A stretch of DNA of 64,000 nucleotides from Lophium mytilinum. Taxonomy: Eukaryota. How positions within the stretch are numbered: position 1 is the stretch's first letter; each line of letters starts with the position of its first letter. Below the pieces are notes generated by a model. It was not told the origin of the DNA. It ran no database searches and worked only from the letters and a program-made list of their open reading frames with translations. The stretch is taken from assembly GCA_010093605.1 (NCBI GenBank), contig MU004191.1, positions 790,816 to 854,815 of the forward strand, in the 5' to 3' direction. The translations under genes and the position numbers were made by a program. Below are positions 1-64,000 of this stretch, piece by piece.

Positions 1-370
1 TATTAGATAGTATTATTCTTAAAATTCTTAAGTAGAAAGAAGTTTAATAGTAGTAGATAGATTATATTATATCTAATATTAAACTTCTTTATTAGCGCCT
101 ATATATATATAGCGCTCTACCTATTATTATATAGGGCGGAATTCTAAAATACTATATTTATATCTAAAGAATAGTTTAGTATTTTTAAGTATATATCTAG
201 TATAGATAATATATTAATAATAGCTACTATAGACTAATCTTTAAACTTAGTATAATAGCTCTTTAATACTTATATTATACTAGAGTAGTATAATATTATT
301 TCTCTAAGCTCTATAAAAAGCTTCTTTATATAATTATTTTAGCGCTTAAATAAGTTAAGTATACCTAAAG

Positions 371-1360
371 TATAGTTATTTATTATATATAGTAAATAGA
401 TAGATATCTTAATAATTACTTACTTACCCTTTTAGTTATAAAGAGGTTTTAAGGTTTATAGATATTATATATATAAGGTATTAAGCTAGGCTTTAGTTAT
501 ATACGCATTAATCTATAAAGCTTTTAACTTCTTTATAGTTTCTACTAGGCGCGTATTTTATATATTATAGTCTACTAATAGAGTATTATACTACTATTAT
601 AGATTATATATATTAGCTTATATACTATAGTTCTTTAATATATTATATTATTACTAGAGTATTTATTTCTTAGTCTATATACACTTATATCTCTTTATAG
701 ATCTCTAGTTTACCTTTAATATATTATCTAAAGTATTATAAAGAACTAAAATCTTCTAATAGTACTAGTTCTTAATATTAATAATATATACTTCTATAAT
801 TATAAGATTCTTAGTTAAATATAGATTTATTATAACTATTATTTTAAATTCTTTCTATAGGGAGTTATAGTTATTTATTATACGTAGTAAATAGGTAGAT
901 ATCTTAATAATTACTTACTCGCCCTCTTAGTTATAAAGGGGTTTTAAGGTTTATAGATATTATACGCGTAAGATATTAAGCTAGGCTTTAGTTATATACG
1001 CGTTAATCTATAAAGCTTTTAACTTCTTTATAGTTTCTACTAGGCGTGTATTTTATATATTATAGTCTACTAATAGAGTATTATACTACTATTATAGGTT
1101 ATATATATTAGCTTATATACTATAGTTCTTTAATATATTATATTATTACTAGAGTATCTATTTCTTAGTCTATACGCGCTTATACCTCTTTATAGATCTC
1201 TAGTTTACCTTTAATATATTATTTAAAGTATTATAGAGAACTAAGATTTTCTAATAGTACTAGTCCTTAATATTAATAATATATGTTTCTATAATTATAA
1301 GATTCTTAGTTAGATATAGGTTTATTATAACTATTATTCTAAATTCTTTCTATAGAGAGT
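371..1360. repeat. Direct tandem duplication, 2 x 495 bp, RIP-mutated
   Basis: 371-865 and 866-1360 align end to end (both start tatagttatttattata and end ttctttctatagRgagt) and differ mostly by transitions. Confidence 0.9.
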
Positions 1361-2999
1361 TATACTTATTATATAAAGTATTCTAGTTTTCTATATAAAT
1401 ATATATTATACTATTATTTAGTATATTAAGTTCTTATATTTCTATTATATACTAAATAGGTATTATATAAATCTTATAGAATATTATTAATGCTAGTAGC
1501 TAGGGCTACAGCTTCTATATAGCCTATAATTCCGGCTATACTATATATTTAAAAGCTAGAGGCTCTAGAAATTTAAAGTCTTTTACTCTCTACACCTTTA
1601 AAATCTTAGGGGCGTCTAGTTTAGCTAATTATAGTAGTCTAGCGCTAGACTTAGCTAATTTAATAGATTATAGTAGTCTAGAGGCTATACTAGAATTCTA
1701 CTATAGAAATACGCGTATATTATTTATAAGTATAGAGGGGTCTATAATTTCTATAATTATAGGGAAAGGCATCTATAGTATAGAGTTTATATAGAGTACT
1801 AATAGTATAGAGGTTAGAAAAGAAGCTATTAATATATAAATTATATAGGATATTAATAGTATAGGGGTTCTAAGTAAGAGTAGCTTAACTTAAGTTCTTA
1901 TAAATAAGCTGCTGCGCCGCTTTTAACTACTAGATAGAATTTAGTTCTTAGCTTATAGCAGCCTATTACTATACCTACTATTAAGTATATTATTCTTAAG
2001 CTTACTTTATACTATCTAGTATATAACCTATAAACACACTAGAGTTATAGAGAGTAATAGATTACTAGAAGATATATAATAGTTACTTTTAGTATAAACC
2101 TTTATAAAGGTTCTTAGTAGAGAAATCTATATATAGTACTAAAATTTACTTTATAGATGCCCTATATATATTATACTTCTATTATTTCTTTATAGTATCT
2201 AATTATGCTATACTTAGAATTTCTTTATTTAGAGCTTAGTATCTCTTAAGGTCTACTTATAAGCTATATATCGGGTTTATATTTAAAGCTAGTACTAGAT
2301 TAAATAGCTTAATTATAAGCTATTAAATACTAACTCTATAGTTTTCTTTAATAGTATTAGAAAAACTATATAATACTTCTTTATTCTCTATAGTATAGTA
2401 GTTTCTATATAGCTTACTATATCTCTATATACTATTATTATCCTTAATAAGCTAAGGGCATCCTACTAATATTCTCTATAGATATAGTTTCTTTAATCTT
2501 ATAAAATCTCTAGAATAGTTCTATATAATATAATTAATTAATATCTCGCGCGCCTTAACTAGTAATACTATCTTAACCGTAATATAGTCTAATAAATAGA
2601 TAAAATATAGTAGAAGAATATCTACTATAGGTTCTATTAATATATTATATATAGTAAATCTATATACTAAAGAGCTTATATAGGCTATTTTATAGTTTTT
2701 ATCTTTTATAGCTAGTAGAATGCGTTTATTACTATTGCCCGGCTTCTAGTATTAGAGGTAGATTATTATGCGCAGCGTTTATTATAATAGAATTATATAA
2801 GGGGTAGGTAGATAGAATTTATTATATAGATTATGCGGCGGGTATAGCACCTATAGCGCGGCCGCTTTTTATTATAGTATTATAATAAAAAGTAAGGTTA
2901 TAAAGTTATAAAAGTTTATAATAGTTATTTTTATTATTAATATTACTAGAATAATAGTAATACTAAAGTTAGAAAAGAAATATACTAAAATACTAAGAT

Positions 3000-5900
3000 A
3001 CTAAAATACTAAAAATAAACTTACTATTACTCTATACGCTACTTGCGGCGCCTTTTATAGTCTTCTATAATAAAAGGCATATTCTCTATAAGCTATATAA
3101 CTAGTTTCTCTATTTTCTTCTTATAGCCCTTCTATTAAACTATATACTTACTACCTTATAGCGTTTACTTCTATTATATAATCTTTTCTATAATCTATTT
3201 CTCTTATTCTTTAATAAGAAGTAGTAGCGGTAGTACTATATCTTTTATTAATAGGTTTAGTATAGCTTACTCTAGATATACTATACTAATTACTAGATAA
3301 ATTCTACTATAGGTTTTTAGTAGGTAAAGTTTATATGCTAGGTTATTAACCCGTCTCTTAATTTTAAAAGGTTCTACTTTAATAGTAGATAGAGCTATAC
3401 TACCTAGTAACTTAAAACTAGGTTTTATTCCGCGTACTACTTTTAGATATACTAAGCCCTTTAGGTCTAGAATTATTCTTTTTCTATTATAGTATACTAC
3501 TATTTAGGCTTATACTAGCTTAAATATATTAGCTATATCCTATTATATTAATTCCCTATTAGTAAGAAAATCTAGTAATATATTATAACTACTCTTCTTC
3601 TAGAATATCTTAGGTAGTATTCTATATAGTACTTTAAATAGCGTATTCTTTATTAAATTATTAGGCGCTATATTTAAGCTATATTCTACTATTAGTAGGG
3701 CGTTCTACTATTCTATTTTATACTTACTAATAAGTAAGTATTAAAGTATAGTTTCTACTATCTAGTTTATTTATTCTACTTAGCTATTAGCTAATAGGTA
3801 GTATAAGGTTATTATATATAAGTTTATACTATATTTAGTAAAAACTTTCTACTAGAAAGTACTTATAAACTTAGGGTTATAATTACTAATAATAGCCTTA
3901 GGTAAGCCCTATATACTATATAACCTATTAAAAAAATATTCTACCTAGACCTCTATAGAGTCTATATTAATTTCTAGAATAAGTAGTACTACTTTTAAAA
4001 ATTTATCTATTACTATTATAAGCGTATTATATTTTTATAGGGAGACTAGTAGCTCTATAATAAAGTCTATTATAAGTATATAGAATAGCCTATCTAGAGT
4101 ATATACTAGTTTTAGTTTACTATATAGACGCTTTTTACTATATTTTAATATCTAGTATACTAGGTATGCGCTAATATATTTATCTACTTATTTTCTTAGT
4201 TTTAAAATATATACTTTATAATAAAGCTTCTAGTAAGTCTATACTAGTCTAGTATAGCTATATATATTATATACGGCCCTAATAGTATTATTAACTATAG
4301 TAATAGGTAAGTATATATACTTAGATTCTCTATCTCTTATATATAGTAGGCCTTAGTTAAATAGAAAACTATAGTAGGTTACTATTTTATCTAGAAATAC
4401 TTTAATCTTATTTCTAATATATTCTAGAATTACCCTAAACGCTTAGTTCTATAGTAAGTCTTCTTATATTCTAGTTTTATATTTATTCTTTACTATTATA
4501 GTAATTATTACTTAATACTATATAAGCTAAATATTAAGCTTATTCTTTTTCTATATAGTATCTCCTTCTACTAGAAGCTATAAAAGTCTATTAGCGTTAT
4601 TATAGTATTTCCCTAGTTTATAGATAATAGTTATATTATTAAGATATATTACTAGATATATTTTCTACTTCTTTAACCTCTAGAACCTATAATTTTTACT
4701 ATCTATCTATAATACTAACTATAGGGTATTATAATTAATATACGCAGTAAACTTATTTTCTTCTAGGTAATACTATAACTTATATAAGGCCTATACTAGT
4801 ACTCTAGCTTTAAGCTCTATAGCCTAATAGTTACACTTATATTTTTTTAGTTTGCGGCTAATAAAGTATATAGGGCGCTTAACTTTCTTTATATCTATCT
4901 AGTATAGGGCGGCTCTATAACCTTATTTCTTACTACTATTAATATATAAGATAAAGTCCTTATTAAAATCTAGAATAGCTAGAATAGGCGCTATATATAG
5001 CTTATTCTTAATCTTCTACTAGGCTTAAAGATATTTCTAGAATAGATTTTCTATATACTATTTCTCTATATAGGTTTTACACGCTCTACTCTCTAGTAGG
5101 CTATCTTTTAATTCTATTATTTTTAACTTATATAATAGGCTAATAATTTTTATATACCTCTAGACGTACTATTTATACTATCTAAAAAAGGTAAGCGCGC
5201 TTTCTAGCTTCTTAAGTATTTTAGAAAATTATAGGTTCTATATAGCTTTAGTCTTTTCTATAGTTATTTCTAGGCCTAGCCTTAATATATAATATTCTAG
5301 GGCGTCTAGACTAGAGTAAGTAAAATAGTATTTTACTAATAATAGCGTTACTTCTAAATTATATAGAAGGTATAGAATCTTATCTAGATATTCTAGATAT
5401 TCTTCTAGTATTCTAGAGTATATAAGAATATTATCTATATATACTATAATAAATTTCTAGAGGTATTTTATAAATATATACTCTATATAATATTAAAAGA
5501 AACCTAGTAAGTTTACTAGTTCTATTATAGCTATAGTAAGCTACTTATATTCTCTATAAAAGATAAAACTAGTTTTCTATCTATCTACTATATATAGCCT
5601 TTACTAGAAGAAACCTTTAACTATATCTATACTAGAGAAAATTATAGTACTACTAAGTTAGTTAAAGATTTTATTCTATTTAGATAGTAGATATATATTA
5701 GGGTATAGCTTTATATTAACCTTATATAGATTAACTACTACTCTTAGCTTACTATTTCTCTATACTATAAAAGCTAGCAATACAGCTACTATAGACTATT
5801 CTAGGGGAACCTTTTTAATTTATTTTTAAGTAATAAGTAAATCTAGAATTTTATCTATAGCCTTCTTATCTTTTATAGACTATTTATACGCTTTCTACTT

Positions 5901-8900
5901 TAGGCCTAGTATATCTATCTTATCTTAAAATAGAATAGGTATTTTAATACTATTATTAAATAACTCTAAAGGGCTATTAAATAACCTAAAATATTTAGAA
6001 AGAAGCTTTAGTATAGAGTTCTTATATTTCTTACTAAAGTATTCTAAGATATCTATATTTTTTATCTTAGGGGTCTCTTTCTAAAGGTTTAGTATAAATA
6101 GAATTAGGGGTTTACTATACTTATTATATACTTTTACCGCGAATACTAATATAAAATTAATATTTGCCTAGAATAATCCCTTTATCTTTTCCTTCTTAAA
6201 TCTTAATAGGTATCTAAGCTATCTACCTTTATAGAGTATAAGTAGTTACTCTCTAAAGTTTATAAATAGAATAGGACTATTAGTATCTAGTAGTATAGCT
6301 TATATACTATATCTATATATACTATAGGCCTTATCTATAAAATCTTAATAGGGAATAAATAGATATAGGCTAATATTCTTTTATTAGGCTTATATAGGTA
6401 AATTAAGGCTATAGCCTAGTTAGATAGTAATATCCTCTATTAAGAATACTCTTATTACTACTATTCTTAGTTTCTTTATTACTAGTAGCGTGCGCGCTAT
6501 TACTTTAATTAGAATTACTATCTCCCTTTTATATAGCTAATCTAGTCTCTTTTTATCCGCCTATATAATATTTAACCTAGCTAGTTAAAGTATATTAATA
6601 CCTAGTAGTAGGCCTATATTAAGGTTTAAAATAATATATACCTTAACTTTAATATTAACTAGTTCTTCTATACTAGAGAGGAAATATACTATAATATTTA
6701 TATACTATTTTATACTAACTAATTTTAAGCTAATTCTAGTTATAATAACCTTCTTTTTTTAATTTTTAATTTTTTTATGCGGGTAGTATTACTTAAGAAA
6801 AGTTTAGTCTATAAGTATAATTATAGAGCCTATATCTAGATTTACTCTAAATATTAATGCACCCTCTATAGGTGCTATAGCTAAGACTTTTATATTAATA
6901 TACTATAAGAACCCCTTACTAGACTTAATTTATTTACTAATTTTAATATAGTAGGTATATACTAAGATAGCTATACCCTCTATAACTAATAGGAATTTTA
7001 AGCTGTCCGGGGGTTTTATATCTAGTAGGTTGTAACCCGGTATTAATAATCCTCTTTCTTATTTTCTAAGAAGGAGGAGGAGGAGAAGTTATCTATAAGC
7101 TATTTAATATTATTAAGCGTGCTAGAGAAAGTATTAAAGTTATTATTATTATCTTTATATTTATCTACTTCTATCTTATAGGCTTTTATATTATCCCGGC
7201 TTACCTTATTCTAATTTAGGTATAGGCTTTACTAGTAGAATTTAGCTAGCTTTTCTAAAGCTTTATAGTACCTATAGGGCCTTTAGAGTTTACGCTTCTA
7301 GTACTTATTATTCTTATTATTTAAGCCTTTTATATTCTTAATACTAACTTTCTTACTATTATTTTCCCTAGTATCTAGTTTTATAGCGTATAGTCTATTT
7401 TATCTATTTTACTATAATAAATCTAACTAGTCCCCTAGTCTTCTATTAGTTTTTTCTAGTAGTATTTATATATAGTCTATAGCTAGAAATTATTCTATAT
7501 CCTTTACTAGCTTATTTATAATATACTATATCTATTCTACTACTAGAAGTTACTATTATACGCGTCTCTAGAAGTCTTATATAGTATCTCTAACTTTATA
7601 TACTATAACTATATTTATTAATACTAGTTTAAGGCCTTTCTATATATTATATATAATATTATATTTATCTATTATACTAGTATTATATAGAAGGTTAACT
7701 TTCTAAGTTATATACTCTAATAGTAATAGCTATTCTACCTTAAAAAACTAGAATTTTAACTTTCTAGCCTTTTTACGGGTAATATACCGCGGCATGCAGT
7801 ATTCTTAGATTAATTAGTCTTTCTAGTGCGCGAGGCTTTTATTTATTAGCTCTCTTATTATAGTAGATAAAGCTATATACTAGTCTACTACTATTTCTTA
7901 TAGATATAGTAGTAGTATAATTAAGACTTACTATTTACTAAATACTTATATAATTTATTTAAAGCGTTAAATAAAGGTTTCTATAGTTCTTTTATTAGGG
8001 TTCTAGAGTATTATATCTACTAGGTATAGCTTATATAGAGGTGTCTATATCTATTATAGATATATTATATTCTCTATATCTACTAATTATATCTAGTATT
8101 AGTTTTTTAGAGGTTTTTATAGATTTTCTAATAATACTTCTTATAATAGCCTTTATAGTTATATATATTTCTCTACTTTATCTTTCTATTAACTAAGATA
8201 CTATACTATATAATAATTATACTATACTAGGTTCTTATATATATTCTAATATCCGCGTTCTTATATACGCTGTTTATTTATCTAGAGGTACCTCTTATTA
8301 GGGGGGTATTTATTCTAGAAATATTATACTTTAGGCTGCGGGCATTATTTATTTATTTAAAGGCGTTATTTATTCTTAATAATCTTAAGTCTATTAAGAA
8401 TATTCTATATTATATTTAGTATAGTAGAATTTAGTATAGTAGAGTTTAGTATAGTAGGGTTTAGTATAGTAGGGTTTAGTATAGTAGAGTTTAGTATAGT
8501 AGAGTTTAGGTTTTTATTTAGTAGAGGGTGTATTCTAAGAAAGTCTATATTTTTATCTCTATTATCTACTTCTAGTACTTTATAAAAGTCTATAAGTAAG
8601 GCTCTCTATATAGTAAGTTTTAGATCTTTAAGTAGATACTATAGATTTTCTAGTTCTACTTATATAGCTACCTTCTAAAGATATTTTTTTTTTCTACTTC
8701 TATTAATAGATTAATACCTTATATAGTACTATAGTTTATATCTATAATTAGTATAAATACTATAGGCTAGTTAAAGTATTACTATACTACCTTCTAGATA
8801 AGTATAGCATTATCTTAGTACTTAGTCTTTAAATATCTAAGGCCTATCTACTATTAGTAGTAGGTTTAAATTAATTTCTAGCGGAGGGGGTTAATTATTA

Positions 8901-9983
8901 GTCCCTTCTAGTCCTTATATATTAGTAGTAGTAGGCTTTTAGAGGGCTTCTCTAAGAAAGAAGTATATAAAACTACCTTTCTACTTACTTAAAATATATA
9001 AGCCTAGCGTAACCTTTATAAAACTATACTATATTTCTATAGATTATCTATTAATAGCTATATCTAGTCTATATTAAAATTAATATCTAGCTCTAGAGCT
9101 ATATAAATACTATTTATAAGTATATATACTATTTTAGCTAGCTCTATATTATTTATTTTCTACTTATCTAGTACTATTAGGTTTTTATTATCTAGAGGGT
9201 ACTCTTATAGGATAATTTTAATAATCTAGAAAAGCTTATTATTATTAATATCTTTATTATTACTTCTACTTTATTATTACTCTTATTCTACTATAATACT
9301 ATATATATTTACTATTATATCTATAGAGAGCTATATAAGAAAATTAAAAAATAGAGAAAAAGATTAAGAAGCTACTATTATATATAATAATATATCCTAG
9401 TTTATTTTATTAGTAAGTATCTACTAGCTTTAAACTTTAAAGTACCTTAGTTAAGATACTTAGCTAAGGTACTAGAATAGTAGTAGAATATATATAAGTA
9501 GCTTTAACTTACTATAATAGTTATAGTAGGCGTATAAATAGTTTCTAGAGTTTTAAGACTACTATAGTAGGCCTATATAATAAAAAGAGGCTAAAGAAAT
9601 CTAGGTTTTTAATAACTTTAGTAAGTAAATAGTACTTACTAACTATATAAGCTATTAGAGAAAAGAGAAAGTTTACTAGATAGAGTAGATAGGTAGTTAG
9701 TAATCTCTAGGTTTTTAAAATATAGCTTAGCTACTAACTATTATATATAAGTAGTAGGTATATATTATATATATAATATATAAATTAGAATATTAATTAA
9801 TTAAGTAATAATACTAGCTACTAGAAAGAGAAAGAATTATAGAAGCTCTATAGCTTCTACCTCTATATTAAAGTAGTACGCTTCTAATAGCTACTATAGT
9901 TAATAATAAGCACCTATATAGCCCTACTACTAAGCTAGTAGATATTAATAATAAGAAGTTATAATTATTTAGGATTAACTACA
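3000..9983 (-). mobile_element. Ty3/Gypsy LTR retrotransposon relic (gag-pol, probably chromovirus), inactivated by RIP; ends approximate
   Basis: Minus-strand translation gives mutated motifs in Gypsy order: protease LDIGS (~6820-6840); RT FSSIDIVKGFF (~5605-5640), LTIAIIELVNLLGFF (~5495-5535) and YIDNILIYS (~5415-5445, a YxDD motif after G>A); integrase IIDFIIEL (~4050-4075) and PKFISTF (~3850-3880); chromodomain-like IEKII...KGY (~3120-3200). A possible outer LTR end (TGT on the minus strand) lies at ~9983; no matching second LTR was recognised. Confidence 0.85.
8415..8510. repeat. 15-bp minisatellite (tttagtatagtagRR) x ~6
   Basis: Tandem units directly visible. Confidence 0.85.
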
Positions 9984-10769
9984 TATATATGAAAATAGAA
10001 GCAAGAAAAGATAGAAATATTAAACTTTTAATACGTGAGGTTCACGACGGTTAGACTTATAAGTTCGCGCAGCTTAAGCACCCCGGCCAACTACCTCATA
10101 GCCTTGCTCACCGCAGCGCAAGGATACCTACGTAAACTGGCACCCCATCGCTCTCAATCTGCACTCATCCCCGGGATCTTTCGTCGATCAATTGCCGCGC
10201 TTGCTCGAGTACTGGACGGCTGCGGACTGGTCCCCTTGCAAGGCAGAGCTGGCGTGCCTGAAATAGACTAAGTTTGTGAGATGCGGAACGGATTCGGGGG
10301 CCGATCTATCGGAATGCCGAATTAAGAAGAGATTCTCCCTGCGCGATCAGTGCGTGGCTGTCGATCCTAGGGCTGTGGGGATCGCGGCGCAGTTGGCGAG
10401 GCTGACGGTCTGCGGTTAGTGTTGTGTGATGTCACTGTCGGGCCGAAGCTTGAGAGCACAAGAGAGACTTCAGTTCTTGGAACTTTGAGCACGAGTCGGG
10501 GTGATGATGACATTTACGCGCTGCATTGACTATGAGGAGGATCAGAGACGTGGAAAAGATCCAATTCGGGCGGAGAGGTGACGAGATTCGGATTGGCCCA
10601 GGACGAAGAAGCTTTCGTCAAGCATCTAGGAAGTCGAATAAATTCTGGTGTACCAGGACCTTGATATCGATCACGCTGGCAAAAGGATAGAGGAAGAGGG
10701 TTGAAATCGGGTCCACAGTTTTAGGATCGAGAGGCGGCTCCGAGGTATCTTGGTGGACACTTTGCCCTC

Positions 10770-11125
10770 TTTAGTTGCTTTAAGTTACAGATCTAACCGC
10801 GCAAGTTATTTTTAATAGAGCATTACTTACCTTTTGGACGAGCCTCTAAATCGCGCCCGAGGAATCAGGCTTGGATAAAGTCGCTGGGGTGACTCTATAG
10901 AGAGATTACCTTTGTTAGTTACAAGAAGTCACAGATCCAACCGCGCAAGTCATTTTTAACAGGCCCGGAGGGTACGCGGTGTCTACATATCATAGTCGCA
11001 TTTCTTACCTTTTGCACGACCCTCTAAATTGCGCCCATGGATTTAGGCTCGAAAGAGGTCGCTGGGGTGCGTCCGTGGAGAGATTGCCTCCGTCAGTTAC
11101 AAGAAGTCACAGATTGAACCGCGGG
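10770..11125. repeat. Degenerate non-coding tandem repeat, ~145-180-bp units (2 full + 1 partial)
   Basis: The motif agtYacagatYYaaccgcg recurs at ~10783, ~10927 and ~11106. The blocks cttacctttt...ctctaaat...cgccc...gtcgctggggtg...gagagatt are shared between units. Confidence 0.75.
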
Positions 11126-11545
11126 AGACCATTATTTAGGAGACGCGGAGGGTAGGCTCAGGGAAGTGTTTAGTGCGGGAGGGGCTCAGTTGGGCCGCGG
11201 ATTCGAGGTTGATCTTGGTGTGGCAAGATGTATAAAGGGGAGCCAATCCGTGCAATTTGAACGCGATTTTGGTATGTTATTGCTGTGCACTGTATATCAA
11301 GCCTTGGGATTGGGGGGCACTCACGGAAAGCTTACCTCCATTAGTCACAAAGAGTCACTTTTCTGACCGTGTAATTCTTTTTTCGGTAGACGAAGAGGAT
11401 ACCCAAGGGCTACGCAGGGCTAGTTATTTAGATCAAAGGTTTTATGTCATGACGTTTCGTTCCAAAAAGTAGTAAAGAGTCCAAGAACTAAAGAAGAAAA
11501 CCTATCTTATACAGCAGTAACTTTTCATTACCCCCTTACCCCTTC

Positions 11546-11890
11546 TCACTCACCCTTAACAAACTCTTCCGTCAATCGTACATACTTAATCCGCTGCCTC
11601 CAAAACGTATACGCCACATGCACCGTCCCATCCTCCTCCACCGCTATACTTGGATAACTAATCTCCCGATTCAGCTTCTCCGCCGAGTTATTCGTTAAAC
11701 AAAACCCATCCCCATCCTCCAATATTTTCGTCTCCCACGTCCTCCCCAAATCTCCACTGACACTCACCGTCAACGCCTTCCGCGGCGCACCCCAGAACGC
11801 CTCCTTCGCCACCGTCGCTGGCTGGTTCACCCGCGTATCCTCAGCCGGCGTAATATCATCATACAACCCCTCTCGGCGTGGCATGCCCGA
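11546..11890 (-). pseudogene. 3' fragment of a BNR/Asp-box (sialidase/neuraminidase-like) gene, 5' part missing
   Basis: 112 aa with the Asp-box SGDLGRTW, E-I-S-Y-P-S-I and VHVAYTFWRQRIKY, typical of the C-terminus of fungal BNR_2 beta-propeller proteins. An in-frame TGA lies three codons upstream of the Met, and no N-terminal part was seen in the window. Confidence 0.8.
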
Positions 11891-12067
11891 TCAAAGCCTT
11901 TCGCTCGGCTCCTATTCCGAGCCTTCTGTTCGACTTCCCCCAAACACATTCGGGCTTCCTCTTCACTCGAACCATCAAGACGGCTCCGTACCGTCAGTGA
12001 CCAGTCCTTTGCTAAGTCTCACACATAACTAGTTGCTCGGCATCTCGTCCTCGTCGTGGAACGAAGA

Positions 12068-14347
12068 ATGGCGCCAACGGTCCTCGACCAACACACCTTC
12101 GCAGGTGATACGGCGTTCTGGGAACAGGTCCGCGATGGGTTCATCCCCACTCTGCCGGGCAACACGGGTCCAATCCGTGCAGGATACGGATACAAAGCTA
12201 TCAGGTTCTGGAAGAACGAAAAGGACGGCGTGGTGATATTCCCAGAGACAACGCAGGGCCAGATCATCGAGCTTGGCAAGGATTCAAGATACGTCAAGGT
12301 TCATCTACCCGATCTGGGAAAGAATGGATGGGTCCCGCGTGATCGCATCGTGTGTGGGACCGTCCCATGGGGAAACTGGAAGATCAAAGCGGACCTAGTT
12401 ACGCCTGGGACCATCAAGGTTCCACGGGTACCAGGCATGCCCAGCACGAGTTCTCGAGTCTACAAAGCCATCAGCACATTCCTAGCGACACTTGCTGTGT
12501 CTAGGACATCGCTACTTTTCGAGAAGTTCTACGAACTCGTTGGTACGAATGGGGAGAAGATTGCCTCGCTCACTAACCTCGTGGTTGAAGGAATCAAGAA
12601 AGCGAGCTTGTTTGACGTGCTCAACACGCCTGATTTCACAGTCAAAGATTTGGTTGACAACAGCCGCTATCCGGATGCCTCCAAAGCGCCAACTACAATT
12701 GCCGGAATATATTTTCGGGCAATCAAAGATGCCAACGACGAAGACCACTTCTATATTGGGCATACCAATAACCTTCCTTCGCGTGCACAAGGGTACAAGA
12801 CCGATACGAACAATCCGAAGGGGAAGGGTTATCACATGGATTTGTCAGCAAAAGCCAAAAAGATTGCGATGTGTGCGCTCTGCATTCTCCCTCAGGATGT
12901 CGACACTGGCATTCGATATCTTGTCGAACAGATCTTCGTATGTCTATTTGAAACCTATCGACCCACTTTATTCAGAATCTCTGCCGGCTACATCAGCGCT
13001 CGATTGCTTGCCGACGACCCTGGCAGGATCGTCCAATTCCAATATGCTGTGTATCTCACTAGGATCGCAGAGATTGCCGCTGCCGATAGCGGTTGGAAGG
13101 GTGCAGTAACGAGACCTGGGTTTGGGGCTACTCAAGGCGTCAATTGGCTGTCGCCTCTGTACGAGATGACGACAGGCCAAACGCACGAAAGGGTGTTATT
13201 CATCCGGTCGGACGGGACAGTTCAGGACCCTACTTCGAAGGAGCTCATTCCTGTTGCGAATTTCCGAAGAGCAAATGCGAGGTCTACTAATTGGCACGCA
13301 GCATCATCTGCAACTACTAGCAACAGTCAGGTCTTCATCATCTCAGAAATCGGCGATACCAAAATCAGTAACCCGCATACTACTGAAGCCAATGCCGCCG
13401 CCAGCTCTAGCGGGACCGACTGGCCCATCCAAAATCAGCCGTTCCATGTTGTGTACGAAGTGCGCAAGGACTGGAAATTGCATCCATATCCTTGGGCTCG
13501 CGTACCATCTATTGGCCCCTTCATGGACTGGGAGCGTGCGAACAGCTTGGGAGTGCGCCTGGAATGGCAAGACGCGAAGAAGCAGTGGCGACGTAGGTAC
13601 CTTCAAGTTGGATCCAAATCCCATCACGCTCTCGACGACAAATCACCCGGGTCTCTGAAGGCCTATTCAGATGGCATGACCATCATCCACTTCCTGTTTC
13701 GAGAGGATCGAAACGATCATCGAGGTTGGGTAACCGACGCAGGCTTTGCCAGAGTCAAGCGGGTTAGAATGGACTGCATATCTCAGACCATCCAGTTCCT
13801 AGATCTCACTGATGTGCTCAAGCCCGCTGTCAGTATTCAGCGTAAGCCTGCTTCCATCATCAAACAGCAAATGGAGGATGATAGCTTGGAACTCGAACAC
13901 GTTGGCGGAGTTGTCGGGGGCATGGATGAAGGTGGTAGGACTTACAAGAGGACACTCTGCGACACCTGCGTGTTGTTCGGAAAAAGAGGTTCACAGAAGG
14001 GGTGCAACCAGGCTGAAGGCACGAACAGCAAGGTCTGCAGTCTCTGTTATTTTACCTACGGCAGGCCATTTTGCTCTTTCACAGCGGGCGTCATGAGACA
14101 ATCAAGTTTGCATAAAACTCCAGCGCTCGAAGCTATCAACCGTAAGCGTGTAAGCGCACTGACCCAGCTGGAGTGGGAAGTTGATGCTGAATTGGGCGGC
14201 GATCCGGATCTGCAGAAGCTCGAGATCGAGGTCGAGGAGTTGGAAGAATATGATGCAGCGATAGCGGAAGCGCTGGCAGAGGCGGAGAGGGAAGAAGAGG
14301 CTGTTGAGGAGGCTGGAATATATGAGAATCCGATCACTGGAGCCTGA
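12068..14347 (+). CDS. Orphan multidomain protein: SH3-like N-terminus, GIY-YIG nuclease-like domain, C-terminal Cys6 cluster, acidic tail
   Basis: Uninterrupted ORF (first ATG 12068; an upstream exon is possible via AG at 12032). Motifs: GWVP; GIY-x13-YIG...R...E...GVN (12704-13144); C-x2-C-x11-C-x10-C-x2-C-x8-C (13958-14074). Confidence 0.75.
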   Translation: MAPTVLDQHTFAGDTAFWEQVRDGFIPTLPGNTGPIRAGYGYKAIRFWKNEKDGVVIFPETTQGQIIELGKDSRYVKVHLPDLGKNGWVPRDRIVCGTVPWGNWKIKADLVTPGTIKVPRVPGMPSTSSRVYKAISTFLATLAVSRTSLLFEKFYELVGTNGEKIASLTNLVVEGIKKASLFDVLNTPDFTVKDLVDNSRYPDASKAPTTIAGIYFRAIKDANDEDHFYIGHTNNLPSRAQGYKTDTNNPKGKGYHMDLSAKAKKIAMCALCILPQDVDTGIRYLVEQIFVCLFETYRPTLFRISAGYISARLLADDPGRIVQFQYAVYLTRIAEIAAADSGWKGAVTRPGFGATQGVNWLSPLYEMTTGQTHERVLFIRSDGTVQDPTSKELIPVANFRRANARSTNWHAASSATTSNSQVFIISEIGDTKISNPHTTEANAAASSSGTDWPIQNQPFHVVYEVRKDWKLHPYPWARVPSIGPFMDWERANSLGVRLEWQDAKKQWRRRYLQVGSKSHHALDDKSPGSLKAYSDGMTIIHFLFREDRNDHRGWVTDAGFARVKRVRMDCISQTIQFLDLTDVLKPAVSIQRKPASIIKQQMEDDSLELEHVGGVVGGMDEGGRTYKRTLCDTCVLFGKRGSQKGCNQAEGTNSKVCSLCYFTYGRPFCSFTAGVMRQSSLHKTPALEAINRKRVSALTQLEWEVDAELGGDPDLQKLEIEVEELEEYDAAIAEALAEAEREEEAVEEAGIYENPITGA

Positions 14348-14770
14348 ACTCAGGTAAATTCCTCTACCTTTTGCGTTGATCAGAGGGAACATGCGGATGG
14401 AAGGAATGGGGTCCTTCTACGATATCTGCGGTTTTCTTTTCTTGGTTCTGACTTGGTCTCAACACCATTATTGAGGGGTTTCCTCTTTTTTTTCCATCTT
14501 TAGAGGCCTGTGAGCTGGGAATTTTCGACATGCGGTAAATCAAGCCCCATGTTTGAGCTGAATAGCAGTTCAACACTGCTCTTTCTTAGATAGGCCCTTA
14601 TTGATAGGGTTCACGAACAATCTCCAAATATGCCACACTTCAGGTTTTAGAACATACGTTAGGTACCCCACACAATGGCAGAGGACTACTAACTGCGGGC
14701 TACGGCCTCAAGAAGCTTTGACTCGTAGATCCTCATGTCGATCTATCTAAACTATAGACTCGGCATCCTC

Positions 14771-15146
14771 CTCCGCACCTACACCGTCGATTCGTGTAGC
14801 TCTATACAGCTTAGAATTGCAGTTATTCAGACCCTTCACTGACTCCCCCACACGGGGCAAGGCATACTCCGCTCTTCTTTCCAAGAAACATGTTGAGGCT
14901 TGAACAATCTGGAGAATATCTCTTGGCGGTTTGCTGTGGCTTCGGCTTGCACAGCGAAGCACACGGACTTCCCGCCGGTGTGTAGCATCGTGGGACGATC
15001 TTGGTCTGATATGCGGGGAGGAGTCGGGGTAGTAAAGCTGGGGAAGGACTAGTGGGGTTAGTGTGCCCTGTTGCCGAGTGACAATTTATCTGGAAAACTG
15101 CAGCCGACAAGATGCACGCTGTAAGCGATTAGTTGCATATAAAAGC
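14771..15146 (+). promoter_or_regulatory. Transporter promoter with clustered CreA/Cre1-type SYGGRG sites and a TATA-like box
   Basis: SYGGRG on either strand at 14771, 14846, 14867, 14909, 15013, 15038 and 15052; TATAAAA at ~15139. Confidence 0.5.
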
Positions 15147-15305
15147 CCCATAATATCCATCCTGGCTCACCAGGCAGTATTTTCTCAACCTCAAGTGTCT
15201 TGTTCTTGCTCGTCTCCTCCATCTGTACTTACGATTTGCATTTTTTCTGCCATATTATCTCTTACCTCCCTTATCGTCGGGTAACCCGTCGCAACATCTG
15301 CCAAA

Positions 15306-17170
15306 ATGGGTGGTGGAACCTCATTGTGGGCGTCTCCCGATTACAAAAGAGATCCAAAGGAGATCTTCAACCCGAAGATATTCTATCTGGCTATTACTAT
15401 CGCTTTTGCCGGTTGCTCCTATGGTTTCGATCGTAAGCTCCCCCGGTGCGTCTACAACAGTATGCGCGCCTGCTAATGATTTCCAGAGGGAAACATTGGT
15501 GGTGTTCTCACGCTCGAAAGCTTCAAACATGCCTTCGGGCTTGATAAGCTGAGCAAAGATGCCGCAGATCAGCGGGCTGGAAATATTGCAGCGATGATGG
15601 CTGCTGGAGGATCTGGAGGCGCACTGCTTGCGGCCCCATGTTCCGATTACCTGGGCCGTAAATACAGTATGATGCTGTTCGGTGCTTTCTACCTCATCGG
15701 CTGCACGATGCAGGAGTTCGCAGACCTTGGAGGTACGCAAAACCGCCCTCAATGATGACTACTGGTAGGACTTCGCTGACATGCAGATACAGTCTTCTGC
15801 GCCGGCCGCTTGATCGCTGGCATTGCCATCGGAGGCATGAGTATGCTGGCCCCTCAATACCTCGCCGAGAACTCGCCGAAGTCGATTCGTGGATCCGTGA
15901 CATGCTTGTACAATCTGTGCATCATCCTAGCTCTATCTCTTGCATTCTGGGTATGTCGAAAAATATTAGCCATGCGTAGGACAATGAGACTAACACGCAC
16001 AGGTTAACTACGGTGTCAGCAAATGGGTCCGCGAAGCCATGGATACATGGAACCTCCAATGGAAACTGGCCCTCGGTATCCAGATCATCCCAGGCGGTTT
16101 CATGTTCCTCATGATGCCGTGGGTAGTGGAGACACCTCGTGCGCTGATTGCACGAGGCAAAAGAGAGCTCGGGCTGAAGAACTTACTCATTCTGCGAAAC
16201 CTCCCAGAGGAGCACCCGTATGTTCAGCAAGAGTACCTCGAAATCTGCGCGCAGGTCGACCATGAGCAAGAGGCGACAAAAGGTAAGCATTAGTTCCCAG
16301 TCCTTCTAGTTTCCAATCTAATCACGAATAGGCCGTAATTACTGGATCGTCATCAAAGACATCGTCGGCGTCCGAAGCAACACTCGCCGATTCTTTCTCG
16401 CTACTACGCTCTTCTTATTCCACAAATTCACCGGCACCGACTCGCTCAACTACTTCGCCCCCGAAATCTTCACCATGATAGGAGTAAAAGGCGGCTCGCA
16501 AGCCCTTCTAACCACCGGAGTCTACGGCCTCGTGAAGCTAGCAACAACGGTTGTCTACGTCGCTTTCATCGTGGACCGAGTTGGGCGCCGCCTTCCACTC
16601 ATCATCGGGGCAATCTTGCAAGCCACTTCCATGCTGTACATCGCCCTCTATGTCCGCTTTGGAAATCCTGACTCTGCAAAGGGTACCGAAGCCGGCGGCA
16701 TCGTTGGTATCATCTGGATCTACATCTACGCCTTTGGTTGGTCTTTCGGGTGGTCCGTGGCGCCCTACGTCGTGGCCGCTGAGATTTTCCCATCCCGCAT
16801 CCGCTCCGTCTCTATGTCTTTCTGCTTCTTCATTAACTGGATCGTCGACTACGGCATCACAAAGGCGACGCCTAGTATGATGACACATATGGGCTGGGGA
16901 ACATTCCTGCTCTACGCCATCTTGACGTATGTCGGTGCGGTGTTTGTGTTCTTCTGCATGCCGGAGTTGAAGGGGAGGAGTATTGAGTCGATGGATGATT
17001 TGTTCGAGCACTCGATTTGGACCATGTACAAGCGTGCTTATCCGACCGAGGAGGAGAAGGTCAGGCACGATGTCCCGGATCTTGTGCACGCGGATATGAT
17101 GGAGAAAGAAGAAGGCTTGGATAAGAATGGTGGACAGGTTCAGATTGAGAATGTCCAGAGCGAGAGATGA
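15306..17170 (+). CDS. MFS sugar porter (quinate/sugar-acid permease-like), multi-exon
   Basis: Spliced translation MGGGTSLW...FAGCSYGFD, SDYLGRK, AENSPKSIRG, VETPR, VDRVGRR, AEIFPSRIR and PELKGRSIE (Sugar_tr signatures); GT-AG introns with branch sites. Confidence 0.92.
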
Positions 17171-17496
17171 TGAAGACGGAGAGGCGAGATCGAGGTACTG
17201 AGAATTGATGTGCATATGATGAGTTTCCATAAGACGAACAGCCCCACTCGATAGTACATAGCGATGTCTGAACGTGTAATGAAATCTGACGTATGACTAT
17301 CCATGGCTTTGAGGACTCCGGGAAGTGTCCGTGCGTAAAGGGCCGTGTTTGGAGATGGTGAAAATGGTCCGGCGTTCTCGCCGGGTAGAAGGGCGTTATT
17401 GAAGATGAAATGCATAAATATTAGAAACCTATATGGTCTCCTATTACCACAAATCTAATATCATCCTAAACCCGAAAGCTCTAAACATTCTTCATT

Positions 17497-18634
17497 ATGG
17501 TTGCCACGATGAAGCTGAATACTGGAGCCGAAATCCCCGTAGTAGTGAGTGTTAAAATCAACCATTAGAGCTTTAGCATCTGATAATCTGGCTAGGGATT
17601 TGGTACATGGCAAGCGGCCCCTGGGGGTTAGCAATTCATGATTTGTAAAGACGTCCCCCTACTAACACCGACGTAGAGGCTGGACGGGCTGTGAAGATTG
17701 CCATAAAATCTGGCTATAAACACCTTGTAAGTTTCATAATTAGTCCCGATGCCCTCCAGAGCGTTAATTGACCATGATGTAGGACTGTGCTCCACTGTGT
17801 AAGTAGCAGTTCGATCCAGCGAACCTGGCCAAGAGTTTCAAAAATCTGACCCATCCAGACTGGAACGAGAAAGAGATCGGAGAATCCCTAGCAGAGACGC
17901 TCAAGGAGACATTGATACCACGCTCTGAGCTCTTCATAACCACAAAAGTGTGGTCCTCACAACACTCCCAAGTCGAAGCCTCACTCCGCCGCTCACTAGC
18001 GGACCTCCAACTCGATTATGTCGACCTGTATCTCATGCACTGGCCCATCTCCCTACCGCCCAACGACGCCACCGCCGCGAACTTCGGGAAAGAGGACCGG
18101 ACGACCCATGCCTCGGACTGGGACTTCACGAATACCTGGGCCGATATGGAGAAGCTCCTGGCTACCGGCTTAACAAAAGCAATCGGCGTCGCCAACTTCT
18201 CGACTGTGAACCTCGAGAAGCTCCTAAAGACAGCAAAGGTGGTCCCGGCTGTCAACCAGACAGAACTTCACCCGCTGCTACCTCAGGACAAGCTCAATGC
18301 GTATTGTCAAAGCCACGGTATCCATCAGACCGCGTTCGGACCCCTCGGGGGCAAGGGTAGCACGCTGCATAGCCACCCGGTTGTGCGGGAGATCGCAGAG
18401 AAGAGGAAGGGCAGCGCAGCGCAGGTGATGCTGTCGTGGGGCGTGGCGAGGGGGTGGAGTGTTATTCCGAAGAGCGTGACGGAGGAGCGGATTAAGAGCA
18501 ATCTAGCGATCTTCGAGCTGAGCGCGGAGGAGGTTGGGAAGCTGGACCAGCTGGCGAAGACGGAGGGGAGGAGGTTCAATAGGCCGAATTGGGGGACGAC
18601 GGTATTCCATGATGATGATGAGAGTGTTGCGTAG
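17497..18634 (+). CDS. Aldo-keto reductase (AKR1/GCY-YPR-like), several short 5' exons
   Basis: Spliced MKLNTGAEIPVV|GFGTWQ...GYKHL|DCAPL|YWNEKEIG, then LFITTKVW, DYVDLYLMHWP, AIGVANF, VNQTELHP and VIPKSV. Confidence 0.92.
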
Positions 18635-19238
18635 TTACCTGGGATGGTGTTGGGGAACTGTGTGGCCAAAAGTTACGCGCTGCGGTCGGTTAAAGTTGCT
18701 CTTTCTAGAATATTCTAACGAGAATGCATCTCCTACCCGCGAACAACCCCCAACTCTTCTTCTGAGGACATTTCTGAAGCTCGACTAGGCGTTCGACTCT
18801 ATCCTAACCTTATGTGTACTTATCACAACAAGTCTTTCCTTTTGGAAATGTGAAGTAGCAACGAGTATACTAGACTAATGAGACCTTCACGTCGTTTCCA
18901 TTCATTAGTAGTCAGCCATACGGACCTCTGCGGGACTGAAAGACACAAGTTACAAAATCACATTCGCATGAATATACTATCCAATCTCTCCCGATATTCT
19001 CATCTAAGGATGACCTTTGGCCCAGACTATCGACTATTTCTTAGTTCCAACCTCATTATGACGTCTAAGATCCGCGGCTGCTGTGCGAAAACGATGAAGA
19101 GAAGGTTACGCATGGGATATTTGGAATAGAGGGGCAAGGAATAGGTACATGAAGAACCAGGAAGCCGTTAATATCTAATCTCTCTATCAAACTGCTTCTC
19201 CTTTCAGATCTTCTTCCTTTTCCCCCTTTCATCACAAA

Positions 19239-20439
19239 ATGACCAAAACGCTCGACATGTCCACTTCCAAAATCCCAAAGGTGGGAAATCGCACCACTCT
19301 CGCCCCATCCATTTCTTCTTTCCTCAAACACAACCCCTCCCTTCACCTCGGGGGTGCAGACGCGTTCACAGATGAGCGACGCCACCATACCGAAGTTTTT
19401 GGCATTCATGCTTTGCCAAAGGAGAAAGTGCACCCAATTCATGAGGTAGAATTCACCGCAGTCCGAGGGCCCCATGGTACGATACCCGTGCGGGTGTTGT
19501 ATCCTAAGTCAGGAGAAGAAAGGAGGAAAAAAGGGGAGGCAGCTGCGCTCGTCTATTTCCATGGAGGTGGATACACGGTAGGAACCGTGGACGAGTTCGA
19601 GAACGGGCTAAGACAGTTGGCAGAAGAGAGTGGAGTCCAGGTATGAATCCTTAAGTCGGAAACCTGACCTCATCTTCCATATATCCCTTGACATGAAAAC
19701 TCAATACCCGCAGATCTATGCTATAGACTACCGTCCAGCTCCCGAATTTGCTCATCCCATGCAGCTCGACGAGTACGATGCTATCATCTCCTGGCTGCGT
19801 TCCTCAGAAGGGAAATCCCGTGGAGTGTCTTCTTCCCTCATTTGCGGCGGGGGCGACTCAGCAGGTGGCAACATGACGGCCGCACTCTGCCTCCGCCGTC
19901 AAGACCACAAGCTTCCTCCCCTAGCCGCCCAGATCCTCCTCTATCCCGAAGCCCGCCTGCCCTTCGACACGCCCGCTGCGTCAGAGAACAACTCAGCCCT
20001 CTATCTCGAATGCAATGGGATCTTCTCCTTCGCCTACCACTACCTCCCGCGCGGCATTCCACCAGCGCATCGGTACATCCCACCCGGGATGCAGGAGATC
20101 AAGGACTTGAAGGGGCAGCCGAAAGCGGTAGTGTGTACCGCAGGATTTGATCCATTGAGGGATGTGGGAGTCGAGTATGCGAGGAAGTTGGAGGAGGCCG
20201 GGGATGTTGTAGTTTGGAGGCACTTTGAGAGGTTGACGCATGGGTGGTTGCAAATGGGGCCATGGAGTGAGGAGGCAGAGAACGCTATCAAGGATTTGGC
20301 GAGGGAGGTTAAGAAGCTGGTCTATGGTTACATTACAGGCCCTGGGGAAAAGTCTATGTATCTTTCTTGGCTAATGTTCAGACCCCTTGAACCCTTTTCA
20401 AAAACGATTAAATGCTCTCAATCGGCTAGTAGCATTTGA
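19239..20439 (+). CDS. Alpha/beta hydrolase fold-3 (HSL-family) esterase; one intron ~19642-19713; C-terminus uncertain
   Basis: YFHGGGY oxyanion motif, GDSAGGN nucleophile elbow, FDPLRD acid residue and HGW histidine. Confidence 0.9.
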
Positions 20440-21052
20440 ATTTCTTCAAATTTGGTGTAGTGTTGTATAGCCTTCCATATTAACCTAAGCAAAATCTATA
20501 TTTGAGCTAGAATTAATCTCTAGATTGTCTTTACCTAGGCTGATAGAGTAACTAGAGATGTCGAAAGAAGGTGAGAAATAAAATTAGAGAAAGCGTGGTT
20601 TTCCAAAGAATCAGCCAATCAGAGGTGTTAGGTTTCTCATACAGCATGGAAAAGCTTCGCTCAACCTTCCTCCCACCAATATCCCACCTCGGTCATCAAC
20701 GCGCTCTGTTTGGTTCTTATAGATACAGAACTTGCAACATATCCTCTGTATCGTACCTCGACTCTGGTTTTGAACTTGTTCGAATGTGAGATGTGACTCT
20801 TTCTACCACAAGCCGTCTCTACCGACCGGGCCTCCACTCTTGACTCGTACCCATGGCCCCGCTCCCTAACCAAACACCAAACTTCTCCAGGGCAGCGGCC
20901 CCGCCTTGTCATTAACCGCGCGCCCAGACCTTGCGGATTCATGAGTCGGCCCGATGATGTTGATCACGACCACCTTCCAAGCGCGCTTCTTCCCCAGACC
21001 TCACTGCCCGCATTTTGCGCCTTCAATGTCTTTGCGTAGCTCCACATCCACC

Positions 21053-23281
21053 ATGGCGAAACGATCGTGGTCCCAGGCGAATGCCAGATCCATCCCAACT
21101 TCTGCGCCCATGGATACCAGTCCTCAGGAGCAGATGTCGCCATCTGCGTCCCGACGGCGGACATCAGAGGCCGCTGAAGCCCACCTGACGTCTCATCCTT
21201 CGATTTCTCGCAAGGTGAAGGCGTGCGCGGCTTGTAGGAAGCAGAAGGTTAGAGTTGACCCCTGATGAAGTTTTGTTTCATGCGTTTACTTGCGACTGTA
21301 GATCAAATGCATCATGGAGAGCGGACCACCCTGCAAAAGGTGCACAGAACGAAATCTGTCCTGTGTATTGAACAAGAGTCTTCAAACTCTCATTGATGAG
21401 CGGTCCCAGTGAGTGTTTCCAGGTTCTCAAACATGTTGCGATCAATCATTTCGACATTTTCCACCGATCAATACGGTCACGTGTCGCAATATATACTGAT
21501 TGAGCCCACAGATGGAAGAATGTTGTAGGAAACGACTTGGAGCAGATTCACTCGGCTCTCCAAGAAGTCCTTAACCGGTTATCACTACCGCCAATTCCTC
21601 GATTACAGACACTCAGCCAGGATAGCCAGGTTCTCTCTCCTCCTGACGAGGTTCTTGACCGTGAAGATCATGGGCCTTCTTGTGACAATTCTCCAAGAGT
21701 CTCGCCGCGAGATGACGCCCTACCCCACGTGCCCATCGAATCGCTGTACCAGATTACCAGACTCCGCGCACTTCGCTCGGATAACCCGACCGAAACTCCT
21801 CAAGTTGCGCATCCCAATGGTGTCAGCCATGTCATCAATGACTTCATTTCGAACGGCCAGCTAGGTGTAGAGGATGCCGAGCGTTTATTCCATCTCTATC
21901 AAAACCGTCTTGACCATTTCATGTACGGGATCGGTGGTAAATATAGGGACCTTGAGAGCCTCCGGAGGGGTTCTGCAATTCTAACAGCTTGTATCTGCAC
22001 AGTCGCGGCTCTCCATGACCCAGGAAGTAACCACCTCTATGGAACCTGCAATCGTGAATTTCGACGTCTCATGGCGGCCTCGATGTTTGACAGACGAATT
22101 GATCGTGATCAACTCAGGGCAATGTGCATCGGATCGTACTGGTTGAGCGACATATCCTGGACACTCTCTGGGTACGCAATACGACGAGCTACAGAAGTCA
22201 GCCTGAACGCAAATTATCACCGTGTCGTAGCAGAGAACAGTGAGGAAGCAGCTGACTGTCTCCGGATATGGTATATTCTCTACATATGCGACCATCACTT
22301 ATCGATACTCTACGGGAGGCCATCCATTGTACGCGAAGATTTCGCCATTGAGGGGTGGGAGGCCTTCCTGAAGTCATCGGTGGCGAACGAGAGCGACAAA
22401 CGGATGATCAGCCAGCTAGCGCTCTTGATTATTCTAAGCAATGTGCGGGAATTGTTTGGTCCGGACAACGGCGAGCAAGTTCCGCGCGCTTTTGCCACAC
22501 AGCTTGCCAATTTCAGTCGCCAGATCGACCAGTGGATGGGAACTTGGAGCACTGATCTTCAACGTACGTTTCTCTGGCATTGCTCTGAACTCGCCACTAA
22601 CAGTTCATAGGACAACACGATTACATTGGAGAATTCCCCACCAAGGGGGTCGTACTACATCATCATTTTGCGAAGCTGCATCTGCACTCTCACATTTTCA
22701 GAGGGCTGAAGAACTCGCCAGTACCCAGTTATTTCCACGATTCCGCTGTCGCCGCAGTGTCCGCCGCGACTTCTATCGTCGAGCTACTTCTCACCGACCG
22801 TGACCTCCAAGACTCACTCGTGGGAATTCCCCACTACCTACACACCATGACTGCTTTTGCCTGTGTCTTCCTCCTCAAGGTTGCAGCCCAGCATAGTGGA
22901 CAATATATCGAAGATGCGGTGGTGTTCGACCTCACGGCCAGGCTGGTCCAGCAATTCCGATCTACGGCAGTAGGAAAGTGGCATCTGGTTCATCTCATGG
23001 CGGATGGCCTCGAAAAATTGGCCGCTAAGGAGCACCAAAAGAGTCCAGCAGCGTATCCGAATATGTTACTCGCAAATGGTAACAGCCACACTACGATGCC
23101 ATACATGAATGGTGCAGACCATCCTTCCATGAACGGTTTGCCACATGGAGATGACTCGATTTATGGTCCCATGGCTACCAACGGCTTCCAAGACGGAGAA
23201 ATCGATTTCGCAGCCACGCCATTCTTACACTTTGACTCCGCAGGCTTTGACTTCAACTACGCTGGATTCGGGATACTATGA
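21053..23281 (+). CDS. Zn(II)2Cys6 transcription factor with fungal-specific TF middle domain
   Basis: Spliced ACAACRKQK|IKC...PCKRCTERNLSC; RIWYILYICDHHLSILYGRP; start in CCACCATGG context (alternative ATG at 21026). Confidence 0.9.
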
Positions 23282-23328
23282 TATATTCTATAATACCAAA
23301 ACAACCATCTATAAGAGCATGATAATGC

Positions 23329-24315
23329 CTACGCCACAAGACTCCGAGCGAAACTCTCCACCTCCTCGGTGAGCGTAATATCCTCGACCATACCGAGCTT
23401 CTTCGCGAGGCTCGTATCAAACCGCGCAGGCCAACTCCTCACAATCGCCTCAACCTTCACATCCCTCTTCTCCTCAATCAGCGCCAACTTCTCCTTTCCA
23501 CCTACCGCCTCAAGCGCTTCTAATATCTGCCCCACCGTCACTGTCTGCCCAGGCAAATTCACAGTCCGCCCCCGATTCACCCCAAACGCCTCCTTCGGCA
23601 CATCCTTCATCGCCACCAAATTCCGCACCACCGTGCTCGGCGAGCACACCCACATCTCCAAATCCTTACCCACCGGCAAGATGCTCTTCTCTCCCTTCAA
23701 CGGCTCCCGCACTATCCCCGACGCAAACGACGACGCCGCCGCGGAGGGAGCGCCCGGCCGCACAATCACAGTCGGCAGACGCACAACACGCCCATCTATC
23801 AGCCCCCGCCGCGAGTAATCCGAAACCAGCGTCTCAACAATCAGCTTCTCGGCCCCGTAACTGCTTTGCGGCACTGGAATGGTCCGCTCGCTGACGACCT
23901 CGCCCAGCTCCAATGGAGGCCCGTACACAGCCAGCGAACTAGGAAACACGACCACAACCCCGGGTTGGTGCCGGCGCAGGTGGTCCAGCACTAGTCTGTG
24001 CGAGTCGATGTTCACAGCCAAGCCGAGTTCGAGATTTGCTTCTGCGCCCCCGGACATGATGTCGTGGAGGAAGTAGCATGCCGCGAACTTGGGCTCGAGC
24101 AACGCCGCGCACGCGTCCGCGGATGTGAGGTCTGATTTTACGGTCATGACGCGGTTGGCGTGCTGAGGGGAGGGGATTGCGGGCTGGATCACGTCGGCGA
24201 GGATGAGGTCGTAGGTTGGGGAGGCGTCGAGGAGGGCGGCGGCGAGGGCTTGGCCGATGAAGCCGCCGGCGCCTGTGATTAGGATCGTGTGGGATGCGGG
24301 TTCGAAGGAGCCCAT
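23329..24315 (-). CDS. NAD-dependent epimerase/dehydratase-family (extended SDR) protein, D-erythronate dehydrogenase (DenD)-like
   Basis: ILITGAGGFIG, IMSGGAEANLELG, SSLAVYG, PQSSYGAEK (YxxxK), DYSRRGLIDGRVVRLPTV.VRPG.PSAAASSFASGI.REPL, and SWPARFD. Confidence 0.85.
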   Translation of the reverse strand: MGSFEPASHTILITGAGGFIGQALAAALLDASPTYDLILADVIQPAIPSPQHANRVMTVKSDLTSADACAALLEPKFAACYFLHDIMSGGAEANLELGLAVNIDSHRLVLDHLRRHQPGVVVVFPSSLAVYGPPLELGEVVSERTIPVPQSSYGAEKLIVETLVSDYSRRGLIDGRVVRLPTVIVRPGAPSAAASSFASGIVREPLKGEKSILPVGKDLEMWVCSPSTVVRNLVAMKDVPKEAFGVNRGRTVNLPGQTVTVGQILEALEAVGGKEKLALIEEKRDVKVEAIVRSWPARFDTSLAKKLGMVEDITLTEEVESFARSLVA

Positions 24316-24860
24316 ATTCGCGGGTTTGGCTAGAGAATCGGATGGACGGTATAGCGGGTTTGCAAGTGTGTTTGGAGCTATAGGAGGCGGAAGTGGGTAG
24401 AGAGGGAGGGAATCGTGATATGGAATTGGATTGTGGAAGTGGCTTGTTTCCTTCCCGGAACAAATCGATGTTGGTATCTATTTAGCCTGGCTACGCTTAC
24501 CCACGGCAATGGATTCCGTCGTATCTGCCGTCGAGTCTCTCTTTGCACATCTATTGCCCCGCAGGTGTGAAGACCGCGTTGCGGGGCGCGACGCGTTGGG
24601 GAGATGGCCGGTGGAGGGGAGCATGTTGGTTCGGGGAGAAGGCCGATGTGTGGAGTTAGGGCCGATGCTGCGGCCGCTAGTGATATGCACTCCGGACCGG
24701 ACTAGGGATGATGGAGGCACCGAGCTTGGGTTGGGGAAGGGTGATAACATGGGTGTATAGTGGGGAGGTAACGCGGGTATACTTCTACGTCTTCTGTTAC
24801 TTTTGCTAGCATTTTTGAAAGTTTGGCGAAGATTACAGTTTCGCGCAATCTTGAAACACC

Positions 24861-26055
24861 ATGTCAAACAAGATGGAGTATATGCGCCTCGGGAATAGTG
24901 GATTGAAGGTGTCGAAGATCATATTGGGTGGGATGAGCTTTGGTTCAAGCAAATGGGAGAGCTCGCCGTGGACGCTGGATGAACCGGAGGCGTTGAAGGT
25001 GATTAAGAAGGCGTATGATTTGGGGATAAACACGTGGGTAAGTCAAACTGTTCCCGTGCGAAATTCTATGGCTAAGGAATTGCGCATAGGATACAGCAGA
25101 CACTTACTCGAATGGTGCCTCCGAGCGCATCATTGGCAAAGCACTGAAGGAGTTCAAAATTCCCAGGAGTAAAGTAGTGATTCTCACAAAGATCTTCAAT
25201 CCCGTCATGGATGATGATTCGAGACCTGTGCCGAAGAATGACGGGGTGCTTGTGAATCAGATGGGGTTGAGTAGGAAGCATGTCTTTGAGGCGGTGGACA
25301 GGTGTTTGGAGAGGCTGGGGACGGACTATATTGGTAAAGACCTTATCTTTCGTATAGCAGATAACTTCGCTCTTCCTATCAGTTTCTCTTCCCTCTTCCA
25401 GCTCAACTTTTTACATTTCCCGAGACATCTTAAGTGACTGTTAGGGACTAACAACCCACCAGACGTCCTCCAAATCCACCGCCTCGACCGCGAAACTACC
25501 CCCGCCGAAATCATGCAAGCCCTACACGACCTAATTCGCTCTGGAAAGGTCCACTACACTGGGGCTTCCTCCATGTACACCTGGGAATTCGCGCAGCTTC
25601 AACACGTTGCGATCTTAAACCACTGGACTCCTTTCATCAGCATGCAGCCCTTCTACAACCTGCTCTACCGCGAGGAAGAACGTGAAATGCTGCCGTTCTG
25701 CCAGGCAACGGGAGTAGGTGTTATCCCATGGTCCCCGCTCGCTAGGGGTCTATTGGCGAAACCACTGGACGAGGGAAGTGCAAGAAAGGAGGCAGATGGA
25801 AAGGCGAAGGCGTGGTTTGGGGATGCAAATATGGAGATTGTGGGGCGGGTAGAGGAAGTGGCGAAGAGGAAGGGGGTTAGTATGGTATTGGTGGCTACGG
25901 CGTGGGTATTGGGAAAGGGGTGTGCACCGATTGTAGGGTTGAGCAGTGAGAGAAGAGTAGAGGAAGTAGTGGAGGCTTCAGGGGTGAAGTTGAGTGATGA
26001 GGACGTGAAGTACCTAGAGGAGGAGTATCGAACAAGGAGCATTCAGGGAATGTAG
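24861..26055 (+). CDS. Aldo-keto reductase (aryl-alcohol dehydrogenase / YajO-like), 2 introns
   Basis: MEYMRLGNSGLKVSKIILG, GINTW|DTADTYSNG, GLSRKH, QIHRLD, GASSM, MQPFYNLLYREEEREM, IPWSPLARG. Confidence 0.92.
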
Positions 26056-26523
26056 ATGTAATTGCAGATGGACAGGTGAATCTCGGAGACTTCGAAGTGA
26101 GTAGGAGAGCGTGTAAAACTCGCTCCGAAGTTTTCCGTTTTGCGAGCGTGCGGCAGTGAGCCCCTGATCGTTCATTCTACCCCTCATGTCGCTTTCATGA
26201 TCCAGATATGCCGTTCGAGGGCCTCTTCGACAACACCAGATTTCAAGTTGAGTCTATAAGTTGAGTGTCAAGTCGGAGATCCATGCATGGCCCGGCTATG
26301 CTACGGCAGTGAATCTTTCGCACTTCTGTCCGTTCCCTATTAACCCGAGTCTCCGGGCCAAACATGTGGGCAACGGGGATGCGCATAGCGGGAGCTAAGG
26401 CTTAGACGACTATCTTAAGTATACGTCGAGGCTCAAATAAGTATCTATCGTCATTAGTCTACATCTTTACCTTTCCAGCTTCACGTTTCAAAACTTTCAA
26501 TCAAAACTCCTGCACTTCGCAAT

Positions 26524-28087
26524 ATGACGATCTCCGACCCCCAACCCCTACCCCTAACGAGCACCCTATCCTCCCTTCCACCCTTAGAATCAACCTCTCA
26601 ATTCCTTCGCGCCGAAACGCGCCGCCAACTCCAACAAAACCCTTCCACTCCACTACTCATAGCTCTCGATGACGACCCCACCGGCACCCAAACCTGCCAC
26701 GGGATCCCCGTCCTCACCACCTGGTCCATCCCCACTCTTATTGCCGAATTCACCCAAACCGCCCCCGGCAGCGGCTTCTTCGTTCTCACGAACTCACGCG
26801 CACTTCACGCGCCTGCCGCCCGGGCTCTAATCGCCGAGATATGCCAGAACTTGCAAGCGGCGGCCAAAGAAACAGGTAAAGCATTCGAAGTCGTGTTACG
26901 CGGGGACTCTACGCTTCGGGGCCATTTCCCAGACGAGCCAGAGGCGGTAGAAGGGGTGCTGGGGAAAGCGGACGCGTGGTTGCTTTGCCCGTTCTTCTTG
27001 CAGGGAGGCAGGTACACGATTGAAAATGTGCACTACGTGGCTGAGGGGGAGACGCTGGTGCCCGCGGGACAGACACCGTTCGCACGGGATGCAACATTTG
27101 GGTATCGGAGTAGCGATTTGAGGGAGTGGGTGGAGGAGAAGAGCAAGGGGCGGTTGAAGAAGGAGAAGGTGATTAGCTTGGAGCTGGGGGATATTAGGGA
27201 GGGAGGGGCGGAGAGAGTTGCGGATATTGTCTGTGCGATTGAGAAGGGGAGCGGGACGCCGGTCGTTGTTAATGCGGCGGCTGAAGAGGATGTTGATGTG
27301 GTCGTGTTGGGGATATTGAAGGGTGAGTAGTGTTTATGCTGCACGTGAGCGTCACGTGAGAGTTTGCTAATCGGAAATTTTAGCGAGTGCACGAGGGAAA
27401 AAGTTTCTTTTCAGATCTGGGGCTGCGTTTGTATCGGCTAGGTTAGGTATTGATCCCATCCCTCCGATATCTGCAAAGCAACTACAGCTGGATCCTAGGA
27501 AAGGTGGTCTTATCATCGCGGGATCCTACGTTCCCAAGACGACGGCGCAGCTGGACGTTTTGGTCAAGAGGAGTGGTGATAGGCTCACGACAGTGATATT
27601 GGACGTAGAAAAACTCCTGAAATCACCAGAAAGCGCGGAGGCAGCGCTAGCAGAGGCATTAAAAACCGCGGAAACGGAGATCAACAAACCACACGACATC
27701 TTGGTGATGACTAGTCGAAAGCTCATTATTGGCGACGACGAAGTGGAGAGCTTAGATATTGGCTCCATAGTGGCGAAGGTTCTTGTTCAGTTCTTGCAGC
27801 GACTGAAGAGCAAGCCGAGATATGTCATTGCGAAGGTAAACTTCATTCCATACCTGCCGCAACATGCGCTGATGTACTTGAAGGGCGGCATCACCTCCTC
27901 GGACATGGCCACTAAAGGTCTTAACATGAAACGTGCGGAGATCGTCGGGCAGGCTGCAGCTGGCGTTCCTCTTTGGAGATGCGATGAGCCAACTTGCAAG
28001 CATCCCGGTCTACCATATGTTGTGTTTCCTGGCAATGTTGGCTCGAACGACACGTTGTTTGAAGTCGTAGATAGGTGGAGGGTGTGA
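26524..28087 (+). CDS. DUF1537 four-carbon acid-sugar kinase family protein (OtnK/DtnK-like), introns 27323-27383 and 27836-27883
   Basis: ALDDDPTGTQT, LTNSRAL, RGDSTLRGHF, PFFLQGGRYT, TPFARDATFGY, IAGSYVPKTT, IAK|GGITSSD and VVFPGNVG. Confidence 0.9.
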
Positions 28088-28421
28088 CACTTTGAAGATT
28101 CGAAATGAAAACTAAATACGATATCAAAGAGTATATCTATGCAGCACTACTTACGAAACTTACCGAGTCTTTCTACCCACCTTCGCCGTCCTGCTCCTTC
28201 AGTATCCTTTTCTACCTCGCCTCCCTCTCCTCCCTCTCCTCAGCTAGCGCTGTGCCACTTCTGTACCCGCCAATCGTGGAATGTACTCCATCACATCCAA
28301 TCGTTGTTAAGGAACATGGCCCAACATCAGGCCTCGTATACGTACACATGCAAAAAAGGTTGGTCCGAGTCTCTCGCCATTCTGGAGGTGCCCTGGCTTG
28401 CTGCTTAGTCCCCCCATTCTA

Positions 28422-31400
28422 CTACTTTCTAGCTTCTCTTGGGGCGTTCCGCCGCTTTCTAGGGGGGTTTTCTGCTTGAAGGTCAAAGTGTGGATCAACT
28501 TCACCGGTTCCCTGTCCTGCTTCTACCATGGTTCGCTTACGCTTTCCCGCAGCGCGTGTGTTGGAGCCTTCAGCCCCAGCATTAAGAACTATTCCTGGAT
28601 TCAAGACCACCGGTAATTGAGTATCGATGGGCGCATTTCTTGCCGCCTCCTCCGCCTGTTGTCTTTGATTGAGAAGTCTCACAACGTCTTGTGCTAGCAG
28701 ACGGTCTTGTCTTCCTCGTGCCTCTTCTTCTTGACGCATACGTCTTTCTCGTGCCTCTATTTCTCGACGCTCAAGTCTTTCTCGTGCCTCTTGTACTTGA
28801 CGGCGACGGCGCTCATCAGGTCGCTCCATTATCCTATCATAAGCTTCCGTTTTAGGGTTGAAAACTCTGCGATGCCAGTAGCCGCCGTCTGCCTGGGACC
28901 ATATCCAAGAAGGTGGGCGATTTGGGGGTGCCTTTCCCTTCTCGACGCTTCCTGTCTCGCCGGCAGCGCGTCTCACAACCTCTGTTGGTCGGTTGGCACC
29001 AGCACCACCAGCTCCCTCGTTCCTCTGGTTGGCAACAGCCTGGGCAGCCTGTTGATGTTCTCTCCACCCTCCAACAAAGCCGTCGGCGCTACCTCTCGCG
29101 GGTGACTGGGCAACTCGTATTGCACCTTCGCCTCCTCCATTGGCACCGGCGGGGAGTTCTTCGGAGTCTATGATGAGGTCGTCCAGGGCGAAGAAGCCAA
29201 TGCCATCCCCTCCCTCAGTCTCTGTAGGAGGTCCTCCAGGACTCATTCCATTGAAGTTTTCCCGAGACCTAGCCAACTCTTTCGCTTCAGCGTCGGGGTC
29301 ATTTGGATCTAGGTTGTCGCCTCCGCTGCCTCCTCTCAGCACTCCTTTGCCCCCTTTACCCCCTTTGCCCCCTTTGCCCCCTTTGCCCCCTTTGGCCCCT
29401 TTGGCCCCTTTGGCCCCTTTGGCTCCTTTTGCCCCTTTGCCCCCTTTGCCTCCGCCGCCTCCGCCACCTCCGCCGCCTCCAGAACCGTCGTCTCCGTGAC
29501 GCGCCGCACGCCGACCGATACGGAATGTATCTCCTGGGAGGTGAAGTATACGAAGGCATTCATCTAGGTCATCTCTTTTCTTGCCTTTAGCCGGTGTCTT
29601 GTTCTCCCAGTCCACCAAGGCCCTTCGAGTTTCTATCAAAACGTCCCACAAGGATGGCCTGATTCGCGGCTGTGCATTTTGATCATAACTCAACGAGTTC
29701 ATCATAAGGGTCGTTAGACGTGTGGAGTACGTGTCCGCGTACTCGCTAGGGTCTGGAGGATCGTATGCGTTCTTATATTCGTAGCCCATTTCTTCGAAGC
29801 TAGGTATGAACGGGACAGGCTTAATAGTTCCGTCGCTGTTGGTATTGTATCCCCTCCAGTCATTTGGATCTCGCCAAACACGCTCGAAATACTCGAAGTT
29901 TCTCTGAGCTCTCCGATCTCTATCCCAGTCGGCCTGCTCTGGCTTAGCGTCATATGGGTTGTCGAACCTCGCTTTTTCAGGCAAGCCATCAGTTCGGATC
30001 ATGCCAGAGGAGAGACGAGTCATTGACCAAATGATCATCCCAATTTCCCATACCATGGTCCGCTCTGTAGCCTGTGTTTCCGGTGGTGCCGGTGCCACCA
30101 GTGGCTGACCATTATACCCTAGGATATACCTATAGGCCCAACCGAGGTGTTGTTCCTAGATTTCTCAATTAGCATTCTAATGTCGACCTACCAATAAGAG
30201 GACAACGGAATACTCACCGGTGAAGCATGCTCCCAAGTGCCTCCAGAGCATATATCCAAATCGTTGTCCACCATTCCGAAATCTGCCAATATTGGAACCG
30301 GATATCCTCGATACGTAGTATCACGGTCACTCGGCGTATCGAGAAGAACATTTTCGGGCTTAATGTCTACGTGTACTCTGCTTTTCGATTCACTACGTTT
30401 CACGTAGTCGGACTTTGGATATTCATGTACTGCGCCGTGTGCCAGGGTTCCGCCGCAATACAATACCCAGCACGCCTCGGCCAATGCGTTCCAAACGTAC
30501 CATACGAACACCTCAGGGAAGTAGATGGGTCTAAGCAGAAGTTAGCACGTCGCTTAGGATATACCGAAAAGGCAGCAATGGGATCTAGACTTACTCCGGT
30601 GGATTTTTCGTCGAAGACTTTATGTACTTTTCGAGGAGGTCGTCGAGAGTTCCGTACTGCGCAAAGTTCATATACGTAGTCCTAAGAGATGTGTTAGCTC
30701 GCTCTCAGATGAATGATATACGGGTCTACTTACCAAACATTGCTTGTTATTGCCCGGAGGGCCTCCTCGGAGTGGACTAAACCCCTCACTCTAGGGATAT
30801 TTTTGTGCTTCCAGGGTATAGTTTGACGAAGGATCTCAAATTCTTTCGGCTCGCCATCAACTGGGTTAATAGTCAAGTCATTTCGCGCTGGGACTACGGC
30901 TGGATTGCCAGGGATAGGATAACTTTCTCGCTTCCTTGCCATGCGCTGATATACATCGACCTATGAGTTAGCAAACTGAAGACTTCGCTGATGTGAATAA
31001 CTTACGTCCAGAATCGTGCCGTTCGCATTATCGACATAGACCCAAAGATCAACTACGCCAAAACCTCCTCTCCCAAGTTCCTTCGCGTACTGCCAACTTC
31101 CAGCTGGGAGCGGGATCAAATTCGGTAGTGGAATTAGAGGTGGGTTTTGTGGTGATGTAGGGTTGTTTAGAGTTAAAACAGCTTCTGGTCGTGCGACTGG
31201 TACAGGTGGAACTACCGGTTGAATTACGGGTTGAAGTGCTGGTTGGACTGCTGGTTGAACTACCGGTAGAACTGGTGGTTGAACTACCGGTAGAACTGCT
31301 GGTTGAACTACCGGTTGAACTGGTGGTTGAACTACCGGTAGAACTGCTGGTTGAACTACCGGTTGAACTGGTGGAACAGCTGGTAGCGCGGCATCAACCG

Positions 31401-31697
31401 GAAAAGTGTTGATAAAACGAGCGCTCCGTCGCCTCCAACGCCGTTTTTCCAGTTCCGGAAGATCTTGGTAGCTTTGGTAAGCTTTTTTTTCAGTCTTCTT
31501 TTGTGCTGGTCTTTTCATCCGATCGCTAGAGAGGCGTTAGCATGTCATGTGCAATTAATAGAACAAGAGTGGTCACTCAGTGCTTACTAAGTTTTAGGTT
31601 TCTTATACGCTGCCCAATAGGCATTCCAGCCGTATAGCTGTTGCCCATTTGGTCTTGCAGCATCTACCTGCGGGTTTTGGCCCGGGGCCGGATTCAT
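28422..31697 (-). pseudogene. Divergent Ser/Thr kinase (NIMA/Nek-like style) with long low-complexity tail; apparent 1-bp frameshift at ~30628-30630
   Basis: Spliced model from ATG 31697: ELGRGGFGVV, MARK, YMNFAQYGTLDDLL, [frameshift], FPEVFVWYVW, HVDIKPENV, LADFG, GTWEHASP|E, VWEIG and RIRPS; PVVQ and GKG repeats. Confidence 0.75.
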
Positions 31698-32231
31698 TGC
31701 GCGGCTCGGGGAAAGACGCGGTGTAAGTGTTTGAGGTGCGGTATCTAGCTGCGAAGTCTGCTAAATGTGATGATGTTATGAAGCAAAAGAATTCAAAACG
31801 CGCGGAATGGTGGTTAGCCATCCTAGTCTTATGTGTCTAGTATCTAAGACAAACAATACCCTTTGTCTACTTCAAAGGACTCCAAACAGCTCGCTACCTC
31901 TGGGCAACTTGGCAGGATGCATTTTGTTGGAACGAACAAGGCCACAAAGAGAAGTAGGGTATCGGCGAGCGGCAGAACAAAGAAAGCAGGCGTAACTGAA
32001 GGATAACAAAAGATTCATCCAACGGAATGGCAAACGATCAAAGGAATAAAGGTAGGAAACAATGGAGTATTCGGGAATATAGAGATCTAGCAATGGAAGA
32101 ATAGAGTCGCGGACGGCAAACATGTCGACTAAGTCACGGTCATCACGTGCAGACTGTGCACCACCCTGTTCACCAGGCTACGAAGTATATGTGTACCTCG
32201 ACCAATCCAGATTTTCGAATCACCTTTCGCT

Positions 32232-35200
32232 CTACCTAGTGATGGGCTGAGCCCCCCCAAGCTGAGCCTCCCTAAGCTGAGCCCCGATCCAAGTCGGCCT
32301 CGTGCTGTCTGGGTCTATTGGCACCCTCCTTCGCCTCATCGCCATTATGTCATTCCGTGGATCTCTAGGACGGCCCCAATAGTCTTGTAGCTGGGCTTGG
32401 CGGAACGCTGTAACAGGAGCCGTTGCCCCCACTCCAAAAGCGTCCGGGGCCACCCGGGCCTGCCACGCCTGAGGCCACTGTCCTGAGACTGGAGGGCGTA
32501 ATTGGATCTCTTTAGGGAGGGCTCCCGGCGCTGACGGATTGCCGACCGGATCACGCCTGACTAGCCTCAAGGTGTCGCGATTAGCAGCTGATGGCATAGG
32601 CGGCCTAAGTCTTTCAGCATTTATATTTTCCTGGTACCGCCGCTCATTTGTGCGTGCGTGCAGGCTATTGTGGATGCGGGCCATCAGGTCGCCAGCTGAA
32701 GGTCGGTCCTGTGGTTTCCAGGACAGGCAGGCCGTTACCAGCTCTTCCAGGTCGAGCGAATAGCGCCGCATCCTCGAGATGGCGCGAGGAGGCATGAGAT
32801 CCCTAGAGTCGAGCGGGTGTGGTTGTGGGAGGTCGTCCGGGTGCCGGTAGGTTTGAGATATCTCCGCTGGCGAAAGGACGAGGCGCATGACACACCATAT
32901 TGTCATGCCGAGCGAGAAGATGTCGGCACAACCCCGCCCTAAGGCCTGAGGGTTATTTGCAAAATCCTGGTGTGTAAAGTTCCTGGGATGCATCTCCTAG
33001 ACATTGGGGTCAGGAATGAGTGCGATGGGCTGAGTTGTATGAACACGCGGTACTTACCGGTGCCATGAACCCTTCAGTCCCCATCGAATACCGCTCGCGA
33101 CTCCACTCTTCGATCCATTGACCTAAGCCGAAGTCGCCTAACACAGGCTTCTTGTAGTCCTCAAAAGGGTAGCCAAGTGTGTTTTCGGCTACGAAAACGT
33201 TGCCCGGTTTGATGTCAAAATGAACAAAGTGTAGGATATGGCCATTACTGATACCATGAATAGGGTTCCCTCCACGCTCAAAATGCCATAGCGCTTCGGT
33301 TAACCCACGGAATATATGCCATATGTACAGCTCTGGAATTTGGTCGTCGCTATATAGTAAGTTAGCGACATTCGCGCGTCGTTACTCGATCCTGATCGGC
33401 CATGAAAACCTACATTCTGGCCCACTGCGTAATGAGATCTGACAATGTCCCGTAAGGGCAGTATTCGAAGAATATGCAATATTGAGTCGATACAGGCCGG
33501 CCTAGTCTTTGAAAGCCGGCGATCGTGTTGTCCCCACGGACGTCGACACAATATCGAATTTTAAACGTCTTTATAGCGCGACAGTTATTAATTTCCTGTA
33601 CGGCGTCTGCGCTGCCTTGAGTCATAAACTTGAGAACCACTCGCTGTATCTTGACTTAGTCTACTACCTAATACGGTCTGTTCGTCAGTGACACTCACAT
33701 CTATGATATTGTTTTGTGCATCTGTTTTAACATAAAGCCTAGCAACACCAAAACTTCCTGCACCGAGTATCTTCTTGTATTTCCAACCTCTTTCGTCTCC
33801 TTCGACGTTAAGTTTCTCAAGCGCCTTTGCTGCAAGGTCTTCAAGCAACGGGGTTCTGAGCCGCTCCGCTCTTGGCAGATCAGCCAAATTTCTGTATGCG
33901 TCATACCACGAACCTTTGAGAGACAGTGTAAGAGTCAGCGATGAGTCCTTGCATCCCTTGAAAATGATCTGGGACTGAACATACGTATAGGATCTCCTTC
34001 TACTGGGCGGGGGTTGCGCATGGCATAGTGGATGCGCAATATCTCTCTGTAAGCTCGGTACCACGCGTCTTTGAACCATAAATTAGAAACTTGCGTCCAA
34101 CTTTCTCCAAGAATACCTGGATTTACACGTACCGTGATCGTTCACTGCGGGGTCGTCGTTCCGAATCAGCACCACGCGGCGTCTAATGTGCTCCAAAACC
34201 TGTCGCGGTAAATTTGCGGGTTCCGGTATTTCCGCTACTCTTTCAAGCCTATTTGCTGAGTTGACTAGGTTTTCCAGAAATGCCTCAGCGGAATCACCAG
34301 AAGAATAGTCAGGAGGACCGCGAGGAGGCCGACCACCGCCTCCGCCGCCCCCTGCTCCACCGTCTCCTCCTCCTCTGCCGTTACTTTGATCATCGGAAGA
34401 ATCGCTAGGAGAACCGTCGGGAGGCCGACCACCCCCTCCGCCAGCACTTCGCATAGGAGGACCTTGGCCCCTAGTACGATCTGGCCTTCTTGCTCTGTTT
34501 TCCTCTGCGAGATTGAGAGCGGCTGCGTCGTCGTCAGTGTTTTGGTTACTCGCGTCATTAGCCTCCCGGATATCTACTACTCTATCCCCCAACTCGGCTA
34601 AAGCTGTTAGGTACTGCCTCCTGGTCATAGCTCTCACAGCCGCATAGTCTGCGATAGTGCTGTTGGTAATGCCCCTCGCAAAAGCCTGTAGATTCTCGGG
34701 CAACTGGGCCAAAATATCCGGGTCGAGCAACTCGTAGAGGTACATTGCATTGGGGTCCTCGGCAGGTCCTTGTCCCATCATCGACCATCGAACTGTCACA
34801 ACGGCTCTCGCTAAGTCCCACAATTCTGTATCGTATGTGTCCCGGTCCATGGACTGCAGGGTCCGGAAGCCTTCGCCGGGCCGACCTGTGATCCCTCGCG
34901 CAAAGGCTTCGAGATCGGGATTCAGCTCGTCAAGTATATCGGGTTCTAGCAGGTCGCCGAAATTAAGGTGGTCGGCCTCAGGTCCATCTGTGTTGCTTTG
35001 GCCATCTGTGTCGTTGGCCCTAGATCCATTGGAGCCGCTCTGGCTACCTGTGCCGTTGGCCCCAAGTCCGTCGGAGCCGTTTTGGCTATCTGTGTCGTTG
35101 GCCCTAGGTCTATCAAAGCCGCTTTGGCCATCTGTGTCAAACTGGCCCGTCCGAAGCCTCATAACAGCGTCCAACAGTTCCTTCAGGCTGGCTCTATATT

Positions 35201-36724
35201 CTTCTATGTCCATCGCCCGCCTGGCCTCGAAACTGGCAGCACTGGAATTTGTCATCCCTTCAGCGAAGATCCGAAGACGCAGAGGCAGATTCTCTAGGAT
35301 ATGATCGTCGCTGAGGTCGCTGAGGAAAATGGGTCTTAGAACCCTCAGGGTTCTGTCGAATTCGCTTAGCTGCTCCCAAATCCGTGAGACGGCCAGTGTT
35401 AATTCTCCTAGGCGAAAGCGATACTCTGCAGCGCCCATAGCCTGCATCGCCTCAAATTCTGTTGGGAACTCGGCCATGAGGCCCATGGCGAAGTATGTCA
35501 GCTCAATGGGTAGACGGACCGCTGGGTGGAGCAGGCGGGAAAGATCTAGATCGATAATTTCGGGGGGATTGTTCCACTGGTCCTCTTCCTCGTTGTCATC
35601 TTGGCCGCCTCCACCATTCCCAGCTTCCCTATCATCATCAGACGGTCCGTCGCCACCATCGTCTTCATAGGCTCTTTCTTCTTCTCTTTCTTCTTCTTGT
35701 TGTTGGTCTTCATCCCTAACTCCCCTGGATTCATCAGACGGCCCGTCGCCACTATCATCCTCACACCCTGCTGCTTCTTCTTCTTCTTCTTCTTCTTCAC
35801 TTCCAATCACCATAGAACGCGAACCAGAGCTACTGTCCCCATCTCGAAATAGCGCCCTGGGCTCCCTCACATCATATCCCGAGTCCGGGAAGCTATCTCC
35901 CTGCGTCAGCGATCTTATCAGGCCACTCAAGCAGGCAGAAACATCGAATGCGGCACGTACTCCAAAAACCCCAATCCATCGCCTCCAGCCCCCAACGGCG
36001 CATCATCCAAAAACCCAAGCCCATCACCCCCATCTCCCCCCACCAGTCTCCCTCCACCATCCCTCGCAATCGTCTTAGCCAAAGAACCCCGCCTCTCCGC
36101 CCTCCCCCGCGCCGCCTCAAACCGCTGCAAAAACTCCAAATCCACCGCCTGCACCCCCTTTCCACCCCCACCACTCCCCCTCCTCAACAGCGGCGACTCA
36201 GGCTCCTCCACAATCGTCGGCAACCCCAATCCCAACGACCCCGACCGCAGCCACTTCCGCGGCGGCACGGTAGCCAGCCGCTTACTACGCCTGAGCTCCT
36301 TTCCTTCACCCTGCTCTTCCTTCCGCTTCGTGCCCCTGGACTGCGTCTGCGCCGCCCACTCCGCGACCCGCTTCCGCCGTAGGAAGGCGACGTGCTCGCG
36401 GTCTTTCTGCTTGTCGATCAGCACGGCGGTGGCGATGCGGCGGGTGGTGCTGGCGTCTGCGCTTTGGAGACTGGTGGGGGGGATGTCGGGCATGGAGATG
36501 TCGGAGCTCGAGGGGGAGGAGATGTCGCGCAGGCCCTCGCTTTCGCTGGGTCCGTCGCCCATTTCTAGATCTCCGTCTTCGTCTGTGAAGGCAGGGTGGA
36601 GTTTGGTCCCTTTTTCGGCGTAGGGGAGCTCGTCTAAGCTCGCGAGTGTGGATTGGAGGCGGGCGACCCAGTTTTGGGGGCGTTGGGGCGGTGCAGGGCG
36701 CCGGGGAGGCTTGCGGACTGGCAT
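32232..36724 (-). CDS. Large divergent Ser/Thr kinase (NIMA/Nek-like style) with ~900-aa N-terminal extension
   Basis: Spliced model: ILGAGSFGVA, VVLK, FFEYCPYGTLSDLI, IPELYIWHIF, HFDIKPGNV, LGDFGLG, GTEGFMAP|E, ADIFSLG, CLSWKPQDRPS. The first exon joins in frame through intron 35893-35960 (less certain). Confidence 0.8.
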
Positions 36725-37414
36725 CTTGGGACGGAGGTCTTGAGCCAATCTCGCAAAAAGCTCCGAGAGTTAGGTAGATTAATCTGCGTTGATTGTTTCT
36801 CGCTTCGTTGAGGATTGGTTTTGGATATGGTTGGTTCTATTTGATGCGCAGAAAGGCGTATTTAGACTCTTGTGACTTGATTTGAATGAGTTCGTAGTTT
36901 GGGGGTTAGCGATCACGAAAAAGACGAACTGTAGGAAACGTGGTGGGTGGTTCCTTGATTTTGCTTTGTTGGCTGTGTACACAAAGAGCTGCAGCGCAGA
37001 TGGCCGGCTTTGGTAAGGGTTTGCAGAAACGGACTTCTTTGTCCAGAGTCGCGAGCCAGCTTCGGATGCTAAGGAAACTGAGGGTTGGAATGGGAGGTTT
37101 GAAGATTGAGAGTCCAGTACTGATCATGGAGTATTGAGAATAGAGGGAAGAATCATGTGAGAGAGAATTAGATAAGCAGACAATTAGCCACTCGAGAAGC
37201 ATCAAAAACAAGATCATCACATATCAAACCTCGTGAATATGACAGCGACTAGCGAAAACCAAAATGCAACCACACTGACTCGCTATTGTGAAATCTGCTT
37301 GCGCACTTAGTCCCCAAACACCCATATGATGCCCGGGTCTATTCTCTTAGATACCCCAACGCCGTGCCTCGCCATGCTGATATCATCCTTGCCAAACCAA
37401 ATCCAATGGAATCA

Positions 37415-39115
37415 TTACTCCGCTCTCCTTCTCTTCGTGCCATTCGACCTCGCGCTCGCCGATCCACTCGCGGCCGCTGTTTTCCTCGCCTCATCCCCGC
37501 TAGCCTGCGTCTCGTCGTTCATCCAGTCTCGCCCTGCACCTGGGCTCTTCCTTCGGAACTGTCCCGCTCCAACAGCCACCACTTCGTCCTCGGAGTCGCT
37601 GCCCTCGATGTCTAGCAGGACAGGCATTCTGAACTCGCCAGGCTGGAACTCGGCGGTCTTGCGGGGCTCAACGGTCAGCACGTCCACCTCTTCGTCTTCG
37701 AGATCGAGACGCCGCTTGTGAAGTTCCTCGATCGGCTGTATATCGAATTCGTCTTCGCGCTCCGCGTATTCGACGTTCTCCTCCACTTCGACGAAATCTG
37801 GGGCCAGGGCTGACCAGCGCTGGGGTGTGAGTATGGACCAGAGATAAACACGCCCGGAGTCCACGCCCACCGCAGCGACAAAGGGGCGGTGTGGGTGCCA
37901 TTCTACGACAGACAGCTCCTCCTTCGGCCCTTCGAGGATCTTGACCAGACTGCCGTGGCCGCGCTCCCAAACGTAGATGTCGTGGTTCATCCAGGTAGAC
38001 GCGGTGACGTACTCGCCGGTCGAGGAGAAAGAGACGTGGTTCCACGAGAGCCGGTTGACAACGTCTTGGAATTTGTGCTCGACTTCTAGGCGCATGGTGT
38101 CGAAAGAGTGGGAGGGGTCTGCTAGATCAGGGAGGTTAAAGGTACGGATTATGCGGTCAGAGGAGTTGACGACAATGTGGCTGCCTGAGGAAGTAGTCCG
38201 TATATAGATGATGAGATGGCTCGTTACACGAGTTGAATATTGGACCTGGCGCGTCGAGGTGTCTATTATGTTCATCCAGCCCTTGTTGGTCCCCGATATT
38301 ATGTAGTCTCCAGAGGGAGTGAAGACGGTGACGGTGGAGGTTTGTTTAGCGTCTTGTGCTGCTTGTTTCTCGGTCGCATTGTCGCGTTCGATTTGGGGTC
38401 GGAGAGGCGCGGAGGGGAGGGCGAGTTTCTTAGGAATCTCGGAGGAGATGTCTACTAGAAGAGGCTGCTCTTCGAATAGGGCAGCTACAAAGAGCAGGCT
38501 TGAAGGTGTCAGCATTCGAAAAGGCGTACTTCAGTACTCCCTCATATGTTTGTGTACACGGGCCTATGATGAGTTGTAGTAGAGTGACCAAGAAACATAC
38601 TGGTTCTTAGGATGCAGCTCCGCAATGAAGATAGGCGATTCAAGGCGCACAGTTCGCACTCTCGACCCATCCTTCAAGTCCCAGAGCACGCATTTCCAGT
38701 CCTGCGATGCGCTTAAGATATATCGATCGTTGGCAGACCAACTACCATGTGGTGAGCTTTATCTAACTCAATCTCCAAAAGCACCAACCTCAATGACTGG
38801 ACCTGCCGGGTATGGCCTCGTAGTTTGCGCGCCACGCCATTGGTCTCGATGTCGAATATGACGACAATGCCGTCGAGCTGTTTAGATGGTCAGTACTGCG
38901 CCTCGATGTGCAGGGAGGCTGCGGTGTTTCATACCCGGCCAGAAGCGAGGAGGTCGCCGCGATGACTGAACCGAATCGAAGTGGAGTGCCCGCTGCCTGA
39001 TATGAGTCAGTCGCATTCGAAACGCGCGGTGGAGTGGGGCTGTACGCAGTCTGCCAGTGAGGGCCTCGGGGCAGTCTTGGGCGAGGACGAAGGGGTCGAC
39101 GAGGGAGAGGTTCAT
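37415..39115 (-). CDS. SWD1: COMPASS/Set1C WD40 subunit Swd1 (RBBP5 orthologue)
   Basis: MNLSLVDPFVLAQDCPE, HKFQDVVNRLSW, GSLVKILEGPKEEL, QRWSALAPDF.EVEENVEY.EREDEFDI. Confidence 0.95.
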
Positions 39116-39859
39116 GGCGGCGGCGCGCTATAGATCGACTGTGCAGCGTGCTGTGTAGGGGCAACGAGGTTGGAGAAGGGGGCAATCCGAGCGCGTAGTT
39201 ATCATCTTCGGCAGCGCGCGACGGCGGACGCGTCTGGGTGAAGGTGGCCGTGAATTGTGTGGTGTTGCGCTGCCTGCTCCCTTTCGTGACTCTGCCCCAG
39301 CGCCGAATCGAATCGAAGTTTCGGCTTGGCACGCTAGCGCTATTGTGGCCTAGCGGATTCTGCACGAGCCCTCGCGGCGACAAAGAGGAGAGACTGAGCG
39401 AGAAGCCTCATCCTCCTACATCCTCCACCCACCGCCATCACCCCGAACTGCCTCACTTCCATCAGTGAGCGCGTCTCTTCACCATCGCGCCTGTCGAACC
39501 GTCGCTGTTGCCCGACGCAGACACGCGCCCCACGTCGCCGTCACCCGGTCGCTGGCCGCTGCGCGCCCATCAGCCCGTCGCAATACTGATCCTTTGATTT
39601 CCTTTCAGACTCCCGCCACCGTCCTTTGACCGTTCCCGCGCATCCAGCGCCCATTACCACCCCGATACCATCGATCCGCGAAGAATACTCTAGCCACCGC
39701 GACACCGAGACGATCCGCGAACCGTCGCAAAGGCGGAGGTGCTTGTGCCAGAGGCAGGGCTGCCAGGCCGGCTTCAGGTGAAGTCTTTGTCGCTCACCAC
39801 GCGCTCCAGCGCCCACTACAACACCCGATCGCATCAGCTCGACTCCCTGAACCGCAGTC

Positions 39860-42800
39860 ATGGCGCCTCTAGGCACCGCGCTTGCGTCGAAATGCCCGCT
39901 GCGCACCATCAAGGAGATCCAGTTCGGCTTGTACTCGCCGGAGGAGATCAAGGCTGCCTCCGTCGTCCAGATCGAGTACCCGGAGACGATGGTATGCATC
40001 CTTCTACCGCAGGCTCACCCCAGCGTTGATGCTAATCTTGTATAGGATGAGCAAAAGCAGAAGCCTCGCGAACGTGGGCTTAACGATCCCAAGCTCGGCA
40101 GTATTGATCGCATGTATACTTGCCAGACCTGCAAAGAAGACATGACGACCTGTCCTGGCCATTTCGGCCATATCGAACTCGCCATTCCGGTCTTCCATGT
40201 TGGTAAGGAAAACAGCGCCGCCCCGACGAGATTCTCTTACTGACTTCGCCACAGGCTACATCACCAAGATCAAGAAGATCCTGGAGACGGTCTGCCACAA
40301 CTGTGGGCTGATTCTGGCGGATTACGTGAGTCTACCTTTACTGGCAGACTTTGGTGATGCTTTGCCTTGATCATGCTGACTCTGTCTAGAACCATCCCGA
40401 CTGGGCCGCAGCCCTCCGTATCCGCGACAAGAAGCGCCGTTTCGACACTATATGGCGACTGTCAAAGACGAGGACAACTTGCGAAGCCGAACTGGCCGAT
40501 GATGACCAGAAGAAGGGTTCGGTGAAGATACCGCATGGCGGTTGTGGCAACAAGCAGCCCGATACCATCCGAAAGGAGGGGCTCAAGCTGTTTGCGACCT
40601 TCAAGGCGAAGAAAGGCGACGAGGACGACGGAAAGGGCGACGAGAAGAAGCCTCTGACTCCCCAGGATGCGCTCAACATCTTCCGCATTCTTTCCGACAA
40701 CACCCTCCAGCTCCTGGGATTGAATGCCGACTACGCGCGACCTGAATGGATGATCATCAGCGTCCTCCCAGTTCCTCCGCCACCTGTTCGCCCTAGTATC
40801 TCCGTGGATGGCACCGGTCAAGGTATGCGTGGTGAGGATGATCTGACCTACAAGCTCGGCGATATCATCCGCGCCAATGGTCGAGTCCGAGAGTGTATCC
40901 AGGAAGCCTCTCCTCAGCATATCACAGAGGAGTACGAAAACCTGCTCCAATACCACGTCGCCACCTATATGGACAATGACATTGCAGGCGTGCCACAAGC
41001 GCTGCAGAAGTCTGGCCGTCCGCTCAAGACCATCCGAGGCCGATTAAAGGGAAAGGAAGGCCGCCTCCGAGGCAATCTGATGGGAAAGCGCGTTGACTTC
41101 TCGGCCCGTACCGTCATCACCGGTGACCCCAACCTTTCCTTGGACGAAGTCGGTGTGCCTCGATCCATTGCCAGAATTCTGACTTACCCTGAGATCGTGA
41201 CAAAGTTCAACATCAGCTTTCTGACCGGTTTGGTGAAGAACGGTCCCATGGATCATCCTGGAGCAAACTATATCATCAAAGGTGATGGAACACGCATCGA
41301 CTTGAAGCACAACAAGCGCCTAGACGATATTCGACTTCAGTATGGATGGCGGGTCGAGCGCCACATCATAGACGGCGATGTCATCATCTTCAACCGACAG
41401 CCGTCTCTACACAAGGAGTCTATGATGGGTCACAGGGTTAAGGTCATGCCATACTCCACTTTCCGTCTCAATTTGTCCGTTACCTCTCCATACAACGCCG
41501 ATTTCGATGGAGACGAGATGAATTTGCACGTTCCACAGAGCGACGAGACCCGCGCTGAGGTGCAAGGACTTTGCATGGTCCCCTTGAACATTGTCTCGCC
41601 TCAGCGAAATAGCCCGCTCATGGGTATCGTGCAGGATACACTCTGTGGTATCTACAAGATGTGCCGTCGCGACGTGTTCCTCACAAAGGACATGGTCATG
41701 AACATCATGCTGTGGGTTCCAGAGTGGGACGGACTGATCCCTCCCCCTGCGATCATCAAACCCCGACCTAGGTGGACTGGGAAACAAATCTGTAGCTTGA
41801 TCTTCCCAGAAGGACTCAACCTAACACGCCTAGACGCCGGTGACAAGTCCCCTCTTGAAGACGAGGGCTTTCTCATCCACGGAGGTGAACTAATGTTCGG
41901 TCTTCCCAAGAAGGCCATTGTTGGTGCTAGCGCCGGTGGTGTTATTCACATCATCTACAATGAGTATGGCTGGCAAGCAGCTGTCAAATTCTTCAATGCC
42001 ACTCAGCGCATTGTCAATTATTGGCTCCTACACAACGGCTTCAGCATCGGCATTGGCGATACCATCCCTGATGCTGCAACCTCATTGCAAATCCAGGATG
42101 CCATCACAAAGCAGAAGAACGATGTCGAGGCTGTCACGAAGTTGGCTACTGAGAACGAACTGGAAGCCCTACCGGGTATGAACGTTCGCGAGACCTTTGA
42201 GAGCAAGGTCTCCAAGTCGCTGAACTCGGCGCGTGATGACGCTGGTGACAGGACTCAAAAGAGCTTAAAAGACTCGAACAATGCCAAGCAGATGGCCACT
42301 TCCGGTTCCAAGGGCTCTGGTATCAACATTTCGCAAATGACTGCGCTCGTGGGTCAACAGTCCGTCGAGGGCAAGCGCATCCCGTTCGGCTTCAAGTACC
42401 GCTCCTTGCCTCACTTCACCAAAGATGACTACTCTCCTGAAGCTCGTGGTTTCGTTGAGAACTCATACCTGCGAGGATTGACGCCAACAGAGTTCTTCTT
42501 CCACGCCATGGCTGGTCGTGAAGGTCTGATCGACACAGCTGTCAAGACTGCTGAGACTGGCTACATCCAACGTAGGCTAGTCAAGGCTCTCGAAGATGTT
42601 ATGGTCAAGTACGATGGTACAGTTCGTAACTCTCTTGGTGACATTGTCGAGTTCGTCTACGGAGAAGACGGCTTGGACGGTGTGTGCATTGAAAAGCAGA
42701 AGGTCGACATGATCACCTGCTCTACTTCGAAGTTTGAGGAGCGATATCGCGTCGACGTCATGGAGAGCAAATTCCCAATTTCTCCAGATATCCTCGAGCT

Positions 42801-45377
42801 TGCACCCGAAATCGCTGGCGATGTCGATGTGCAGCGACACTTGGACGAGGAATGGGACCAGCTTTGCAAGGACCGGGATTTCTGCCGAGAGGGTATCGAT
42901 GACAACAACGAAGACCTCCAGCTACCGCTTAACATTGTTCGCATAATCGAGACCGCGAAGAACACCTTTAAAATTAAGGAGGGCGCACGAAGCGATCTTC
43001 ATCCCATCGACGTAATCACCAAGGTCAAAGCCTTACTCGACCGATTGGTGGTCGTTCGCGGTAGTGATACTCTCTCTATTCAAGCCCAGGACAGCGCGAC
43101 GAAGCTGTTTAAGTGCCAACTCCGTTCGCGCCTTGCCTTCAAGCGTCTTGTCACTGAGTACTCGCTTAACAAGCTTGCTTTCGAGAGCGTCTTGGGTGAA
43201 ACCGAAGATCGTTTCCTGAAAGCTGCCGTCGCTCCTGGGGAGATGGTCGGAGTCCTAGCCGCACAATCGATCGGTGAGCCGGCTACCCAGATGACCCTCA
43301 ACACCTTCCATTTCGCTGGTGTGTCGTCCAAGAACGTTACTCTTGGTGTTCCGCGTCTCAAGGAAATTCTCAACGTTGCGACCAACATCAAGACTCCATC
43401 CATGACTATCTGCCAAGAAAATTCCGATGCGACGCAGCAACAGGCAAAGGTCCTGCGAAGCCGTATTGAGCACACTACCCTGCGGTCTCTTGCTCACTCG
43501 TGCGAACTCTACTACGACCCCGATATCCAATCGACCGTTGTGGAAGAAGACGAGGACATGGTGGATTCGTACTTCATGATCCCCGAAGACAACACCGACT
43601 ATGATCGCCAATCTAAGTGGCTGCTTCGCATCATTCTTGATCGTAGAAAGCTACTCGACAAGAGTATTTCCATTGCGGAGGTTGCTGCTACGGTCAAGGC
43701 GGACTTTGCTCCAAACATGGCAGTCATCTTCAGCGACGACAATGCCGACAGTCAGGTGCTCCGTGTCCGATTCATTTACGACACAGTCTTCAAGGGCAAC
43801 GAAGATGAAGAGGAGGACCGTGACGAGCGTTGGATGAGGAAGCTTGAAATGCACTTGCTGGACGAAGTCAGTCTTCGCGGCGTGAAAGGAATCGAAAAAG
43901 CTTTCATCAGAACCGACGAGCGCATCTTCATCAAGGAGGATGGCGCGATCATCAAGTCAAGAGATGACACCCGCTGCCAGGAATGGATTCTCGATACCAG
44001 TGGCACAGCGCTTGCCTCGGTTCTCGCAGTTGAAGGCATCGACCCTTACCGAACGTACTCGAACTCTTTTGTGGAAATTCTTGGGGTCTTCGGTATTGAA
44101 GCTACTCGGGCAGCTCTGCTGAAGGAGCTGAAGCAAGTGTTGTCTTTTGACGGTTCCTACGTCAACCATCGTCACTTAGCGCTCTTGGTTGATATCATGA
44201 CTGCGCGTGGCGTCCTCATGGCTATCACTCGTCATGGTATCAATCGTGCGGAGACTGGTGCTCTCATGCGTTGTTCCTTCGAAGAAACGGTCGAAATTTT
44301 ACTCGATGCAGCCGGCAATGGTGAACTCGACGACTGCAGAGGTGTTTCCGAGAACATCATGCTTGGCCAGCTTGCTCCAATGGGTACTGGAGAGTTCGAA
44401 ATGGTCATGGACAACAACATGTTGCTCACTATGATCGAGGACAACTCCCATGTGCGCGGAATCGGCGCTGGTATCAGTGGCTACGCGGATAGTGGTGCCG
44501 CCACTCCATATGACCTTGGTTCCCCAACCTATGAAGGTGGCGGTATGGGTGGTCCTGATTACGGAGCATCCTTCTCGCCAATCTCGCAACCTGGAACGGA
44601 GGACCAGGGTGGCTTCAGTGTATACGGCGGAGGCGGATTCGGAGATGGCAACATGAGTCCTTATGGAGGAAGTCGAAGCCCTGGTTATGCTCCGACGAGT
44701 CCCTTCGGCACAAGCCCAACATCTCCAGGCTACTCTCCCACGTCACCTGGATACTCGCCAACCTCGCCAGGCATCAGCAGCCCTCGCTTTGGAGTCACTT
44801 CTCCAGCGTTTGGTGCTACCAGCCCGCAATACACCCCAACGTCGCCGACGTATTCCCCAACATCGCCAGCCTATGGCGCCAATGGCTCGTCAATATCTCC
44901 CACATCCCCGTCGTACTCGCCAACCTCGCCATCTTACTCCCCGACTTCGCCCTCATACTCTCCGACGTCGCCAAGCTACAGCCCGACGTCACCGGCACAT
45001 CACGTGCGTGGTGGCGCTACCTCGCCACACTACTCGCCAACGTCTCCTGCCTACAGTCCGACGTCCCCGATGTACAGCCCAACCAGTCCTCAATTCGGAG
45101 GTAGAGGAACAGACAGGCGGTCGCCAACCTCGCCTACTTCGCCTAGCTACAGTCCCACGAGCCCGGTGTACAGTCCGACGAGTCCAAACGCGAATGCCGG
45201 CAGTTACTCCCCGACTTCACCGAAGTTCTCTCCCACATCTCCAGGCCCTGCGCCGTACTCTGCTACGTCGCCGAAGTGGTCGCCCACCTCTCCCACCTAT
45301 TCTCCAACGTAAGCATCTCCAGGTCTCCGATCTACGAAGGCATTGCTGACATGACCACCAGATCACCAAAACAGTGA
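39860..45377 (+). CDS. RPB1: DNA-directed RNA polymerase II largest subunit
   Basis: [27 protein letters not shown], catalytic [16 protein letters not shown] and a YSPTSPS CTD. Three 5' introns, and a last intron (45309-45361) before SPKQ*. Confidence 0.99.
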
Positions 45378-45749
45378 TGATTCACCTCCGTACGCCAGGC
45401 GTTCCATGAGAGAGAATCATCCCGTAAGACTCAAATCTTACTCTTTGTATAATCAGTTTTTTGCTCGTTCGTTTTGGCTAATTCTTTTTTGGGTGTGCGC
45501 AAAAGTCATCTTCCGTAACATGAAGGACCGACAATAGCCACCACCAAAAAAACCATACAAATCACTCGGTTCCCCGCGTACCTTTCGCTAGGCCCACGTC
45601 TCAGGCCGGAGTGTTTTTTTCTTTCCAACTGTACCATCATAAATCTTTCTGAATCCAAAGCCAAAACGAGAACGAACAGCCCCCCCGAATTACCCCAAAA
45701 ATTGCTTGCTTGCGTGTTGCTCTTTTCCTTACTATACCTCCAAACTCGA

Positions 45750-46870
45750 TATCAGATCCAAGGAGGCTTTTTTTGCGCTCTCTCTCTCAATGCAAATGTG
45801 CTTTTTTGCTTAGGATCCGGGTTAATTTGTCTGACTTGCACTTCCTTGGCGTTTTTTGAGCTGCGCTTGACGGCTTTGGGGGCGGATTCTGGCGTTGTTT
45901 ATCTTCGAGGCTTTGCATTGGCGGGGCTTAGAGTCTTGATTTGCGCTGCAAGCTGGCGCGCTATGCCCGTAGGCTAAATTGAGTGCGGTGGGGACGGGCT
46001 TTTTCTTTTGGTGATGAGGGGTTGGGGGTGGGTTGGGAGAGGGAAGGGGGGTGAGGGGGGTGAGGGGGTGGCGAGATGTAGCTTGATACACTTGAATGAA
46101 ATGACTGAGTTGTCGATCATTGGTGTTGGCCTGTGTGTGGGTGTGAGTTGTGCTGCTTTGAATGAGCTTTTGCGAGTTGGGTGACACTGTAAGGAGGGGA
46201 CTGGGTGGTAGGGAGGGAGTTGGGCAGGAGGGAGGCTGGTTTCTATATCTGGTTCCTGCAGCTTCGATTTCTGTATTGCTTTCAGCGTTGTCTTGAGTGT
46301 AGATGCAAGTTGTACTGCTAAGGCTGGGCTCTTGCGAACGGGTTGACACTGTGAGGAGGGGACTCCATGGTAGGGAGGTAGGCAGGCAAGAGGTAGCATG
46401 ATTCCTATACCTTCAACTTCTACATTGCGGTTGGCGTTGTCTTTTGAGTGGGAATGAAGATTGTACTCCTGTGACTAAGCTCTTGCGAGCAGAATAATGC
46501 TGTTAGGAGAGGAATAGGTAGGAGGGAGGAAGTTGAGCAAGAGGCAGTCCAATTCCTATGCCTTTGTCTTCTGTAATATATTTGGCGTTGTTTATGAGTG
46601 CGAATGTAAGTTGTATTGCTATAGCTGAGGTCTTGCAAGCGTGATAGCACTGTGAGGAGTAGCCTGGGTGTAAAGGAGGTGGTTGAGCAAAAGGCAGACT
46701 AATTCCTATGGCTTTGGCATGGCCTTAAATTCTATATTAAATCTTGAGAGCTGGAACTCTAATACGTAGACATTCTACTACTATGTCTAAGCTCTTGCAA
46801 GCGGAATAACACTGTAAGGAGGGGACTAGGTGGGAAGGAGGCAGTTGAGCAAAAGGTAATCTAGTTTAGA
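45750..46870 (-). pseudogene. Decayed gene encoding five ~50-aa repeats (~155-bp DNA units); boundaries approximate
   Basis: Five units containing tcttgcRag...cactgtRaggag. The minus frame reads LP.AQLPP...QC.PxRKS and continues past a TAG (45974) and a TAA that would be Gln codons before C>T; at least one frameshift. Confidence 0.6.
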
Positions 46871-47383
46871 TAGCTTTGATTTCTTCATCGAGTTTAGGGA
46901 GCTGCAAAGAGAGCCGAAGATCTAGTACACAGATATTCTACTACTCAGACTGTGGTCTTGCCCGCCCGGTACCACTGGCAGGAGTGGCCTGGCCGGCAGG
47001 TAAGTAGTTGGCAAGAAGAGTGCTGTATGCTTCTTCGTAGAATACAACTGTCTGCCGCTGCTTGTGGTGTCCCAATGCATTTCTCGAAATGGAAACGAGA
47101 CGGAATATTTCATGTTTGGGCTACGTGGAAACCTGTTGAAGCACTTCATACAGTGGTAGACGAGTGTACACACAACCACCAGACCGAATAGCATGCTTGA
47201 TACCTCGGGAGTGTGCCACTTTTTCCCCACTAGCGCGCCAAGATTTCGCTCCAGCATCCCTGCACAATTTTTATCTTCACCTCGATTCCCTGCTTTCCTC
47301 AACCCTCCTATCAGCTAATTTCCTCGACGACCATGAATCTCCCATTATAGCGAACCCGCCAACCACCCCTCCTACATAAACAC

Positions 47384-48673
47384 ATGGACGCCTCCGCTGT
47401 CTTAACCCGCCACGGCTGGCGCGGCGCTGGCCACTCCCTGGACCCACACAACCGCGGCCTTGCGAAACCGCTTCTGGTGTCGTCAAAGCGGGATCTGAGC
47501 GGCGTGGGTGCAAGAAGTAAGGCGGTGCGTACGAGTGATCAGTGGTGGGCCCGGGCCTTGGATGAGGGATTGAGGGAGCTGGGAACGGGGAAGACGACGA
47601 CACTACAGACGGTTCGCGAGAAGGGGGTCAATCAGGGTGGACTTTATGGGTTCTTTGTGAGGGGACAGGGATTGGAGGGGACACTAAGCAATTCGGAGGT
47701 GTCGACGCCGCCGACGAGTGCAAGTACGAGCGGAAATACATCTGAGGATGAGTCTGGACGGGAAGGCGGTCCGGTGGAGCCGGTTGTTGTGGACAAGCAG
47801 AGCAAAAAGCGCAAGCGGGAGGAGGAGACGAAGGAGGAGGGCACTAAGAGGCGGAAAGCGGAGAAACGGGACACAAAGAACGACGCGCAATTACAGACGA
47901 CTCTAGATCAGATCGCCAAAATCAATCGGAAGGCTGCAATTTTGATCAAGCAGCAGTCGAAGAGAGGAGCCTTTAAGGCTGTTATGCCGAGTCCCAGCTC
48001 GTCGGAGAAGAAGGAGGATGCTAATTTTGGAATGAATGCGGATAGGGTTAGGATGATCAACGGGGCAGTGAAACCTCAGGTAAGGCCTATTGGCGTCTGG
48101 TTGAATATGGAGAGCTCTAATGACATTTGTCAGGTACAGGTGGCTCCCCAAGAACCCTCCAAGCCAGTGAAGAAGTTATCCGCTAAAAAGAGCAATATTG
48201 TCAGAGAGAAGGCGATGCGCGAGGCCAAACGAGAGCTCACGAACCGTCTTGTCAGGGAAGCCCAAGAGCGAGGCGAACTTCCTGGCATGGAACACCTCTC
48301 ACCGGAGAAGGTTTTAGAGAAATGCAAGAAGGAATCCAAAGCAACGAAGAAAGCCCAGAAGGAAGAAAGCAGTCGTAAGAAAGAGGAAGCTAAAGCGGCG
48401 AAGAAAGCTCAGAAGCAAGAAGCCAAAGCCGAGAAGTCGAGCAAGAAGGTCAGAAAAGAGCGCAACACCACGGAAGAAGAGAAACGTGTTAGCAGCCCTA
48501 CTGAAAAAGCTAAACCGCTCACTGATGAGCAACGAAAAGCATACGCAGCCCGTGCGAAGGAGAAAGGTACAACACTAGACGCTTACCACGCCCGCCGCGT
48601 CGAAAAGAAAGCCGAGAGAAAGAAAAAATACCAAATTAGTCGGAAAGCCGAGAAAACAAAAAAAGCTGCCTAA
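47384..48673 (+). CDS. Tma23-like G-patch nucleolar protein (Lys/Glu-rich tail)
   Basis: MDASAVLTRHGWRGAGHSLD...GLAKPLLVS.K.D..GVG...DQWW and GGLYGFFVRG; probable in-frame intron ~48080-48133. Confidence 0.75.
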   Translation: MDASAVLTRHGWRGAGHSLDPHNRGLAKPLLVSSKRDLSGVGARSKAVRTSDQWWARALDEGLRELGTGKTTTLQTVREKGVNQGGLYGFFVRGQGLEGTLSNSEVSTPPTSASTSGNTSEDESGREGGPVEPVVVDKQSKKRKREEETKEEGTKRRKAEKRDTKNDAQLQTTLDQIAKINRKAAILIKQQSKRGAFKAVMPSPSSSEKKEDANFGMNADRVRMINGAVKPQVRPIGVWLNMESSNDICQVQVAPQEPSKPVKKLSAKKSNIVREKAMREAKRELTNRLVREAQERGELPGMEHLSPEKVLEKCKKESKATKKAQKEESSRKKEEAKAAKKAQKQEAKAEKSSKKVRKERNTTEEEKRVSSPTEKAKPLTDEQRKAYAARAKEKGTTLDAYHARRVEKKAERKKKYQISRKAEKTKKAA

Positions 48674-49655
48674 GACAATGAATCCGCAAGCCTCGGCTTC
48701 GCAATCAACAATAAGACAACGAGGAGCTTCTCATACATCCCTCCGCGCACGCGCTCAATACCACTTGTGATCTCACGTCTACTACAGAAGACGGCACCCC
48801 CATCGGCCCCTTCAAGCCAGGAAGGGCGCGAAATCAATTTTCTCTTGAGAATGAATTGCAATCCCGACTTCAATGTCTGCGTGTGCATTCTGGAGGAAGC
48901 AAGGCTTGACTCGGGTTGTTTACGTAGTCCTGCGGAGAGGCAGCGGATATGGGTCGAGAAGACTCGAGCATCTACGTGGCCGACTAGAAGGATCCTAACG
49001 TAAGAGCGGATCAAGCCCCTTGCGGTTGAAGATGGTCACATCCGAAGGACTAGATAATAGGCGAGGAGGAACGTCTTTTTTGTTTGCTAAAGAGATGATT
49101 GCGTTGGCTGAGAAGATAGGGATATGAGAGTGGTGTGCCTCTTCATGCCCCTAATTCTTCTAGCTATTTAGCATACTCATAAACATAGCTAGGGAAGAGG
49201 TCAAAACGGGCCATTTGTGTGTTCAATGTCGCCTCAATCCCCAGTATAGTCCGGCGCTGGTGTGATGAGCTGTTCATTACGTAGTCTAATGCAAAGCCAT
49301 ATCCTAGTCCAGTAACCATATTCCTTTAAGACTCGCCTGAGCAGAACTTGCAGCTCACCAAATTTTTCAGAACACTCTCCGGAGAGATTTTGCCAACTCT
49401 CCGTCACGTGAAAATCTCAAAGTTACCAGGTACGCGGCGAGAAAAGGTGAAGGTGACTTTTTGGGAATGCCAAGAGATATCGGCGACAAGACGGACCGAT
49501 TGACCTCACTTCGCGCCTCGCCGCGACTTCACCTCCATCAAATCTACAACAACCTCGACAACCCCAAAAGCTCTCACGACCCTCACAATCCCCACCGCCA
49601 ACCGTCGCGACCCATATCCAGCCAAAGCGCACACTAGAACGCATCTACCGCGACC

Positions 49656-50477
49656 ATGGCCTCGCCCGCGGCCGCCGACCTGCCAAACGGCATCTCAACA
49701 CCTCCTACTACCAACTCGACCGCAGGCCCAAACCCCAGCCCGCCTACCTCCTCGCAACAACTCACACAATCGCAACCACAATCGCAACCCTCCCAACTAC
49801 CCAACGGCCTCCTCTCGCAATCCTCCAACAGCACCGCCGCAAACGGCACCGCCGCGACACAGCAACCACCCTCTTACCCCCGCACATCCCTCTCAGACAC
49901 CGGCACCACAAAGCGGCCCCGCGACGCACGTCTTCTGCATCTTGTCCTCGCGAACATGGGCGTGCACGCCTACAGCGAGCGCGTGCCGCTGCAACTGCTC
50001 GACTTCGCGTACCGCTACACCAGCTCGGTCCTCAGCGACGCGCTGTCGTACGGCGAGCCGGCGCCGGCGCCATCGGGGAAGAAGGGCGCGAATAGTGGGG
50101 AGGAGTCGGGGGTTAGTCTGGCAGCGTTGAGGACGGCGGTGAGCGCGAAGGCGGGTTATCAGTTCCAGCCGGCGTTGCCGAAGGAGTTTTTGGCGGAGGT
50201 GGCGGCGGAGAGGAATAGGGTGGCGTTGCCGAGGGTGGAGCGAGAGTATGGGGTGAGGTTGCCGCCGGAGAGGTACTGTTTGACTGGTGTCGGGTGGGGG
50301 GTTAAAGATGAGTGGGAGAGTGAGGAGGAGGAGGCAGAGGAGATGGTGGGGGTGCAGGTGGATGCGGTGATGGGAGGGATGGGGGCTGGGACGCAGGAGG
50401 AGGAGATGGATGAGGACGAAGAGTTTGAGGAGGTCATGGGCGTTGGAGGGCGGGAGGTGGATATGGTTGATGGATAA
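49656..50477 (+). CDS. TAF9: TFIID/SAGA subunit Taf9 (TFIID-31kDa histone fold)
   Basis: RPRDARLLHLVL..MGV.AY.ERVPLQLLDFAYRYT; A.ERNRVALP; GVRLPPERYCLT. Confidence 0.93.
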   Translation: MASPAAADLPNGISTPPTTNSTAGPNPSPPTSSQQLTQSQPQSQPSQLPNGLLSQSSNSTAANGTAATQQPPSYPRTSLSDTGTTKRPRDARLLHLVLANMGVHAYSERVPLQLLDFAYRYTSSVLSDALSYGEPAPAPSGKKGANSGEESGVSLAALRTAVSAKAGYQFQPALPKEFLAEVAAERNRVALPRVEREYGVRLPPERYCLTGVGWGVKDEWESEEEEAEEMVGVQVDAVMGGMGAGTQEEEMDEDEEFEEVMGVGGREVDMVDG

Positions 50478-50861
50478 AGAGTGAGGAGCGAGATGGAGAG
50501 TTGGAGCTGGTGCGTTGAACGTTCAAAAGTTGGGTCACATTGCTGGGACAAGTGACAGGAAGCTCAGTTGAATACCCTGAGCTTTCATCAAGGCAAGGTG
50601 TTCCGGTATCGAAGCATTTACAGGCGCTGGGGTCCAGGGATCCGAATACCAGAGCCGACTTAAGTCCCTTTCTTCCATATTCGCATCTCTGTACCACAGA
50701 TCGATGCTACAACAAATAAATATAAGGATCTCATCTCGAGTGTAGTATTCACAGTATTGTACAGCCCACCACTCGTGAAGAGCGTCATGCTCCCCGTATA
50801 ATGATTTTCCCAAACAGAAACGCCCGCCCAATGCCAAATCTCACGAAGCTCCCTTTTCCTC

Positions 50862-51495
50862 TCACCTCTCCCCGGCTACCCTCTGCCTCTCCCTCTCCTC
50901 ATCCAGCTTCTTCCGTCCCCGCTCATCTAGCCCCCACCACTCGCGATGGAACTTCTCCTGCTCAATCCGCTTCGCTTCCTTCTCTTCACGCTCTTTCCGC
51001 CGCGCATCCATTCCCGTGAACCAGTCCTCTCGTGCGGCGTCCTGCTCCTCTTGTGTCGCGTGCTGCACCATGCAGGCGTTCATGGCGAGTCGCTGCGGCC
51101 GGCAGGCCCAAGTAGCGCTGATGGTGCGATTGAGGGCGCAGGATGCGAAATCTATGTTCGAAAGAGGTCTATTAGCTGGGGTTCGGAGAGGCGCATGTGT
51201 CATGGCCGAGCATATGTGGTAGCCGGGGCTAGTATTGGAGGGGATTATGGACCGCAATTGGGACATAATCGACATGCGAGAGGAGTTGTAGAACGTATTG
51301 AAGGTTGGGGTTTGGAGGACTCCTACCTCTTATCTCATCCGCACACTTCGTCCGCACGCGCTTATAATACAGGTCCCGCACTGCCTGCTCCTGGCCTGCG
51401 GAAAGAGGGATCGGGTTTCTGGGGACGGGTCGTTTGGGCGCGGAGGGGGGGTTTGGGGGGCCTGCTCCCGGCGCGGGAGAGGTGGTTGTTGCCAT
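50862..51495 (-). CDS. Cmc1-like twin CX9C cytochrome c oxidase assembly protein; one intron ~51153-51326
   Basis: PLSAGQEQAVRDLYYKRVRTKCADEIR|DFASCALNRTISATWACRPQRLAMNACM (two CX9C motifs). Confidence 0.88.
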
Positions 51496-51952
51496 TGAGC
51501 GGGCGGGAGAACCGCAATTGAGCCGGGGACTTGGTTTAGGGTGCGTTCAGTTGCTTTTGTGCAGAGAGAGTAGTGGGAGGGTGGGTGTAACGGCGGTGTC
51601 CTTCCGAACAAGGTTGATGCTTGAGCGGTGGTGCTAGTTGCGGGCAGTGGTTCGATGAGGTTGGGCTGACTAAGGAAGGCTCAAGCATTTTGGTACTTCA
51701 CACGACGTCTCTGGATACAATTTTACATCATTCTTAAAGACACTGAAACAACGCTTCTCTAGGTAAAAGGGGACCTCTCACAGATGAACGTGTCTTGATA
51801 GCCAATAGACCTTACGGCTCGGGTTTGTAGAGCGCCTCATCCTCATCACTTTACGCTAGTGCCCCATTCCCTTCCTTTAGTAGTAAATAAGCGCTCAAGC
51901 CCGCTGCTAGTATTGCCATTCTAGTTCCCTTGGCCCGTTCTTTGCCGTCGAA

Positions 51953-53318
51953 ATGGTAGTGCTGGTAGTGCTGGCCTATCTTCTCTCAGAGTCACTACCT
52001 ACGTTGCCAGAAGTTGAAGTGGTTGACCCTCATCATACCACAACTCGAATTATCGTTGGCGTCCGGAAGGCTTATGAAAGCAATGAGGAACAACTGCAAC
52101 GCTTCTCTAACATCTTGCTTGATCTGGGAAAAGGTAAGTGGGCGCTGAGTCCCGACCAGGGTTCTGGTAGCGGCAGTGTTAACGAGTATAGATGCGACTT
52201 TCGACGCCTTATATAACACTTGTCCGTTCAGGTGGTCTGATGGCGATATGTATGACACAATTGTTCCGTTTGGTGATGAACGAGAGGCTCAGTACCAGTC
52301 CCTCTGGACATTCGACATTCAGAACGACGTTTTACGGTACACTAATCGCGACGGTTGTAGCCAAATCCCACTTGCTCTTCTCCGAGAGCGTGCTGTGAGT
52401 TTGAGCGATATGAAACCGCTCGAAGGGCCTCTACCCCTACCTTTCAAGCCGGCTTTCGACCCAGAAGGGCCCTACTGGGAACCGCAAATCAAGGTGGGTA
52501 ACCGATTGCGTGCTTTCACCCATCATTTGCTCCATGATTTCCATCATCAGTGGAGGCACATCCACAGGAGACGTTACAACTCCATTACTTTACGGGCACT
52601 TGCACGAGCAATTATCAGACTCTCAACTCTTGATTTTGAGGTTCGCCAGAACACAGGGGAGGGCCGTGTCCCGCTAGGATTACATGTACGGATCACCGAA
52701 CTGCCTGCCTGGGAGCCATTTGAGAATGATATTGTGCGTGTTGGTAGCATCTATGTTGTTCTCTGCCAACACATTCAAGAAGGACTGTCAATGGCCCGAC
52801 GACACCTATCATCTCGAGACTGTAGCAAAAAAACTGCTTCTGGCGAAGCGCAGGCACAATACATGGTCCTATCAGTCAAGAGTATCATGCTCTGTCACGT
52901 CACTATCCAGCATTCACTCGAATGCACTGTTCCAGAGCCGCTCTTCAATGGCATCGAGCCCCCGTCGGGCCTAGCACTAGATTACCTTATCTGGGCCACC
53001 GCCTCCGCTAGGCCTTGGATATTTACACCCCTCCAATCGCTGCCCATTGAGATCCAGAACATTATACTGGATTACGAGGTGATCGGGACATTAGAAGCTG
53101 CTAAAGTTGGCTGCTTGCTTGGCTTAGGGTCACCATTCTTGTGGAAGGACGGTCCTTTAGAGGTTACGCTAGAGGAAAGACACTTACCTCTCCCGTCAGG
53201 CTCAACTGTCGAGTCCCAACTCTGGTTTGGTGAGCATAAGAGTGGAATAGTCTATTGGGCCCGAGCAGCTTGTTATCTCCCAGGTCCCTTTGCCTCCAGC
53301 GTTCTAGCGGGAAAATGA
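51953..53318 (+). CDS. Hypothetical fungal protein (~435 aa); intron 52134-52191
   Basis: The GTAAGT...TAG intron joins the two ORFs in frame. A late F-box-like LQSLPIEIQNIILDY segment is present; function unknown. Confidence 0.65.
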
Positions 53319-53728
53319 GTCGGCATGTCAGCTCACGAATAACTGTCTTGCTGGCTACCGGAGCCTACGAATTGGGCTTGCTGAGCGCGCGGAATATTCC
53401 AATGGCGAACAGGATGATAAATCTAAGCACGACATCAGTTCGACTAGGGCACACTACAATCGAAATGGAAGAAAGGAGGATTATAGGACTTGAACCAAAA
53501 TTAGGCGGCCAATACGTCTACCACAACGGTAGGGAATTTGAAAGATATGCTTGCTGTACTCTTGCGAATAGAGCTGCGGAGGCTAGAAACCGCTACGAAC
53601 TACTCACTCCCTTTTACATAGGCCCCCTACTAATAAAGCTATTAAAGAGCATCCTGTCGCTCTTAAAAACGAATCTTTACAAAGGATTCCACCACTTTGC
53701 ACAGTGTTTAGGTTGTCCAGGCGGAGAG

Positions 53729-53895
53729 ATGACTCAGCAACGCTAGTTGTTTTAATTGACTCTCCATTGGAGATTATAGTCGTGCCGCTACTAAAAAGAC
53801 TAGCGTTGATGAGTCAGCTCGTCGTTTCAATGGACTCTCGGTTAGATTGTGTAGTGGTGCCAGTGTTAAAAAAGACTAGCGTTGATGAGTCAGCA
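53729..53895. repeat. Two ~76-bp direct units plus an inverted ~17-bp copy, each containing TGASTCA
   Basis: actagcgttgatgagtca at 53799 and 53875; the reverse-complement copy gactcagcaacgctagt at 53731 has one mismatch. Confidence 0.7.
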
Positions 53896-54694
53896 GCTCA
53901 AATTTCCAGCTACAAGAACCCCTCCACACCCCGCTACGCCGCCCTAACTTCTTTCCTCACGACGCTGCTCCTAAGCTAACTACCAACTAGGTTTCGAGGT
54001 CCGTCGACCAGCTTGGGTGATCGGTACTAACTAGGGACGAGCTATTTAAATGACGAATTTCCTCGACGAATTGCTGATTAGGCTACGCCAGGTCGTGATG
54101 ATGATTATCGGCATTATGTAATATATATGACTCTGTTCATTACCTAGGTGAAAGCTCCACCATTTCTCGTCTGTCGTTGTTCCAGATAAACTTTACTTTC
54201 GTAAAAATAATATAAACTACGAGGAGCAAAAGGGTTGAGAAGTCCATCATGCACTAGGAAGGCTTTCTCGGCTCTGCTATGCGTATTTGTGTTGCTTAAC
54301 TGAATGTAGTTTTGTCTACTACTTCTCCATTACGTCTAAGGCACGTTGTTGTGCCCCGCATTAGCCGTGTGCACTTGCGGCCCCCCACATGCCTAGACAC
54401 TCAATCAAAACGTCTGCTCTTCACTCCTTCTCCCCCATTCTCACTTCTAACTCTCCAGCATTGGCGCCCTTTACTTGACATGGCCTCTGCGAAACCCGAG
54501 ACCCGAGACGGCTGCCTGCTGCGTTTCGAGCTAGCCAGACGAGGCAGGAGCCACAGTACCTACTTATAGGGAGGCTCTGGTGGCATGAGGAATGGTGGGG
54601 TGCTGTGCTCTCTATAAGACTACCTGACGACCAGACTGCACACGCCCATCGCAAATCGCAAGCCGACACACAATACACAGTAAACAGAGCCACC

Positions 54695-55589
54695 ATGGCA
54701 CAAAAAGCAGAATTCATCAAGATCCCCCCAGCACCCAGCGGCCTCCCGCAAACAACCCCAACAGAACCAGAGCGCCGTCTCCCCAGCTCCGACATCAGCA
54801 TTTCAGAAGCTACTGTCGAGGATCTACCCAGAATCGTACGGCGGCGCCATTCCACCCTTTCTTCTCCCTCTCCCCACTAACTCATACTAGGTAGAAGGCT
54901 TCTACGCCTCCTTCCCGCCCCAATTCTGGGAGCGCAAAGAACCCCTCGCCCTCCGCCCGCCCACCGAAGCCATCCGCCACGAACGCTTCATCCGCCGCCT
55001 CCTTCCCACCTTCTCGAACCCCAACGTCCACTGGATCATCGCCAAACACGTCCCCACCAACGCCATCATGGGCGTCGCGGGCTGGACCGCCCCCGGCGCC
55101 CCAATCCACAACTTCTTCCGCCGCTCCGCCGTCGACTTCTTCGGCTGGCGCTCGCAATACGCCTGCTCGGACGCCGAGTACGACGCGCTCTGGTCCGTCC
55201 TGAACAAAGAAGCCTGGGAGGACCAGTTCACAAAAGACGACGAGACGCGCAAGCAAGTGCTGGGGGACGAGCCGCACTGGTATCTCGCGCCGCTGTTCAC
55301 GTTTCCGGAGTGGCAGGGGAGAGGCGTGGGGAAGTTGTTGCTGAGTTGGGCGATTGAGCAGGCGGATAAGACGGAGCCGGTGACGCCGTTGTATTTGGAG
55401 AGTACGCCGACGGCGCGGGCGGTGTATATGCATTGTGGGTTTGTGCCGCAGGGGGATTGGAATTTTGTGAGGAGGGGGCCGGCGGTGGTGAGGGGGTTGG
55501 AGGCGGAGGAGGGGAGGGGTGAGGGGAAGGCTGCGAGTGTTAGTGTGGATGCTGTTGCGGTGGAGAAGGAGGCTGCGGTGGCGGAGTAG
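54695..55589 (+). CDS. GNAT-family N-acetyltransferase; intron 54836-54890
   Basis: WYLAPLFTFPEWQGRGVGKLLL (acetyl-CoA motif A) and LYLESTPTARAVYMHCGF. Confidence 0.9.
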
Positions 55590-56020
55590 ATAAGCTGGGG
55601 ACTGATAATTGTGATGTATAGAGACGTTTCTGAACGAGATATATACGACTGTGCTCAAGAGCTCGATTTTGCGGTCGTGGTGCCACCGGTACACGTTTAG
55701 CAGATGTGCAGAAGGACCTACTAGGGCAGTGTCTTCTCCCAGAGCTGGGCGATGCATGTTTGTACTGGGTACAGCATCTAGATAAGAGCCAGCAACATAT
55801 CAGCTGGGACTGGACTGTATAGAGCCTTTTTCTCCAGAAACACAGGGGTAGACGGGCATTTAGCATAGGGGCTTCACACGTCATGTCAATAGCGAAATCT
55901 AGTTAACAAAGCACGTGTCGCTCTCTTTGATTTCCGCTCACCAGCTAGATAACCCACTCATCGCGGGCCAAACGCCTGAACGCTCCACAAACCACGATCG
56001 CTCAACCACGCTCGCTCCGA

Positions 56021-59000
56021 CTAGGCTGACGGCGCAACATAGCTTTCCTGATGACTCGTATACCCCTCGTCCTCATCCCCGGTCGTCGCCTCACTCGCAA
56101 TACTCTCATGCAAGCTCGGCGTCTTATCACCCCTTTTCCCCATCCGCTTGATTGAGCTCCAACTGAGCGCGCTACTGCGATTGTCCTTCGAGCCAGACCC
56201 TAGCAGCGGACTGCTGCTAACCGACTCAACGCTTTTCGCCATAGCCCCGTGGTTGCTCCCGCCATCCTCGTCCGTCTCATCAGGGGTGCCGACCTCGCCG
56301 GCTTTCTTGACGGAGAGCAGGCCCTTCTCGTTCGTGAACTTGTGCAGGAACTTGGTCGTGCTGCCCTTCCGCGCTAGCTTTGTCATGAAAGACTCCCTAC
56401 CCACGCTGCTGGGCGCTTGGGACTCCGACGGCGTTTGCGAAACGAGGCGCTCGAGGGATTCACGCGGCGACGACGCCGACTCGTCTGGGGCAGTCGAGAT
56501 AGAGCGGTTGTCTCGTGATCGGCGAGGGTCCATTGGGGATGAAGTATCTTTGCCAGAGTCCACAGCTGCGGTCTCTAAAGCGAGCGCCTTCTCCTTATCC
56601 TTGCGTGCTGCCTTCTCCGCCGCTTTATCCGCTTTCGCCTTCTTCTCCACATTCTTCTCCGCTTTCTTGGCCTCCTTGACTGCTTCTCTGTCAGTTTTGT
56701 CTGATTTCTCTGCCCAGGAAAATATACTCTTGAAGTTGGGGGCAGTCGGATTCAGCTGCTTAGGCGGAGTCGGCGGCACTGGGGGCGGCATCATAGACGC
56801 TGAGGACTGCGGCCGCGTGCCGATGGGAGCTTGGGTCGGGGACTTGGACGAGTTCGGGAACTCATCGGTGACCTCGCCGAAGGGGATGCCGTCGTGGAGG
56901 AGGCTGGCTGTTGAGCCGTTGTACTGTACCGAAGGACGACGAGAAGGGTGTCGCGACCACGACGAGGTATTAGCAATACTCCAATCAGCACCTAGCGGAC
57001 TACTTCTCTGTCCGAACCCGTCGACCGGCCATCCAAAGCGCTGCTGGCTCTCGGTGGACGGTCGCGGGAGGAGGCTAACCTCGCCAGATTTTGTGGAGCC
57101 CTGTCGAGGCGATGATGGCCGGTTCAAACCTAAGCTCGATGACAGCCACGGGTCGCCCTTGGAGCCAAACATGTTGAACGCCCTCTTGCGAGTCGCGATA
57201 TGTTTCTGGCTGTTCTGGGGGTCTTCTGCGACGGGCTTGTTGCGGGTGAAGGCGTCATACCACGCTCCAGAATAACTACCTCGCCTTCGCCGCGTTCCTA
57301 TGGGGTCCAGGTCGGGCTCCTGTCTCGGCATAGAGTGGCTTTGAGACGATTTCAGTGAGCCCAGAGGTGGACCATCGTCGGAAAGAGTTTTGCCACGCTG
57401 TCTGTTCAATCCGAAGAGGTTGCCAAAGCGAGTCGTGGGATTTCCGTTACCAGTTGCCGCCATTAATGAGCTTGAGGTGGAGCGGATAGAACGCCGGTCA
57501 CTCTCTATCAGGTTCTCGGCGGCACCTGGAATGAACGCCAGGTGACTGTTGCTATCTCGCGGGCTTGCGAAAACACTCGGTGACCGGCTTTGAATGGACA
57601 CTGGAGAGCTCGGGCTTTGAATTGGCTCTAGGGTTTGCGGCGCACCTAAGCCTGGCAGAGCGAAACCACTGCTTGGGTTATGCGACGATAAACCAGAGCC
57701 TGAGCTGTGCTCGTCATCTTCGTCCACATCCGCCTTTTCTAGATCATCCCCAAAAAGACCCGATGGAAGAAGTGCACCTGCTGTTGGACTCATGGGTGCC
57801 CCACCGGTCAGCGCCTCTACCTCCGCAGGTGAGAATGATGTATGCGCTAGCGGGATCGCCATGCCGTTGTTGATGTTGAAATAAGGCGTGGGACTGGCGA
57901 AGGAAGGCGATATGCTTGAGATACTGGTGTTGAACGGGGGTGCAGTTGTCGGGACAAATCCAGCTGGCGCGGCGGAAGCGATCAGCTCGTTACGAAGACT
58001 GCCAGTTCGTCGTCGGCTACCTCTCCTCCCAGATAGTCCTTCCATAGGCATGGTAGAGAATAGATGCGGTTGGCTGGCGCGGCGTTGCTCGAGATATTGC
58101 AGTCGACGATGGGCGTCTTGGTTAATACGCTCGGCGTCGGAGAAGAGATTCCATGCGGTCGCGTAACGTGACTGCAGAGCTGCCAAAGTTTGCATCCACA
58201 TCTTGTCCTCGTCAGCCTCAGCGGCTTGAGTGTTCTCTGGGTTCTCATTTTCGTCATCGCCGCCTTCGATTCTCTTTTTTTCCTCTTCGAGAGTCTTGAT
58301 CTGGATCCCCTTCTCGTGGATGACCTCTTCCAGACTCTTGTTCACCGAAATTTCCTCGCTATGTTTGTCTTTCAACTCCTTGATCTTCTGCTCTGATGCT
58401 TCCAGGTATTCCATACGGTCATTCTCAGCCTGTTCGGCCTCTGCCCGCATCTCCTGGATTTCACTTTCCCATCGCACAATGTCGCTCCTTAATTTCCTTC
58501 TCTCGCTTTCCTTCTGCTGTAGTGATTTCTCCTGAGTGGTCCTCCTCGCTTGTGCGGCTGTATTGGCTCGTTCCAGGCTTGCCACCTCTTTCCTCAGATC
58601 TCGACTCGCATCTTCCCTCTCCTTGAGCGCATATTTCTTTTCGTCTCGCTTTTGACCTAGCGATGCCTTGGCGCATTGGAATTCCTCTTCTTCATCTGCA
58701 ATCTGCCTTTCCACGTCGTCGACTTCCTGGCGAAGAGCCTCCAGTCGTTCGGTCAGCTGCTGTATGGAGGTTTCGGCTGCGGTGGATTCTTGAGCGTTGT
58801 GCGCTTGGTCGGCAGTCTGAGAAGCAGGGGAACTTCTGCGCGCAGTATCGACGCGTCTCACGCGAGACTGGCTGTTGCTATGTTCGCGTGCCATCGGGGG
58901 TGGGGTCGGAGGAGGGATGTGGGCGTCCCCAAACGTCTTGCACGGTCGCACGACCGGCGCAGGGTTGGAATCCTTATCGTCGCCATTGCTCTCTTCCTTG

Positions 59001-59611
59001 TGGGACGAAATGTTGAAATAGTGTCCAGAGTCGGCGCGGAGAGTCTTCACACGGAGGGGCACGCTCGGGGCTTGGAAGCTGGCTGTGTTCACCGTGACTA
59101 TCCGCACTGTGTAGTGATGATTCGGCAGCAAATCTGTGACTGTGACTGACGTTTCCAGCGGCGACACATGATCAACTGCAGCGCGTCAGTGTCTTGGTGG
59201 GTATGAATCATCCGGTCTTCGCGAAACGTACTGTCTATGCCGTTGATTCGCACCAGGTATTTTGCGATTGACGAGCGCGAATCCGGCGGCTTCCAGTGTA
59301 GCAGGATGCCGTCGGCCTTGATCCCAGCGAGGGACACAATAGGCGCGACTGGCACCTCCAGGCCAAGTAGATGGACGAGTTCCTCCACGGGCTTCGCTAG
59401 GACTTTATATGCACGATACGCAACCCTGTGCTCACCGGTCAGCGACGGACTACGTCTTCTGTATCCATACTGCCGCCGCAACTCACCAGAACAAGGCCAA
59501 GCAAACACACACCGTCTTCATCAGCCCAGCCGAGTAGAAGACGGATCCGTCCATGCCGTGGAGGGCGGCATTGGGGTGCCAGTAAAGAGCGTAGGGGTAG
59601 TCGGAAAGCAT
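56021..59611 (-). CDS. Conserved fungal fibronectin type III / coiled-coil membrane-anchored protein
   Basis: Hydrophobic N-terminal segment, KPVEELVHLLGLEVP, FN3 region LLHWKPP...YLVRINGI...VTDLLPNHHYTVRIVTVN, long coiled coil and Ser/Pro-rich tail; two 5' introns. Confidence 0.85.
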
Positions 59612-60285
59612 GAAGAAGGACTGAAAACAGAACAGGCGCGCTGGAAGTGGGTGAAGCAGCAGGCACAGCCTTTGGGGGTCGCTCAGGCGGTGTTTTGCGG
59701 AGTAGTGGAGTATTTCATGCAGCGTCTCACGGCTTGCCGTCTACCGTCGTCGGCCGTGCTATCGGCCCGAGCGACCCTAGACCCTCGATTCGTTGGGGCC
59801 TTGGCGGGGATCTATCGGACTTTGGGATTCCCATCAGAGCCACGGCACTCGTGGTGGGACTCAACCTTCAAACAACGTCTCCAGATGTCCACCTTGCTCT
59901 GATTCCTGATCGCGAACTTCTTCTCTTGCATTACAGAACTACATCTTGCTCGCAGTTCAACCTTCCTTTCGTAGCCAGCCATCCCGACGCCACTCCGCTT
60001 TGCTCCGGCTCATGACCAGCTCCCGTGACCCTTGCTGCGAGCCATCGCATTGACTGCGCAACCTTCACTTCTCTACCACCATTCCCACAATCGCTCCTTG
60101 AACGTACCTCGCCATACTTCTCACCTGCGCATACTCGATTCTCTAGACCCCACGCTGCCAGCTTGCCTCATTCCTACCTCGGAGCATTCTTGAGCAACAC
60201 GACCAAACACCGACTCAACAGCGCATCTCAGCTCTCTCAGCCAACGCTGACCACTATAGCTTGAGCATTCCAAACAGGAGTTGCC

Positions 60286-62806
60286 ATGCAATACGTGCGG
60301 TCAATATCTGGCTCAGTCTCCAAGACCTGGAACTCGATCAATCCCGCAACTCTGAGCGGCGCAATCGACGTCATCGTCGTCGAGCAGGAGGATGGTATGC
60401 GATTCTCCCCCTTCGATCACCTAGGCACCAGGCTGACATGCGATATAGGATCGTTGGCGTGCTCACCCTTTCATGTCCGCTTTGGCAAGTTCTCGCTGTT
60501 GCGCACACTGGAAAAGAAGGTAGGGACTTCCTCTCGGCCCAGCCGACCCCATGCAATCACATGCTAAATCCCTCCAGGTCGAATTCAAGGTCAACGATGT
60601 GAAGGCAGACTATTCGATGAAGCTTGGAGAGGGCGGGGAGGCCTTCTTCGTTTTCGAGACCTCTGCAAACATTCCCGTTGACATGCAGACGTCGCCCTTG
60701 GTATCCCCGGCCTCGAGTCCGGAATCAAAACCACTAGAACCTCCACCCAGCCGCGGCCTACTCGAACCCGACCCTTTAGATTTGGATGCACAATTGGATG
60801 GACCACATAGTAGAGTTAGATCGCAATCTTCAGCGCCTCCGCTGGACTTGAGCTTAGACGCGCATGGCCGAGGGAGATCGGGAGACTGGGCAGGCATCTC
60901 TCCCCCCCCAACTATGGAGCGAGCAGCGACCGACGAAGTCCTTCCATCCGCCAAAGACGCTTTGCACAAAGAGTTTGACGCAAAGGAAAACGGTCCTACT
61001 CAGATTGAACCTGACATTGCGACTGCTTGGAATATCTCCGAGCGATCTAGTAGCCCACCTCCTGTATCGCCCACCGAAGCGAAATCCCGCGCCATCAAGC
61101 TTTCGAAAAAGCTACTGACATCTAACATACCAAATCGCGTCACGGACAGTGGAGACCTAATGTTAGACATGACGGGATATAAAAGCAGTGAAGAAGAATC
61201 ATTGCGCGCGGAGGTCATTGCTCGGAAGATCCTTTCCGAAGAGATTGAGGGCAACTACGATATCGGTGCGCTTATTGGGGCAGACGAAAATGGCAACTTA
61301 TGGATATACAGCAGCGAGGAGGCGAAACAGGCTGCCGGGCGGCGGGTAGCGTTGAACACCCTAAGCGAAACCGGACTCCGATCGACAGACGCAATATCGG
61401 ACCCTGGATACCACAGCGATGATGGTCGTGCTTCAGAACCCGAGTATCTTGCGTCGCATCTTCGCCGAGACTCAGATAGCGCCGTGGGACTCCTAACACC
61501 ACCTGAAAGCCCTGATCCGAACTCTTCTGGTGATCCAAATCGAAACTATGCCAAAACCCTACGCCTCACGAGCGACCAGCTTAAGTCGTTAGAGTTGAAG
61601 CCTGGCGCCAATTCTATGAGCTTCAGCGTCAATCGGGCTACATGTTCGGCTTACATGTATTACTGGAAGCATGATGTTCCCATTGTGATTTCTGACATTG
61701 ATGGCACAATCACCAAATCTGACGCCCTCGGACACGTTCTCAACATGATCGGGCGCGACTGGACACATCTCGGGGTAGCCAAGTTGTACACCGACATCGC
61801 CGCCAATGGCTATAACATCTTCTACCTCACCAGCCGCTCCGTTGGGCTGGCCGACAATACACGAGCCTACCTCAACGGTGTAGTCCAAGACGGCTACCGC
61901 CTACCCAAGGGCCCGACCATCATGAGTCCGGACCGCACAATCGCAGCTCTCCGCCGCGAGCTCTACATCCGCAAACCCGAAGTCTTCAAGATGGCCTGTC
62001 TCCGCGACATCATGAACCTCTTCGGCAAGCCTGCCGGCCAAACACCCTTCTACGCTGGTTTCGGTAACCGTCTCACAGACGCGCTCAGCTACCGCTCCGT
62101 CAATATCCCCTCAACCCGCATCTTCACCATCAACTCCAATGCCGAGGTCAGCTTGGACTTGCTTACACTCAATAAGTACAAGACTGGCTACGCGAGCATG
62201 CGTGAGATTGTGGATCACTTCTTCCCGCCTGTGGGGCTGCTTGTCCCGAACGGCGGCGAGAACTTCACCGATTTCAACTATTGGCGCGATCAGCCCTTGG
62301 ATTTAGACCAGTTCACGGATAGTGAGAGCGGTGAAGACGACGACGACGATGACGACACGGAGGCGGGTAGTATCAGAAGCGAGGACGAAGGCACGGAAGG
62401 GCTGGGAGAGGACCTCGAAGCAAGCTATTTCTCGCGCGGATCGATTGATGAGACTGGCGGGATGGAGGACTCTATCCTAGAAAGCGTTGAGGGTGATGAG
62501 ATGGAGCATTCAACGATACTAGAAGAAGACGAGGGCGGCGATGATGAGGGAGACGAAGAGGATGGCGACGAGAACGAAGATGAGGATGAGGAGGATGAGG
62601 TTGCGGCGCCCGGGGATGAGACTGACGAGATCCTGGATCGCGCGGCGGAGCGATTAGAGGCGTTGGATCTCGCGGACGAAGAGACGCCGACGCCGGGGCT
62701 GAAGGAGGACCCTATGGCTGTGTTGACTGGCTCGGCACCCGTGTCTGCGAGGGCGTCGCCGGGGAAGAAACAGGCGCGGAGGGAGGAGGTCGAGCAGGCG
62801 ATGTGA
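60286..62806 (+). CDS. PAH1: Lipin / phosphatidate phosphatase (Pah1/Ned1)
   Basis: N-LIP region [32 protein letters not shown]...[10 protein letters not shown]; catalytic [20 protein letters not shown]. Confidence 0.96.
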
Positions 62807-63286
62807 TCGACGATGAAGAGCTGTCGGATTAGCATTGTTTTCACTGCAAAAGCATCATGCGTGCAACCTCATCTCGAGTTTAGGCGCTGAAGGGAAGAGA
62901 GTAGACGGACGCAGCAGAGCCGCGGTGTACTGGACTAATGACGGGATGCGAGTTGTTTCACTATTGTAAAACTCATGATCAGGCGCTGGGGTTTGGGGCA
63001 TGGCGACGGCGTTTTTTCTTAGTTTTAGGTATCATTGATCTTGAGGCGAGGATGGGGGAGCTTCAACAGCTTTAGTGGGAGTTGGAATATCAAAGTATCC
63101 TTAAAAATGACTTCTTTGACATGCTTCGGTGAATTTAGTTTGTGGCTTTCTTGATTCCACATATCTCTCAAGCAGAAGGAGGTCCTGGTCAGATGTGGGG
63201 CCGCGCCAAGGCTCGCGAATCTTTCGAGTCAGATTCAACCTCTAATCAACGACCATCTATTTTCAACATCGGCATCAATTCTGGAT

Positions 63287-64000
63287 ATGGCGAACTCCAA
63301 GTGTGTAAAAACAGCCCGGTGTGAAGAAGTCACTTGTTAACAAATGAGTAGATATGAATACGTCCGCGCGTTCGAGCAGCCGGATGTCTTGCTGCCCAAT
63401 ACGTGGATTGTGGTGAGGATCGATGGAAGGGGGTTTCACGGGTGAGTACTTTCCAACCTCGATTATCGAAATTATGGCACATATGCCTGACATTTTCTAT
63501 TCTTGGTGGTGTTGATTTGTGCTGCCACTGGAGATAAAGGTCTTTGCTTTTTGTCTTGCCTCATGCTTTTCAATTGCTCTTTCGTTTCTAGCCCTTGGAT
63601 TTTCCGGTCCTAGTCGCATTCAATTACTTGTTGAGGCCAATTAGGCTGACGAATGGAACTCGCTTTAGGTTTACAACGAAATACAAGTTCAAGAAGCCGA
63701 ACGATGCTCGCGCATTAGAGCTCATGAACGCAGCGGCTGAGGGTGTGATGCGAGAGCTGCCGGATTTAGTGGTGGCGTATGGGGTTAGTGATGAGTTCAG
63801 GTACGTGAAATTCCCCCTAGCTCATTCCTTTACCTATACTCACATTTAAGTAGCTTTGTTTTCCACAAGGATTGCACACTGTTTGAGCGGAGGGCGAGGT
63901 ATGTAACGAGCGAACTTTCTTTCCGAAACATGGGGGTTCTTATATTATCATAGCAAGCTTACGACTACGATTGTTTCCACATTCAGCTCGTACTATGTCT
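63287..64000 (+). CDS. THG1: tRNA(His) guanylyltransferase, 5' part (runs off the window)
   Basis: Spliced [13 protein letters not shown]...[41 protein letters not shown]...[17 protein letters not shown]. Confidence 0.95.

Follow-up and report, generated by a model that had tools for sequence, protein, structure and literature searches.

An intronless open reading frame (ORF) of 759 codons in the 64,000-nt stretch of Lophium mytilinum DNA analysed here (the window) encodes what we read, with a probability of roughly 0.7, as an intact, probably active modular DNA endonuclease of a fast-evolving Pezizomycotina family, dispensable and of conflict type, and resident in single copy within the window. 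As judged from its sequences, this fungal family is an undescribed, fast-evolving architecture within the GIY-YIG superfamily, joining a predicted SH3 domain, a nuclease core with a conserved extension, a middle domain, a six-cysteine module and an acidic tail (Table 1). The initial annotation had not recognised the arrangement as a characterised family, in agreement with our literature search, which found no description of an SH3, GIY-YIG and six-Cys architecture, and with the annotation of the eight family members for which organism names were retrieved, all Pezizomycotina and all described as hypothetical or uncharacterised.

Table 1 Features of the ORF and its surroundings, in window coordinates.
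Feature	Positions	Strand	Basis
AT-rich block with RIP mutations, next to the GC island carrying the ORF	1..10020	.	GC, RIP indices
Truncated GH33/BNR_2 sialidase-like gene, last ~112 codons	11546..11890	-	Pfam, relatives
Intact intronless ORF (P0001), 759 aa, stop included	12068..14347	+	ORF list, shuffles, RIP indices, colinear relatives
SH3 domain (predicted), ~aa 39-95, including G64 and GWVP 87-90	12182..12352	+	PDB profile search, Pfam in relatives
GWVP, aa 87-90	12326-12337	+	motif
GIY-YIG catalytic core (predicted), ~aa 211-298 (G213-I-Y215, Y229-I-G231, R239, Y243, H256, E287)	12698..12961	+	hhalign, Pfam, conservation
GIY-x13-YIG, aa 213-231	12704-12760	+	motif
LPSRAQGY with R239	12773-12796	+	motif
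YLVEQIF with E287	12917-12937	+	motif
Conserved extension past the core, aa 340-370 (G345, R349, G357, N359, P363, E366)	13085..13177	+	near-invariant columns
QGVNWLSPLYE with N359	13133-13165	+	motif
Conserved middle domain, ~aa 450-600 (P453, E464, H472, W500, G528)	13415..13867	+	conservation
Six-Cys module (C631, C634, C646, C657, C660, C669, T672), DUF3716-like	13958..14083	+	conservation, Pfam, Atlas
C-x2-C-x11-C-x10-C-x2-C-x8-C, aa 631-669	13958-14074	+	motif
Acidic C-terminal tail, 22 D/E versus 2 K/R in the last 59 aa	14168..14344	+	residue count

The reading frame is open from position 12,029 and runs for 759 codons from the first ATG. When the stretch was shuffled 500 times with its dinucleotides preserved, the longest ORF had 143 codons on average and 311 at most. 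Introns are absent: relatives are colinear with the query, and one of them (P0002) spans query residues 7-736 as one stretch. With a TpA/ApT ratio of 0.54 and a (CpA+TpG)/(ApC+GpT) ratio of 1.33, the ORF bears no RIP signature, and leakage of RIP into it was dropped as a candidate on the strength of these normal indices. Codon usage is native (RSCU correlation of 0.71 with the other window genes; GC3 of 0.574), for which reason recent horizontal transfer of the ORF was likewise dropped. The initial annotation, which had described an ORF of about 760 codons free of introns and RIP damage, is borne out on each of these points; the motifs that it listed were all recovered in the ORF where it had placed them, and residue counts agree with its acidic tail, a feature that also occurs in many relatives (alignment A1).

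Profile comparisons show that the predicted core belongs with the I-TevI type of GIY-YIG catalytic domain. When the family was compared by hhalign with a profile of 11 I-TevI-like endonucleases, 85 columns were aligned (Prob 96.2, P 2.5e-9), with GIY, YIG, the Arg, two His positions and the Glu paired between the two; against only the eight distant I-TevI-like endonucleases, P was 7.7e-10. As controls, 20 templates with shuffled columns gave P 0.051 at best, a reversed template gave 0.033, and the four remaining segments of the family gave 0.3-0.98. The comparison with I-TevI alone covered 22 columns (P 0.0014), while a poor seven-sequence alignment of T4 Seg and I-Tev proteins, superseded by the 11-sequence profile, gave no significant match (P 0.35). 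A search of the PDB with the family profile returned T4 EndoII (E 0.028) and I-TevI (E 0.27).

GIY-YIG was also the sole recurrent family in Pfam searches, where 18 of the 32 members matched it with E <= 1. For Pfam PF01541 this protein scores 14.6 bits (E 0.041), and 14 of 31 relatives reach E <= 0.05, the best of them at 22.4 bits and none at the cut-off of 22.6. Two PF01541 matches in a T4 control, at annotated Seg endonuclease genes, scored 21.4 and 20.3 bits and thus also fell under this cut-off, so that sub-threshold scores do not exclude membership. The Atlas model of the protein is poor (pLDDT 0.47), and the five of its ten structure rows that are GIY-YIG clusters, all with TM <= 0.26 by query, serve as a lead only.

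The GIY-YIG superfamily is marked by a YIG box, a central Arg, a Glu towards the C-terminal end of the domain and a fold in which helices flank a three-stranded sheet. GIY-YIG domains comprise about 100 amino acids with the 'GIY' box in the N-terminal part, according to one account of the superfamily (PMC1564403), and the residues expected of such a core are kept throughout the family, as the initial annotation would predict. Y215 of the GIY box is conserved in 120/121 rows; the YIG box, aligned to YVG of I-TevI, retains Y229 in 116/123 and G231 in 123/124; R239 is found in 118/125 rows and E287 in all 130. All five residues of the series Y-Y-R-E-N are retained in 105 of 118 rows. Spacing is preserved as well, with eight residues from G to R in 99/118 rows, matching I-TevI, and 48 from R to E in this protein, equal to I-TevI. 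Position 243 is Tyr here and His in 103 of 126 relatives.

One catalytic assignment is not supported. The Asn of the GVN motif had been placed in catalytic GIY-YIG order; this residue, N359, is indeed present in 132/134 rows, but its extension sits 59-157 residues past the Glu in the family, versus 15 in I-TevI, and in the 11-sequence hhalign comparison the I-TevI 'GYN' pairs with a 'TYR' stretch of the family rather than with N359. The N359 segment aligned alone does pair its G-x-N with GYN, at a non-significant P of 0.61. The motif-E Asn is described as not universal in the superfamily (PMC1564403). Conservation extends into the middle domain, where E464 (141/145 rows), H472 (138/147) and W500 (134/144) are well kept and for which neither Pfam nor the PDB gave a match, nor the Atlas an informative one.

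At the level of the family profile, the predicted N-terminal domain is a true SH3 domain, as the earlier description of an SH3-like segment had suggested. Among the 60 PDB matches listed for family profile A3, 58 are SH3 chains as classed by name, the best of them p47phox (7yxw; E 0.0011, profile positions 24-81). Pfam SH3_2 lies above its cut-off of 21.8 in two relatives, P0036 (22.4) and P0088 (25.4), and the window protein by itself gave no SH3 match in Pfam or in a single-sequence PDB search.

Canonical Zn2Cys6 clusters have C-x2-C-x6-C spacing and are usually N-terminal. The initial annotation had named a Cys6 zinc cluster in this protein, and a conserved six-Cys module is present: its cysteines are invariant in alignment A1 and kept in 96-124 of 102-127 rows in alignment A2. 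The Zn2Cys6 label does not hold. The gap between the second and third cysteines ranges over 6-28 residues among members, with x6 in only 2/86 and x11 in this protein, and Pfam Zn_clus (PF00172) was matched in no Pfam search of the protein, its relatives or the C-terminal segments; a canonical Gal4-type Zn2Cys6 domain was accordingly rejected. The nearest resemblance is to Pfam DUF3716 (PF12511), which four of seven C-terminal segments match over model positions 5-58 of 59 with 12.7-15.5 bits (E 0.016-0.13), below the 22-bit cut-off; a longer window segment is also sub-threshold (E 0.22), and Atlas feature matches to DUF3716 clusters score 0.89 and 0.87. The module is presumably zinc- and DNA-binding. 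Recombinant N. crassa NCU05718, which one source calls the orthologue of a DUF3716 protein (PMC10776026), is reported to bind double-stranded TTAGGG repeats directly, with the binding domain unmapped (PMC4650311), and another source describes DUF3716 genes carried in a Zymoseptoria class II transposon (PMC8232023).

A search of 1.84 billion cluster representatives yielded 416 as relatives with E <= 1e-3, of which 236 fall at or below 1e-10 and 70 at or below 1e-30. The top relative shares 33% identity with the query and aligns colinearly over residues 7-736, and none exceeds 35%. Thirty clusters were looked up, of which the eight with organism names comprise seven Dothideomycetes and one Eurotiomycetes; one source names a Phyllosticta member a Zn(2)-C6 fungal-type domain protein. 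The median terminal branch of the family tree measures 0.9 substitutions per site, and the tree contains deep paralogues, with two Alternaria lineages placed in separate subclades. All intact relatives examined are intronless, and intact pairs have dN/dS of 0.40-0.41. A metagenome scan for relatives with subfamily alignment A4 recovered three decayed copies: one is frameshifted and lacks its first 291 residues (L004), one has a stop at codon 323 (L008) and one retains only the first 121 residues (L014). The same kind of material includes a pair of loci whose genes are 99% identical while a 290-bp upstream stretch is replaced (L006 versus L007), and a pair in which a 571-bp flank is inverted and on the opposite side of the gene (L005 versus L006), both rearrangements being read from short, possibly chimeric metagenome contigs.

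Beyond cellular genomes, no relatives were found in viral contigs among 121 pattern matches, nor did tblastn of residues 195-381 match any of 50,697 phage records. NCBIfam and PHROGs scans of 32 members yielded no recurrent family. No NUMOD or HTH family was matched by Pfam in the protein or 31 relatives, no RING or PHD family in any Pfam search, and no reverse transcriptase (RT) or transposase domain in the protein, 31 relatives or 12 long relatives. In two relatives the family gene is flanked by ordinary genes, with no family common to both loci and no transposase. As far as this can be tested, the gene does not present itself as a syntenic housekeeping orthologue, the outcome against which the first interpretation had been set.

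As noted at the outset, a heavily RIPed block ends about 2 kb away, with GC of 0.21-0.26, a TpA/ApT ratio of 1.66 and a (CpA+TpG)/(ApC+GpT) ratio of 0.07 over positions 1-10,000. Between them stands the C-terminal ~112 residues of a BNR_2/GH33 protein of ~383-393 amino acids, matching positions 232-277 of 277 in Pfam PF13088 (E 7.2e-8) and 60-74% identical to its relatives. This gene is truncated, because five full-length relatives align to the window solely through residues ~271-393, apart from one stray match (E 0.056). Its cut end is 178 bp from the ATG of the ORF, close to the ~180 bp first estimated. The ~270 missing N-terminal codons are absent from the whole window, including the other side of the ORF, which excludes a simple insertion into the BNR gene.

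Elsewhere in the locus, no hallmarks of a DNA transposon or of Starship cargo (terminal repeats, a target-site duplication, a transposase or captain gene) were found. The window holds no second copy of the ORF, and no terminal repeats or duplications flank it, the one 15-nt imperfect inverted pair being of chance size. Neither a set of 25 ORFs from the window nor a set of 22 next to relatives includes a transposase or recombinase, and there is no Rfam match (and so no hammerhead) in 9,500-15,500, no tRNA gene in the window and no tandem repeat detected by TRF in 10,000-15,500. Neighbours of the ORF in the window include core genes such as RPB1 and lipin. A contig from run X3, guessed to be RNA, is colinear over the neighbouring transporter gene (14,065-18,000) without a joint in that interval, and so is uninformative about transcription.

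In I-TevI, a linker tethers the catalytic domain to a separate DNA-binding domain. The fungal protein could operate along similar lines: its C-terminal Cys module, perhaps together with the middle domain, would bind DNA, and the tethered GIY-YIG domain would nick or cut nearby by the one-metal chemistry of GIY-YIG enzymes. The SH3 domain might recruit the enzyme to a proline-rich partner or gate it through one, and the acidic tail may mask a DNA-binding surface. In biological terms we favour a dispensable, lineage-specific nuclease of the genetic-conflict kind (selfish, defence or allorecognition) over one of housekeeping repair, and in this genome it would be a resident gene, single in the window and not actively multiplying. 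Long branches, paralogues, decayed copies and dN/dS of ~0.4 speak in favour of conflict or selfishness, although an ordinary gene under weak constraint would account equally well for a dN/dS of 0.4 together with decayed copies. The roles first proposed for the ORF, as a mobile gene, a toxin or driver, or a defence effector, are unproven; mobility is so because the copy is single in the window, native in composition and without flanking repeats.

An alternative is a free-standing homing-type or selfish nuclease gene, which would have truncated the BNR gene on arrival and would propagate through drive or the cleavage of empty alleles, escaping RIP through its presence at one copy per genome. Homing endonucleases of phages and organelles are the closest to the core, the ORF is intronless like all intact relatives examined, and its ATG lies 178 bp from the truncated gene, where the RIPed block borders the GC island; deep paralogues, three decayed metagenome copies and the lack of any relative above 35% identity make up the pattern of invasion and decay that homing genes should leave, to which the replaced upstream stretch and the inverted flank could be added. 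We nevertheless regard this as unlikely, given that the missing BNR codons are nowhere in the window to form the second half of an insertion, that flanking repeats or duplications are lacking, that codon usage is native, that neither an empty-site allele nor a second context of the gene came to light, that the rearranged contigs may be chimeric, and that no relatives turned up among the pattern matches in viral contigs or in the phage records. More doubtful again is its fullest version, in which the family would consist of nuclear, free-standing, gene-drive-like endonuclease genes of filamentous ascomycetes whose middle and Cys modules, evolving rapidly, would set a target specific to each lineage; such genes would cut the empty allele at a dikaryotic or meiotic stage and be copied into it, would escape RIP at one copy per haploid genome, and in this instance would have damaged the BNR gene on arrival.

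A domesticated or ancestral cellular nuclease, serving repair, recombination, telomere or chromatin processing and wired into host networks by its SH3 domain, a typical eukaryotic protein-interaction module, would account for the native composition, the single copy in the window, the core-gene neighbourhood, the retention of catalytic residues in 105/118 rows and a dN/dS below 1. Precedents can be cited in the telomeric-repeat binding of N. crassa NCU05718, which has been called the orthologue of a DUF3716 protein (PMC4650311, PMC10776026), and in Slx1, described as a GIY-YIG protein with a C-terminal zinc module in eukaryotic repair (PMC1564403). Frequent decay and paralogy, neighbours that differ among loci, and a best relative of 33% identity as against 60-74% for the adjacent BNR fragment make such a host function improbable. 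It is far harder to credit a catalytically dead GIY-YIG-like scaffold that binds DNA or regulates transcription through its Cys module: the Zn(2)-C6 name given to the Phyllosticta member and the Tyr at position 243 in place of the family's usual His would suit it, but Zn_clus was never matched, and an invariant E287 with Tyr, Tyr and Arg in 94-99% of rows is difficult to explain without catalysis. The remaining idea, that the gene is what is left of a Penelope-like retroelement or a GIY-YIG-bearing DNA transposon, draws on reports of Penelope-like elements as eukaryotic nuclear mobile elements with GIY-YIG (PMC1564403; PMC13159263) and of the DUF3716 genes that ride in the Zymoseptoria transposon (PMC8232023); it is effectively refuted by the absence of RT and transposase domains from the protein and from the 31 relatives and 12 long relatives, of Rfam matches in 9,500-15,500 and terminal repeats, and of transposases beside relatives.

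These findings describe a large family of fungal proteins, falling into hundreds of divergent clusters, in which a homing-endonuclease-type core is combined with an SH3 domain and a Cys module of fungi. If active, the protein would open a first functional approach to the DUF3716-like module and the conserved middle domain, serve as a candidate natural source of modular nucleases, and make it possible to test whether nucleases of a homing-like or conflict kind operate in the nuclei of RIP-competent fungi. Should it prove an ordinary, weakly constrained nuclease, it would still be an unannotated architecture that annotation pipelines call 'hypothetical'.

Among known systems, Gal4-type Zn2Cys6 proteins share with it a fungal setting and the CxxC...C...CxxC...C order of six cysteines, whereas the module here is C-terminal, has an x11 gap and does not match Zn_clus. 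DUF3716 proteins (Zymoseptoria REP9-1/-2; F. graminearum PSC58 and N. crassa NCU05718) are likewise fungal and linked to it by the six-Cys module and sub-threshold matches, and differ in that the Atlas DUF3716 clusters consist of ~150-aa proteins without a nuclease. In eukaryotic nuclei, GIY-YIG is found mainly in Slx1, ANKLE1-type proteins and the Penelope endonuclease, as one survey has it (PMC1564403). Penelope-like elements are related to the homing-endonuclease cluster in that account, and the fungal gene differs from them in having neither the reverse transcriptase that lies N-terminal to their GIY-YIG domain nor hammerhead motifs. Slx1, presented there as a eukaryote-wide family with a RING finger, comes closer, as a eukaryotic nuclear GIY-YIG protein followed by a C-terminal Cys-rich zinc module; it is stated to lack the canonical C-terminal Asn (PMC1564403), and the motif-E Asn is not aligned in the fungal family. 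Unlike Slx1, the family has no RING match, adds an SH3 and a middle domain and includes divergent paralogues and decayed copies, and its PDB profile searches match I-TevI and EndoII, not Slx1. From the I-TevI-type homing endonucleases the gene is set apart by being nuclear, 759 codons long and not within an intron, by a 59-157-residue insertion before the conserved G-x-N in place of an aligned motif-E Asn, and by an SH3 domain, a middle domain and a six-Cys module where orthodox GIY-YIG homing endonucleases are described as carrying C-terminal NUMOD or HTH DNA-binding modules (PMC1564403). It shares with them GIY, YIG, the Arg, the His/Tyr four residues on from the Arg, a second His and the Glu, all in register, together with a catalytic domain placed N-terminal to a separate, in the fungal protein presumed, DNA-binding part.

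The ORF, open in frame from position 12029 and running for 759 codons from its first ATG, is genuine rather than a chance product: across 500 shuffles of the stretch that preserved dinucleotides, the longest ORF had a mean length of 143 codons and a maximum of 311. This confirms the intact ORF of about 760 amino acids claimed in the initial annotation, and all of the motif positions named there were found in place. From sequence comparison, we estimate a probability of roughly 0.7 that the gene encodes a modular GIY-YIG endonuclease, intact and probably active, from an as yet undescribed family of Pezizomycotina.

Features of the nuclease gene and its surroundings, in window coordinates or, where marked aa, in residues of the encoded protein
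Feature	Position	Strand	Remark
Direct repeat, interior of RIPed block	371-670 and 866-1165		300 nt, 95% identity, 495-nt spacing
Imperfect inverted pair	9997-10011 and 14435-14449		15 nt, 93% complementary
GC island with degenerate direct repeats	10756-11400		between RIPed block and BNR fragment
126-nt units of the island	10820 and 10998		81% identity
57-nt units of the island	10762, 10906 and 11084
Island pieces recurring on other contigs	10756-10807 and 11210-11270		3-6 differences
BNR_2/GH33 sialidase-like fragment	11546..11890	-	upstream of ORF; last ~112 residues of ~390-aa protein; Pfam positions 232-277 of 277
Nuclease ORF	12068..14347	+
GWVP	aa 87-90	+	motif check
GIY-x13-YIG	aa 213-231, nt 12704-12760	+	motif check
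Arg, Glu, Asn	R239; E287 (in YLVEQIF); N359 (in QGVN)	+	motif check
C-x2-C-x11-C-x10-C-x2-C-x8-C	aa 631-669	+	motif check
Acidic tail		+	motif check; 22 acidic vs 2 basic in 59 residues
Downstream dispersed repeat	14692-14812		121 nt

GIY-YIG is the sole Pfam family recurring across members. The window's protein scores 14.6 bits (E = 0.041) where the cut-off is 22.6; matches also occur in 7 of 32 members at E ≤ 0.01, 18 of 32 at E ≤ 1 and 14 of 31 relatives at E ≤ 0.05; no relative reaches the cut-off, the best scoring 22.4 bits. In a phage T4 control, two matches of the same model lie at annotated Seg endonuclease genes and score 21.4 and 20.3 bits, also below 22.6, and T4 EndoII is matched solely over model positions 3-42; these results usefully calibrate the model for divergent superfamily members. 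Against I-TevI alone, the family profile gave P = 0.0014 over 22 columns (YVG..R...H), and a profile-profile comparison with a poor seven-sequence T4 alignment was not significant (P = 0.35). With a template of I-TevI aligned to ten diverse phage homologues of its catalytic domain, hhalign matched family residues 205-375 (100 rows) with Prob 96.2 and P = 2.5e-9 across 85 columns, and eight distant phage sequences by themselves gave P = 7.7e-10. As controls, the SH3, linker, middle and Cys segments of the family gave P = 0.3-0.98 against the same template, the best of twenty column-shuffled templates P = 0.051 and the reversed template P = 0.033. Conservation was counted in 150 representatives, with the rows at each position as denominator: Y215 is present in 120/121, Y229 in 116/123, G231 in 123/124, R239 in 118/125, E287 in 130/130 and N359 in 132/134. 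Of the 118 rows spanning the complete Y-Y-R-E-N set, 105 have every residue, and at position 243 His occupies 103 of 126 rows and Tyr 17, the window's protein among the latter.

A 110-row family profile retrieved 94 PDB sequences at E ≤ 10. By name, 58 of the 60 matches listed are SH3-domain chains, all on profile positions ~24-86 (p47phox with the best E of 0.0011, Tks5, ABL, kalirin, Fyn, GRB2, spectrin and others); the remaining two of the 60 are T4 EndoII (E = 0.028) and I-TevI (E = 0.27). Pfam SH3_2 exceeds its cut-off in two relatives, P0036 (22.4 against 21.8) and P0088 (25.4), and the window's sequence alone gives no SH3 match. The listed PDB chains and the two SH3_2 matches together identify the N-terminal domain, annotated as SH3-like around GWVP, as SH3. 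A Gal4-type Zn2Cys6 label for the C-terminal module is not supported, since Pfam Zn_clus never matched the six-Cys module and its C2-C3 gap of 6-28 residues equals 6 in 2 of 86 members. DUF3716 matched four of seven C-terminal segments below threshold (E = 0.016-0.13, nearly the entire model) and a longer window segment, also sub-threshold, at E = 0.22; in the protein-language-model Atlas, residues 440-690 returned DUF3716 clusters first (scores 0.89 and 0.87), as leads only. This domain has been described in a Zymoseptoria class II transposon, where two genes encode it (PMC8232023), and in PSC58 of F. graminearum, which is termed the orthologue of N. crassa NCU05718 (PMC10776026). The whole recombinant NCU05718 protein directly bound double-stranded TTAGGG repeats (PMC4650311). 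These findings hint indirectly that the six-Cys module binds DNA. The middle region (~aa 450-600) matches nothing in Pfam or PDB, and nothing informative in the Atlas, and carries E464 in 141/145 rows, H472 in 138/147 and W500 in 134/144; twelve longer relatives contain no extra domains.

HMMER was run exhaustively against 1.84 billion cluster representatives and retrieved 416 proteins (E ≤ 1e-3), of which 236 pass ≤ 1e-10 and 70 pass ≤ 1e-30. By homology, the window's protein is thus a family member and not an orphan, with a closest relative of 766 aa (P0002) at 33% identity, colinear over query residues 7-736, and a 90% cluster of its own with one member on one contig. Organism names were attached to 8 of 30 clusters looked up, seven from Dothideomycetes and one from Eurotiomycetes (Paraphoma, two separate Alternaria, Curvularia, Lasiodiplodia, Phyllosticta, Rhizodiscina and Cyphellophora); every one is described as hypothetical or uncharacterised, and in UniRef one entry is titled 'Zn(2)-C6 fungal-type domain-containing protein'. 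Across 32 aligned full-length members, the invariant columns are Y215, G231, C272, E287, N359, C631, D632, C634, C646, C657, C660 and C669. In a quick maximum-likelihood tree of 34 members, branches are very long (median terminal branch 0.9), the window's protein stands alone on one of 1.06, and two lineages of Alternaria section Infectoriae fall in different subclades, pointing to paralogues or separate acquisitions. Searches of the full-text literature found no description of a nuclear fungal family combining SH3, GIY-YIG and a Cys module, returning instead mitochondrial homing endonucleases, Penelope elements, Slx1-type enzymes and unrelated matches, and no such family appears in the Background, section 6 and Table 1 of the 2006 superfamily classification (PMC1564403).

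A metagenome scan with a subfamily alignment located 15 loci. Intact copies, each a single intron-free ORF, lie at L005, L006 (= L013), L007 and L009 (= L010). Among decayed copies, the one at L004 (on a 192-kb contig) carries a frameshift and has lost its initial 291 residues, that at L008 is interrupted by a stop at codon 323 despite 94% identity to intact L010, and that at L014 retains the first 121 residues only. Nei-Gojobori dN/dS is 0.41 and 0.40 for intact pairs versus 0.74 for a pair with a broken copy. Ordinary genes flank L004 and L010 (mitochondrial carrier, FtsJ, TFIIIC subunit, TCP-1 chaperonin); the two sets differ from each other and from the window's neighbours, and contain no transposase. 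The metagenome loci have no AT-rich block. Downstream of the gene, L008 has ~1.1 kb (2556-3651) and L010 72 bp (9328-9400). The genes of L006 and L007 are 99% identical over 2142 nt, with ~290 bp directly upstream of the ATG replaced by unrelated sequence; L007 has GTG where the others have ATG, and a 571-nt segment upstream of the gene in L006 is downstream and inverted in L005. Either the surroundings of the gene were rearranged locally or the metagenome contigs are chimeric.

In the window, G+C is 21-26% across the first 10 kb, and the RIPed block has extreme indices (TpA/ApT 1.66, (CpA+TpG)/(ApC+GpT) 0.07), whereas those of the ORF are 0.54 and 1.33. The ORF is therefore not RIPed, bearing out its description as undamaged beside a heavily RIPed block. 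RIP acts on duplicated similar sequences during sexual cycles, so that an unmutated 2.3-kb gene in this position suggests that no similar second copy was present during such cycles. The window holds a single copy (163 tblastn hits from 159 family proteins, none outside the ORF), and the RSCU correlation of 0.71 with other window genes, together with a GC3 of 0.574 inside their range of 0.48-0.72, indicates native codon usage. No direct or inverted repeats flank the ORF save the 15-nt pair, which is probably due to chance, as we estimate ~0.7 such pairs in a region of that size. One arm coincides exactly with the AT/GC boundary and the other falls 88 bp beyond the ORF stop; between them is the 4.4-kb island containing the nuclease gene, the BNR fragment and the GC-island repeats. 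The GC-island repeats are probably a dispersed short repeat family; two pieces are repeated on several further contigs from the same assembly run, and depth rises there. The small repeat downstream of the ORF is likewise dispersed, recurring with 10 differences on a further contig of run X1. Contigs from a second public data set of another study (run X3), which may be the same strain, are identical to the window; one spans the junction of BNR fragment and ORF start (11795-12100), and a further one extends from the ORF 3′ end into the transporter gene. Short low-depth contigs of an air metagenome (run X4, matched region 11613-17734) differ from ORF pieces at 4/232, 15/179 (plus a 3-nt in-frame deletion) and 1/163 positions, and from the flanking BNR fragment and transporter gene at ~9-10% (22/225, 15/172, 22/209, 23/230); they may mix several organisms and are too sparse to call the gene more conserved than its flanks.

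The sialidase-like fragment has 400 relatives among 503 candidates (best identity 74%). Five full-length relatives align to the window solely by their residues ~271-393, and the first 270 codons are absent throughout the 64 kb. This alignment and the partial Pfam match indicate that the BNR gene is cut off 178 bp before the ATG of the ORF, in agreement with the ~180 bp first proposed. A homing-type or selfish gene that damaged the BNR gene on arrival is an improbable reading, the locus offering support through position alone. The other window genes are ordinary core genes (sugar transporter, aldo-keto reductases, RPB1, TFIID subunit, lipin), and no recombinase or transposase occurs among the window ORFs; a Penelope or transposon remnant is the least credible of the readings. 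From the behaviour of the family, we infer a conflict-type or dispensable role, and we consider a host nuclease of repair, telomere or chromatin unlikely, to about the same degree as homing. An inactive DNA-binding scaffold is very improbable. The homing and host-nuclease readings address the biological role, on which the molecular reading is silent, so these probabilities are separate estimates and form no partition.

The preferred reading, a GIY-YIG endonuclease, can be compared directly with I-TevI. hhalign pairs GIY with GIY, YIG with YVG and, by our own count, R239 with Arg27, position 243 with His31, H256 with His40 and E287 with Glu75; Arg27, His31, His40 and Glu75 are catalytic in I-TevI. 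Of the catalytic order proposed in the initial annotation, GIY, YIG, Arg and Glu thus stand aligned, and the Asn of GVN does not: the profile alignment sets the I-TevI GYN on a family 'TYR' stretch, and the N359 segment pairs G-x-N with GYN at P = 0.61. GIY, YIG, Arg and Glu are named as defining the superfamily, and the motif-E Asn may be missing, as in Slx1 (PMC1564403). The spacing from G to R is 8 in 99 of 118 family rows, as in I-TevI, and that from R to E is 48 in both the window's protein and I-TevI, whereas the family Asn lies 59-157 residues past the Glu, compared with 15 in I-TevI.

Follow-up and report, generated by a model that had tools for sequence, protein, structure and literature searches.

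The closest described precedents for the locus reported here are two bacterial routes and one plant protein. The bacterial four-step route proceeds through LtnD/DenD-OtnI-3OtnK-3OtnC (Zhang et al. 2016 PNAS), and a three-step route for L-threonate and D-erythronate is reported to comprise LtnD or DenD, the 2-oxo-tetronate kinase 2-OtnK, whose Arthrobacter member is characterised in vitro, and a decarboxylase of the F_bP_aldolase fold, 2-OtnC (Guo et al. 2024, BBRC 695:149440). Both the DenD and the LtnD families are reported to yield 2-oxo-tetronate (PMC12994016, PMC13753588). In Arabidopsis, LTD (At1g18270) carries two LtnD domains, a kinase and an F_bP_aldolase domain in one protein, and is described as required for L-threonate metabolism (PMC12540250); ltd mutants are reported to lose L-threonate dehydrogenase activity and to accumulate L-threonate (bioRxiv 10.1101/2025.05.18.654769). 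No paper on the pathway in fungi emerged from a literature search, and the stems 'fung', 'yeast' and 'eukaryot' are absent from both versions of the LTD paper (PMC12540250; bioRxiv 10.1101/2025.05.18.654769).

The window analysed in this study is a stretch of 64,000 nt from Lophium mytilinum. Between the ATG of a sugar porter (position 15306) and the last base of a kinase stop codon (28087) it holds seven genes, and Pfam recovered all seven families where the first-pass annotation had put them (Table 1). The Asp-box glycosidase-like remnant that the same annotation had noted to the left is also real, and is a truncated BNR_2 gene: its match to a 395-residue protein of the distant fungal locus L007 is confined to residues 287-388 (64% identity, tblastn), and the cluster of that fungus (L007/L008) has the homologue intact.

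Table 1. Features of the L. mytilinum locus (positions in the window; two aldo-keto reductases are distinguished as AKR1 and AKR2)
Feature	Position	Strand	Domain evidence and protein length	Exons or introns
BNR_2 remnant (Asp-box, sialidase-fold), truncated	11549..11890	-	Pfam 32.6 bits (cut-off 31.4)	
MFS sugar porter (Sugar_tr)	15306..17170	+	Pfam E 1e-42 on last exon, 16322-17170	Predicted exons 15306-15432, 15487-15732, 15787 or 15793-15950, 16003-16282, 16332-17170
AKR1, DkgA-like aldo-keto reductase	17497..18634	+	Pfam Aldo_ket_red 17807-18634, 6.6e-38	About four short introns in the 5' part, assigned by eye
Esterase, hormone-sensitive-lipase family (Abhydrolase_3)	19239..20439	+	Pfam 19179-20439, 2.1e-35	Intron 19641-19713
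Zn2Cys6 / fungal-specific transcription factor	21026..23281 (alternative start 20954)	+	Fungal_trans 21504-22610, weak (19.5 bits, under the Pfam cut-off of 23)	Introns 21248-21301, 21409-21511, 22564-22610
DenD-like extended SDR	23329..24315	-	Epimerase-type Pfam match 23329-24477, 2.4e-19; 328 residues	Intronless
AKR2, Kv-beta/YghZ-type aldo-keto reductase	24861..26055	+	Aldo_ket_red in all three exons, 24855-26055; 337 residues	Introns 25038-25089, 25334-25462
DUF1537 kinase (SBD_N + NBD_C)	26524..28087	+	Pfam 1.1e-49 and 1.2e-34 over 26458-28087; 484 residues	Introns 27323-27383, 27836-27883

Splicing was read from the contigs of one run, X1, whose label as RNA is a guess and which cannot rank expression. 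These RNA-like contigs skip seven GT..AG introns, namely the single intron of the esterase, all three of the regulator, both of AKR2 and the second of the kinase, so that spliced transcripts are present for four genes. After splicing, the frames of the kinase and of the regulator are open, and the latter displays a full Zn2Cys6 cysteine pattern, which spans the first intron. A single contig (14065-18624) runs across the porter and AKR1, and as it is unspliced, the intron models of these two genes come from the genomic sequence alone; in the porter, removing introns with canonical GT..AG borders leaves a continuous reading frame of about 550 residues. The esterase translations show HGGG and GDSAG, which we take to be the motifs of its family. 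In the SDR, which is transcribed divergently from AKR2 and is identical to the database protein P0001, we presume the GxxGxxG and YxxxK to be the usual motifs, and in AKR2 the D/Y/K/H residues are presumably catalytic. The top NCBIfam match of AKR1 is DkgA, at 184 bits and under the cut-off of 425.

The gene cluster is real and is conserved across filamentous fungi, and its core is the triad of DenD-like SDR, AKR2 and DUF1537 kinase. In L. mytilinum the DenD-like gene lies two genes away from the kinase; going by locus tags, the two are direct neighbours, or have one gene between them, in at least four named fungi (Neofusicoccum ribis, Paraconiothyrium brasiliense, Didymosphaeria variabile and Paraphaeosphaeria sporulosa), they are found on contigs of equal size in 14 named species, and the triad occurs in many Dothideomycetes. 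The most complete counterpart is L007/L008, where porter, BNR_2, AKR1, regulator, kinase-AKR2 and DenD stand together (all but one of the seven genes, and BNR_2 in addition), accompanied by a DHDPS-family aldolase and a flavocytochrome-b2-like dehydrogenase. Its kinase is 53-56% identical to that of the window, its porter (L008) 44-65%, and its AKR 64%; a further AKR1 homologue, at L010, is 48% identical. In L004, L007/L008, L010 and L011 the kinase has a homologue of the regulator next to it (31-37% identity), and such homologues are found at both DenD-type and LtnD-type loci. Because the gene set recurs in other fungi, chance alone does not account for the grouping. Dothideomycetes supply the best matches to the window proteins, including the plant pathogens Corynespora, Bipolaris and Exserohilum. 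The esterase had no tblastn match in any of 80 related loci, L007/L008 among them; its membership in the conserved cluster is doubtful, and the ester or lactone hydrolysis that had been assigned to it lacks comparative support.

The SDR passes the NCBIfam model for D-erythronate dehydrogenase (NF043036) marginally, with 332.5 bits where 325 are required. Its fungal orthologues span 323.6-361.2 bits, 12 of the 15 reaching the cut-off and the other three falling just under it (323.6-324.5), compared with 431-526 bits for bacterial DenD. It is homologous to the DenD of the bacterial four-step route, being 40-49% identical to the proteins encoded in canonical otn clusters, and six of nine annotated bacterial DenD loci carry the 3OtnK equivalog plus OtnC, OtnI or LtnD. 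On this evidence the protein is a putative D-erythronate 2-dehydrogenase, although, because its score is marginal, it could act on a different 2R,3R acid sugar.

The kinase departs from the four-step route. The first-pass annotation had likened it to OtnK/DtnK, a view contradicted by five fungal orthologues, which scored below the cut-off on every characterised NCBIfam equivalog: two matched 3OtnK (NF043035) at 26.3 and 30.8 bits against 350 and three gave no match to it, four reached 56-72.6 bits on DtnK (cut-off 450), and all five only 23.9-33.6 bits on the 3-oxo-isoapionate kinase OiaK (cut-off 700). A sequence search found no match of the kinase to any solved structure. The kinase is 73% identical to its fungal orthologues, and the kinase domain of land-plant LTD is 50-54% identical to a fungal orthologue. 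In a tree from a quick search (LG+G4, with SH-aLRT support and no bootstrap), all 23 fungal kinases fall into a single clade (SH-aLRT 100), whose sister group holds plant LTD and further aldolase fusions; the two make up a joint clade of 33 rows (SH-aLRT 100). Outside this joint clade lie 23 stand-alone kinases from metagenomes, presumed bacterial, and far outside, on a branch of 3.07 changes per column, lies 3OtnK. By its SBD_N + NBD_C architecture and this placement, in a eukaryotic clade that takes in plant LTD, an enzyme that clears products of vitamin C breakdown, and the fungal proteins in which two LtnD domains are fused to a kinase, we assign the kinase to the LTD or 2-oxo-tetronate-kinase-like lineage. 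No tblastn match to the fungal-type kinase was found in 80 bacterial DenD loci.

Among 1.84 billion representatives, the proteins that match the kinase best, orthologues aside, are fusions: LtnD x2-kinase (57% identity), LtnD-kinase (56%), kinase-AKR (55%) and LtnD x2-kinase-F_bP_aldolase (51%). Named fungal LtnD-kinase fusions are 52-60% identical to it. The LtnD x2-kinase arrangement of plant LTD is shared by fungi, and LtnD-like domains are fused to, or directly upstream of, the kinase in L004, L006, L010 and L011. Two such domains fused to kinase relatives score 633 and 583 bits on the L-threonate dehydrogenase model NF043037, the former in the fungal-like fusion L006. The window differs from the plant protein in that its kinase is a separate protein, whose partner dehydrogenase is of the DenD rather than the LtnD type. 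Two unrelated dehydrogenase families, both reported to form 2-oxo-tetronate, are thus each linked in fungi to one kinase lineage. Metagenome kinases 44-50% identical to that of the window, again presumed bacterial, have very mixed gene contexts, with split transketolase, BKACE, PanB-like, MocA and tartrate-dehydrogenase-like genes as neighbours, which indicates that the lineage is not bound to one substrate.

Placement in the LTD-type clade points to an isomerase-free, three-step route. As in the bacterial version, a 2-dehydrogenase and then a DUF1537 kinase would act first in the fungal one; members of its kinase lineage occur as F_bP_aldolase fusions in plants and among other proteins, and F_bP_aldolase adjoins related kinases in the metagenome loci L031 and L078. 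Unlike the bacterial system, that of the window is eukaryotic and intron-bearing, with a Zn2Cys6 regulator, and genes for F_bP_aldolase (PF01116), Aldolase_II and OtnI were found neither in the window nor in any of 11 fungal-like loci. PF01116 is likewise missing from every fungal-named fusion that matches the kinase, where plant LTD has its aldolase domain. The first-pass annotation was thus right that OtnI and OtnC are lacking, but the lack of OtnI is expected on an isomerase-free route rather than puzzling, and the decarboxylase to seek would have the F_bP_aldolase fold, not that of Aldolase_II. Because these genes are missing, the pathway as written is incomplete. The conserved partner of the fungal kinase is the Kv-beta-type AKR2, which had been treated as incidental: no other gene is linked to the kinase as tightly, and in some fungi (e.g. 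L007) it is fused to the kinase C-terminus, the fused domain being 50-62% identical to AKR2. With no such decarboxylase at the fungal loci scanned and AKR2 fused to the kinase in some species instead, fungi may end the route differently.

From the gene content, splicing, neighbourhood conservation, family placement and fusion architectures observed, we infer a substrate, an order of steps and a mode of regulation. The locus is, on balance, probably a conserved catabolic cluster of the Pezizomycotina that breaks down four-carbon acid sugars, with D-erythronate as the likeliest substrate, and would represent a eukaryotic, isomerase-free, three-step tetronate route. The porter would import the acid or a precursor, although it is of the neutral-sugar type and no obvious anion carrier, which counts against this reading. 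AKR1 and the esterase, the latter as a non-conserved member, may trim a precursor, for example by aldehyde reduction or by lactone or ester opening. The SDR would then oxidise C2 with NAD(P)+ to give 2-oxo-tetronate, the LTD-type kinase would phosphorylate O4 with ATP, and the phosphorylated oxo-acid would be converted to triose phosphate by an enzyme not encoded at the locus. This last step might be catalysed by a decarboxylase of the PF01116 fold encoded elsewhere in the genome, or might involve AKR2; the decarboxylation could also be partly spontaneous. The Zn2Cys6 factor would govern the gene set. The earlier idea of a tetronate cluster thus survives in its outline, through the DenD-kinase neighbours and the LTD-type kinase clade, and is revised as to the type of kinase, the family of the decarboxylase and the esterase step.

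It is unlikely, though the marginal DenD score would allow it, that the same type of pathway serves a different substrate, either a C5/C6 or branched C2(R),C3(R) acid sugar (D-ribonate, D-apionate, L-lyxonate) or a plant-wall acid freed by an enzyme of the BNR_2 type. A bacterial oxidoisomerase of D-erythronate is reported to take D-ribonate, L-lyxonate and other 2R,3R acids as well (PMC13753588), and the mixed neighbours of the metagenome kinases, the neutral-sugar porter and the BNR_2, aldolase and flavocytochrome-b2-like genes of L007/L008 all lean in this direction. A four-carbon substrate is nevertheless favoured by the L-threonate-dehydrogenase-like domains fused to the nearest kinase relatives, by the plant member of the kinase family, which is reported to be genetically tied to L-threonate (bioRxiv 10.1101/2025.05.18.654769), and by the nearest bacterial relatives of the SDR, which lie in canonical C4 clusters with LtnD, OtnK, OtnC and OtnI.

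Disposal of L-threonate from plant ascorbate breakdown, in which the esterase would cleave oxalyl-L-threonate esters and L-threonate, or a derivative of it, would be the substrate of the SDR, would suit a kinase of the plant L-threonate lineage, an esterase with intact catalytic motifs and relatives that include plant pathogens. We rate it as quite unlikely, since the window encodes a DenD-type dehydrogenase, the esterase was not found in related loci, and other fungi fuse L-threonate-dehydrogenase-like domains to a paralogous kinase in what is apparently a separate, dedicated system. A further reading, that no single pathway exists and the triad alone is the unit, perhaps in endogenous erythronate salvage or detoxification, with porter, AKR1, esterase and regulator as mere neighbours, appears improbable. 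The triad alone is indeed documented in many species, the esterase is not conserved, and the RNA-like contig over porter and AKR1 is unspliced; homologues of the porter, AKR1 and the regulator nevertheless accompany the kinase in L007/L008 despite a rearranged gene order, and further homologues of the regulator are found in L004, L010 and L011, and one of AKR1 in L010.

The association of AKR2 with the kinase allows a more speculative proposal, which we consider possible but not likely. Downstream of DenD or LtnD and the LTD-type kinase, the fungal tetronate route may employ a Kv-beta-type AKR in place of the decarboxylase of the class-II-aldolase fold that plants and bacteria have, so that the phosphorylated oxo-acid would undergo reduction instead of direct decarboxylation, for example to 4-phospho-tetronate or, after loss of CO2, to glycerol 3-phosphate, a last step unlike that of all described routes. 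If this were true, C4 acid-sugar catabolism would have a new enzymatic exit that is confined to eukaryotes.

The window is taken to be fungal because its introns are short and of the GT..AG type and its best protein matches are from Dothideomycetes; those of the SDR are 74–77% identical proteins of Zopfia, Lophiotrema and Corynespora. The first-pass annotation had proposed a cluster of seven contiguous genes, and Pfam placed all seven families within it (see table), the DUF1537 kinase being recognised by the domain pair SBD_N plus NBD_C. The SDR is an epimerase-type extended SDR without introns, to which a 328-residue database protein is identical. It scores 332.5 bits on NCBIfam model NF043036 (D-erythronate dehydrogenase; curated cut-off 325), and its predicted assignment as DenD is marginal by score: of 15 fungal orthologues, 12 attain the cut-off and three fall about 1 bit short. 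The Asp-box glycosidase-like remnant noted on the left was likewise found, as a BNR_2 fragment that corresponds to the last quarter only of an intact homologue, and the right flank carries housekeeping genes (Rpb1, a TFIID subunit and lipin). The absence of OtnC, aldolase and OtnI noted for the cluster extends to the whole window, in which Pfam detected neither a class II aldolase of either fold nor an OtnI-like TIM-barrel gene.

Features of the window, in order along the forward strand
Feature	Position	Strand	Basis or remark
AT-rich block	1-10000		GC 0.23-0.25
772-residue open frame	12029-14344	+	between BNR_2 remnant and porter
Cluster	15306-28087		seven families (Pfam)
Sugar_tr porter			introns read from sequence alone
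AKR1, DkgA-like	17497-18634	+	introns read from sequence alone
Abhydrolase_3/HSL esterase			
Esterase intron	19641-19713		contig joint
Fungal transcription factor (regulator)			Zn2Cys6
Regulator introns	21248-21301, 21409-21511, 22564-22610		contig joints
SDR, DenD-like	23329-24315	-	
AKR2, Kv-beta type	24861-26055	+	
AKR2 introns	25038-25089, 25334-25462		contig joints
DUF1537 kinase	26524-28087	+	
Kinase intron 1	27323-27383		read from sequence alone
Kinase intron 2	27836-27883		contig joint
577-residue frame	28422-30217	-	after kinase
CT..AC joint	30154 to 30217		
Protein-kinase fragment	33013-33381		

The AT-rich block abuts the cluster and looks like RIP-degraded repeat DNA, the remainder of the window having a GC content near 0.5. 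Some 1.5 kb separate the edge of the block from the truncated BNR_2 gene. The 772-residue frame has no Pfam match at E <= 0.01. The minus-strand frame that follows the kinase has long Gly/Lys-rich and Arg/Glu-rich stretches, and is connected by the CT..AC joint to exons farther right, in the region of the protein-kinase fragment.

Gene models were supported by one public run, labelled 'RNA? (a guess)', which covers 72% of the sampled words of nt 21000–28200 and was used as contigs. That it contains RNA is indicated by its contigs skipping GT..AG introns; read in this way it yields intron joints rather than expression ranks, and thinly covered parts are uninformative. The frames are open once the joint-supported introns are removed, and in the regulator the complete Zn2Cys6 cysteine pattern is formed across intron 1 after splicing. 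Porter and AKR1 are spanned by a sole contig of 4560 bases (nt 14065–18624), colinear and unspliced though both genes need several introns; it may stem from DNA within the run, or from RNA that is antisense or unprocessed.

The predicted grouping is conserved in other fungi for six of its seven genes. Orthologues of the SDR and the kinase share 59–94% identity throughout the best 120 rows of each search, in which all named rows are fungal. Their locus tags are adjacent in Neofusicoccum ribis and have one gene between them in Paraconiothyrium brasiliense, Didymosphaeria variabile and Paraphaeosphaeria sporulosa, and in 14 named species the entries for the two genes give contigs of equal size, one of only 23,862 bases. 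When metagenome contigs were scanned with 12 aligned fungal kinases, 80 loci were obtained, among them a near-identical pair, L007 and L008, whose kinase is 53–56% identical. By tblastn and Pfam this pair also carries homologues of the porter (44–65% identity), AKR1 (64%), the regulator (33–37%), AKR2 (50–62%) and the DenD-like SDR (57–59%), in a gene order that differs from that of the window and together with an intact BNR_2 gene. Three further loci, L004, L010 and L011, have a regulator homologue (31–36%) next to the kinase, and L010 has one of AKR1 (48%) as well. The expected co-location in other fungi thus holds for six genes but not for the esterase, which is a doubtful member of the cluster because tblastn found no match to it in any of the 80 metagenome kinase loci. 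Besides the BNR_2 gene, the L007/L008 loci (L007:900-8915) have, immediately ahead of AKR1, a gene of the DHDPS family (pyruvate aldolase-like), as well as one resembling flavocytochrome b2 (FMN_dh and Cyt-b5), which hints that the tetronate may there be made from a larger 2-keto-3-deoxy acid sugar.

The kinase itself is, by model scores, predicted not to be of a classical DUF1537 type. The bacterial OtnK/DtnK enzymes had been taken as its model, and this fails: five full-length fungal orthologues score at most 30.8 bits for OtnK (cut-off 350), 72.6 for DtnK (450) and 33.6 for OiaK (700), and the kinase tree places them in the lineage of LTD, the Arabidopsis L-threonate metabolism fusion protein. 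A sequence search against solved structures gave nothing for the kinase at E up to 0.001, and for a kinase–AKR fusion gave matches confined to the AKR part. P0122, a fungal kinase orthologue, had 3083 relatives among the 1.84 billion representatives searched. By Pfam its best matches are multi-domain proteins, save one stand-alone representative of the fungal type (P0241, 61%), and comprise two LtnD domains with kinase (57%), LtnD with kinase (56%), kinase with AKR (55%), two LtnD domains with kinase and F_bP_aldolase (51%), and several kinase–aldolase or LtnD–kinase–aldolase forms (45–51%). In a search for longer homologues, double-LtnD–kinase proteins of about 1100 residues (52–60%) were found in many Leotiomycetes and Sordariomycetes and some Dothideomycetes, and forms of about 1375 residues with an aldolase domain (50–54%) in land plants, while PF01116 occurred in no fungal-named row. 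The metagenome locus L006 encodes two LtnD domains and the kinase in a single 1138-residue frame, its dehydrogenase part scoring 633 bits on NF043037 (L-threonate dehydrogenase). Kinase and AKR share one open frame in each of L007 and L016, and a Microdochium bolleyi model is another such fusion; the evidence for these fusions is at the level of open frames and gene models rather than of transcripts. The kinase lineage is also found in a cyclase–kinase protein (P0317, 697 residues), behind a SASA sialate-O-acetylesterase-like domain (P0351, 930), and joined to MFS_1 in an Aspergillus floccosus model (P0490, 968).

Maximum likelihood analysis of 61 kinase domains (LG+G4, a quick search with SH-aLRT support but no bootstraps), rooted on four 3OtnK sequences, unites the 23 fungal sequences in one clade with support 100; 10 of them stand alone, 3 are fused to AKR and 10 to LtnD. 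The sister of this clade comprises plant LTD and other aldolase fusions, the joint clade of 33 again having support 100, and 23 stand-alone metagenome kinases, without visible introns and presumed bacterial, fall outside it. The branch to 3OtnK measures 3.07 changes per column. Horizontal transfer had been raised for both enzymes, and the kinase tree shows no sign of a recent bacterial origin. The DenD tree (quick search, no bootstraps) sets 15 fungal sequences as one group apart from 44 bacterial ones (SH-aLRT 100); it is unrooted, and therefore no direction of transfer can be inferred from it.

The bacterial proteins most closely related to the SDR (40–49% identity) are true DenD, at 431–526 bits. 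In six of nine annotated bacterial DenD loci 3OtnK is present with OtnC, OtnI or LtnD, and none of 80 bacterial DenD loci gave a match to the fungal-type kinase; because of this, the predicted fungal partnership between a dehydrogenase of DenD type and a kinase of LTD type is a new combination relative to the bacterial loci sampled. Among bacterial DenD that are not part of a kinase cluster, the closest is in the cyanobacterial genome G001. This genome encodes an LTD-type kinase (37% identity), beside which tblastn found no LtnD, aldolase, OtnI or OtnC.

Two routes for such acids are described in the available text of recent papers: a four-step route with OtnI, 3OtnK and an Aldolase_II-fold OtnC (PMC12994016, PMC13753588, bioRxiv 10.1101/2025.05.18.654769), and a three-step one (Guo et al. 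2024) that dispenses with an isomerase and employs 2-OtnK together with a 2-OtnC of the F_bP_aldolase fold (via PMC12994016, bioRxiv 10.1101/2025.05.18.654769). Arabidopsis LTD, as presented in the accessible part of the last source, consists of LtnD, kinase and F_bP_aldolase domains and is needed for L-threonate dehydrogenase activity and L-threonate turnover, the substrates of its later domains being un-assayed in plants (bioRxiv 10.1101/2025.05.18.654769). The strongest available argument on function is that two 2-oxo-tetronate-forming dehydrogenase families of fungi, unrelated to each other, couple to one kinase lineage (LtnD via fusion and DenD via neighbourhood), which in plants is fused to the three-step decarboxylase. 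Because of this coupling the kinase of the window would phosphorylate an oxo-tetronate, and the triad of SDR, AKR2 and kinase would catabolise a four-carbon acid sugar, for which we infer, most simply, D-erythronate. The absence of OtnI would be explained by the kinase lineage being of the isomerase-free type. The tetronate-type catabolic reading of the first-pass annotation was thus right in kind, but the kinase type, the expected decarboxylase and the relevant accessory gene need revising; in particular OtnC was the wrong decarboxylase to expect, the kinase lineage being fused instead to F_bP_aldolase in plants.

Related kinases occur in several other contexts in the metagenome loci: with split transketolase and BKACE, with PanB-like proteins and TIM barrels, with MocA oxidoreductases, with a tartrate-dehydrogenase-like protein and a cyclase, and with GntR regulators. 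It follows that the lineage is not restricted to a single substrate. Since some of these kinases adjoin split transketolases, a neutral-sugar substrate was also weighed (apiose-like reduction then oxidation, with an apulose-type kinase), and was demoted after the fusion and tree results, a four-carbon acid sugar being preferred. In L019, L026, L071 and L076 stand-alone kinases of this lineage, without visible introns, lie in operon-like rows with split transketolase, to which L071 and L076 add BKACE, an AKR of the Kv-beta type and a TctA transporter, and these rows look like an uncharacterised acid-sugar route. L078 resembles a three-step cluster (aldolase, kinase, beta-hydroxyacid dehydrogenase), its dehydrogenase reaching only 175 bits on the LtnD model. 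The eukaryotic contig of L001 (L001:5735-9373) has a DRL_cat and SAF oxidoreductase after a stand-alone kinase (63% identical), and this would be a third dehydrogenase family beside the lineage. An ApnO-like identity for the oxidoreductase gene found no support: it has no NCBIfam match, its only PDB matches are two chains called 'Oxidoreductase', and the available text of the ApnO paper is without the words DRL, SAF and Pfam.

The last step of the preferred route, catabolism of a tetronate, is the one for which the genes at hand offer several readings, since neither the window nor any of the 11 fungal-like loci annotated encodes a decarboxylase. A PF01116 paralogue may lie elsewhere in the genome. 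Alternatively, decarboxylation may be partly spontaneous; the accessible part of the ApnO paper describes 3-oxo-D-erythronate as decarboxylating in part spontaneously, with the addition of OtnC leaving one product profile unchanged (PMC13753588). Different chemistry may also take place with AKR2, which is the middle gene of the triad. In other fungi AKR2 is fused at the kinase C-terminus, the place of the aldolase domain in plants, and AKRs of the same type stand beside related kinases in 5 of 28 annotated metagenome loci (L033, L046, L066, L071 and L076). In translation AKR2 retains the catalytic Asp/Tyr/Lys/His residues. Its structure matches are generic (DON-epimerising AKRs, perakine reductase, Kv-beta and YghZ) and point to no substrate.

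No paper on a fungal tetronate pathway was found in the literature searched on DUF1537 and acid-sugar kinases, fungal erythronate or threonate, and 2-oxo-tetronate, which agrees with the view that no fungal equivalent had been characterised, though pipelines already label some of these fungal proteins 'D-erythronate dehydrogenase' or 'L-threonate dehydrogenase'. The available text of both versions of the LTD paper (PMC12540250; bioRxiv 10.1101/2025.05.18.654769) contains none of the stems 'fung', 'yeast' and 'eukaryot'. For bacteria, and by genetics for one plant, the routes that consume four-carbon acid sugars have been elucidated, and the locus is a conserved fungal DenD/AKR/LTD-type-kinase cluster, probably a variation on a known pathway. 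L-threonate and related acids are given as major plant ascorbate breakdown products in the accessible part of the LTD paper (bioRxiv 10.1101/2025.05.18.654769), and many plant-associated fungi may therefore feed on them. The cluster provides a compact, testable set of regulator, porter, dehydrogenase, kinase and reductase. The missing decarboxylase and the recurrent kinase–reductase fusion draw attention to a step still poorly understood, plants included, and the locus would be of greater interest were the AKR to prove a substitute for the decarboxylase.
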